A DNA stretch of 64,000 nt from Gnetum montanum (taxonomy: Eukaryota; Plantae; Gnetophyta). Positions 1 through 64,000 of the stretch are shown one piece after another (position 1 is the stretch's first letter; every line of letters starts with the position of its first letter). Both the position numbers and the translations under genes were made by a program. The stretch is from contig MNCI01001077.1 of assembly GCA_015680685.1 (NCBI GenBank), positions 571,417 to 635,416 of the forward strand. The letters run 5' to 3'. A model generated the notes under the pieces. It did not search any database. It worked only from the letters and a program-made list of their open reading frames with translations, and was not told the origin of the DNA.

Positions 1-417
1 TGTCTTCATTTAGTTGCCAAGTGTTCACCATGGAGAGAAACAAGTTGCAGTTGACACGTGTCCCATTTAGTTGACAAGTGGCCATTGTGGAGATAAAGAG
101 GTTGTAGTTGACAAGTGGCCTTTGTGGTGGTTATAACCACCATTTCAATTGACAAGTGTTCAATTCTCATAGGACTTTGAACAATTGTTGCATAAATTCC
201 CTTTTTAAATCAATATTATATTTTATTATTATTTATATCATAGTAGTAGAGATAATAACCATGGATTTGATGCATGGGTTGATATATAAATATATGTATG
301 TGTATACAACCGAATGCATAAGTGGAGTTGTACTCTCACATTTTAATTTGTGGCACCTCGAATATAATCCCAGTTATATCAAGGCTGATTCCATATTCAT
401 CTCATATCTCTGTTCCA
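1..417. mobile_element. Probable end of an unrelated LTR that interrupts element A in its aRH region
   Basis: AT-rich block with a ~57-bp duplication (tttagttg.caagtg...gttgac) at 1-155. It ends in ...tgttCCA at 417, about where similarity to the aRH/INT linker of copy B stops. Confidence 0.4.
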
Positions 418-2630
418 TGAAATGGCCAAAATGTGCCAACAATAGGCTTTGTGCATTTTGTTATCGCAGTTGGCAGGTTTGTCAAGGAATGTGATGGGAT
501 GTTTAACGTGAAGGTAGCTAAGGAATTTACTACGGTGTTCTCATTACGTGGCATGTCTTGCACATCAGTGGTTGTGAATTTCCTAAGTAGGATTTTTGCT
601 AGGTTGTAGTAGGGTTGTAGGTGTGTAGCCTTGCAGGCGTAGATTTTGATGATTTGATTCACGACTAGTTGTGAATATCCCTAGATTGCTAGGTGTTGTA
701 TGCACAGCGCTTGGGCAGTTAAGAGGCCTGTAAGTAGCCCATCATATTCTACCACATTGTTGGTGGAAGAGAACGCAAAATGATAAGTGAATGGGAACAT
801 TTCCACAGAGGGGAATGTGATCATGGCAGTGGTGCTACCTCCTCACACAGTTGAGGCACTGTCAAAATGTAAGGTAGCTTCAAAATGCAATGGGACGATG
901 GTGACATTGCTAACGTATTCATCTGGGAACTCGGGATCTATGGTAGCCTAGTCATCGACTGGTGAGGCCATAAGTTGGGTTGCTATGGCTTGACCCTTTG
1001 TCAACGATTGACTTACATAGCGTAGGTTGAACCCATGGTTATTACTTTCCATCGGGCTATCCTGCTACTTTCGTATACGTTGCTAGTGATAGCCCAGAGT
1101 ATATTTCTTTTCTAAATGATGTTGGTTATGTTGTGGAATAGGTAATGCCACCAGTTCTTTAGTGCGAAAACTAGGGCTAGGTAGTTCCTCTCTACTTTGT
1201 TGTATTTCTCCTCATGTGTTATTAGTGCATGGCTCAGGTATTACATTGGCATCTCAGAACTGTCATCCTGCTTCTAACATAGCAGTGCTGCTATGGATGT
1301 GTCAAAGGTGGCAAGGTATATGAAGAAAGACTTGTCCCTTTGTCACGAGTGCACCATTGGGAGGTGCGAGAGCTCCTTCTTCAAGTTGTCGAACGCTTGT
1401 TGACACTGGGTTATCCACTTGAAGTCAACCCCCTTCTTTAGAAGATGTTGCATGGGGTGTAACTTGTCAATCAACCTGGCTATAAACCTTCGAATGAATT
1501 GCACCCTACCTTGTAAACCACATAACTCATTAAGGTTTGTGGAAGGTGCTAGGTTGATGATGGCCTTGAATTTGTCATGGTCCACCTGTATTCCGGCCTC
1601 CGATACTACGAACCCTAACATAGATCCAGTCTTCACCCCGAAGATGCACTTCTTAGGATTGAGGTGTAGTTCATGCATTTGGTAGCATTTAAGGACTACC
1701 CCTAGGTCATGTGGATGATCAGCTACCTCTTTGGACTTCACCGCTATATCATCCACATAATTATTTAATGTTTCTAGGATGTAGTCACTAAAAATGTAGG
1801 TCATGGTGCACTGGTACGTTGCTCTAGCATTCTTGAGCCTAAAATGCATCATGCTATAGCAAAAGGTTCCCCATGGGGTCATGAAGTTTGTTGACAACTA
1901 GTGCTCTGGGTTGACATAGATTTGGTTGTATCTAAAGAAACCATCCATGAAGGATAGCAGAACATGGCCAGCCATGGTGTCGATGAGCTTATCAATGCTT
2001 GGGAGTGGGGAGTTGTCTTTGATCATTACCTTGTTCAAGTCTTGAAAGTCTCTACAAATCCATATTCCTCTCATTTTCATTGAAACTACAACAATGTTGG
2101 ACACCCGCTCTGAATAGTCAACTACGCGGATGAACCTTGCTTGGTATAGCTTAGTGATTTCATCCCTTACAGCTAGTGCGATTTTTGGCCTAACTTTGTG
2201 AGCCTTTTTCTTGACTGCCTTTACATGTGGGTCTAGGATAATGTTGTGCTAAATCAGCCATGGATCGAGACTTGGCATGTCGTTGTATGACCATGCGAAG
2301 ACATCAATGTTGTCTCGCAGAATTTTAGCTACACTTTTATGTGTTTGCATGTCTAGGAGGGAGCTGAGTCTTAACTTTTTCACCTCCCCATTTGACATGG
2401 TCATAGGTGTCTCAACAAGAGGATCCTCAGTTACTTCCCCAGCCTCTAAGTCTAGGGCTTAGACCAGGTGCTTGGGGTAATCCAGGGATGCTTCTAAGGC
2501 TACTATGATGCTAGTTGTAGTGGACTCCCAGTCGATCATGTCGAGGTTTAACTATCTTGCGAGCTTGCCCTGTGGCCCTGCTAATGTTAAAGACATGGAA
2601 AGGTCATGATGGATTTCCATATCTGGCTTG
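418..2630 (-). pseudogene. pol: Element A pol remnant: RT, RNase H and archaeal-type RNase H (aRH)
   Basis: ORFs 1898-2104 (ICRDFQDLNK...LSFMDGFFRYNQI) and 1343-1897 (PWGTFCY...NYVDDIAVKS). aRH motifs HFDSAST, TNNVVEYDGLL and (D)SQLVVNQI lie at ~402-880. Many stops. Confidence 0.93.
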
Positions 2631-3354
2631 AATTTCCATCATAAGATGAAAGCCTAATTAAGGTGTGTTAGAGATTATGTGAAACAAAAATCTGCAAAGC
2701 AACGACAAGATGCAACTTGGTAAGTGTGGTGATGTAAAGATTAAAAGTTTGCTAGTTTAAGGTCATGGAAGACCACCAAGGTACAAGAGTGTAGAATTGC
2801 TAGAGGTATAAAATTGCTGATGTAAAGTGAAAAGCTATGTAACTATTGATATGCAAATGCCAGACTGCTAGTTCAGTGTCATTTAGGACTGCCATATTGC
2901 AACATGCAAAATAATAGTATGCAAAATAGGAAATTGTGAGTATGAGAAGCATCGAACTACCAGTGCAAAAATGAAAACATGAAAATGCTAGGAAATGTGA
3001 TACTCCTTATGCAGAAGAGGATGAGATAACTGCTGGTGTAAACATGTGGTGTTGTTAGTTTAACATCACTTGCAGACCGTGCATGTAATGCATTGAATTT
3101 ACTAATTTAGGGCCCTTTCGGACCCTAAGGAGTGCAACTATGCTAGGATTGCTAGTTTAAGGTCTTTTTAGACCCTTAATTGATAAAAAATATTAATTTT
3201 TTATTTTTTGGAAGGCAATTAGTTGGCTTAAAGAGTGTCAAGGATTTAATGCCAATAGTGTTATGATGTCGTGGTGAGCATGCTACGCTGCACGATGTGC
3301 TCGGCATTAATCGTAGAGAGAGAGGGATAAGTTTCCCTATCTTGCCCTTGTGGC

Positions 3355-3362
3355 CATAAATA
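3355..3362 (+). promoter_or_regulatory. TATA-like box of the antisense spacer gene (copy A)
   Basis: ggcCATAAATAgggg about 155 bp upstream of accATGG. The same motif (ggccataaataggga) lies at ~50267-50280 in B, and both follow a short GA microsatellite. Confidence 0.55.
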
Positions 3363-3513
3363 GGGGTTAAACCTTGGTAATTTTTCCATTTTCATAGTAA
3401 GAGCACAGAGCCCTCATCGGAGCACAAGGAGATTTTGGAGCATGAAGCAATTATGTTGATCGATTAGCGAGGCAAATTTCTATAGCAAAGGTCATAAATT
3501 TGCAAGCAGGACC

Positions 3514-6500
3514 ATGGCTCCTAAGACTCATCTGGTGCTTGCGAAGGTTGAGGAGGTGAAGAAGACCCTAAGTCGTGCACCAAAAGTGTGTGTTCCTATG
3601 CAGGAGAGCACACCATTGATCTAATAAGTTTTTTTCTCCTTCGGTGTTTTCATTTTGCACCTTCTACTATTTTCTAATCTGGTTTTGTATCCTATTTGTT
3701 TTGCTATTTGTGTTTCCTACTGTCACATTTTTTTAGCCTTTGTATCATCATAATCTCCTTTTCGGTCGCGGCTGATGTGCAATCATTTCACTATGGTTGC
3801 ATGCAAGGCCACTAGAACTACCTTCGCCGTGGTTGTCATAACCATGGGGGGTAGGATAGTTTAAGTTTCTTGACCCTAGCATGTCGTGAAGTGAAATCCT
3901 TGGGAGGGTTTGTTCATGTGTGATGCAGCACCGTGACACGTGTCTTGTTTGTGTATGTTGTTAGTTGTTTTGCTGCTATGCTAGGCTATTCACATGCTCT
4001 TTCTACGCTATGTATAGGTAGAGGGTCATGCTATGCTATATGTATGGGCTACTAGACACTGCTATGTTGCATGTGTATCACATTCAAGTGTGATGCTAAT
4101 ATTTTTTGATTGCATTATGTAGGGTGTGACCAAGGTCCTAGCTAATCATTTTGGACATTGGAGGGGTCCTATGCTATGTGAGAAGACCTGTGGCCAATGC
4201 TCATCCTCCCCTGATATGTGTGGGAGATCGAGTGGTTTGGTTCAAGGAAGGAGCACAAGACTTCTTGCAATTCCTTCTCAACCAATTTAGTGTGATTGTT
4301 TAGTCTTCCTTAGAGGAGAAGGAGGCATCTAACATAGTAGAAGCCATGTTGCCAGGGGAAAATCTGGGTATCCTAAGATATTTTTCCAACGAGGAACTCA
4401 TGAGCAGGTAGTGAGGGGGATCCAACCAACATTCAATAAGGTTGAGGTTTTTAGCTTGCATTTGGGACATGCTGGAATACAACTGCTACCACCAGTACAA
4501 CACATTATTTCTCACACGTCACATGGCGATGTACTTTCAGAACCCACAGGGGACTGTCTATTGTGCTGGTAGGTGAGTTTTACATCTTTGCTCTGCTTCG
4601 TTCTGCAATGCTAGCCATACTTGGATGAATGCTAACAGTGTGTGTTTGTCACTAGGTTTTATATTAATGATGATGGGGTTCATGACCAACTGGGTCTACT
4701 AGCTACAGTGTAGCTAGTCCTACGAGAGATTTCTTCTACCAAGAACCTATGGGTAGGTGTGATTGGTCAATGTAGGGGAGAATATCATACCTACCTATGC
4801 ATGCTCTGCACTCTCTACAATCAATGTAGGGAGTAGGGTTGGCTGGATTAGGAGTGAAAAGAATCCTTCAAACATGTCATGGATGAAAAAGTTCTAAAGG
4901 TTGAACTCCTGCTATTCCCATTACCATATAGACCAGGTGGGTCAAAAGGCAGGTGCCACATGCTCAAGTGTTTTCATAATCTTTGCATTCTCTACAGTGT
5001 TATGCTAAGTGCATTTTGTGAAAATTGTTGCAGGGGCGAAGAAGCCTTGTGAGGTGACAATAGTAACCATCGAGAGGTAGGGGGCAAATATCTACTTCAA
5101 ATATGGTGAAGTAGTAGCGAGACAGAGCTGGTTAGAACAAGAGGCTCTAGACTCCTTGCCCGAGAAAGTTCAAAAGGTGGGGCTTATGGATCTATTCATG
5201 GCTCTAAATCTGGGTTTCTCTGCTGCTAAGATGATTTTACTAGTCAACTCCTTCTCTAGGAGGACAAGCCATTTTTGCACGTACGTATGAGGCTCATCAA
5301 GGAGCAAAAATGGTTTTCCATGGAAAAGCTCAAGGACGGCCTTGTCATGGGGATTTACCCGGTCTTTCATGCCCACGCATTCCCTCAACTGCTTACCCAA
5401 GAGAAGGTCCTAGGGCTTCAGTAGCCTTGGGTAATGCAAAAGGTTATGGAAGAAGAGGCCCATTATAACTGGGCCAGTTTCCTATGTAGTGGCTTGCAAG
5501 ATGAAATTTTGGGACTCTGTGAGTAAAAAGTGTCCCACTCTAACATACACTATGCCTTCTACATAGGCTTTCTGAAGTGCTTTGTGGAGTCCCTATTGGT
5601 CCAAGAGGATGGAGCCTGGTCTGTCTGAGATCATGATCATGTTCCCAAGCCATGGATTCGATAGCTCCTCTAGACCATGCAAGCCCAGGATCCCCTGAAA
5701 ATGGTCCAGGAGTCGTTGTCTATAATGACTAAAGATCTGGTAGTTCGTAGCATTTTTGGCCAAGACAGCGTGCGAGAGACACCAGCTATCATAGTCGATA
5801 GTGTGACATGGGGTGAACGTCTCATAGCTGAGAGTGTCCCCAAGGATTTGCAAAGGAAGAGGCCTCTACCATCCAAGGAAACCCTTCATGAGGAGGAGGG
5901 ATGAAGACTATGTCTCAAGCTATAGAGGACACAACCCCCCATTGGTAAGCATTCTTTATGTAATGTTTACTTTGCTATAGTTTGCTACACTATGCTACGC
6001 TAGGCAATGCAACATACCGTAGCATCTGTTTTGAGCTAACTAATTTTGAATCAATGCAAACATGCATTTTTGATAGTAGAGGAAGAAGAAGATGAAGAGG
6101 AAGGTAATGAGGAAGTGTTGGCCCTTAGGATGAGGGTGACGAATAAAAATGTGAAGGCCCCCGTTTTGGAGGAAAGGGCCCTGGTTAGGAATAAGGGAGC
6201 TCCTGTCTCTAAGGTAGTGGCTCTTGTCATTAGGGAGCCTCTTCCTACCAACAAAGAGGTACGTCCATTAAATGAAAAAGATGCTAGTATCTTGAAAGGA
6301 AAGGCACTAGCACATGAGGAAGGGGCTCATATGGACTTGGCAGGGCCCTCCACCAAGGCTACCATGATTGTCTTGCATCAACAGGAAGAAAGACCGTAGC
6401 TGGATGCTGGTGAGTTGGTGGGATGTTTGTCTTATCATAGCCCATCTTAGACACTATTGACATGCTTAATTGTGTAATAGGTGCTACTGCTAATGTCTCA

Positions 6501-7737
6501 GGACCCCCTGCAGCTTATGCGGAGTCATCGGCCGAGGTCCCTGACTAGTTCGCATTTGTGCAGGGACTTGTTGACGACATGATCAAATGCCTTCAGCGGG
6601 TGGGCCCTCGCACGGGTAAGTAGCAGTATCAACCATCCTTATGTTGCTATGCTAAAACCTTTGAATTTGTTAATTATGCTATGCTAACATGATTACTACG
6701 CTCTTTTTGTTGAATAGCCTCCTGGCTCAAGTCGGCCCTGGCATGACCTATGAAGGTTGGCATCATGCCTACACTCTCGCCTGACGTTACTGAGGTATCT
6801 CATCACACGTTTGATGAGGCTTACAAGTGTGTCTTACACTCAACACGCTTTCTATGGGAATTTAGGCACATCAATTAGAACCTGTGGAAATGGGTCCAAA
6901 GGGCTAAGTAGAGAGAGGCTGACCTGGCCGCCAAGGTGGAGAATCTGAGGTCGAGGAATGCTTTTCTTATAAACCATAGACGACTACGCCAGGTTTTGGA
7001 TTGTTGTTCACCAATATGTTGAATCCATCTATGAGATAGTCAACTATTAAATGCAGATGGAATTGCTAGCCCAAAAGTGTCAAGATATGAAAGATATTAA
7101 TGCGAAAGTTTTTGAATGGGGGCAAACCCAGAGAAACCACAAACATACATACAAGTCGGAGAATGACATACATCGAAGACTATACAAAGATGCTGCTGTG
7201 GAGGCATTCACATATGAAGCATTCATAAATGTCATTGGCTCTTATGAGGGCTATGCTAAGTTCAAAGAGTAGGTGACGGTCATGGAATTTCCTGACCTGA
7301 AGGTGGACCTTCCTACAGGAGAGACCACAACCACTTCCCTTTCCCCAGAACATCTAAAATGGACAACCATGGAAAGGGAGAAAGCTACTACTACAAATGA
7401 TGAACCTAGCGATAGGCATTGGATGGACATTACGATAGAGGAGATTTGACATCGCCTCAAGCTTGGTCTAGATCATATGTCCCTTAAGACCAATGCAAGC
7501 TCCTCTCAAGTTAGTCGATTTAATGGGTAGATGCTCATGCTATGTTATAGCTTGCGTTTGTTGCCTTTGTTGCCCTAGGTGACTACTTCATTCTTGTGAT
7601 GTAGGCTTCAGATGAGGGTGCGAGATCCATGGAGGGGGGAAAATGAAGAACCAATAGAAGGTAATGTAGGGGATGATGCACAAGAAGACAAAGCAAAGGA
7701 AAATGGTGAAGGTGCTGCAAATGGAGACAACCCATGA
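3514..7737 (+). pseudogene. Antisense 7-exon accessory gene of element A: FCP1/NIF-like HAD domain, PMD-like domain, acidic/coiled-coil tail
   Basis: Exons about 3514-3623, 4123-4572, 4656-4948, 5034-5944, 6077-6615, 6718-7509 and 7605-7737, with phase-compatible junctions (two donors are degenerate or GC). Peptides: LIILDIGGVL...WFKEGAQDFLQFLLNQFSVIVxSS...NTLFL...QNP and LVNSFSRRTSHF...HYNWASFLCSGLQDEI. Confidence 0.8.
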
Positions 7738-7909
7738 CAACATGGGATTTTTTTTTGAATTTTTTGCAAATTTTAAAATGCTGAAATTTTGAAATATTTT
7801 GAAAATTTCGCAAAAATTTACAATAGGTGAAAATTTTGAATGAAATGAAATACTTTAGAAAAGAAACCGATTTTATGTTAACTTGTATACTAGGTAAAGT
7901 TATCATGCT

Positions 7910-8150
7910 CTGGTATGCTAGTTTTAAGCCATTTCGGGCCGTTTCGTAACATGTCAAAGTGAAAAGAAATAATGCTAGTTTTAGGACATTTCAGGCCACT
8001 ACCAAAAGAGGTAGTTCATTAATAAAGAAACAAAGAAATGACGTTAGTTTTAGGCCATTTCAGGTCGTTAACATAGCATGCCAGAAAAATGGCATGTTAA
8101 TAAAGTGGCAAGCAACGATGCTAGTTTTAGGCCATTTCAGGCCATAGCAT
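7910..8150. repeat. Degenerate repeats of GCTAGTTTTAGGCCATTTCAGGCC
   Basis: 4 spaced copies here; the same motif is tandem in B (54860-55070) and reverse-complemented in C (17650-17850). Confidence 0.75.
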
Positions 8151-8244
8151 AGCATGCCGAAAGGGAGGCATACTAACTAGGAAAGGAAATGTTAGCTCTA
8201 CAAGAGATGGGAACTTGAAAAGAAGTAGTAGGGTTGCTATGCTA

Positions 8245-11200
8245 TGCATAGTTGCTTATTGACCCATCGTGGGTTGAACGGAACGTAAGGTCGAGGTGTT
8301 TCGCCAGGGCACTTGTTCACATCGTCGTCCTCCACCTGGAAGGGTAACTCAACCCATGAATTTTTGATTTGGGAGTTGGTTCGCTGAGCTGATCTTTCTA
8401 TTGAATGATTAATGCATGCATGAACAGGTTCTTCATTCTCATAGGTTGTAACCTCTGAGCCCTATTCCATGTTTACATTGCTAATTGCTTGCATTACCAC
8501 TTCATCACCATGGATTACCACCTCCCTACCTACGTATCTTAAGCAAAGTTCCTGGTGTATAGGTGAGCAGACAACCCTAAGTTGCACTAACCATGATCTT
8601 CCCAAGATCAAGTTAAACCTGGGCATTTCTTCGACTACGATGAATGTTACATTTGTGGGAAACTGGTTCCCTGCTATGATGTTTATGTGAATTGTGACCT
8701 TCACTAGGACACGTGCCCCATTGAAGGACCTCAGACACGATGTTTTCGTTGGTTTGATTTGGTTGACCAATCCCAACTTATCCATAATAGGGAAGGAAAT
8801 GATGTTTGTGATGGCCCCATCATCAACATGTACCCTTCAGATCCAGTGTTGGCCAATCTGAATTGTGATGAAGAGAGGTGCCATAGTCACTTGGACCCCT
8901 TCAGGATCTTCCCTGATGGCATCATTACTAAAAGTTAATTGAGGTGGCATAGGCTCTGTGGTTACAGAGGAAAGCATTACCAACTGGATCACTTCCTCTT
9001 CTTTTGGCATGTTTTCGTCGATTGGAATCACCATTAATATGTGGGCTAGAGCCTCTCAGTGGGGTACAAATGTCATGATTAGGTCATACAAGCTCAGTGT
9101 AGCATTTTTTTGCTTTAGGCCTTGCCCGACCTAGGTGAGGTCATCCAAAAGGTCTTGGCTACCCACTTGTTTGATACTTTCCTCCTCTTCGATTCATCCT
9201 AGAAGATGAATCTCTCGAGGAGAGGTGAGTTCAGATCTAGGTTCAGATCCTTAGTGGCCAGGTACTATAGGCTACATAATCATGTTGTCCTTCATCTTTG
9301 GTGATGAGGGTGAAAATTCGAGGGCCAAAGGTGTAGGCTTAGGAATACTCTTGATGGTACTTCCATTCGACGTCTCGCTTAACAAGTGGGCTTCTCTCCT
9401 TGTGGGGCGAGGAGGTTGTTCAATTTTGTTGCATGAGATAGGGGCTATCAAAGAAATCAGCCCCCTGATGATAAATGGGGCTAAAGATGTTTACTAATGG
9501 GACCGCATGGCCTCACTAATAAGCTATGCAAAGGTGGATGCCCATGGTGGGACTTTCAGGATGAAGGGCGGTTAAGAGCTTGGACCAACCGTTGGTGGTG
9601 CTGGTGCACAACGCGGAGGCACATGGATCACAAATGGTTGGCAAGGTGGCCTGGGATCATTGTCAATGTCGATGGCATTGATTATGTAATTGGCATTGAG
9701 GGAATCCATGTAGACATACAAAGATTAATTTTCAGTGTGTACTAGGTTGCTTTCGTTGAGCACCAGCTTTCCTAGATCGATTAATCTTTGGATATCATCC
9801 TACAACGATAGACAATAATCTGTGGTGTGACCACATAGTTGGTGGTAGTCACAAAACCTGTCTAGCCTGAAACCCCTAGGGATTGGAGGCTCATTGGGTA
9901 GGGCCAAAGAGGGATTCCTAAGGAGCTCGCAGTAGCATCGATGTCTTGCATTATCTTCTTTTGACATCTACTTGTGTTGGATGTATCCTACTACCAACAA
10001 GTTATTCAGGAGTTCTAAAGGTTTGAGAGGTAGTGGGGTGTATTTCAAGTGATCGTTGCACTCAAAGTTTTGTTTGCTGTATGCAGATGTCTTGGGTGTA
10101 GGTGCAGCAGGTTGCGGTGCTTGGCCTACTTTTGGCACAGTGTTAGTCATAGGTATGGCCAATCTCTTACTATTCTTACTACCGCTACTACTACATTTGG
10201 GCTTGGCCTTAGTTTCCATAGCAGCCATTGTGGTTGTTCGGGCCTTACCCTTGTCCTTCTTTGTAAAAGGTGGTCTTGTAAGAGATGTAGGCCAAGTCTT
10301 TGCTTGCCTTGGCCGCATCTTGTATGCTCTTAGTCTAAGTGAAAGCCTTACTAAGAGAGCGAGGAGCGAGGTAATACACCTTCAACTTGATGAAGTCATT
10401 TACTAAACCCTTAAAGATAGCCAACAAGTTGACCTCCACGATGGGCTCATGGATTTCGTTAAGGGTTGCACTCTAATGTTGAATGAATTTTTGGACTAGT
10501 TCTAGTGGGACTTGTTTCACACTCGTCAGCTAATCCAGCATGGTTTCTAGCTTTAATTTGTACTTGAAGCGTGTGACAAAGTTGGTCAGGATTTCTTCCA
10601 AAGTTGAAATGGATGAATGTGGCAATGCATGGTACCAATCTAGAGCTTTCCCAACTAGGGATATGGAGAAGACATGAATGATCATGTGTGACCATTGTTA
10701 CAATAGAAAAGACTTAGACCTGAAAGTGATAAGATGCACATTGGGATCTCCCTCCCCATCATACTTCATGAAATGTAGGAGAGACATCCCAGGGGGTAAC
10801 GTTAAAGTAGGTATTGCAGGGCTGACGAGGTCATCTTGATAAAAGTTCATGACTTGTACCATGTCAGACCCAACAACTTTGAGGCATTTTATTTTCTCAG
10901 TGAGGGTCTAGATGAGTTGAAATGCTTGGTCTAGACCCGGTGACATTGTAGACGATTGAGGAACTGTAGAGGCAACTCCCACATGCAGCATGGTGGCGGT
11001 GGCGGGCTGACTCATCGGTAGTGCCGTTGGGGCTGTTCCCACTAAAGGTGTTGCTTGTGTTGTCTACCACCTGGTGGGTGGTACTGTCAGAGCAGTAATA
11101 GCAGGTTGAGCTACCAGATAGACTGTTTGGATCATCAGCAGGATAGACTATGGCCACATGCTGGGATGTACCATTTGCGAGGTTGGGTAGGTTTGAGGGT

Positions 11201-12050
11201 GAATGCAGTGAGACATCTATGATGGTTGTAGAACAGATGAAAAAGTGAATGGGGTCCACCACATGGATGGGCTGGGGCCTACCATAGTGGGTGGAATAGA
11301 TGCTAGCATAGGAATTGTCATGGAAGTTATATGCAGTTGCGAAGTAGGTACAGTGTGAACATGCTGTAGGGTAGCCGTGATAGGTGTGCTACGTACTACA
11401 AGGATGTGCTGATAAATGGTTTGTAGGGGCACAGTTACTATGAATGCAACTAAGGAATAAGGGTGATGAGACGCTAAGAATGTGGCATGGCTACCCATTG
11501 CAATTGCGGTTGTAGGCTACTAAAGCATAGACGTGAAGGTAAAGGAAGCGGTGATAGATAGTGGGTTGGCCCAGAAGGACTGGGTAGGCGGGACAGGAAC
11601 GGTGTTGGCTTGACCTCCCTCATCAAATTGGGAATCAAGTTCCTCTTGTCCATCTTGAAAGGCATCATCCTAGTTGGACAAAGTTTCCTATTACTCCCTA
11701 AGCCTGGCCAACTAGACTAGTTGGTCTAGAAGCCTTTGATACACTTGTGTTAAAGGTAATAAAACATCGGGGGTAGGAACAAATTCCTTCCTAATGCAAT
11801 AAGCGAACTCGAAGCTATGTTTTTCTTCATGTTCATGTAAATCCAAGGGAAAATTAACCTGTACCTTTACACAAAGGAAACTATAATGCTCGTGTTGCTG
11901 GGCTAATCCCTCAAGTCCCCAGTTTTCAATTCTGAGAGATTGATGTACTTCCAGCGTTGGGTTTAGCAGTTGTTCAAAAATAGTGGTGCCTTGAACCATG
12001 AAAGGCACCTACACATTGAAGGCATCAAAAAAGGTGGTGGTAGAAGCCAT
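8245..12050 (-). pseudogene. gag: Element A gag-protease
   Basis: ATG at 12050. Retrotransposon gag core (MKYDGEGDPN...WYHALP), CDYHQLCGHTTDYC knuckle, protease VHVDDGA...FNLILGRSWL (ORFs 8462-8785 and 8837-9034). Confidence 0.88.
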
Positions 12051-12149
12051 TGCTAAGAAATTAATTATGCAAAATAGCACAAGAAGTTCAAAAAGAACAA
12101 AGCGACTGAAAAAGCAACAAAAGGTGGCTTTACATATTTTCGGATTTCA

Positions 12150-12960
12150 GAGGAATCGTTGAGGCAACCGATCTATAATACACAAAGCGTAAAAAACCAC
12201 AAAAGGGTGTCACATTTATGCTAGTGCACAATGAGGTATATAGCACATGCGAGACTACCATAAGGCAAGTTCAGTTAACTGACAATCAAGAAGGCTTTGT
12301 GTCTCACAGTATTCCAGAGGGACCGTCGAGGTGACCAACTTGCACCACACAAGGTACAAACAACCACATAAGGGTGTCACGTTTATGCCTATGTGAGCTA
12401 GGGTGCATAGCACATGCAAGACTACTATAAAAAGGTAACACAAGTTAACTAGCCTTCAGAAGGCTTTATGTTTCATAGGATCCCAAAGGGACCGTCGAGG
12501 CTACCGATCTACACCGTACGACGCATAAACAACCACAGATGGATGTTAAGTCTACACTAATGCATATCAAGGTGTATAATTCTTGCAAGATTACTGTAAG
12601 ATGAGCAAGCTAACATGAAGGCTTTGCCTCTTTTAGGATCCCTGAGGGACTGTTGAAGATACCGATTTGTACTAGACGAGATGGGGTCCAAAACACATGC
12701 AAGACAATTGTAAGACGGGCAAGCTAACTAGCGATCAAGAAGGCTTTGTGTCTCGCAAGATCCCCAAGGGACTGTTGAAGTGACCGTTCTATACCACATG
12801 ATATGAGGTATAGAATGCATATAAGAAAACCATAAAATAAGCTAGTTAACTAGCAATCGGAGGCCTTGTGTTCTGTAGGACTCTCGAGGAATCATCGAGG
12901 CAACCGATCTGCACCACACAAAGCGCAAACAACCGTAAGAGGGTGCCACATTTATGCTTA
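12150..12960. repeat. 5'-UTR degenerate tandem repeat of element A
   Basis: About 6 units of ~120-190 bp sharing gaaggctttgtgtctc...gggaccgtcgaggtgaccgatctgcaccac. B has only about 2 units (59070-59370). Confidence 0.75.
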
Positions 12961-13021
12961 TGTGTATCAGGGTGTAGAAGGCTCATAGAACTACCATGAA
13001 ATGTGAAGAAAACACCAAAAG

Positions 13022-13039
13022 GCCCTCCTTCTAGTGCCA
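13022..13039 (-). promoter_or_regulatory. Primer-binding site, tRNA-Asn type (A)
   Basis: Minus strand reads TGGCACTAGAAGGAGGGC just after the LTR end. It is complementary to the plant tRNA-Asn(GUU) 3' end ...CCCTCCTTCTAGCGCCA, with one CpG-type change. Confidence 0.85.
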
Positions 13040-13045
13040 GAAAAC

Positions 13046-14735
13046 TATAGTGACCGAAAAGGTCGGTGGCTAGAAAACACCGAGGGGTCGGTGGGCATGA
13101 TAGTTTTGACCCCATACCCACGGGAGGGCCATGTTGGGTGTGTGTGGACATGGGATGCCATAAATGGTCTAGTCAATTAGATAGGAACTTTAGCATCTAT
13201 ATAGCCTTTTGCAACATATATTTTTGAGATGGAATAGAAATGCAAGATAATTCTTGAAGATAAATAAAGTAGAAAGGAAATAGTATAAAATGCAACAATA
13301 ACACAAAGTAATACTTGAAAGTGAATAAAATAGAAAAAATAATGCCAAAAGGGACAAAAAGTAGGAAATAAGGTAAAATGTAGTTAGAGACATGCACGAT
13401 TATGAAGCTACAAGTTTCCTCTATCAGGGTGGATACAATTGGTTGCACAACGTGATAGAGTACAGAGATCTCGAGAGTAACGAGGACATGTCAAGTAGAA
13501 CAGGTTCTGTGCTTGAGCGCAGACTTAGGTATTTACAGTGCAGGGATTCTACCAAGGTGGTAGAAGAGGGGAGATAGGACAAAATGTTAGATCAAAATGC
13601 TAACTATTTGCAGTGTCAAATAGGAAACTTACAATGCGTGATGTTAAATTCTATTATAAAGAGCGAGCTCGAGTCTCTCAATGCTGTCTCCAGAAAACCT
13701 TTTGAAATTTTTGAATGCTACTTGCTCAAAATGATTTTGGGCCCTTTGAATGCTACTTGTTGGGGTATTTATAGGACTGAGGATATGCAAAAGGGACGAT
13801 TTGGATGCTATGTGCATGGGGCCTTCACTGACTTGCTGGCACCACTCGTGCCATGTATGACCGTTGGACCTATAAGACCATTGTAATACGAACCTATCAT
13901 GTAATAACTACGAGGCTGCCACACCATAATTACACCATCAACATCTAGATATGTGTACCAATGGTCTGATTAGGTGAAGTGCATTGATGTCGCAAAACCA
14001 CTTGCATGCCTAGCTACGCTTTGTAGTGTAGCATGCCTGGCGTAGCGTACCACCTTACCGCATGTTCTGCTATATGTTGCATGCTCGCTACACTATGCTA
14101 CGCTACACAGCATAGCAAGTAGCCTTAGTCGTGAAGTTTTTGCCAATTTACAAAATTTGTTTCCTACAATGAAAGTCTTGTGAACTCTGCTAATTCTGCC
14201 CTTCGAGCTACCTTCTAACTCTTCCGCAGGATTGCTATGCCTTGCTACGCTATGTAGTTTAGCGTAGCGTAGTAGCAGACATGGTCTGCTGTTCCTAATG
14301 GAAAGGGACATCGTTGTAGAACTTGAAATTGAGCGAGGGAAGTGGCAATGAAGTTGTCACCATGCTACACTACATGGCGTAGTGTAGCATAGCACTTTTT
14401 TCGGCCATCATCTTTTGAAGCTTTCTACGCTACATAGCAAGGTGTAGCGTAGCGTAGCAAACTTCGTGACATAGAAAACTTGCCAAACTATTTTTTGCAC
14501 ATCTAGAATGCTACTGCCAACTCCGTGCGCTATTTCTGAGTGGGCTGTCAGCTGGGCAGGCTACTTTAGTGGATAGGTAGGATGATGTAGATCCTGTCCA
14601 TGCCCAAAGCAGAAAATTTTCTGAATTGGCTGGCCTGAGCTTAGAACATTCTCTTCCTAAAGAACTGTCATGGCTCTACGCAAGTTGCAAGGCCTAGTGA
14701 AGCGAGAATGACCTTGCATCTTTTAGGGTGTTTCA
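13046..14735 (-). repeat. 5' LTR of element A (~1.69 kb)
   Basis: Starts TGAAACACCC and ends ...cactaTA (decayed CA) next to the PBS. TATAAATACCCC at ~13762-13773. Homologous to 59424-61027. Confidence 0.88.
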
Positions 14736-17385
14736 ATGGACTTCTACTAGGATGATCCCATTAGTCCTATGGTCCCACCCTTGATACTTTCACCTAGTGT
14801 TTCTATTCCCTAGTTTAGAAAGTATAACAAAGAAGGTGATCTCAATGCTCATCATATAACCTTTAGATCTAAGTGCTTGCTATTATAGCTATGAACTCAT
14901 ACTATCATAACGATTTATCCTATGTCCTTGACTAGAAAAGTGGTTGATTGGTATTGCATACGACCTAGAGGATCCATATCCTTTCTTGAGAACTTTATAA
15001 TCCAGTTTATTAACTGCTTCAAGTATAACTTGAAGCTAAACACTATGTTTGACCAACTCATGAAGGTCAAGTAGGGATCCCTTGAGCTTTTGCAGAAGTT
15101 CATTCAATAGTGGAATGGGCTGCTAAATGAAATACAAAAATCCATCACTAAGGTACACATTCTAGTCATATCAATGGGATGATAAATGAATTTATTAAGT
15201 TAAAACTTTACTATCTTGATCCATGGTTGCTCAACCAATGGTTTTCCTAAACCATGAACATAGAGGATGCTATGGAGGCTAGTCATAATTTGATCTATGT
15301 AGCATATAAAAATCAACATACATGGAGGAACAAGGAAAAGAGAAAATAAAAGAACATGGCCATAGCAATTATGACCAAAGAGGCTAAGCCCACTGACTAG
15401 GGATCAAGGATAAAGCCATGCAAGGCCATTATCAATAATGATTGTAATAAAAGATTATCAACCTTTGGGGCTACTACATCAACTACTACCAAGGTAAATT
15501 TTGAGCAGAAAAAATATAGTAACTACACAACCTTACCTATGAAACCATCCAAATTGTTAGATTAACTTCTAAAGAATGGGTGCATATAATACAAATAGAT
15601 GATCAAAGGCACTCAAAAGAAGCATCAACTTTTATTGAACATAGCCAAGGATCCCAATCAAGCAACAAAGGATGATCCACAACTACCTAGCTACTTCATA
15701 CCAGACAACTTTTTTCATTTTTACTAACTATCTAATCATGACACAGACTTCTACATCATGCTAAAGAATAACCTGTAAAGGATGAAAAATAGTAGGGAGT
15801 TATTCTTAGATGTTTCCAACCTAGTCTAACCATAAAATTAGTCGATGTAGGTCTACAAAGACCTATTGAATGCTAATGACAACCCTTACATTATTTCAAA
15901 ATTTAAACTAGATGATGATTAGAGACCCACAAGAGAACCATACATGATTTGGATACCCGCTTAAGACAAAGAGGCTTCATAAGCTCCCATTAGCTTAACA
16001 TCCCCTTTTGTCATAAGAGTACCATCATGAATGCCTCCAAGGAAATCTTTTGTCATTAGGGTGCCCCAACCTAACAAAACCCAACTAGCCATATCCTAAC
16101 CAACTACATGATAATCTCTTGTGATGGCTAATGCTACTACCTATTCCTCACAACCAATAGCTAACAACCACAAGACCTCAAGTAAGTAAAGTAAGAAGTA
16201 TAAGAAAAAGCATAGAAACATGGGTAATAAGTAGATAGAGGTAAGAAAGGAAGTGGATCCACTGAGGCCTACTCATATATCAGTAATACCCATGACCAAC
16301 TCTACCCAACATACTTCAACTAATAAGTTAAAGAAGAATCCAAAAGTCCATAACCAAAAGAATGATGAAAAGTCCCAGCAACCACAACCTAAAGCTAAAT
16401 TTCACATTTTTTGGTGCATGAAGGAAGTGAAGCACAACTGAGGCAACCAGTCAATGATCAATGGTAAATACATTTTTAATGTAATATATTAGGTTAGATG
16501 ATCCCTAAAAAAGAAGAATAAAAATTTGAGCTTATATGACCTAATCATGACATTTTCCACACATCATTAGGCATTAGTTAAAATGTTGACTTTCATCCCC
16601 ATTAGTGAGGACATTCCCACTAATGAGGTATATATCCATGTAGTGATGTTTCCTCCCTCATCAAGGAAGAAGAATTCAACATCCCTAGTATTTCAAGATA
16701 ATGAAATCAAGTTTAATTCCCAAAATGGTGAAGTAACTAGAACTCCTCTATTCATAACCATACATCTAGAGTTGGTTAAAGTGCATTGAGTGTATGTTGA
16801 TGATTGAGTTGTAGCTAATATCATCCCATGCATTATTATTAAATTCTTGGACCTAATTGAATAGATATAGCCTACATAAATGGCTTTTCTTAAGTCTTTT
16901 AATGAATCTAGAATGGTGGTCAAGGGCTTCATGTCCTTGGATTTTATGGTTTGGGGTAATTTTCCACAACCATTAATTTCTTGTTAGTGGAGGAGACACT
17001 AAGGTTCAACCTTATCCTAGGAAGACCATGGTTGGATTAATTACAAGTCATGTCCTCACCCATAGATCAAGAAATTCATCTTCCGTACAAGGGAGATGAA
17101 ATCACCATCCATGATGATAGTGTGATTCCCATGGATATCAACAATGTGAACATAGAGAAGGGATCTAAAGTGGAGCTTCAAGAAGAATCTCCTAGTAATG
17201 GAATCCATCAAACCAAGAGGGAATAGAAAGCCAATGATGAAAAAAATAGGCAATAGGATGTGTTATGAAATGAACTCCCTTTTAACATCATTAGTGAAGG
17301 TGATGGTGAATATAAGATTATGCAAAGTAGGCCTTACTCATTCCCTAATCTTTCACAGATTAGGAAGAATTTGCACAAGTGAAGT
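14736..17385 (+). pseudogene. gag: Element C gag-protease remnant
   Basis: Gag core at 14740-15250; protease PLFITIHL...VYVDD...RFNLILGRPWL at 16740-17040. Confidence 0.85.
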
Positions 17386-17649
17386 GCACATTAACTATTC
17401 CATGCCTTTATAACCCAATGCATCAATGGCCATGTAGCCTAACCTTTCTTTCTTAATTTGATATACCTTTTTATGTACTTTTTTTTACTCTTTATGAATG
17501 TAGCCTAACTTTCTATTTTCATTTGAATTTTTACTTTTTTATTATAGCCTTTATTTTTCTTTACTTTTACTCTTTTTATAAACATCAAAAGAATTTTAAA
17601 AATGTTAAAACATAAAATAGCCCAAAATATATAGGTTTCTCTTCAACAT

Positions 17650-17850
17650 GAGCCTCCTATGGCCTTCAACTAGCATCACTAGCTCGCTATGGTCTTAAAC
17701 TAACATCATAATCTACTAAGACTTTAAGCTAGCAACATAGCTCACCATGGCTTGAAACTAGCAAAGTAACCACAATGTAACATGACCTAGCATGGCCTTA
17801 AATTGGCAAAAAAATATAACCTATGCTTACCATGGCCTTAAACTAGCAAA
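17650..17850. repeat. Tandem ATGGCCTTAAACTAGC-type repeats (~30 bp period)
   Basis: About 6-7 degenerate copies; reverse complement of the GCTAGTTT(T)AAGG motif of A and B. Confidence 0.7.
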
Positions 17851-18119
17851 CGTCTCTTTTATTATTTTGTCTAGTCTATTATTTCATCAATTAGATATTT
17901 AATTTTATAACCAAAATCATCAACATAGCCATTCACAATGATTACTAGAATAATATATATATATATCCAAAAATAAATTCAAAATTTTAAATTTGAATTT
18001 AAAGTATCCATAACATACATAGCCATGACCACACTATGTGGCAAAAGTGTCAAAAATAATAACAACCATTTATAACATAGTCTTAGCTTATAGTAAAATA
18101 AAAATATATAGACAACATG

Positions 18120-21100
18120 CTAGACTAGGCTGATCAAGGTTTCTACGAGGAATTTAGAGGAGGAAGTGGTGGGTCATTCTCACTGTCATCACTAGGGCTA
18201 CCAATATCTCTTGATGCTTGAAATACGATAACCCCTAGTTAGTAAGTAACCAATAGCCAAAACCATAACTTAAAACTAAAACTAAAACATAAAATGCATT
18301 AAACCTGTGGAGATTCTAGCTTCATAACCTTTTGAGGTAGATGTGGAAGTCCTTATTCCAAATGATGAAGGATTTGGTCCTCCATCATGTTAACCCAGTC
18401 AACATTCCTAAGATCAACATTGCGAAGGAAGCCAATCTTGTCTACCATAGTCCAAGTAGATGGCTCTTGGGTAATAGCAGCTATAGAGGTCTCACCTAGA
18501 GTAGTGATTATCTAAGGAATAGGAAATTATTTCACCATAATAGGACTCTCAAAAAGAAGATAAGCACTCTTCACCTAGATCCCCTAGATGAAAAACTATC
18601 TCTTGCATCATTTAACTAACTCTTCCTTGAGCCACTTGAGGTAGGCTCCATGATCTACTTTGTACTACTGTTTGTGGGAATTTTGTTTCTTACCCCACTC
18701 TATAACCCAAGCATAGTGATCTTTCCAATCCTTGACATTATAGAAGATGATGTTCATCTACATCTACTATTCTACCATCTCTTATGATAGTGCTACTTTG
18801 TCCTAAATGACATGCTAGAATAGGCCCATGTGATCTCTTCAGTCTGAAATTTCCTTGAGTTAGCCACTTGGGTTTCCACAAAGGCTTTATAGTCTTGGAG
18901 ATCTCTAATCACCTCCTCATACCATTGAGTTTTATCCCTTGAAGCCAAAACATGTTCCCATAGAAATTTTTTGGACCAGTTCATCTCCCATGATGTTTAT
19001 GAACACAACATCACTAAATCACCAACATTCTCATATAACATTAAGGATACACTAGATACATTAGAGGGAAGCCTTGTCAAGGAGTTAATCTCCATGTCTC
19101 TGCTAGGGTCCCACTCTACAGAAGGAACTACATAATCAAAAATATAATCATAAACATGGTGGAACCATAACATAAACATAGCCTGTAACATAGCCAAATG
19201 ACTAAGCCATATAAAGTAAAGTTCTTACGTATCTTAGGTGCAACTTGATGCAACCATTCCATGATGTCCTCAGCCATCCAATGGATGAACTCCACCTTGT
19301 TCATGATCTCTACCCATTTTTTTCACAAACCTTAGGGATAGAATCCTAAATCTATGGCTTAGGAACTACGATAAGCATAATAATCAATGAATGGTTAGGA
19401 TGAAAATCAAAATTAGACAATAGGATATAACAAAAGTGTTAAGGCATGGGCATATAAGGCCCCTCCTCTTTTTCTTCTAGAATGATGATGGTAGACATAC
19501 CATGCATCACCTCCATGAAAAAAGCATCTAGATCATTTATGTATACCTTAGGTTGTTGTAGGAGTGCATCTTCTACATGCCTTTCTTCCTTCTCTATGGT
19601 AACTTGGGCTACTAGGACTTGATGCTTATCTACAATCATAGAACATAGAAAACTAATTAGCATATGAAACCATAATATAACCATAACTCTCAAAATAAAA
19701 TAAAATAGCCAAAACTTAAATAAATCATATCGATGATTACCTATTGTGATGGCTTAATCTAAAACTTAAGCTTCTTCATAGCCAGTTGGTATAATGCTAG
19801 TATTTCCTCTTCCATGGACCTCTTGAGTTTCTTCCCAATTGTCCCTTTAGCCTTCCTATATATTTTTTTTTTGGCCTCTAGGACACTCATTGGAAACATA
19901 AGAGGCTTCTCATCATCCATGCTATCATGGAACTCACATGACCTACAATCAAGATCCTTGATGGAAATGGATAGTGTATCATCCATCCCCTCTGGTAGGT
20001 TCTAGGTTTACACCATTGGATAAATGTGCTTTATCCAAGTCCTAGAAAGTTGGCTTGGGTCTTGGGAAATCCATCGTCCATTCCTCTACACCACTAGAAA
20101 CTCCACAAACCTCTTCAAGTAACTTATGTAAAATGTAAAATGCATGTGGATTATGGTAGAGGTTTCCTTTTACAATCTAATGATCTCATCCTAAATCCCA
20201 TTAGCCAAAGTAGCCACCTAGTTGAACCTAGTGCTATCTATCAAGACCTTCATAAAGGTCCAACCCTGCATGATGTTGATCATCTTCTTTTGTGATAATA
20301 GTTTGGGAAATGCATGAGACCTGAACAAAGGATATGATTCCTTTGAATTAAGGTTTGTGGAGCTATCCATTAAAATTCTAGAATGGCCCATGTTGGTACC
20401 AATCCATTCCAAAACTTCCTCACGATCATGCCATTCCTTCACTATTTTGGCGGAAACCTTTGTCTTGTTAGAAAGGACACCAAAAAGATTACAAAAGAGG
20501 TCCTTATTAATGTCCATATTCATCATCATGCCTCAAATGATAAAATAATCAACCCTTTCATTGAATTATTCGATGATGTAAATAATCTCTATAGTGGGGA
20601 TGGAAGGGATAGGTGTCATAAATAGATCAAGAAAACGCACATGCTGAATGTTTGCTTGAATGTACCTAGTCACCTGTCCCCTTCGCCATTTCTATGTTGG
20701 TATCACTTTAGAAAAATCAGGATAAGTGTATTCTCATGACAACCTACAAGTGACAAGCTAACATTAGTAGAGATGGAGGGTCCTATGAGCCAACAAATCA
20801 TGTTTAACATCAACATAAGCAAGTTTAATAGAACACTTAGAATTTTCATAACCATAAAACCTTAGAAGCTACAGCTTGTATGTTTACCTTTCTTCTTCTT
20901 CTTTTATGTGGTTTGAGCCAAGGTATTAGCTACCAAGGTCTAATCCAAGAATCTCTTAGACCCCATTGACAAATTATGTATCATCCTCTCATCCACACAC
21001 TTCTTATAAACAAGGTTGAATCTACTAGTGTATGCATCAAAGTCTCCTCTTAACTATTCATACACAATAGTTTTGATCTGGGGCCCCTTTGTAAATAAAT

Positions 21101-21750
21101 CTAAGGTGGTTTGATCCATTGCCAAGGTTTGATCACTAATGATCAAGCCTTGATCATTAACCCTTTACCTACAAGAAGTTCACAAAACCAATGAAGTTAG
21201 AAAAAGTAGTTTAGCTAGTAAATCCAAAAAACATAAAAATACTACAATAAACATGATTAGCCTTGTAGATAGTACACAATTTTGGGTAGGTTCCAGAACA
21301 ATGTGTGGGATTTATGCACCAACATCAGAGTATTTCTAGCATTATACTAACTATACTCTAGCATGGTCCAAATCTCTATAAGGTAATCTGGGCTAGTTGT
21401 ATCTGCTATTTTCCTTGTTGTCTAAAGAGGTAGATTTTTAATAATAAATTTGGAAATTAAGCCAGATGCTTGAGGTAGTAGTGTCTCCACTATAGCCCAT
21501 GCCACATCCATGAATAAGTGTGGCCATAGCATCACACTAAAATTTTATATGATGCAGGTAAGGAATTCCCTTACCCTAGTCTCGAACCATAGTGATACCT
21601 TCCCCAAAGGTATGTTAACGAGTGGGGTGTTGGCCTTGGGACGACTAATATAGCATAAGATGCCCACTAAATTCAAAATGATGAATATGGGCTTTAGGAA
21701 GATCCTAAATGGCTAGGGAAATAACATTATGATCAATTAGAATTTCTTAC
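18120..21750 (-). pseudogene. Antisense multi-exon accessory gene of element C (homolog of 3514-7737)
   Basis: Minus-strand translation: KPIFIILNLVGILCYISRP...LWFETRVREFL...FSVMLW...NTLML, then MDINKDLFCNLFGV...YPLFRSHAFPKLLSQ...RFNxVATLANGIxDEI. ttgtag acceptors at ~21170 and ~20745 lie at or near the intron positions of A and B. Confidence 0.78.
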
Positions 21751-22899
21751 CAAGTTTGGAAAAACATCCTTGTTGGGGGTGAAATTAGCCCCTGTAAAAA
21801 GATCTAAGGTGTTATTCAAGTTTTCTTAAGATATTTTAGCAAAAGCATTATTATAACCTTTCATACCCTTTTATTTCATGACCAGAATATTCTATGCAAA
21901 AAATTTATAACAAAAATTAGTCCTTAGTCTAAACCATGCATAAACTTAGAAAAAGCATTAAAAGTTACAAAAAAATAGCCATAGTAAAAAGCTTGCTAAG
22001 AATAGTAAAAGCCTTTATAAATTTAAAAAATAAGTTTCACACGTTTTAGAATCTCCAAGGGCATGATATTTGACATGAAAAATGTCTGCACATGTTAATC
22101 ACATCCAACCCCAAAGGTGTAAGGTACTATTATTTAACTTTATTCACATAGTTTAGTCAAGAAAATCATTAAAAATTCATATAAGCTTAAATTTTAGTGA
22201 TTCCACAATGGAACGAATTCTAAATTAGAATTTTTTCAGCCATGAATATTACAACTAGAGATACATAACCATTTTTTACATGAAACATAGACATATCTAA
22301 CAAAAAATCGTAATCATCACCATTAACCCCTTTTCACATAGGGTTAGTAAAAAATTGATAAGAAATTGATGAGGTCCAGATGGAATGATTCCACCATCAT
22401 TTGAAAGTATGAATCAATCCTTAAATATCAATTCTTGATGAAAATTCAATAATCTTGCCATGTATTCAAGAAAAAATTCACCAATTTGGACAAAAACTTA
22501 AACATGACACAAACCTCCTTTTGACATAGGCTTAATAAAAACTTCATTAAAAATTTATTTCAAGTCCAATGATAGTGATTCCACCTCCATTGGAAAGATT
22601 AATCCAAGGCTGACCCAGACATAACCAAAAAATAGCCAAAAAATTCTTTAATTTACATGAAAATCTAAAAATGAGATAAAAAACCTAACTACATAACCTT
22701 AGGAAAATAGTCATAACCTAGTCATTTCAAAGGAAAATTGAACGAGAAAATATTCATTGGAAATTGTTTTTGCAAAAATGAAAATTGTAATTGAAACATA
22801 CAAAATTTGCAATAAAAACTCCACCAAAACCTAAATGCTCACCTCTAAACCCTAGTTGTCATTTTAATGCACCATAACTCAAAGTGAATTGATGTTCAA

Positions 22900-25800
22900 A
22901 GGGGTAAAAGTCTCTTCCATGCTAAGATTGTTAGGAGTTAGGTTAAAAATTCAAAATTTTAAAACTTTAAGTAGTGGCTCCCAGCATATATTTTCACTTT
23001 TCACCTAAAAACTACATCAACACTAAGTTTTAGCCACTTCTAAAACTTAGAACAATAATTGAACCCTAACTCCAATGCATCCACACTAGGGATGCCTTTC
23101 CTAGTATAGGCACATGCCTCCCACTACCTAAAAACATTAAAAAATATCTATTTTTTCCATTTTTAGTAACAAAAACCTATCTTTTTAACCCTAAGAGTCT
23201 AAAAGGGATAGGAAATAGACAAAAATAGATAACACAAGCTTCCACATTGATGAAATAGTATGCAGTGCAGTAGAAGGAGGGTAATGTCCATTCTTATCCC
23301 CAAATAACCATCTAGCCCATGTTTGACCCCCAACGTAGGTCCACATGACCTAGAACCACTTCAAGCATCCCCAACAGCCTAAAAACCTCACCAAACCTAG
23401 TCAAAACCTGTTAAAACCTTAGGATTTGGTGGTTTCATGATGGGGGAGCCTTCATCCATGTTAAGCATCTCATCTTTAGTGTGAATGGATGGGAGGAAGC
23501 TAGACAACGACCTAAATTGACTACCTAGTAGCCATTTCTCGATTCTTGGCAATCCTTAGACCCTACCAAAAACCTCTAGAACTTTCAAAGACCTCAAAAG
23601 TAGTCAAAAATGGTACAAAACTACCATCCCCATCTCATCCGCACTAAGTCTATCATGACTAGTGTGGAAGGAATGGGGGAGATTTTATGAGGCACCTACG
23701 TCCCTCCAAACTAGTGAATCTAGACACCAAGCATTGACCATTGACACTAGTAAACCTAGAGGCTAACATGCATGGTCAATTAGGTGTCAAACTCACATAG
23801 ATCTAACTTTATTGTTTCTTCCATATTGGGGGAGACACCTTCCATGCTACCTATCATGAAAGCTATGTGAATGGATCTAGGAAGATCTATGGGGGATTCT
23901 AGATGAAAGAAAATAATGAAAAAATATCTACTACAAACACTAGAACCTTAATAGCCTTCCTAGAAGCCGCTAAAATGCTAAAAATTGAAAAACCATCAAC
24001 CTCGTAAGGTTCTTCCATGCTAAAGGAGACCTCCTCCATGCTAAGAATTCTAGTCTTAGTGTGGACAGGAGGGGAAAAGTTAAAAATATTCAAGTTTGCA
24101 TGCAACTTGAATTCTAGAAGAAACCCAAACCTTCCAGAAGCCATTTAAAAAGATCCAAACTCATCCTCACTTGGCTTTTACACATTTAGGAGAATCCCAT
24201 CCATGTTGAGCATCTTATCCCTAGCATGGATGAAAAAGGAAAATCATAAAAACCCTCTCATAGTAGTTAAAATGGCTAGATTTCTATGCTAGGAATTGAT
24301 AATCAACTTTGCCAATCCTTTGGATACACATGAATAGCCAAAGTTGGTAGAAATCAGGAAAATTAGAGTCCCTTGATCCCTCCATGCTAGGAGCACCTCT
24401 TCGATGTCATCTAGCATTAAAGAAATGAAAAAAATTTGGGAGACTCCAAAATAGCCTTTAAAAACCTTAAATGAATGCCAAAAATCCCTATGTGTGTCCT
24501 AGAACTTTGTTTGCACATTCTTAGACCCTTGGACCTACCAATATTAACCTTTTCCCACCTAATCTTCCATGCTAAGCATGGAAAACCCTAAGGTAGAAGA
24601 AGTGGGAAAACATAAAAAAACCACTTAACAATCCTTGAAATGACTAGGGTTTGACACTAGGCATCAACAACTCATACTAGTGATCTTAAAGACTCTAATG
24701 CATAGCCAAAACTAGTGAAAATTACTAAAAAGTATAGTTCCCTAGTTCCTCCATACTGAGATCCCTCTCTTCCATGATGGCTAGCATGTGAGAAAATGCA
24801 AAAAATTTAGTGGAAATTCAAAATGGCCTTTAAATAGCTCAAGAAAATAACCTATAGCCTTACATGATCCCTAAGGCCACTTTCACACCTTCTAAGAGCC
24901 TCAAACCATACAAAACTAACCACAAATAGCTAGAAAGATATTTTTCCCAATTTTTCACACTAAGCATATCATCCCCAACATGGAAGAAAAGAGGAAAGCT
25001 CAAGAAACCATCTAGGAGACCTCAAAAATGACTAGTTTTAACACTAAACCCTAGTCCTTAACCCAAAAAATCTTAGGAACATACATGCATGGTTGATTGA
25101 GGCAAAAAGTGGTCTAGATTTAAGATTTGTGATTCTTCAATGTTGTCCAATGTGGAGATTGAAGGGGGCAGCTCATTTGGGACACATTAGAATGACACAA
25201 AATGACATTTCATGCATTGTAGAACCCTATATTCACCCTCTATAGTATTCATACCTTAGAAAATTGATCCTAAATGATCAAAATGCTATTGCCCCTATTC
25301 TTCCCTACTGAGCACCCCATCTCCAATGTGGAAAAAATGGGAAAAGTTAAAAAACACTTAGGATGACTTAAAACTATCAAATTTTGACCTAAAAAAATAG
25401 TAACTTTGGGACATGACTTGGATAGATGATTGCAACTCAAATTGGCCTAGGTTGTGGATTTTTTCTCCATCCATTCTAAGTAGTGTTGAAATAAGGGGAA
25501 AGCTACTTTTCAATTTTTTGTGCATAGATGACACTCTCAAAAGCTAAAGATCTGCATTGGAGAATCCTATGACCATATGCTATAGATCCATGTTGGATTA
25601 ACTTCCCAATTGTGAAAATAAGAAAGTAAGATATTAAGTTCCTTGAATGACCTCCAAAAGTAACCAAAATTAGCTAGAAACTTGCAAAATCATGATCTAT
25701 AGTCCTAGGAGCATAGGAACCTATGCAACATCTTCTCAAAACATCTTGAATCCATAGAATAAGTGTTGCCGCCNNNNNNNNNNNNNNNNNNNNNNNNNNN

Positions 25801-26300
25801 NNNNNNNNNNNNNNNNNNNNNNNNNNNNNNNNNNNNNNNNNNNNNNNNNNNATTGTGCTTAGTATGGAAGAAAATGGAGAAGTCATTTCAACATGTTCTA
25901 ACACCAAACATTAACTCAAATTACCTCAAAATGAAGCTATAGGATTCATAAGTCCTACATCTAGGCTCAAACCATGAATTTGACTTTTTTTTATCATATT
26001 TGGATCAATATTTTTATTCTCCACACAAAACCCCTCTCTTGCATGCTAGCCAACATGAAAATAAGGGGAAAATGTTGCAAAACCTACTTTTTGACATTTA
26101 TAGGTCTCTAGAGCACTTATTTTTGATAGATCTTACTCTACACTATCTTTGGAAGGCACAAGGACATCAATTTTATTCCTCTAGATTTTTTAAAATCTAC
26201 TTCCCTAGTTTCTATACTAAGGGTGCCTTCTTCCATGCTAGCTAACATGGAAACATGGGAGGCCCAGCTTGGAAGCTTCAAAATTCTTAATTTTCATGTC
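22900..26300. repeat. Degenerate long-period repeat region rich in TCCATGCTA motifs
   Basis: For example 24330-24480 resembles 24698-24845 (period ~370 bp). Many ccatgcta/tagcatgg motifs. Confidence 0.6.
25774..25851. other. Assembly gap (78 N)
   Basis: Run of N. Confidence 1.
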
Positions 26301-26699
26301 CAAATAGACCAAAAAGAGCCTTGAATGATGTACAAACTCATGTAATGGCCTTGTATTCCTAAATAATAGCCTACTAAGGTTTAAAATTTCTGAAACCTAA
26401 TCCTATTTGACCTATAATTAGCCAAATTTCATCATATGTAGCCTATTTTGCTTAATTCTTTATCTTATTAAATGATGCTTTAACTTGTTTTTGGCCTAGT
26501 CTTGCATTGTCAACCATGTTAACCATTTTTAGCCTTATAATTTACTTTGTTTGACCATGGTTTGAAATTTATATATTCTTTATTACAATTTGTTTTCTTA
26601 CCCTACTTATAGCCTTAGATGAGCTTGTTTGCATTAGGATAGCATGTATTTGTGTAATTTTATAGCATTTTAACATTATTTATCCACTTTCACCCAGAT

Positions 26700-29304
26700 G
26701 CCACTTAATGTGCTTATGGTTGACATGAAGTACTGAAGTATAAGTACCTATGAGTAGATCATTCTACCTTTGAGCCTATGTGGGCCTCATGATGATGTAA
26801 AATGATACATCAAACCTGATTGCCTAGATCTTGAGCCTGAGAGTCTTGTTGATCACATATCCTCAATAGATAAACCTCTAGAATGAAATGAAAACCTAGT
26901 CAAGACTCTTGACTTAGAGGTGGGCAACAAAACCAAAAACTCTCTAGTTGAGGTTTCTATCACAACACAAATTGGTAAGGAGAAAACCCTTAAACTAAGC
27001 TCCTTAGTAGAAGCTTAATAGGCTCAAGACATTACTAACATCCTACATGGTAATATTAAGGGCTTGGCCTTGTCATATGAAGATATGCTAGGCCTAGACC
27101 CATGTCTAATCTAGCACAACATCATACTAGATCCTAGCATTAGAGTAGTTAAGAAAAAAGTGCACAAAATTACACTTGCTTTGGATTTGGTAATTTGTGA
27201 TGAGACCTTAATGATTTACCAAGCTAGTTTCATTAGGTATGTCAACTATGTAGAATGGGTATCGAACATAGTGGTAGTCCCTAAGAAAAATGGGAGTATT
27301 CATATTTGCATTGATTTCTAAGATCTAAATAAAGCAACCATCAAGGATGGCTTTCCTTTTCCATGTATTGATCAACTTATTGATATTATAGCCAAATATT
27401 CCTTATCCTTTATGGATGGTTTCTTATGATATAATCAAATCAAGATCAACCCATAGCACCAACTTAGTAATACATTCATGATTCCTTGGGGTACCTTTTG
27501 CTATGCCATGATGTCGTTTGGTCTTAAGAGTATAGGGGAAACCTACTAGAGAGCCATGACCTATATCTTCAATAATTACATGCTAGGTTTTCTCAATGAT
27601 TATGTGGATGGTCTAGTTGTTATGTTCAAACTATCCAATGATCATGCTAATCATCTAGATCTTATGCGCAAATGATGCATCAAGTACAAGCTTAGACTCA
27701 ATATTAAGAAATGTATCTTTAGTGTCAATATTGGTAAGATGCTTGTCTTTGTAGTATTTAAAGTGGGGATAAATGTTGATCCTGATAAGGTTAAGGCCAT
27801 ATCTAAATTAGTAGCACCTACCAACCTTAAGGAGATTTAGGGATTACAAGGTAAATTATTGTTTATTCTTATGTTTTTTCCATGCTTACAAATAAATTAT
27901 AGCTCATGCAATACTTCCTTAAGAAAGGAGTTTACAATGAGTGAATGGCTTAATGACAAGAGACCTTTGAAAACCTTATGTAAGAGCTAGCACAACTACT
28001 AATAGTCTATCTTCTTCAAGAGGGTAAACTATTCTACATCTACCTTACCATCTTTAACATATCCTTTACCTCTCTAATTTATCAAAAACATGATGATGAA
28101 GTAGAGATGCATATGTACTATCTTAGACATGCATTAGTTTCCCATGAGACTAATACACTAAAGTCAAGAAGTATTTTCTAGTACTAGTCTTCTTATTGAA
28201 GAAGTGGAGACACTACCTCTTCAGAAGCCAAGTCAATGACATTTGCAAAGATAATGTGCTCAAAGCCATAACAACGAACATTTGTAGAAGTAGCTATATA
28301 GCTTGATGGAATGACATAATCATAGAGTTTATCTCTCAATCAATAATAAAAGGTCAAGCTACATTCATACAACTCACTATTTTTCCTATTGATGACTAAG
28401 TAGCCATAGATCCTGAATTCCCTAATGAGCATATTAACATTATTAGCAAAGTACTCAAGGAGCATGAGGTAGTTATGCACTTTGAAGAGGCTTCAACATC
28501 CCATGGGGCTAGTGCTACTACCATCATAACATTTCCATCTAGTGAAATCTAATCCTTCACCTATCCTTTTGAATTTCCATGTACTAATAACATAGTATTA
28601 TATGAGGGTTTGATCAAGGGGATGATGGTAGCTCGTAACCTAGGAATTAGATGCTTAATAATCAAAGGCGATTCATAACTTGTGGTTAACTAGGTAACTA
28701 AATTCTATTTCTGTCACAACATAGGTATTAAGCATTCTTTCTTGCCACCTTATTACCATTAAGCCAATGGACAAGTAGAAGCAACCAACAGATCCATCAT
28801 TAAATTTCTCTAGAAGATGTCTAATAACCGCAAGCATAAATGACATGAGTGGCTTCTCCATGCAGTATGGCCATACAAAATAGCCTATTGCATAAAAACT
28901 GGTGTTACCCCTTATATCTTGTTTTATGGTTCTAAAGTTGTTATACATATTGATTTGCAAATGTCTTCACTTTGAGTATCCTTAACTAACTTCATCAATG
29001 ATGAGAAAAAAAAGAAATTGTAGAAAATTATATTGGACTTGGTGGAGGAGCAATGTATGCAAGCATTTTCTCACATTAAACACTATGAAGAGAGGTAGAA
29101 GTAATAGCACCATAATAATTTGACAAGGCATTAGATCAAGGAACATGACTTGGTCAGTATGTAGACAAATTCTTAGCCAACTAGGAATGTCCCTTCCTTG
29201 TAACAAGATCCTATGGAAATGATGCATTCAAGATCACAGATTTGGATGGGAATGAGCTAGCCAATTTGGTCAATCATTCCTATCTAAGGACATACTACAT
29301 GTAG
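26700..29304 (+). pseudogene. pol: Element C pol: RT-RH-aRH and truncated integrase
   Basis: EWVSNIVVVPKKNG...DYVDG; aRH CTNNIVLYEGL...GDSxLVVN; then an abrupt jump to INT ...ANGQVEATNRSII; ends VNHSYLRTYYM*. Confidence 0.9.
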
Positions 29305-29556
29305 CTAACAATCATAAATAAGTGAACTTACTTTGAATGGCCTTCCAAGGCCTAAAATTGATGATACACCTATTGAGACCTTAGAACTAGCACCACAGCC
29401 TCCTATCATTGTTATCATAGTCTTATCTCATTATCACAAGCACTCTTCAACATGGTTTAGCAAGATTGGATCTAGTGTGGAGAGGGAACATCAGTGGTGA
29501 ACTTGCAATGATGTTTTGTATTCTTTGTCAATGCCTCTCATTTCAATCCTCTAGAC

Positions 29557-29575
29557 AAAAACAAAGAGGGGCCAT
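29557..29575 (+). promoter_or_regulatory. Polypurine tract of element C
   Basis: aaaaacaaagaggggccat directly before TGAAACACC. Confidence 0.85.
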
Positions 29576-30600
29576 TGAAACACCACAACAATTTGCATGT
29601 TATAGCCAATTTTCACCATGTATCTTTCACCCCATGAAACCTAAGGTAAACATTTATTGTAAATCTAAAGATTATAATCCATGATGGGAAATCTCACATA
29701 TTTCATAATTTTGGGACTAAAAAAAGACCTCATAAGTGGTCAAAGCCTTATTCCACAAGTAAAAACAAAAGTCACCTAGTGTCTATATTTGGGCTTGGTT
29801 GGGTCAAATACACCTTTTGGGAAGCCAAAAATGATAATTTGATCTATTTTGAGCTGGGTATACACTTTTCTATGCTAGAAACATCTATAGGGGGTAAATC
29901 TTACCTACCCCCAATGTGGAGGGATAGGTGTTTCCTTCTTAGCATGGATACTTTCCCCTCCCCCTAGAATGGAGATGACATGCATAGCTTGGAAACCTTC
30001 CCCCTTCAGCATGGAAGTTTTTACCAAGCATGGAGGCTCCATCCCCAATGTTGAAACTACATGTCCTTAGCATGGAAGCCACAAAAGCAAAATTTCATCA
30101 TTTCATGCAATCAAATGTTGACTAGCAACTTTAGCAAGGATTGTAGACCTATCTTCAACATAGAAGGTATGTCCCCATTAGTATTTATAGTAAACAGAAT
30201 GGCCATGGGGAAAGGCACTTACTATATATACTAAACCCCCAAATTTGGGCATCCATCTTACCTATATGAGGTAGGAATTTGTAGCAATCTAACAATCAAT
30301 GTTTACCATTATGCAACCCCATTCATGTCCTAAAACCTATAAAATACAACACCAAATACCATTATAGGTCCACAATTTTTAATAATTTTTAAAAGAACAC
30401 AATCTTGGCTATTCAAAATTTTTTTCATGGTTCAGTAATTTCTAGTTTTATATTTTTTTCATGATTTTACACTTGGACATTTTCAAGAACTTGAGATCTT
30501 TTGCAATCTCCCATGCTTTCATTCTCTTAAACTTCAATGTGGAAGCACTGTAGCCTTTACAACCCCTTTTTGAAACTTGTGGAATTTTTAGTGTCAATAC
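29576..30600 (+). repeat. 3' LTR of element C (start firm, end uncertain)
   Basis: TGAAACACC follows the PPT; TATA-like cctataaaata at ~30337; possible end ...tactaCA at 30604. Confidence 0.55.
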
Positions 30601-31099
30601 TACATTTCTAGGACTCCCAACCCCTACTTTGGAGTAATCTAGTAGATAAATTTCTTACTTTTCACATCCCCTCATAGTAACCCAAATTATAGATTATAGA
30701 TTGTAGAAGAAGAGATTCAAAGGCACCTAAAGTGGCTTGGTACCTAGATCATGGAGCAGGCATCAACTTCAATGAGCTTTGAAGTTCTACCTTAGAGAAT
30801 CCTTCCTTCCTCTCTCATAGGCATTTCTTATACACATTTTTGAAACTCATTATTTATTATTTTAATAAATTTCTAAAGTTTAATTTTGTGTGCAATCTAC
30901 ATTTGCATTCTTTTTTGCAGATTTGTAATTTTTTGCATTATATTTTCTCAACTCCTCATTTTGAATTTTGTACGTCTCTAGGTGATCTACTCAACCATCT
31001 AGGGCATCTCAAATATCATTTTCTTAAGGTCTTTGTGGTTCATGGTTGAGGCTGCTATGTTGGATCTATTGGTTTTCTAGTGATTGATTTTTCCTATTG

Positions 31100-34000
31100 C
31101 AACTATACTGACTCTAATTTAGAGTAAGAGGAAGGATGAAACATGTGCCAGTATGAGCATGCTAAGGGATGTTTTCCTTTTATGGTATACATTCAAAAGT
31201 CCTAGAAATATTAAGTCAACTTTATTTTCATCAAATAGCAAATGCCAATATGATTACCTTATCCCCAAGGTAATCTCAAACAACCTTTCTAGCCAACCTA
31301 GCATCCAAGTGAAGCTTACCATAAAACATAGGAGTAATACTAACAATAGTAGCATAACCACAAGCTTGGAGAATGGTACTACCAAAGAAACAATATCCAT
31401 ATAGGTAACTTGATCCTTATGGATATTCTGTCCAATTTCCAATATCTACAGGAAACACTACAATTCAAATCACTTCTCATTATTATTCACTAGAGTACTA
31501 TAGGTCTACAACTTCAAGGATGCATTACAAGCTATATGCAAAAGCCAGTCCATCAAATTGGCCTTCAATATCTTTATCATCAATGTAATCACCTTTCATG
31601 TATGGAGAACTACCCTCACAAACATAGTAGAAGAACATCTCCATGCCAGTGAACACATAGGAGGAGATAATGATAAGGGAACCTCAATCAAGGAAACTTC
31701 CATTCTTTAGAACAAGTCTAGAGAGGGTTGAGAGGATGGGGACTCCATCTATGTCAACTTCATTCACACATACTTCTTAAAAGAATACCATGGTTCTATA
31801 TTCTTTAGATTTAATCTTGACTACTTTGATGCTTACACAAATAGTTAGTCATTGGATTAAGGCAAGATTACTTCCCAAAAAGAGAACGTGTTGAGGATGT
31901 TTCTTGATATACCATCAAGTAGGAGGCCACAAACCATGTAAGCCTTTACTTGATTCGAACATAGGAGTGAACTTAATCTCAAAGGATATGTAAAAGGTGT
32001 GAAATCTTCCTCCACTCAAGAAAAGAAATATCAAACTAGAAATTGTTGAGTAGTCCATTACTATCCCACTAGGATAGGTAGATGATGTCATTACTACCAT
32101 TAGTGAATGGTCCTATCATGCTAATTTCTTAGTCATTCATGTGGAAAAAAATTAGGTAGAGTTCCTTATAATCATGAGAAGATCTTGGCTTAGCACTATG
32201 GATTCTAAGCTTGAAATCAAAGATTTGTCCTTAGATATTTCCAAGGAGAAGAAAGATGGAATCTTTCAATGACACAGAGTTTCATATATTGCATACATTA
32301 ATAATGGGTGAAACTACATGTAGAAGATATGGACCATTAAACAAGAAAGAAACATACCATGAAATAGATTTGTAGAAGAAATATATATGCAAAAATATCT
32401 ATATGAAGTAGCCACTAAACAAGAAGGCACGTAGTGACTAGTTACTAATGGAGAATTAGAATCTAAAATATACATGGAATAACCAAATCAGATTATAAGT
32501 ACCTACATTGAAGAGAGAGATAAGTTGAAATAGTAAGGAAGAAAACACCCATATACACATTCATGTCAATACTAAGATATTGAATGGTGACAACTTAAGA
32601 CCCTAGATAATTTTGAACTAAAAAAATTAAAGTTAAAAGCCTATTAGCAATGCTGAACTATGATTTTCTAAATAACATGAAGCTTGTAATTATCAATTCC
32701 AACCTAGATAAAGAGCAGAATAAAATATTATTGGAAGTAGTTAATAAATTTCCAGCAACATTCTCTTGGTTTTATGATGAGATAACTAGCATTGATCCAT
32801 GAATGTGTTAACACAAAATCTATACAGATCTAGCCATTAAGCCATGGCACAAGCCTTAAAGAAGATTGAATCCCAAGATAAAGGAATCAATAAAACAAGA
32901 ACTAGAAAAAATATTAATGGCAAGATTCATCTATCCATTTATAGACATTGAATGGGTTAGTTCCTTGATCATTTTCTTGACAAAAGATGATAAGTGGAGG
33001 GTATCTATTGATTTTTAATCATTGAACTCTATGACATTCAAGGACCATTTTCCTATGTTGTTTATTGACCAAGTCCTTGATATAATAGTAGGACATTAGT
33101 ACTATAGCTTCTTAGATAGATATAACGAGTACAACTAGATCCATATTGCATCAAAAGACTAGGAAAAGACTACTTTTACTAGTCCATGGAGAATGTTTGC
33201 TCATAAGAAAATTCCTTTTTGATTACAAAAGCACCCACTACTTTCTAGAGTTTAGTACTAAGTATCTTCCAAAAGCAAATAGGTAATGATGTAGAAGTAT
33301 TTATGGATGATTTCTCAACTTATGGGCCAGATTACAAGTAGGAACTAGACCTCATAGAGTAGGTATTAAAAAGATGTGTAGAGATAAATTTGAAGCTCAA
33401 TTGGTAGAAAATCTATTTAATGGTCTAAGATGGGATCATTCTACAACACAAAGTATCATTGAAGGAAATTGAGATAGATCCAAATAAGATTAGATTCATT
33501 AAGAACATCACCTAAAGGCCATAAAAGATCAAATTTGTTAGATCATTCTTCAATCACATAATATATTATAGAAGGCTTATAGAAAATTTCTAAAAAAATA
33601 AAAGCTAATGCTAGAATTGATAGAGAAAGATGTACCATTTTAGTGGATAGAACAATGTGAGAAGGAATTTGAGACTCTAAAATAGAAGTTAATTAAAGCA
33701 CCAATCCTTTGAGATCTGGATTGATCTAAACCCTTTCACATAATGATAGATGATTTCAATTATGCACTAGGTGTAGTACTGCTGCAACTAGATGATTAGA
33801 AGAAACCATACTATATACATTATGCCAACAGATGCAACACCAAAACACAACTTAAATACACCAGCATAGAAAAGAAGCTTCTAATAGTGGTGTATGCATT
33901 AGAAATATTTGAACACTACATGACCAATTGTTCCATTTACATCTACATAGATCATAGTACAATAATATTTCTAATGAATAAACTAGTGTTGAATTATAGA

Positions 34001-35420
34001 GTGATTAGATGGCTAATCATACTACAAGAATTTGACATCATCATGATCGATAAGAAAGGCATGGAAAATGTAGTGGTAGATCACTTGTTAAGGATAAAAT
34101 GGAAATAATAAGACCAAGAAGAACTATTATAAGATTAATTTCTTGATGAAAACCTATTCACAAGAACAAAAATGGATATTAAATCAATAGTGAAGTCATG
34201 GACTATTCATTACATGACTTACATGAGCACAGAAGAACTACTTGTTAAGTATAGTAGGAAACAAAACGAATAATTCCTCTAGAAACTAAAGTGATATATG
34301 GAGATAAATGGAAACCTTTACAATATTTTTGCTAATGGATTAGTATAATGGTATATTTTAGAACATAATTAACAAATATTCCTATAAGATATGCATGAAG
34401 AACCATGTGACAACTACTATGTCAAGCATAGGACAACACTCAAACTAATTATGGTAGGTTACTTCTGCCCTACTATATTCTAGGAGCATATAAATTCACC
34501 CAATCTTGTGAGAGATGTCAAAATGATTGAGAAATAACTACAATAAATGAAGGATCAAAATAATAAATTTATTTGTTGAAACCATTTGATATATGGGGAA
34601 TTGATTTCATGGAACCCATTTCACTAATGTCAAGTAGCAAATATTATGTCATAGTGATTGTTGATTATTGTTAAGAGAGTGCAAAAGTAGCTACACTTAA
34701 TGATTTTATATAAAAGATAGATACTAAATTTTCCAACATATCATAAACAAATTCAGAGTACCAAGAATTCTCATCTGATAAAATGGAACACACTTTATCA
34801 GTGCTACATTTAAGAAGCTCATGCAACAACTTGGGGTGAACCATAAACTAACTATATCATATCATTTCCAAGCCAATAGTTAGGCTGAAGTAACTAAGCA
34901 TGAAAATACAAGAATGGTTAGCCAATTTAAGAAAGATTAGAATAATAAATTAAATGGTGATTTGTAGGCCTATAGAATTACATGGAAACTCAACATCAAA
35001 TATTCACCCTACAAGTTAGTCTATGAAAAACTGTCTATGCTACCAATCCATGTAAAGCTAAGAACCTTATCAATTGCCAATACACTTGACCTTGACTTGA
35101 GGTTATCACAAAAGGTACATCTTATGAACCTTAACCTCTTAGAGGAAAATAGGCTTGTAGTTCTTATGAGCAATGAAGTCCATAAGAAGTACTCTAAGCA
35201 TAGGCATAATTCATGTATACACTAAGTATTGATCCATCTAGGTGATAAGATCTTATTCTATAATCTTGGTAATGTGTCTCAATAGGCTAACTTCCAAACC
35301 TTATAAGAAGGACCATACATTGTCCAAGTAACCTATTCATATAGAACCATGTAAATTTACTACCAATCTAGCCCACATATGCTCATCTTGGTAAATATTC
35401 AATAGTTCAAGCCTTATTAT
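31100..35420 (+). mobile_element. Element H: very degenerate Athila-like Ty3/gypsy gag-pol without aRH
   Basis: Protease LLDSNIGVNLI (~31950); RT RRLNPKIK...DIEWVSS...KDHFPMLFIDQVL...VFMDDFS; RH RVIRWLIILQEFDI...KKGMENVVVDHL; INT EPFDIWGIDFM. No spacer and no aRH. LTRs not resolved. Confidence 0.85.
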
Positions 35421-36834
35421 AAGCATTTTGATTCTACAATAGATTATATCAAGTCTCTACAACCATCCTATACTATTCTAATTTTCTAGATGACTATTTT
35501 TGATAATATTCGTGGGGTATCCCACATGATAAATAGATACCACACTAATTGTTTTTCTTTCTCTTAGTACCTTTGCCTATTATTTAATATCTTTCTATCC
35601 TTTTATACTTTAACATTTCTTTATCCTTCCTTTTTCATTCTCTATTATATTCGTAAATATTTCTTTATTTTACCATTTTCCTATGATTTTTCATTATCCA
35701 TTTTGTACATTTTTTTTATTTTTCTTAAAAAATGCAAGGATGAAGTAGTATACAATTCCAATAAGGTGAATATTCCTATATATTATCAAATCAAGAAGGA
35801 TCGATTACATATACAATGAGACCATGTCATCCATCTAGTCATTTTCATTCATAAGAGGTTCTTACCATGGCCATAATGATATTTTTTTCATAATAAAACT
35901 AATAATAAACTTGTAATCATTATGCCTATATAGAAGAGTGAAGAACAATGTAGAAATGAAAAGGATGTGACATCAAGGAGACTTGTGGATTCTCTAGGAC
36001 TACTACTATGACTTCTATCTTGTTATTAAGGGTATATTATTTTCTTGAATTCTAACAAAGAAAATGAAAGTAAGAGTATAATAAGTGCTTTCTTACCATG
36101 TCATTGGAAAGACTTGTTACCCATCCTTGAAGGTAGTTCTCTAGTAAGGAGAAAATAGTAAACATAAAACAAAAGCGCAAAATAAAATTTCTAGGGGTGC
36201 CACTAGAAAGACATGTTACCCATTCCTAAAGCTATGTAGCTTTTCAAAAATCTCAAAAATAAAATGTTTTCTATTAATAAACATTTTCTTTGAACAACAT
36301 GCTAAGGGATAATACTTCTTGCCACAATGGTAGTCTTGTGGTTGTTAGTCTTAGGGATGATAGAATGCAATGTTAATGGATAGTGGTTTGGAGTTTATTT
36401 GAATCTTGGATGGAAAGGCTAATGATGACTTTAATCACATATCACAAATAAGGATTCATTATGCTTATGGTAAGACAACTAATGTTCCAATTTCTGAAAT
36501 GACTTCTAATCCCATTTCAACTCACTAGTATATTTACTCATAATTTTAACACTTTATATAATATAGTGTTATTTTTCAAATTTGGCAATATTAACAAATG
36601 TGTTTTGATAAATAGGTATGTCTTACATTCAACTCCTTGAGTGCCTATGAACACTTATAGGCATGGTCATTCAATGGCACTAATAGCTAAAGCTTGCTTT
36701 GGGAAGGACTTGTATAACTTTTCTACATCATACCTAACTAGAAAATTCACATAATCTTATGTTTTCTAAAATATTCTAACATAAATTTTTACTTGCCATA
36801 AGTTTTATAGTCTGTCCATATGCTAAGAACCCTC

Positions 36835-38577
36835 TATAGCAACCAGAAACATTAGTGGTTAGAATGGAACACTGAGAGGTTTGCAAGTGCACAACTTTGA
36901 CCTCGTGTCCATGTGAGGGCCTACTAAAGGTAGAGACAAGGTGCCTAGAATGGTCTTGTTGATCAAATAGGGACTTATAGAATGTGATGCTGAAACAATG
37001 CTAAGTGTTTGCATGGTGTTTCATAGTCTCAATGGTTGTGAGCATAGTTAAGGATTTCCACTAAAAAAAAGGTGTCGATGCATCAATATGTGAAAAAATA
37101 GTGAAAAATGCAAATAAAATGCCAAAATGTGAATAGAAATGGCAAACCATGCACAAGAGGAGAGCAAGAGAGAAAGCGACACCACCCCAAATGGGGTTGA
37201 GCGTAAATAACCTCAAATGAGGTAAGAAAGATACACAGTGTACAATAGGTGTAGTAGATAGTGTAGTCATAGTCTCAAGATATCTAGTAGTAAAGAAAAA
37301 CATTCTGCCATGGTGTCTATTCCTATTGCATTGGCCGTTGTAGGGTGTAGTTGACTACAGTGGTCTACAATGCTCTATTGAACTAATTGAATGCCTTACA
37401 TTGCTAGGATGTCAAACTCTTCAAGAATGTCAAATGCCAAAATGCCCAAAATCAAAATTTTTCAAACCCCTAAAATGTATACGACTAGAATATTTATAGG
37501 ACTAGGGTTAGCAAAAAATTTGGATTGGTTGACACATGGCAATGTGACATGGGACTATGCTACATCAAACTATGCTCTCCACTAAAATAAATTGTGTTAT
37601 GCTCTAGTGTGCTCCAATGGACTCTATGAGACTATCATAATATGAATACACTACCAAACTAAATTGTCATGTGCCAAAAAGATCACAATGTGCTTAACAA
37701 CAATGCAAAAAATGCAAGTTTGGAGACTACACTTTGGGACTACACTATCCACTCTATGAAGTGGTGCCATTACAAGTTTTTGGGGAAAGGGGGAAGTGAA
37801 AAATATGTAAATGCTTTTTAAAGGTGTGTTAGAGCTAATGTGAATTCTAATGCTACATTGTGGAGGCCTCTAGAGGTCATTCTAGATGACTACGCTCTAC
37901 ACTTGGGAAGAGCGTAATCCTAGACTTAGAAAAATTCTAGGCCATATGCTAACTACTCTCTAGGGAAGGCTAACTACACTCCAAACTAGGGTCAAGCATA
38001 GTCCTAACACTTAAATTTTTTTTTTCAAAAATCTAGCTTCCAATTGACTATGCTTGACTATGCTTCAAGGCAGTAGAGAGTGTAGTCTTAATAGTTAGAA
38101 AAAACTACAAAAAAGCTAAGCCTTTAGTGCTACCTACACTTGACTATGCTCCTAGGAAATGAAGAGCCTAGTCTCAGCTCTTAGAAAATCCACCAAAAAC
38201 TTTCTTTCATCCCAACTATACTTGACTATGCTCCAATCTAGTGGAGAGCATAGTCTCTACCAAACTACTTCTTCCATGTCAACCAGGATCTACAACTACT
38301 GGATTGACACTTAGGAAAATTTGCAAAACTAACCTTTGGTATTGACTACACTTTCTACTAAGTTGACTATGCTCTAGTGCAATGCAGAGAATAGTCCCAA
38401 CACTTTGGAAAAATTTTAGAAAACCACTCTTTCAATCTAACTACATTGTTCACTAGGTTGACTATGCTCTACTGTAGTGGAGAGCATAGTCCTAGCACTT
38501 AGGAAAAGATTGTCTTATGTTGACACCTAGATAAATTTTTAGTTAAGACATGATAGCCCAAAGTTGGTGGTATTTCA
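36835..38577 (-). repeat. 3' LTR of element F (~1.74 kb)
   Basis: Minus-strand TGAAATACC at 38577 after a decayed PPT (38578-38597). The U5 block at 36835-36980 is homologous to the LTR ends of A and B. TATAAATA at ~37491-37498. About 10 TTGACTATGCTC repeats. Confidence 0.82.
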
Positions 38578-40218
38578 TTGGCCTATCTTTTTTGATGTCT
38601 AGAGGAGTGGCCCAAGTGACATTGACAAAAAATTACAAAACATCATAGTATGCTTGGCACCAACATCGCTCATCCATACCTAGTCGAATGTCATTTCACT
38701 ATGCTCAACAGTGCTATGGAAAGTGGTATGCAAGGGGTAAAGGATGTAGCCATTATGCTAGGGATAGCAAGAGAGAAAAGGTGCAAAAAGGGTGTTAATA
38801 TGTGGGATGTAGAGCCACCAAGGGTGACCATGCCACTAGTGCGGCTTACCTTTGAAAAGGTTGACCTCTCATTGGAGTGCTCATGAGAGAGTCAAGATGG
38901 ATTCAAAGCCTGAATGATTACAAAATTACAACATGCTTAGAGTGCTTGGGGATGTGCTTTTTTTATTTTTACTCTTTTTCTTGTTTTCATTTTTTCTATG
39001 GGATGACCTTTCTTTGGATTTTGCACAATGCTAACTACTAACTACGAAATGCCTTCCATTGAGTGGACTATGTGCCACTAGGTGGACTCTACTTTGATGC
39101 CTGCAAAACTACATTATATTTATGGAATAGTTGTTTCCTCCCTAGGATGACTTGTGTTACATCTACTTGGGCTTTGACCAGCCAACATTGGCTTCCAATG
39201 AGACAACTTATGTTATGTCTATCTTGGGTTCTACAATTTGGTTCAGAGGGTGCTATGTGGTCACAACAGGTATGTGTTAGAGGGATTTCAAATTTTAATT
39301 ATGTGAGGAAATTCAAGGGGATTGGGACATAGAGATAGGTGTAGATAGGATGTAATGAGGTAGTAGAGATGTGCACTCTTGAGAGGCCCAACTAGTCCAG
39401 TCATTCACATTAGAGTGATGTGGTGACTTGCTATAGTAGTAAGATCCATATTTCGATGATCACCTTGGGGCTTCATCCTACAAACAAGACTCTAAAAAGA
39501 CAAGAAAATCACAGAACATGAAATGCAGGTAAAATATCAAGGGCAATGATGTTGTGAGTGCTCCAAAGTTTGAAGCAATGAAAAGTGTCTAGAAGACCAA
39601 AAAAAAGCCTAGGGGTGATAATGCTACAAATGCTCCAAAGGATACATTAATGGTAAGTGCTCAAGAAACTAGAAAAATGTTGCAAGGTAATGATGTTGTA
39701 GGTGCTCAAGAGCTCACAATGATGACAAGAGCTTAAAAAATTAGTGAAATGGTAGGGGTCCATGATGTTGTAGGTGCTCCCACACTTGAGTAATTAAAAA
39801 ATGTCAAGGGGTCATAATGCTACAAACACTCCAAAGGCCAAGCCGATGGCCAGTACTCCATTTTAGAACTACAATATCCCCAACCATGTGATGCAGAGCA
39901 GTGGGTAGGGAGGGTAGGAGGAGTTAAAATTATTTCACTCGCTAGCTAATAGAACTATGCATGATTGATGAAATACCTAGTTTAAGATCTTGGTAGACCA
40001 TCTTGGACTGTTGCGTGCTAGTTTATTGTTATAGCGGATGTGTGCTAGTTTATGTTAGTTTAATGTCATGACCCAAGGACAAAGGTTATGATAGTTTAAA
40101 TTCATGGTGAAAAAGTGTTTTTATATGCTCGTTTAACATCATAAAAAATAGATGTTATGTAATATTATAATCATAGTAGACTTGTTGTGCTAGTTTATAG
40201 TCATAGTAGACTTTTTCT
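38578..40218 (-). mobile_element. 3' UTR of element F, interrupted by element E
   Basis: Lies between the PPT and the start of E. 39970-40210 carries ctagttta repeats like the 3' UTR of B; ~60-bp repeats at 39530-39860. Confidence 0.65.
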
Positions 40219-41517
40219 TGAAACACCACAAAATTTTGGGTCTTAGCATCATGACTACAATTTTTGCTAAGTGTCAAAATGCTGGCACTTTACCCAAATT
40301 TTTCCAAAGTGTTGGGTGTAGTTAGCTCCAACTGCTAGATTTGAAAAAAATCTCTAAGTGTCAAAACAATGGCACTTTCTACACCCTATCACACTGCATA
40401 GCATAGTGCAGCATAGCACCCTATTACACTATGTAGCATAGTGCACCGTAGCACATCTATCATGTTGTGTAGCATAGTATAGCATAGCATCCTATTATGT
40501 TGTGTAGCATAGTGCAGCATAGCACCCTATTATGCTATGTAGCATAGCATCATATCTACTATAGCATAGCACCCTGTTTACTACAGCATAGCACCATGTC
40601 TAGTACAACATAGCACCATGTCTACTGCACCATATTACCCTATCTGTTGTAGTGTAGCATCCTATCTACTCTAGTGTAGCACCCTATCCATCATTACAAC
40701 TAGCATCCCATGTCCCGCACATAACATGAGACAAGTGTGGTCCCACCCATCACACTACCACATGGTACTTGATCTACAGTTTGGACTAACCCTCTTTTGA
40801 AGAGGAAAGGGAGGAGGGTGGATTCCATTCTTTCCAATAAGGCAGTTGGCACTTCCATTTGGCATTTGATACTTTGGCATCTCGGCACTTAGCTCTGTGG
40901 GTGAATGAGACCTAGAGGACAATACACTGGTAGAGAGGCATAGCTACATTGCATGGTACACTACATCCCCATTGCAGCCCTATAGAACATTACATGGTAC
41001 GCTATGGCTACTAACTTGGTAGGCACAATTCATCATAGTGAGCACTAGAATTCATGCTCCAACACCACCAAGGTTGAGACTACGTTCCCACTACACCTAT
41101 TGTACACTTTGTACCTTTTGAGACCCTTTGTGAATTATCTATGCTCTTTCTTTTAGAGTGGTGCACTTCTGTTCTCAACATCTGTTACATTTTTCAAGAA
41201 TTTCTCTTTGGAATTTAACATAACACTTATATTTTCTCACTTTTTCATACCTATTTGCATGTTCATGTCACTGTTTTCAGGCTAGGACACCCTGCTATGC
41301 TCTAGCTTATGCAGACTCAATGCTCGCATGTAATGTAGTACAAACCCTTCTCAAACATGGTTTTTTTAACACCACATATGTCCCTATCTGATTGAATAGA
41401 CCAGTCAAGGTACCCCATTTCCATTTTCTCTAGCATGTCCCTCACACAGATTTGGGGTTAGGCTGTACACCCAGCAACCTCTCAATGTTCCATCCATCGA
41501 CATTTTTGGATGTCATA
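40219..41517 (+). repeat. 5' LTR of element E (~1.3 kb)
   Basis: TGAAACACCAC start; GCATAGCA-type repeats at 40390-40690; U5 block tgtccctatctgattg...ccagtcaaggtacccc; ends gtcaTA before the PBS. Confidence 0.85.
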
Positions 41518-41522
41518 GTTTT

Positions 41523-41540
41523 TGGCACTAGAAGGAGGGC
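41523..41540 (+). promoter_or_regulatory. Primer-binding site, tRNA-Asn type (E)
   Basis: TGGCACTAGAAGGAGGGC, identical to A and B. Confidence 0.87.
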
Positions 41541-42286
41541 CTTTCTCTATGTCCTTTCTGTGTGCCATGGGTAATCATGCATGTTGTTTGTACCCTATTA
41601 CCAGTAACCTACTAACATTGATGTGACACCCTTGTGATTGTCTATGCACCTAGTGTTGCAGATTGGTTGCCATAGAAATTCCTCTGGAACCCTGTAGGAT
41701 GAAATCCCTAAACTATCTACTGAGCTATGCTGCCTATCTACTGTGTTACGCTACCTACATCCTGTGTAGCATAGCAACCCTGTCAATGTAGTAGTTCCCA
41801 GACTATCTATTGTGTTACGTTGCCTATCTACTGTGTTACATAGTGTGTCTACTATGTCATGCTACTTGTGTCTTGTGAGGTGTAGAGATCCTATCCATGT
41901 AGCAGTCTTTCAGCATAGCAGGTGTAACAGTGAGGATAACTAGCATAGATGTGACACCCCTGTGGTTATCTACACACCACATTATGCTTCCTACATTCTG
42001 CATAGTGTAGTGAATCTATCAATATAGTAGTCCCCAACCTTTCTACTATGTTACACTACCTATGTCCTATGTAGTGTAGCAGTCCCTCTTAGTGGTGCAA
42101 GCTCTGACATAGTGAGTGTAGTACCAGATTTGTCCATTTTTCATAGTTTTCTAATTGAACATTTTTTTTATATTTTTGTACTTAGCCATTTTCTTACATT
42201 TTTCTACTATTGACACACTTAGTGATTTTCTTGTAGTTTTTAGAGTTATCCATTTTCTACAAACAACAACTCTCACAACCCAATCT

Positions 42287-43611
42287 ATGAATATGAATCT
42301 AGATCAACCTTCCAAATTGGTGTCTAACACATTTGACACTATAATCCAGCCAAAGCATGATGCACTAAGCCATGAAAAATATAATTTTTTATGCCAAAAT
42401 ACAAGCAAGATTACTAGTGGATTACCTTGATTTGGAGGTAAAACAAGACTATGAACGAGTCCACCAAAACAGACGAGAGTACAACCCCTTCTTGTTTGAC
42501 ATAATCCCACTCATGGAGTCCTACCACCAGTTGTTATCCCAACTCATCCATGAAAATAAGCATGATGCAAGGACAACCTACGAGGAAGCCTCACAAAAAG
42601 AGGAAGATGAGTTCGAGGCCTACTCCAAACATGAGAGCCACCCTTACACCATCTTCCAACAATCACTCCCTAGTATAATCCCTCCTTGGTTTAGTCCACC
42701 CATTCTCTTCGAGATGGTGACCATGCCAATTGAACCTTCCTCTCAAGCAACTAATGCATTTTCCCAACATTATGCTCATGCAGGGGCCACCTCCTAGCCT
42801 TAGATAGCTTAGGCATCCTACATTCCACCTATCTCATTGGCGTCTATGGTCTCCATCCAACCCACTCATGTGTGGCCTACTTCGATCACTATGTCCATCG
42901 CTCAAAAAACACATAAAAAAATGTCTACTATGACTTTAAAATAGAAAAAAATATCTACTACGAAATTAAACTAGCAACAACCATCCACTACGATGTTAAA
43001 CTAGCAACAACTTTCTGCTACAACATTAAACTAGAAAACTCCACAACCAACAATTCAATCCTATGCTATGCAACCAACACAAGCCCAACCAATGCAACCA
43101 ACCAGCACATCTTCAAGCTTGTATCAGGCATTCTAGCTGCTCCAAAGCCTGATGGAGGAGATCAAACAACTCAAGGCTACCTCCTATGACATCATCAAGG
43201 TGATGGACTTCTACCGAGATGATCCCATAAGTCCTATGATACCACCTCTAACTCTCCCAACTAGGGTCTAGCTGCCTCAATTCACCAAGTACAATGGTGA
43301 AGGGGATCCTAATGCACACTTGATCATATTTCAATCTGAGTGCCTACTCTTTCAAGCTTGGCCACATACCATCATGTAGGTGTTCCCCATGTCACTCACA
43401 AACAAGGCCTTAGATTGGTATCATGCACTACCCAAGGCATCAATCTCCTCTTTGAAGGATCTAATATGCAAGTTTGTGACATGCTTCAGGTACAACCTAA
43501 AGCTTGAAGCAATCCTCAACCAACTCATGCAAGTTAAGCAGGGGCCTCTAGAGCCCATGCCAAAATTCCTTCAATTTTGGAATGCTAGATTTAGTGAAAT
43601 GAGTGAACCCC
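42287..43611 (+). pseudogene. gag: Element E gag, cut off by LTR G
   Basis: MDFYRDDPISP...FTKYNGEGDPNAH...FPMSLTNKALDWYHALP...FSEMSEP, then TGTAACG. Confidence 0.88.
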
Positions 43612-45171
43612 TGTAACGATGGAAAATGTTGGTAGCTGGAAATACCAAACAAAAATCCGTGTACATAGTCTTAACCATGGATCTGTGTGAGGGCCGTGCT
43701 GGAAGAAACGAATCCACGGTGCCCTGAACGATCTTGTCAATCAGACAGGGACTTACTCAATCAGTAAATCAATGAATATTGTAGATATCCTGTGGAATAA
43801 TCTACATTGTTTTAATTGCCAAAGGAGAATAAAACAATGTAGATAATAACAACATCAAAACAATAGGAAGGATCGAATTTAAGGAAAATGCGTAATTCCA
43901 AGATCTGTACTTTGACCCAAAAACTGGGTATATTGCATACAAATTTCCAATGGAAAAGCTCCACTTATCTTGTGTGAAGCATACACAAAATAACAAGAAA
44001 ACTGTTCAACAACGAGTATAGAATGGAGTTCAATCTACCTCGTAAGCTAGAGATGGGATGCAAGGAAAGTTAAGCTTTGACATCTATTGATCAAATGTTT
44101 TTGATCAATGAACCTTACAAACTACACCAGATAATCTCTCGATCTCTGATCTGCTCTTTTTGCCTTTGGTAGTCTCTACTCAAAGATGTCAATGATCACC
44201 AATGGAGAGAGTTATGTTTTCTCCAAAGGATTGATTGCTCCTGCTGCAAAATGCTCAAGCAAAATGTCTTCTGTCTCTGCTAAAAGGTGATGCTGCCAAA
44301 AGTTACAGATGCTGCCCAGGGGTCCCTTTGTTTCTTCGCCCACTGGAGTATTTATAAGTTCGACAACATATGGAGAAAGCATGGCACTGATGACACGTGT
44401 CTCGAACCTTCAAAATACTGTTGACTTGACCAACTTTGCGTTGAAACTGGCTATGTTGCGTCATATTGCAATGTGCGCTGTTGATGCTTTTGCTGAAGAT
44501 GCTTCATGATTACGCACAATACACTTATCAGCATATTGTGTGTGTGGATAGAAAATGCATAACTACTTTAACTAGCTTTACGTTGTGTTACACTCGTTTA
44601 CGCTGCGTCGCATGGTGGAGCGTAATAGAGCATGGGAGTAGTTGATGCCAGCTGTTTCACGCTTATTTACACCACAAAGCATAATAGAGCATAAAAAATG
44701 GTTAACTTTACAACGAATTATGCTTGTCCACGCTGTGTAGCGTAATAAGCGTAAAGTGACCAATCTGCAAAGGAAAGAAGTCAATCTGCAACTCTTCCTT
44801 GTACCCTGACTTTGTCTTCTTTGAAGCTCGTTACGCTGCTCTACGTAACGAAGCGTAAACTCGGCTCTGAGCAAAAGACTTAGCCGCATATGCGACAAGT
44901 TTTAAGCTTTAATCTTGGTCAAAACTGGCGAAGTAAGTTGCTTTCTGATATTAGGCTACGCTAAACAGAATTACGCTGAGATACATTACGCTCTATTGCA
45001 TAATGCAGCGTAAAGAGAGAAAACAAAGTAAGTTTAAAATCTGTGAGAAACTCAGAGACTTGATGCTGCGCATCTCTTTGCTTTGTTTTGTCTTCTGAAT
45101 TATTGTCACAAACCTCCACCCGAATCGTGAATCCTCGCTTGAGGCCGATTCACGATTTCTATGGTATTTCA
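43612..45171 (-). repeat. LTR G: young, CpG-rich 3' LTR (1.56 kb) of a related subfamily
   Basis: Minus strand runs TGAAATACC...CATCGTTACA, preceded by PPT caacaaagaggggccat (45172-45188). TATAAATA at ~44349-44356. Only moderately similar to the 5' LTR of B. Confidence 0.88.
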
Positions 45172-45899
45172 ATGGCCCCTCTTTGTTGACGGTTAGAGGG
45201 CTTACCCGAAAGATGTCGACAAAGAATACGAAACACCGGATAGGTAGAAGTACGAACAAAATTCATCCATGGTCACTCAACTGTCACCCTGTCAACATAG
45301 AGATCCATGGTTACCTCCTGGTGCCCAAAGCATAAAGGCCAGCAATGGCCTTGGCAGCACTGTCGTGGAGGAGTTAGCGTTGAAGGCACCAGGAGTTACT
45401 GTGAGTGTAGATGCTCTGGAATCCCTACCAAAGGCATGCATTCTCAATTCAGCTATGGGATTAGCTACCACATAACTAAAAATCATTTGAGCCTAGGTAT
45501 TGGCAAGGAGCTGGTGGGTAACAATATTTTGGCTAGGCCACAATACTGCTAGAACTCCAACAGTGGGCACTAGCCAATGAACTACTATTAAGGCGATGGG
45601 CTGTGGTGAAGGTAGGTCTAGAGGACCAGTGCGACATCATACGACATCTCTGGAGGATCAGCATGATGCCAAGGATGGTGACGTTGCATACATTCCAGAT
45701 CATGTTCCCACTAGATCATGAACCGTGTTCTAGAGCTGCAACATCCCACCCCCACGTTGGCACTATGCATGCTCATTCGATGTGTACTTGACGAAAATGC
45801 ATGCTAGGGACATGACACAAACCTATTTTAAGGTCTTGGTAGATGGTGCACTGGTTTAGGGTCCCAGTGGATTGCTATGCTTTTTTAAGGTCCGAGCAG

Positions 45900-46210
45900 A
45901 TTGCACATGCCAGTTTAGCATCATAGTGGATGTGTCATACTAGTTTATAGTCATAGCGAATTAACTATGCGAGTTTTACATAATAGCAGATGGTTGTCAC
46001 CAGTTTAATGTTGTAGTGGATGCTACTTGATGTTGTTTCCAGTTTATTATCGTAGTAGATGCTACTCAATGCCACTAGTTTAACATCTTTGTGGACGGTG
46101 CTTGATTCCACTAGTTTAATATCTTTGTGGACTATGCTCGATGTCCCTAGTATAAAATCTTTGCAGATGGTACTTGATGTCACTAGTTTAATGTCATTGC
46201 AAATGTTGAT
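45900..46210. repeat. ~33-bp tandem array in the 3' UTR of B
   Basis: About 9 units like cactagtttaatatctttgtggactatgctcgatgt; visible as an 11-aa period in ORF 45965-46222. Confidence 0.85.
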
Positions 46211-46226
46211 CGATGTCTTCATGCTT

Positions 46227-49200
46227 CAGATGTGCTATGGCTTGAGGTACGAGTGATTCACCGGGTTGGCGAACTTGTTGTCGTCCATGTCCGCCAGCTT
46301 GAAGGCTCCATTCCTGAAGGCTTTAGTGACCATGTAAAGACCTTCCTAGTTGGCTAAGAATTTTCTCGCATGCTTGCAGATAGCCTTGAGGATGAGGTCT
46401 CCCTTCTGTACTAGTCTTCGATGCAAGTTTGCATGGTTATTTTGCTGTTTCTTGCTCTAGTATCGCTCTATGTGGCTCAGCATCTGCGCACGTTCCTCCT
46501 CTATTGAGTTGAGATCATTGATTTGTGACTCATTATTCTGGGCTTTTCCCATGACATCTGAGAGGATCATCTAGAGTGATGGTACCTACAACTCAAGAGC
46601 CAACACAGCTTCAGATCCATAAACAAGGCTGTAAGGAGACTTACTTGTTGTGGTTCTACATGTTGTGCTGTAGGCCCAAAGAACATAGAGGATTTTCTTA
46701 TGCCACTGCCTCTTGCTATTTCCAAGCATTCACTTCAGTAAGTTGATGATGGACTTATTTGTAGCCTCCACTTGCTTGTTCACCTATGGATAGTATAGGG
46801 AGAAGAATGATTGCCTGATTCCTAGGTCACTGCAAAAGGTTCAGGTTTTCATACTACTAAATTGTGGCTCATTGTCAATTGCAATAGTCATTGGAATCCC
46901 AAACCTCATTATGATGTTATCCAAGATGAAATAGAAGATTTGCTAAGACATTATTTTCCTTAAGGGAATAGCTTCCACCCACTTAGTAAAATACTCAGTG
47001 GCGGTGATAATGAAGCTATATCCTATGGAGGATTTAGGCATGATGGATCCTATGAGGTCTAGTCCCCATTGTTGGAAAGGCCACATGATTTGTGTTGGGT
47101 GTAGGTCCGTAGGTGAGAAGTGTATGAGATTTTTGTATCTCTGGCATGTGTTACATGTCTTGGCTTTCAACAAGCAATCATGCTCCATGTGGAGCCAATA
47201 GTACCCTAGGCATTTAATTTTGACAGCCATAGCTTGGGGTGCTATATGTCCACCACATAGTCCTTCATGCACTTCATTAACTACCTTATGTGCCTACACC
47301 ACGCATGCCAGCAATATCCCTTTATAGGAACGTCGGCACAAGGCATCATTTCCCATGAGAATATATTGCTAGGTGTGCTTGCGGATCACATCTCTCTAAG
47401 GAGATGTCTATTCACTTAGGGGTTCACCATGTTGCAGGTAGGCTTTAATGTTAGCGTACCACTCCTAGGTATCCACAACAATAATAGAGGCCACGTGTCT
47501 TGCCTGAGTGATGGGCATAATGCATTCGACAATCAAGTTTGGAAGACTTGAAAATGAGTGTGGTTGAATGTTTAATGCAAGGGTGGCTAAGGCATCTACC
47601 ATAGTGTTCTCGTTGCATGGAACATGTTGCACATATATGGTTGTAAATTTCTTAAGCATGCTTTTTGCTAGGTCATAGTAGGGTTGTAGGTACGTAGCCT
47701 GGTAGGCATAGACCTCAATGATTTGATTCACAACTAATTGTGAATCACCATGGATGGCCAAGTGTTATATGCATAGTGTTTGGGCAGCTAAGAGGCCTTT
47801 GAGTAGCCCCTCATATTCTGCCACATTATTGGTGTAGGGGAATGCAAAATTATAAGCAAACAGGTGCATTTCCCCAGAGGGGAATGTAATGATGGTAGCT
47901 GTGCTACCTCCTCATGTGGTTGAAGTGCCATTGAAGTGTAGAGTATCTTCTAGGTGTGATGGAATGATGTTGATTGTGCCAACATGCTCATTTTGGAATT
48001 CGGGATCTATGGTTGCATGGTCATCAATGGGTGAGGTCGTAAGCTGCGTTGCTATGGCTTGACCCTTAGTCGATGATTGGCTAACATAGTGTAGGTTGAA
48101 CTCCATGGTTACTACTTTCCATTGGGCTATCCTGCTACTTTCATAAAGGTTGTTAGTGATAGCCTAGAGTATGTTTCTTTTTCAAATGATGTTGACTGCA
48201 CTACGAAATAGATAGTGCCTCCACTTTTTTAATGCAAATACTAAGGCAAGAAAATTCCTCTCCACTTCATTGTATTTTTCCTCATGTGGTATTAATGCAT
48301 GGCTTAGATAATACACTAGTATCTCAGATCCATCATCTCATTTCTGACATAGTAGTGCTGCAATAGATGTGTCAGAGGTGGAAAGGTAGATGAAGAAATG
48401 CTTATCCCTTTGTGGTGGATGCATAGTTGGGAAATGCGAGAGCTCTTCTTTCATGTCATCGAAAGCTTGTTGACACTAGGTTGTCCACTTGAAGTCAACC
48501 CCTTTCTTTAGAAGATGTTGCATGGGGTGTAACTTGTCAGTCAACTTTTCTATTAACCATTGGATGAACTGTACCCTGCCTTGCAACCCACGTAGCTCTT
48601 TAAGGTTTGCAGGAGGTGCCAGGTTGACAATGGCCTTGACTTTGTCAAGGTCCACCCTTATTCTAGCCTCCAATACCATGAATCCTAACATGCATATGAT
48701 TTTCACACTGAAGACACACTTCTTGGGATTAAGGCACAAATTGTACATTTGACAACACTTGATGACTACCCCTAGATCATGTGGGTGATCAGCTTCCTCC
48801 TTGGACTTGATTGATATATCATCCATATAGTCATTTAGTATTTCTAGGATGTAATCACTAAAGATGTAAGTCATGGCTTCCTGGTAGGTTGCTCCAACAT
48901 TCTTGAGTCCAAAAGAAATCATGGTGTAATAGAATTACTCCCATGGGGTCATGAAGTTTGTTGTTAGCTAATGATCCATGTTGATGTGAATTTCGTTGTA
49001 TCCTAAAAAGCCATCCATGAAGGATATCAAAGCATGACCAGCCATAGTGTCGATCAGTTGATCGATGCTTGGAAGTGGAAATTCATCCTTGATCATCACC
49101 TTATTCAGATCCCAGAAGTCTATGCAGATTCGTATTCCTCCTATTTTCTTGGAAACCACAACGATGTTCGACACCCATTCTGAATAATCAACTACACGGA

Positions 49201-49702
49201 TGAAACTAGCTTGGTATAGCTTGGTGATATCATCCCTTATGGCTAGTGCAATTTCTAGTTTGACTTTTCAAGCCTTCTACTTGACTACCTTCATGCATGG
49301 ATCTAGGATGATGTTATGCTGTATCAGCTATGGGTCTTAACCCTGCATGTCACTATATGACCATGCAAAGACTTTGATGTTTTCTTGCAAAATCTTGGCT
49401 ACATTTTCATGTGTTTGTGTGTCTAGGAGGGAGCTAAGCTTTAATGTTTTTACATCACCCTTGGGCATGGTTGCAGGTGTCTCAATGAGAGGGTCCTTAG
49501 TTACATCCCTAGCCTCCAAATCTAGGGTTTGGACTATATGCTTGGGCTAGTCTAGAGATGCTTCTAAAGATGCTATGATGCTAGCTTCGGCCGATCCCCA
49601 ATCGATTAGGTCGAGGTTCAATTGTCTCACAAGCTTTCCATGTGGACCTGCTAGGGCTAAAGGTGTGGAGAGATCATGATGGATTTCCATTTTCTGCTTA
49701 AC
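46227..49702 (-). pseudogene. pol: Element B pol: RT-RH-aRH-INT
   Basis: RT ICIDFWDLNK and DYMDD; aRH IHGDSQLVVNQI...ENTMVDALA; INT HEGLCGGH...CNTC...WPFQQWGLDLIG...EYFTKWVEA. Confidence 0.95.
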
Positions 49703-50429
49703 CTGTTAAAATGAGATGAAAGCCTGGTTAAGAGACACCTGTTAGTAGCAATCATGTATAACAAAAGCTTCAAAAGAAATGTCAAGATGTAACTAGTGAA
49801 TCATGATGTAGAGATTAAAATTTTTCCAATTTAAAGTCATGGTAGATCATTATGGCATGGAGACGCAGAGCTGCTAAAATAGGAAATGTAAAAGTGTCGA
49901 TGCTAGAACATGATGCTGCTAGTTTAGCTTCATTGTGGACTATGAATGTATAACAGATCGAAACATGCTAGTTTAAGGTCTTTTCGGACCGCGAAAGTTG
50001 CAACCGTTCTTGGGTTTGCTAGTTTAAGGTCTTTTCAGAATGGTAAAAGCATAACCATGCTACGATTGCTATTTTAAGGTCTTTCTGGACCATGGTAATC
50101 AAAAATATATTTTTTCATTTTTTGGGAAAGCAAGTCATTAGCTTGAAGCATGTCAACGTTTTAATGCTAGTAGTGCTACGATGTCATGGCAAGCATGCTA
50201 CGTTGTACGGTGCACTCCACATTAAATAGAGAGAGAGAGCGGAAAGTTTCCCTTTTCACCATTATGGCCATAAATAGGGATTAAGCCCTAGTAAGCTTTC
50301 CATTCTCACTGTAAGAGTGTAGAGCCCATATTCGGAGCACAAAGCAATTTTAGAGTGCAAAGAAATTATGCTAATAGCGAGCAAGGTAGTTTTCTACATA
50401 GTGACGAGGAGAGATCTGCAAGCACAGCG

Positions 50430-53400
50430 ATGGCTCCAAAGAAGGTACACATGAATTTGTCACTTACAATGGTCAAGGAGGTGAAGAAAACCCTAGGGCA
50501 CATGACACAAATGTGTGTTGTGGTGCGGAAGGACATGCCATTGACCCGGTAGGCCGCTATGATTCCTCTATTTGTTTTGCAATTCTGTTATCACTTCTTT
50601 TCTTCTATTTTCTACTTTCATTTTGTATCCTAGTCTTAGCCATTCTTGTTTTCTGTTGTTACATTGTTTTGGCCTTTGCATCACTACTATTGCTATTTTG
50701 GCTGTGGTGGATGCATAAGCGTTACACCATCGTTGCATGCAAGGTCAATTAAACTACCACCACAATGGTTTTCATAACCGTGGGGGTGTACACAGTGTAA
50801 GTTACTTGGGTTTCGAATGGCGTGATGTAGGACCCTTAGGAGGTTTGGGCAATGCATGATGTGAGAGTGTGACATGTGTTCTATCGAGGCATATTGTTAA
50901 TCACCCTATTAGGATTAATTGCTCTATTGCTATGCCAGGATGTTTTTGCTACGCTACCACTTTCATGTTCTTGCTACGCTATGTGCAGAAAGAGGGTTAT
51001 GCTACTCTATATGTATGAACCTCTAGGTATAGCTATGTTGCGTGCGCATTGCGCTTAGACATGATGCTAACACTTAGTAGTTGCGTTGCACAAGATGGAG
51101 CTAAGGCCAATCCTGATTATTTTAGAAATTAGAGGGGTCATGTGTCATGTGAGAAAAATTGTGGCCAATGCCCCTCCTCCCCAGATACATGTGGGAGAGT
51201 GGGGGATCTGGTTCAGGAAAGGAGCATGGGACTTCTTAAAATTCCTCCTTGACCAGTTCAGTATGATCATTTGGTCATCCCTACAGGAGGAGGAGGTGGC
51301 CAACATAATAGAAGCCATATTGCCTAGGGCAAGTTGGGGCATTCTGAGATTTCTGACTGATGGGACAATCATGAGTAGGCAGGGAGAAGGATCTAGTCAA
51401 TGCCCAATAGGGTTAAGGCATTTAGCCTAGATCTGGGATATGCCTAAATATAGCTATTACCACTATTACAACACATTATTCCTCACATGTTATATGGCAA
51501 CATGCTTCCAGAACCCATAGGGAACTATCTACTCTGCTGGCGGGTGAGTTTTGTAGCCTTGTTCCACTGTGTTTGTACAATGATGGCCATAATGGCCTAA
51601 TGCTAATAGTATGTGTTTGGTACTAGGTTCTTCATTAATAAGGATGGGGTTCATGACTAACCGGGTCTGTTGGCTATAGCATATATAGCCCTATAGGAGC
51701 TCTCTTCTATTGAGAACCTACCAGTGGGTGTGATCGATTAATGCCGGGGTGAATACCATACCTACCTAGGCCTATACTCTATTCCCTATGATCAGTGCAA
51801 GGGGTAGGGTTGGCTAGATGAGGAGTGGGTAGAATCGTTCAAACTAGTCATGGTTGAACAAGTTATGGTTGAACTTCTACTATTCCCATTACCGTATAGG
51901 CCTGATAGGTCAAATAGTAAGTGTCGCATACTTAAGTTTTTTTGCAATATTTGTATTTTGTACATTTTTATACTAAACATTTTTTCCAAAAACTATTCCA
52001 AGGGCGAAGAAGCCCCAGGAGGTGATGGTGGTAATTGTTGAGACACAGTGGATGAACATCTATTTCAAATACAGTGAAGTAGAAGTGAGCCAACGCTAGA
52101 TAAACCGTGCGTCTTCGGGCTCCTTGGTCTAGAACATCCAAAAGGTTGGGCTTATGGAACTATTCTTGGCCCCAAATCCAAGTGTTCTTGCCACCAAGAT
52201 GCTCTCCCTAGTCAACTCCTTTTCTAACAAGGTGGGCCACTTCTACATGCACATACAGGACGTGCAGGTGGTCATTGAAATCAATGAACATCTATTTGCA
52301 TACTTGTTCCGTGTTCCTACTGACAGCATCCTCATAGGGTTGAAGGGCAAGAAGGAGCTGATCCTTCAAAAGAAGGATACATAGGAGTGGCTTGGGATTG
52401 CTAAGGAGCAAAAAGGTCTCCCCATGGATAAGCTTAAAGATGGGCCTGCCAAGAAGATCTACCCTATCTTCCATGCTCACACATTCCCCCAGTTGCTTAC
52501 CCAAGGGAAGGTCCTATGGATCAAGCATGCCTGGATAATGCATTAGATCATGCGCCTGGAGTGGGACTCTGATTTTTGATGGAGTCCCAAGATTTTGACC
52601 TATGACTAGATTTCCAAACCATGGATTCACCAGATCCTCTAGACCATCTGAGCCCAAGGTCCCCCAGAAATAATTGGGGAGTCGTTGTCTATAATGACTA
52701 AGGATTGGGTGTCCTGCAACGTTCATGGCCATGATAGTATAGGAGAGATACCCCTTGCTGTAGCCGATAGCGTGTCACGGGGGAAATGTCTCATAGCCGA
52801 GACTATGCCTAAGAAGTTGTAGTGGAAGAGATCTCCTTCAGCTAATGAAACCCTTTGCATGGAGGAAGAGGAGGAGCAAAGACTATGGCTTAAACTGCAG
52901 AGGACACAACCTCCCATTGGTAAATGCTTTTGTCTAATGCTTACTTTGCTATTGTTTGTTATGCTATGCTACGCTAGGTGGCATAGCGTAGCATGACACC
53001 TGCTTTAAGCTACTTGTTTTGGACTAATGCAAATATGTTTCTTTGCTGGTAGAGGAAGAAGAAGAAGAAGAAGAAGGTGACAAAGGGATGTCGACCCCTA
53101 AGACAGGGGTGACAAATAAACGAGCTCCTATCACTAAGGCAGGGGATCTTGTCATTAGGGAGAATCCTCATCTTAATCAAGAGGAACCTCCCTTGAATAA
53201 AAAATATTTTGATCTTCTAAAAGAAAATGCACCAATGCATGAGGAAGGGGATCATGAAGACTCAGCAACGCCTTCTACCAAGGCTACCGCCATCATTTTA
53301 CATTAGCAAGAAGGGAGACTGCAATTGGACACTGGTGAGTTTGGCAATATTTCTACCTTGTCATAGCCTATTTTGGCCATTTCTGATATTATTAGTTATG

Positions 53401-54689
53401 TAACAGGAGCTACTATTGATGCTACAGGACCCCCTCTAATACGTGTGGTGTCATGGGCTGAGATCCCTAATAAGTTTACGTTTGTGCAGGGAATCGTTGA
53501 TGACATGATTAACTACCTCCAGCAGGTGAACCTTGATGCTGGTAAGTAGTAGTGTTAGCTACTCTCATGTTGCTCTACTTGAGATTTTTGAGTTTGTTGA
53601 TCTTGTTATGCTAATGTGATTGTTACGCTCTTTATGTCATGGCAGCCTCTCGGCTCAAATGGGACTCAGCACAACCTTTGAATGTTGGTGCTATGCCTAA
53701 ATTCCCACTTGAAGTGATCGAGGTGTTTTGTCATGCATACGACAGGGATTGCAAATGCATTTTTTACTAGGCACGCTCCTTGTGGGAGTATAACTGCGTC
53801 AACGAGGACCTGTGGAAACAGGTCCAAACAACTAAGCAAAGGGAGGCTAACCTAATCGCTGAGGTGGAGGATCTCATGTCGAAGAACGAGTTCCTCATAG
53901 CCCGTGACACTAATAATGAGGACTAGTGCACTACTGTGATAGACTATGCTAGGTTTTGGATAGTCTTGCATCAAAATGTTGAAGCCACTCGCGAGGTAAT
54001 CAAGCAGCAAATGCAAATGGACTTGCTAGCCCAGAAGTTTCAACATTTGAAAGATTTCAGCCCCAAGGTTCACGAATGGGGGCAATCCTAGAAAAAACAA
54101 AAACACATGTATAAACTAGAAAATGACACCCATCGTAGATTGTACAAGGATGCTATTGTGGAGGCATTTACATATAAAGAATTCGTAAATGCCATCGACG
54201 CTTCTAAGGTCTATGCCAAGTTTAAAGAGCAAGTAAAGGTTACTGAATCTCCTGACCTGAAAGTGGACCTTCCCACAGGAGAGACTGCAATAGTTTCCTT
54301 TTCCCTAAGACCACCAAGGTGGAAAACTACTGAAAGGGAGAGAGTTGTTGCAGACATTGAACCAAGAAACAGGCATTGGATGGACATCATGGCAGAGGAG
54401 GTCTGGCTCGGCCTCAGGCTCAGTCTAGACTGGATACCCTTTGAGATGGATGCAGGCCCTTCTCAAGTTAGTTACTTTCTACTATATTCATGCTTATTCT
54501 CTATTGTAATCTATGTGCATTACTTTCGCTAACCACTTCATTTCTATGATGTAGGCTCCACATGAGGGCATAAGGTCCATAGAGGGAAAGAATGAAGAAT
54601 CGGTAGAGGGAAATGCAGGGGAAGGTGATGCAAAAGGAAATGATGCAAGAATGAATAGTGAAGATGATGCAAATAGAGACAACCCATGA
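50430..54689 (+). pseudogene. Antisense 7-exon accessory gene of element B
   Basis: MAPKK start. The HAD-like exon is ORF 51086-51430. The 83-bp intron 51544-51626 has the same length as in A. PMD-like ORF 52154-52384, acidic exon from ~53050, coiled-coil-like ORF 54107-54532, last exon 54555-54689 ending DNP* as in A. Confidence 0.82.
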
Positions 54690-54859
54690 TCGTATGGGAT
54701 CTTTTTTTGAATTTTTTGAAGTTTGTGTAACAAGTTTTTCAAAAAGTTCTTGAAAGACAACGGTTTTGAATAAAGCAAAGAGGATTTCATGAAATAGAAC
54801 TTGATTCTGCACTAAATTGTACATTATCTATGTGTTACATTTTGTGTAAAATGTTAATG

Positions 54860-55070
54860 CTTTCATGTGCTAGTTTTAGGCCATTTTAGGCTCTTTAGTA
54901 ACATGCCAAAGAGATGATACATTAAGAACTTGAACAACAAGTAAGTAGTAAATTATGCTAGTTTTAGGCCATTTCAGGCCATTGCTAGTTTTAGGCAATT
55001 TCGGGCCTTTTCTAGTTTTAGGCCATTTCAAGCCATTGCTAGTTTTAGGAAATTTCGGGCCTTAGCATAG
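54860..55070. repeat. 26-bp tandem repeat TTGCTAGTTTTAGGCCATTTCAGGCC
   Basis: 4 adjacent copies at ~54955-55060 plus one upstream copy. Confidence 0.85.
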
Positions 55071-55159
55071 CATGCCAAAAGGATGGTATGTAAAAAAAGC
55101 AAAAAGTGATAATTGTACAAGGGATAGAAATTGGGCAAGAAGTAGTGGGGTTGCTATGT

Positions 55160-58100
55160 TGTGCATAGCTACCTCTTGAACCATCATGGGTTGAGTGGAA
55201 CATAAGGCCGAGGTGTTTTCCCAGGGCCCTCATCTACATCATTATCCCCCACTTGGAAGGGCAACTTAACCCATGTGCTTTTGTTTTGGAAACCTGCATG
55301 CTGGGCTAATTCTCCCGCTGGATGTTCTATGTGTGCATAAGCAGATGCTTCATTCTCAGAGGTTATGACCTCTGAGCCCTACTCCATGTCTATGTTATTG
55401 ATTGCTTAGGTTGCTACTTCATCACCATAGATCACCACCTCCCTGCCTGTGTATGGTAGGTGGATTTCCTGATGTATGGGTGAGGAGATAGCCCTAAGTT
55501 ATGCTAACCATGATCTCCCCAAGATCAGGTTAAACCCAGGAATTTCCTTGACCACAATGAATGTTGTGTTTATGGGGAGCTAGTCCCCTACTATGAAGTC
55601 TATATAAACTACACCTTTCACCAAGATGCATGCCCTGTTGAATGACCTTAGACACGACATTGCTGTGGGTTTGATTTGGTTGACAAAGCCAAACTTATCC
55701 ACAATAGGGAACTGGATGACGCTCGTGGCAGCTCCATCATCAACGTGTACCCTTCAGATTCGGTGTTGGCCAACCCAAATTGTGATGAAAAGGGGGTCTG
55801 TCTTCACTTAAACCCTTTCAGGATCTTCCCTAATGGTCTCATCACTGAAAGTCAATTGGGATGGCTCAGGCTCTGTGGGTGTAGAGGGAAGCATGACCAA
55901 GTGGATCACTTCCTCTTCTGCTGGCATGTTTTCATTGATCGAAATTGCTGTCAACATGCTGATTAAAGCTTCGTGATGGGGGACAGATGTCATGATTAGG
56001 TCATACAAGCTTAGTGTAGCATTTTTCTATTTTAGAGGTTTCTTGACCTTAGTGAGGGCATCCAAAAGGTCTTGGCCACCCCCCTATTTAGTTCTTTCTT
56101 CCTCTTCGATTCATCCCAGAAGATGAATTTCCCAAGGAGGGGCAACTTCGGATCTAGGTTCAGACCCTTTTTGGTAGGGCAACGTGGACTGTGTGGTTGT
56201 AGCAACGTTTGTCTTTGGTGATGAAGGTGTAGATGCAAGGGATGGAGACATAGGCTTGGAAGTACTAGGGATGGTACTTCCTCTTGACATCTCACCTATG
56301 AAGTGTACTTCCCATTTTTTAGGACAAGAAGGTTGTTCAGCTATCTTATGTAGGGTGGGGGCTGTCGAATGAATCAGCCCCCTAATGATGAAAGGTGCTA
56401 ACGGTGTTAGTAGGTGAAGTAGCGTGGTTTCACTAATATGTGGTGTGGAGAGGGATGCCCGTGGAGGGAATCTCAAGACAAACAGCTATTCTGAGCTTTC
56501 ATTAGCTACTCGTGGTGCTGATGCACTACACTGAGGCATAGGGACCATGAATGACTGCTGGGGTGGCCTACGATCACTGTCAATGCTGATGGCATTGATG
56601 ATGCAACCAACATTTTTTGCATTGAGGGGGTTTGTGTAGACATGCATAGATTGGTTTTCTAAACATATTAGGTTGCTTTCATCCAACACTATTTTTCCTT
56701 GGATCAATCTCTAAATGTCATCATGCAACGCCAGATAGTAATTCATGTTTTGACCACACTCTTGGTGATAGTCATAAAACCTGTCTAGCCTAAAACCCTT
56801 AGGAACTAGGGGCTCATTCAGTAGGGCCAAAGAGGGGTTCCTAAGGAGCTCACAGAAGCGTTGATGTCTACTAATTACTTCTTGAGACATTTGCTTGTAT
56901 TGCATGTGCCCTGCTACCAATAGCTACTTCAAAAGTTATAAGGGCTTGAGAGGCAATCGAGTGTACTTTGAGTGATCTTTATGCTCAAAGTTTTATTTGG
57001 GTTGTGTAGATGTCTCAGGTGCAGGTACTGGAGGTTGCAATGTGTTATCCTACTTGGGCATGGGATTAGCTATAGGTACGATCGGTTTCTTATTATCCTT
57101 GTTACCATTCCTACTAGGTCCGGGCTTGGCCTCGGTCTCCACAATGGCCATTGTGGTTGTTGGGACCTTACCCTTGTTCTTCTTTGTGAAGGTATTTTTG
57201 TAGGCAATGTAGGCTGGATATTTGCTTGCCTTGGCCATGTCCTGTATACTCTTAGTCTGAGCAAAGGCTTGACTAAAAGTGTGAGGGGAAAGGTAGTACA
57301 GTTTAGACTTAATAAAGTGATTCACTGCACCCTTAAAGATGGCCAGCAAGTGGGCCTCCACAATGGGCTCATGGATTTCATTAAGGGTTGCGATCCAACG
57401 TTGGATGAATTTATGGACTGGTTCGAGAGGCTCCTGCTTCATGCCCATCAACTGGTCCAGCATGGTTTCTACCTTCAAGTTATACTTGAAGCGTGTCATG
57501 AACTAGGTTAGGAGCTCTTCTATAGTTGAAATGGATGAGCGTGGCAGCGTGCGATACCAATCTCAGGCTTTCCCAGCTAGGGAAATAGCAAACACATGAA
57601 TAATCCTATGTAGCCATTTTTGCAATAGTAAGGATTTAGAGCTAAAGGTAACAAGATGTGCTCCCCTTTGTATTTCATGAAATGTTGGATAGACATCCCT
57701 GGGGGTAACGTTAGAGTAGGGATTGCAGGGCTAATGGGGTCATCCTACTAAAAGTCCATGACTTGTACTCTGTTAGACCCAATAGCTTTGAGGCATTTTA
57801 TTTCCTTAGTGAGGGTTTCGATAAGTTCAAACACTTGGTCCAGACCTTGTGACGTTGTGGATGGTTGAGGAACTATTGAGGTAGCTCCCACCTATGGAAT
57901 GGTAGGGGTGGCAGCATGATCCATTGGTGGTACCATTGGGATAGCCCTCGTTAGCGGTGCTACTTGCACTATCCACCACCTGGTAGGTGGTGCTATTGGA
58001 GCAACAACTGCAGTTTGAGCCGTCAGATAGACTGCTTATGTCATTAGTGGAACATACCATAGCCCCATGTTAGGTTGTACCATTTGTGCAATTTGGTAGG

Positions 58101-58957
58101 TCTAAGGGTGAACATAATGAGAAATTTACGATGGTTGTGGAGTCGGTGAAGTGAATGAGGTCCACCACGTGGACGGACCTGGGCCCACTGCAATGGATGG
58201 AATAGACATGAGCATAGGAATTAAAACGAAAGTTACATATGATTGCAAAGTAGGTACAGCATGAACATGTAGTAGGGTAGCCATGATTGGTGTATGATGC
58301 ACTACAGGAATATGCTGATGAACATTTTACGAAGGCATAGTTGCTGCAAAATGAAATAGGAGAATAAGGGTGTTGATACACCAGGAAGGTGACATGGCTA
58401 CCCATTACAGCTATAGTTGTAGGCTGCAGGAGCATAGACCTAATGACAAATGGAGTGGTGATAGACAATGGATTGGCCTAGAAAGGCTAGGTATGAGGGA
58501 TAGGAATGGGGTTGGTTTGACCTCCCTGGTTGAATTGGGAATCAAGTTCCTCCTATCCATCCTGGAAGGTGTTGTCTTGGTTGGATGTTGTGTCCTATTA
58601 CTCCCTAAGCCTAGCCAACTAGATTAGCTAGTCTAATAGCCTTTGGTTTCCCTGCATCAAAGGTATGGAAACATCAGAATTGGGAAAAAATTCCTTCTTG
58701 TCGTAGTAAGCAAACTCGAAGCTATGTTTATCTTCAAGTTCATGTACATCCAAAGGTGGGTTTGCCTGAACCTTTGCACAAAGGAAGCTATAGTGCTCAT
58801 GTTGCTGGGCCAAGCCCTTAAGTCCCTAATTTTGGATCCTAAGGGATCAATGTGTTTTCAGCATTGGGTTCAGTTGTTTTTCAACACTAGTGGTGTCTTG
58901 AACCATGATGGGAACCTCAACGTTAAAGGTATTAGTAGTAGTAGTTCCAGAAGTCAT
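55160..58957 (-). pseudogene. gag: Element B gag-protease
   Basis: ATG at 58957 (MTSGTTT...); gag ORF 57050-57499; knuckle FYDYHQECGQ; protease VHVDDGAA...FNLILGRSWL. Confidence 0.88.
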
Positions 58958-59398
58958 TGTTACTAAGCTAAGTGGTTTTGCAAATGGAAAAACGTAAAGA
59001 GATTGGAAAGCTAAGTAGTTTCGTGAACGAGAAAAGCAAAGAAGCAAAGAAGTTGGCAAGCAATCAAAAAGAGGCTTTATGTCTTGAAGGGCTCCTGACG
59101 AACCATCGAGGTGACCAATCTATACCACATGATCCGTAAACAATCACAAAAGAGTGTCACGTTTACAATAGTGCGCGATAGGGTACATAACACATGCAAG
59201 ACTACCATAAAAAAGACGCAAGTCAAATGGCAATCAGAGGCTTTATGTCCTATAGGATTTCTAAGGAACCGTCAAGGTGATTGATATGCACTGCATGACG
59301 TATAAACAACCACAGATGGGTATCATGTTTACACTAATGCATATTAGGGTGTAGAAGGCTTACAAGACTACCGTGACATGTGGAAAAGGCACCCAAAG

Positions 59399-59416
59399 GC
59401 CCTCCTTCTAGTGCCA
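59399..59416 (-). promoter_or_regulatory. Primer-binding site, tRNA-Asn type (B)
   Basis: Minus strand TGGCACTAGAAGGAGGGC after ...gctaCA-gtttttc. Confidence 0.87.
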
Positions 59417-59423
59417 GAAAAAC

Positions 59424-61027
59424 TGTAGCAACCGAAAACGTCAATGGCTGGAAGACACTGATGGATCGTCAGCCGTTGATAGTCTTGACCCTGTTTCCAT
59501 AGAAGGGCTGTGCTAGATGGGACAGAGATGGGGTACCTTGAATGGTCTGGTCCATTAGATAGGGACTTAGTTAGTGTTAATATAACCTTTTGCAATGTGT
59601 GATTTGAAAATGAGACTAATAGCACGAAGTAATGTTTAAATGCAAAAGATATAAGAAATAGTGTAAAATACAATAGTAAACATGAGATAATGTAAAATGT
59701 AGTTAGAAAAATGCACTACTTCGAAGCTATGACCTCACTCTTTCAAGATGGATACAATCGGTTGCACAGCACTGGGAAGTGTAGAGATCCCGTAAGTAAC
59801 TGAGACGTGTCGAGTGAGGTGGCTGTGTGCTTGAATGTAGACTCAGGCATTAACAATGTGAAGCACTACCAAGGTGGTAGAAAAGAATAGGACAGAATGC
59901 CAACAGAAAGCACTAACTATTTACAATGTTAAATAGAAAGCTTACAATGCTTAAGATTACAGTGCCAATGTTTTTTCTTTTGCTTGTTAGCCAACCAGAC
60001 TGTTAGCCGACCAGATTGCCAAGAAAATAGACTGGGGACTCAAAAGCCACAAAAGACAAATATGCCAGAGATTCAGAGCTAGGAACCCTTTTAAGAATCA
60101 TTCATTGGGGTATTTATATGATCAAGGATGCATGAAAGATGCGATTTTTATGCCACATGCCCTAGGCTTGTGCTAACCTGTCTATGCTGCACTTGCCTAT
60201 ATGATCATTGGGTGAGCCTACCACGTTGTAATTACAAGCCTGCCACACCATAATTATACTATTAGAGCAATGATGCAATTAGGTGAGGTGCATTGATGTC
60301 ACCTAACTACTTTCCATGTTTTGTTATGCTTTTTAGCATAGCATGTTTGGTCTGGCGTAGCATCTTGTTACGCTTTGCTACACTAGACAACGTAGCGTAG
60401 CCATCGGTTTGAAGCAAGAAATTTGCGTTGTGTCCTACTACATTCATTGGAAACCCTTGAAGCACACTAAATTTTTGTCACATCTTTTCCATGCTATGCT
60501 ATGCTACATAGTGTATCATAGCGTAGCAACTGGCCTTAGTCACAAAAATGTCGTCAATCTGCAAACTTTGTCTTTTGAACTGTGAAACTTGCGAACTTGA
60601 TGATCCCGCCCTTCGAGTTGACTTCTCTCACTTCCATAGAGTTGCTATGCCTCACTGTGCCTTGTAGCTTAGTGTAGCATTTTTGCAAACATGACTTGAT
60701 TTTGGCCAAGTTTCCCACTTTCTGACGGAAAGAGACATTGCCGAAGGACTTGAAGTCGAGCAAGGGGACTGGTTGTCCAGCTTTTTGCTATGCTGTGCTA
60801 TGCTATGTAGCATAGCATAGCGTAGCACTATGCTTCTAAAAATTCCTTCTAAAGTTTTCTATGCTACATGGTGTAGCATAGCGTAGCAAGGCTCCTTCAC
60901 TTAGAAAACTTGCTAAAGCGGACAATCTGAAAATCAAAGCATCCATCTCCTAAAGAACTTCCATAATGCTGCACGATTTGTAGAGACTTGGTGAAGCATG
61001 CATGCCTTAGAATTTTGGGGTGTTTCA
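59424..61027 (-). repeat. 5' LTR of element B (~1.6 kb)
   Basis: TGAAACACCCC...GCTACA; TATAAATACCCC at ~60107-60118; homologous to the LTR of A. Confidence 0.9.
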
Positions 61028-64000
61028 CTTAACCTGTAATTACTAAATATGTATGTCATTGTGCATTGGTAAGTTTCTCCTACATTCTTGAGTCCAAAGG
61101 GCATCATGGTGTAAGAAAACATACACCAGGGGATCATAAAGGTTGTGTTGTATTGGTGCTTAGGGTTGAACCTAATCTGGTTATAGCTTGAGAACCCATA
61201 CATGAAGGAAAAAAATTCATGACAAATCATGGTATTGATGAGTTGATTAATACAGGAAAATGAAAAATTATCTTTAATAATTACCTTGTTTAGGTCCCAA
61301 GAGTCTATGCAAATGTGTATACCTCCATTTTTCTTAGGAACAAATACAATGTTGGAGAACCAATCTGCATAGTCAATGGCCTAGATGAAACCTACTTTGT
61401 AAAGCTTGGTGATTTCATGATAGATAACCAATGCCACCTCAAGCATAACCTTGCATGCCTTCTATTTTATTGGCTTAATGCAAGGATCTAGGATAATATT
61501 GTACTAGACTAGCTGAGGGTCCAGGCTTGGCATGTTCTCATATGACTAAGTTAATGCCTTAATGTTTTTGTTTAGCACCTTAGTGATGTCTTGGACATGT
61601 TGGGGATCTAGTGAGGAACTTAGCTTTATTGTTTTCACCTCATCATTGGGCATTATTATAGGAATCTCAACAAGGGGATCCTCTATGACGTCCCCTACCT
61701 CTAGATTAAGAGCCTTAACAAGATGGTTAGGACAATCTAGTGGTGCCTTTATAGATGTTATCTATTCATCATAGGCTATGGGCTTAAGGTGTCGATTGAT
61801 GCATCACTTGAGCTCACAATGGGGCCCAATGAGGACTAGAGATGACTGAAGATGATCATCTGCAGCCATATTGTATTCCTGTGACAGTGCTACAAAATCA
61901 ACCAAAAAATAATCTTAAGCCACACATATCTTAATGAGAACAATATGCACAAGTGTAAAGAAAGTAATGCAACACAATTTTTCCTAAGTATGAAGATGGG
62001 TTGTACAGAAAGTAAGTGTATTTTTGTTGGTTTTATGCCTTGGTAGGCTATGTGTGTTGATTTAAGATCTTAGCAAATCATAGATGCATCAAATGGATCA
62101 TTCTAGGCAAGGCTAGTTGTTCTTGGGATGTGAATATGACCTGGGTGTTCACTAGGTAATGAGAAAAATTGAAAATGTTTCTAAGTCTAGGTAACTAGGC
62201 TCTCACCCAACTATGATCTTCCCCAACTATACTCTACATTGCACAAACATTGTTGAGCATAGTCTTGGGGTTGGTGAGTCATTAAACTTTTCCATAGGTA
62301 AGTTGTCATTTACAAACTTGCAAAATGTGAAGCTTGGAGGATACACCTAATGTTAGTGTAGCATGCTGCCAATAATGAGCATAGTTGGAGCCAAGATGAC
62401 ACATCAAAGTTGATGTCTACACCCCAAACTGATGAACGTGAATGAGGGAAAGCAAGTACTAGTTCACCTGTTTCATGCACAGATGGAAGAGGGGAGGGCA
62501 CCAACATCTACTAGGTACCCCAACTATGTTGTTCCATTGGTTTTATTATTTTTTTCTTTTTCTTTTTGGGTATTCATTTTCTACACTTGAGGATTTGGGC
62601 TTTGGGGATGTCATTGGCACCCTACCATGATAGGGGCCACCACCACCATGGGCCATTTTGGTCACCACAATAGGGAAAGCATGCATTGGAAATGGTTTTG
62701 TGGTAATGAGGGTTTTGTTTGATCATGGGTGGATGTGTGAAATGTTGTGATAGTCTTGGTTACAATTGGTTCTTTTTTTCTGATGAGGAAGGGTTTCCTT
62801 GGGTTGTAGCTATGACAACAATAGATAGCACAGTTACAAGTGAGGAGGTTGTAGGCTACTACGAGGGCCACAAATGGGATGGTAGGGCTCATGCAGGGTT
62901 TACTATCCATGGGGTTTGCTATGGTGCCTAGGATCCTTGTAAAAATTTTCTAAGAAATCTCCTATAGCATGGGGTAGGGACATGGGGATTGGTGGTGATG
63001 GCCAAGAGCCATCTCCTATAGGATAGATTGTGCAACATGGGTTTTACAACTCCTCTCTCTCTTCTTTTTTTTATGTCTTTCTGCAAAAAATTTTCTTTAT
63101 TGTAGTTGGCATGGGACAAGAACAAGGGCTTCAATGGTAGTTGAGGCAGCTCATCCTTGGGCAAGGACCATAGCAAGGGTTTGCACTATGATTCTTTTGT
63201 TTATTTTCATTGAAACAAAAGGGACATAGGCGAGAATTAAGCATGTTTGGGGCCATAGGGGGCTAGAAGAACCATGGGGACAGGTGTACTTCATAACACA
63301 ATTACAAGGACTATAGAGGGAATGTCCTCCCATAATGTACTTGTAGGAGCCACAAAGATGCATTTCAACTAGGCACCTTTTTAGTTCAACCTCCTTCATT
63401 TTTTGTAAAAACAATTAGGGTAACATTGAGGTAGGATGTGGTGGTGAAGGCATGGCATGTAGCAATGCTATGAATGTGAGTGTAGGGTGTCCAAGGAAGT
63501 GTAGGAGGGTGTAAGATGCATGGGATGTAGTAGGTGTGATGGGCATGGTGGCATAGTGGGCATGGTACCCAACACTATAGTAGGGCATGGCAAGCAAGGT
63601 GTGGTGAGAGTGGTAATGGTAGTGTATGGCACTATAACAACATATAGTGTAGCAGAGAGAGTGTTGGGGCAGTGATTGAGACCTCACTTCTCACAAGATA
63701 TAGCTAGGACTATGCTCCATGTCTCAAAGGTGTAATTGATGCCAAGTGTTTGCAAAAATGGTGTCTACCAAACATTTAGTTTTTTTGGGACTATGGCCTA
63801 TGAAAATCATAGTCAAGAATTGGAAAATTTTTTAGCAATCTAAAACTATGCTCTTCACTTTCTAAAGTGTATTCAGGGTGCATCAAAGTTAGAAACATTT
63901 ACCTCTATTTCCAAACTATGCTCTCCACTAAGGTAGTCCAAAGTTAGAAGAAATTTGCAACCTTCCAGATTATACTATCCAGAGTTAGAAAAATTTTGTA
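61028..64000 (-). mobile_element. Element D: Tat-type RT N-terminal half and upstream spacer, interrupted by B
   Basis: RT at 61028-61878 (DWFSNIVFVPKKNGG...MPFGLKNVGETYQCTMTYIFSNY) is cut just before YVDD by the LTR of B. Confidence 0.88.

Follow-up and report, generated by a model that had tools for sequence, protein, structure and literature searches.

Results

An antisense gene in three Tat-type elements

We have analysed a stretch of 64,000 nt from Gnetum montanum (hereafter the window), in which three decayed Ty3/gypsy elements can be recognised. In each of them, a gene in antisense orientation lies in the gap between gag-protease and reverse transcriptase (RT). The three copies of this gene, named A, B, and C, constitute our sequence evidence, and their coordinates are collected in Table 1 together with those of the element genes. 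The extra gene has the same slot and the same orientation in all three elements with the gap in view, and no further copies of its exon 2 or exon 4 are found in the window. A previous sequence-only reading of this DNA had proposed that the gene is encoded by a transposon, and the antisense position of the exons within Tat elements bears this out.

Table 1. Features of the three elements and of the antisense gene in the window.
Feature	Position	Strand	Evidence or remark
Copy A RT-RNase H region	470..2775	-	77% DNA identity to B 47539-49849
Copy A exon 1: ATG, short basic peptide	3514..3623	+	Donor decayed GT>AT; B has canonical GT there
Copy A exon 2: NIF/FCP1-like HAD domain, catalytic acids missing	4123..4572	+	PF03031 E 0.016; motif codons
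Copy A exon 3: likely HAD-domain end plus linker	4656..4936	+	64% amino-acid identity to B; not alignable to C
Copy A exon 4: conserved domain, PMD-like by eye	5034..5944	+	136-nt frameshifting deletion ~5293
Copy A exon 5: acidic, low-complexity linker	6080..6615	+	
Copy A exon 6: conserved region, possible coiled coil	6718..7509	+	Conserved to C
Copy A exon 7: acidic tail and stop	7605..7738	+	
Copy A aspartic protease	8579..8893	-	Pfam PF09668 E 0.005, below cut-off
Copy A gag	10449..10673	-	Pfam PF03732 E 7e-4, below cut-off
Copy C gene, distant family	18266..21710	-	tblastn; codon-position signature
Copy C exons 2, 4, 6	~21700-21260, 20743-19741, ~19120-18300	-	Exon model partial
Copy C RT	27277..27723	+	Pfam PF00078 E 2e-9
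Copy B pol: RT, RNase H, additional RNase H (RVT_3), integrase	46790..49153	-	Pfam E 6e-17, 9e-25, 1e-16, 2e-10, one frame
Copy B seven-exon gene	50430..54689	+	6/6 junctions in frame; PF03031 E 1.7e-4
Copy B exons 1 to 7	50430-50548, 51094-51543, 51627-51904, 52002-52919, 53053-53541, 53646-54466, 54555-54689	+	

In the pol of copy B, Pfam recognises RVT_1, RT_RNaseH, RVT_3, Integrase_H2C2, and rve in sequence within a single frame; in copy C the RVT_3 match is weak. The order is RT-RH-aRH-INT, and it contains the additional RNase H (aRH) by which the Tat clade of Ty3/gypsy is recognised. Since this is the order of the Tat 'retroviral' structure 1 (PMC10508981), we have assigned the elements to that structure, which is reported from hornworts, clubmosses, ferns, Ginkgo, gnetophytes, cupressophyte conifers, and angiosperms (PMC10508981; PMC13468544). 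The gag of copy C was located by DNA similarity via a fourth remnant; the protease of this copy was recognised only by eye. In these elements, pol is 5-10 kb away from the protease.

Several other features were observed in the window. There are a fourth gag remnant (43187-43600, plus strand) and a fourth RT remnant (61027-61761, minus strand). Tandem units of ~167-169 nt occupy the 5' leader of elements A and B (12125-13008 and 59053-59385), a 36-nt tandem repeat is found directly downstream of the copy B integrase (46041-46220), and imperfect ~90-nt repeats are located at 38048-38517. Copy C has ~5 kb of AT-rich sequence between exon 2 and RT (21710-27050), including an N run at 25774-25851. 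In copy A, a pyrimidine-rich AG acceptor-like site stands directly ahead of the RT frame, with a less clear counterpart in copy B, and the protease-side frame stops directly ahead of the gap (positions 2692 and ~8270 on the minus strand in A; ~49770 and ~55180 in B). As has been described for the intron of Ogre, removal of the entire antisense gene by splicing may perhaps give access to pol here.

Exon structure and coding signal

Copies A and B are each divided into seven exons, with totals of 3214 nt and 3210 nt, respectively, which are predicted to be spliced into one protein of ~1,100 residues. The predicted joins are in frame at all six junctions of both copies, and five of the introns measure 83-135 nt and one ~500 nt. 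The splice dinucleotides are canonical in 20 of 24 cases, and the other four are G>A changes at which the sister copy is canonical. A and B are homologous, so their junctions count once, and donors 1 and 3 were picked with the reading frame in view; the four junctions with canonical sites in both copies correspond to a chance of ~1 in 81. Junction 3, which carries the claim of a fusion between the phosphatase-like exons and exon 4, is the weakest: A offers a choice of two donors, neither site is intact in B, and the phase is different in copy C. An alternative donor for intron 3 at 4952 in copy A breaks the frame and was rejected; with the chosen one, intron 3 is 97 nt long in both A and B and in frame.

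Compared with copy C, exons 2, 4, and 6 show 18-43% amino-acid identity, and codon position 2 is better kept than position 3, a pattern that amino-acid-optimised alignments somewhat favour. The RT, used as a control, shows the same pattern against copy C. Between the A/B-type and C families, the extra-gene proteins are ~30% identical while the RTs are 58% identical. For exon 4, the frame alignments to C score 245 (A) and 187 (B), whereas the highest values reach 49 and 59 in 300 shuffles each, and 103 and 55 in the other frames. The identity to C is 0.61-0.66 at position 2 and 0.34-0.39 at position 3. The 5' piece of exon 4 in copy A aligns weakly (65, shuffle maximum 50). Judging from these alignments, the coding frame of exon 4 is more than chance. 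Exon 3 of copy C cannot be aligned to that of A or B (scores of 21-23, i.e., at shuffle level).

Transitions make up 72% of the 1307 changes between A and B, which indicates that these two copies are long dead. Their identity is 0.71 in exons and 0.68 in introns, and indels are multiples of three in 7 of 13 exonic and 2 of 12 intronic cases. Actually, all three gene copies in the window are dead. In exon 6, a JAKMIP_CC3 match is found in copy B (Pfam E 0.008, below the cut-off), and the heptad score of the exon is reached by 2 of 100 shuffles in A, 25 in B, and 21 in C, so that the signs of a coiled coil are mixed. With part of exon 6, a language-model atlas gave unnamed bacterial clusters as matches, which stay under the recognition threshold. 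Overall, the anatomy of the antisense gene is solid and unusual.

RNA reads

We have aligned six RNA runs at 80% likeness, two of them on both the A and B regions. The reads amount to 99, 43, 232, and 106 on the copy A region, and to 1861, 108, 708, and 334 on the copy B element. Most of them are less than 90% identical, which means that they derive from relatives. In one run (X10), a strand excess was considered as expression of the extra gene and rejected, since the same direction prevails over pol and gag. No spliced read joining exons of the extra gene was found on regions A and B in the six runs, so the splicing stays predicted. That is, the proposal that the HAD-like exons and exon 4 are on one transcript holds as far as a single in-frame spliced gene is predicted, but no RNA read displays the joint.

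Exon 2 resembles a phosphatase without catalytic acids

Exon 2 is similar to the NIF/FCP1/SCP family (PF03031) over the N-terminal half of the domain, where motif II and the NTL segment are recognisable, but it stays below the curated cut-off of 21.8 bits. The match reaches 21.7 bits in copy B and 15.3 bits in copy A (E-values in Table 1) and is limited to profile positions 3-87 of 160. Copy C has no PF03031 match in Pfam, and its exon 2 aligns to those of A and B at 32-35% identity. None of six proteins scanned matched NCBIfam. Exon 3 presumably contains the end of the HAD domain, going by its likeness.

HAD phosphatases are characterised by the motif I DxDx(T/V) and an acidic motif IV. None of the three copies has the second acid of motif I, and only A has the first Asp; the acid pair of motif IV is likewise lacking in all three, including the distant copy C. 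At these positions, the codons are not of the kinds that arise from Asp codons by C>T/G>A decay. A pseudophosphatase of HAD type is the likelier reading of this sequence. The (pseudo)phosphatase that had been suggested for this locus is therefore upheld in the form of a NIF/FCP1-like exon 2 lacking its catalytic acids.

Other searches with this part of the gene gave little. The AlphaFold2 model of exon 2 is too poor to be used (pLDDT 38.5), so the lack of a Foldseek match to it at E 0.001 has no bearing on the fold. Word-index searches with the NIF alignment returned nothing among 3827 longer and 209 near-length proteins. A PDB sequence search with exon 2 gave a single spidroin match, which we put down to chance. 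In the exon segments scanned, Pfam gives no match to PPP-family metallophosphatases, and the phosphatase-like part matches NIF. This bears on the parallel that had been drawn with MAIL3 and PP7L, which turns out to be loose: the pairing of a putative PMD with a phosphatase-type domain is common to both, but the phosphatase-type domain is PPP there and HAD here, and here it is N-terminal. HAD and PPP are unrelated folds, and PP7L is catalytically inactive.

Exon 4 and the plant mobile domain

The sequence-only reading had combined five peptides from exon 4 of A, B, and C, listed under 5034..5600, into one pattern resembling the plant mobile domain (PMD), DUF1985, and Transposase_32. All five are present in the window, but only three of them, KVGLMDLF (5174-5197), YNWASFLCSGLQDEI (5464-5508), and HYAFYIGFL (5548-5574), belong to copy A, while the LVNSF...RVPTD piece (52208-52324) and YPIFHAHTFPQLL (52460-52498) belong to copy B. 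Copy A has a variant of the last peptide and lacks most of the LVNSF...RVPTD piece, its deletion (Table 1) being placed by the A-B DNA alignment. Copy B has lost 135 nt around 52561-52590, which takes out the YNW...FYIGFL segment. The two deletions are near-equal in size, look independent, and fall in opposite halves of the exon; the near-equal size is probably a coincidence. Only copy C has both segments in one frame (20742-19741, minus strand), with 12 stops in 334 codons. Thus the combined domain is real, but the window contains no intact copy of it.

By eye, the order and spacing of the motifs fit the PMD pattern (LV..F....F......IT......LGLP.D ... Y.W...L..L), most clearly in B and A and more loosely in C, which departs from it. 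A loosened version of the earlier pattern matched only copy B (0 of 200 shuffles) and was set aside as circular, since it was written after seeing the sequence.

The resemblance was confirmed by none of the searches, all of which are low-powered on a fast-evolving sequence with ~30% decay. Exon 4 of the heavily decayed copies A, B, and C has no Pfam match to PF10536, PF09331, PF20167, or PF04195, with E allowed up to 5 in the PF10536 scan. A profile of four exon 4 fragments found no match at E 0.001 among 1.84 billion proteins (HMMER), and none was found among PDB sequences. A word-index protein search with exon 4 of copy C gave nothing among 602 candidates, and in a metagenome scan none of 137 pattern matches was confirmed. 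The AlphaFold2 model of exon 4 is likewise too poor to be used (pLDDT 34), so that the fold searches with it are uninformative; they gave only generic helical matches, the best with Z 6.5 and rmsd 2.8 over 80 aligned residues, and from the absence of VANC21 among the fold matches listed nothing follows. Taking the motif likeness together with the known antisense PMD ORFs of Tat elements, we lean towards a relationship of exon 4 with the PMD superfamily, and we treat both the PMD label and the anti-silencing role as hypotheses.

Discussion

Comparison with known systems

Antisense accessory ORFs of Tat elements are already known (PMC7264820; PMC11963269). Those with a PMD are described from gymnosperm lineage III on, often with a coiled coil (PMC4408406), and for Ogre 431 antisense 3' PF10536 matches are given (PMC6317226 Additional file 4). 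The Ogre table, which lists domains found at E 1e-10 in at least five elements, contains neither NIF nor HAD (PMC6317226). The gene studied here is similar to these PMD-coiled-coil ORFs (lineages III, IV, and V; Ogre eORF-3'R) in its Tat host with additional RNase H, in the protease joined to gag, and in being an antisense extra gene in which a conserved mid-domain precedes a region that is possibly coiled. However, those ORFs are placed 3' of pol or 5' of gag. The present gene occupies the protease-RT gap, is predicted to contain six introns, carries a NIF/FCP1-like domain at its N-terminus, and is a putative PMD member.

The antisense product of Grande is said to be a nuclear protein with its own promoter. 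The antisense Transposase_28 ORFs of Retand and Grande are likewise accessory genes of Tat elements, but they are described as angiosperm-restricted, lying between pol and the 3' LTR, and carrying PF04195, which has no match here (PMC11963269; PMC7264820). Among host genes, Arabidopsis MAIN/MAIL1-PP7L and the MAIL3 PMD-PP7 fusion likewise pair a putative PMD with a phosphatase-type domain, which in PP7, PP7L, and MAIL3 is a PPP metallophosphatase domain (PMC7156037); as the gene here is HAD-type, any likeness would be convergent. The PMD fold of MAIN/MAIL1 is reported to resemble the anti-silencing protein VANC (bioRxiv 2024.09.27.615353; PMC13547354). VANC21 (DUF1985, from VANDAL Mutator) is a transposon-encoded accessory factor with a PMD-like fold and may serve as a functional precedent for the mechanism proposed below, but it is a dicot-specific factor of DNA transposons, the descriptions consulted mention no phosphatase-like head, and our searches gave no sequence or fold match to it. 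Retrotransposon PMD-A clades (PMC5418596) and the capture of enzyme domains (PMC9289625) have also been reported.

In the literature searched, mostly at title and abstract level and with few subscription journals, neither a multi-intron antisense gene between protease and RT nor a NIF/FCP1 domain in an LTR element is described. What is new with respect to print is the position in the protease-RT gap, the six introns, and the pseudophosphatase head.

Proposed function and alternative explanations

The explanation that we favour, at somewhat less than even confidence, is that this is a decayed antisense accessory gene of Tat elements whose spliced protein of ~1,100 residues was likely a nuclear factor keeping the element transcribed. 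The gene would have its own internal promoter, and since the RNA that is packaged comes from the opposite strand, the introns of the gene would not be lost through reverse transcription. By analogy, exon 4 could be a divergent PMD-A/VANC-like fold that binds the DNA or chromatin of the element. The dead phosphatase would bind phosphorylated partners, e.g., the Pol II CTD, without dephosphorylating them, and the two domains would jointly favour transcription of the element against silencing. Host PMD proteins have been reported with mixed effects, both silencing transposons and opposing Polycomb (bioRxiv 2024.09.27.615353), so the fold by itself does not tell in which direction such a protein acts. 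A more specific version, namely that a non-angiosperm Tat lineage carries an intron-bearing antisense gene fusing a PMD/VANC-fold DNA-binding domain with a dead CTD phosphatase that reads phosphorylated Pol II, is in our opinion rather unlikely.

Among the alternatives, the strongest, which we consider a serious minority possibility, is that the gene encodes a genuine, selected accessory protein of which exon 4 is not a PMD or the job is not at chromatin level, e.g., the export of RNA, splicing of the long gap between gag and pol, or the assembly of particles. The direct PMD tests are all blank, and a pol so distant from the protease needs special handling for its expression; against this, the motifs of B and A do fit the PMD pattern by eye, and the searches are weak on copies with so much decay. 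It is also in favour of this alternative that the additional ORFs found in plant LTR elements form hundreds of groups without relationship to each other (PMC6317226), and against it that those in antisense of Tat elements are most often PMD or Transposase_28 (PMC4408406; PMC6317226).

It is less probable again that the protein dampens the element, or that the HAD domain is active in living copies on Pol II or element proteins. Copy A does retain the first Asp of motif I, and DxD is not strictly kept in some FCP1-like proteins of host plants either, but the acids of motif IV are gone even in the distant family. Although loss of the host MAIL1, MAIN, or PP7L frees several transposons from silencing, the effect of MAIL1 on transposons is reported to be indirect, via MORC1 (bioRxiv 2024.09.27.615353).

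A captured host gene or nested insert, carried as a passenger without function for the element, is improbable. Gymnosperm transposons capture very many gene fragments (PMC13477047), and the predominance of transitions between A and B (72%), with exons barely more identical than introns (0.71 vs 0.68), would suit such a passenger; nevertheless, the frame has been kept between families whose extra-gene proteins are only ~30% identical (RTs 58%), in the same slot and orientation, and protein searches reveal no close host donor. Just as hard to credit are separate transcripts or proteins for the HAD-like exons and exon 4, since, despite the uncertain junction 3, the unalignable exon 3 and different phase of copy C, and the missing RNA joint, intron 3 has an equal length and keeps the frame in A and B, and neither a start codon nor a promoter-sized gap separates the two parts.

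Implications

What the antisense extra ORFs of Tat elements do has long been an open question, and the fold of their PMD connects them with a factor for which anti-silencing is proven. If the factor that we favour does combine a PMD/VANC-fold domain with a dead CTD phosphatase, a retrotransposon would encode its own targeted transcription or anti-silencing factor, independently of the host PMD-PP7 proteins and with an unrelated phosphatase fold. A pseudophosphatase head found family-wide would in addition name the class of its partners, i.e., phosphoproteins such as the Pol II CTD. Moreover, it would mean that a gene with several introns can be maintained in a retroelement by antisense placement, even within the gag-pol interval. 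Provided that such factors are active, they could contribute to explaining the amplification of these elements in very large, heavily methylated plant genomes.
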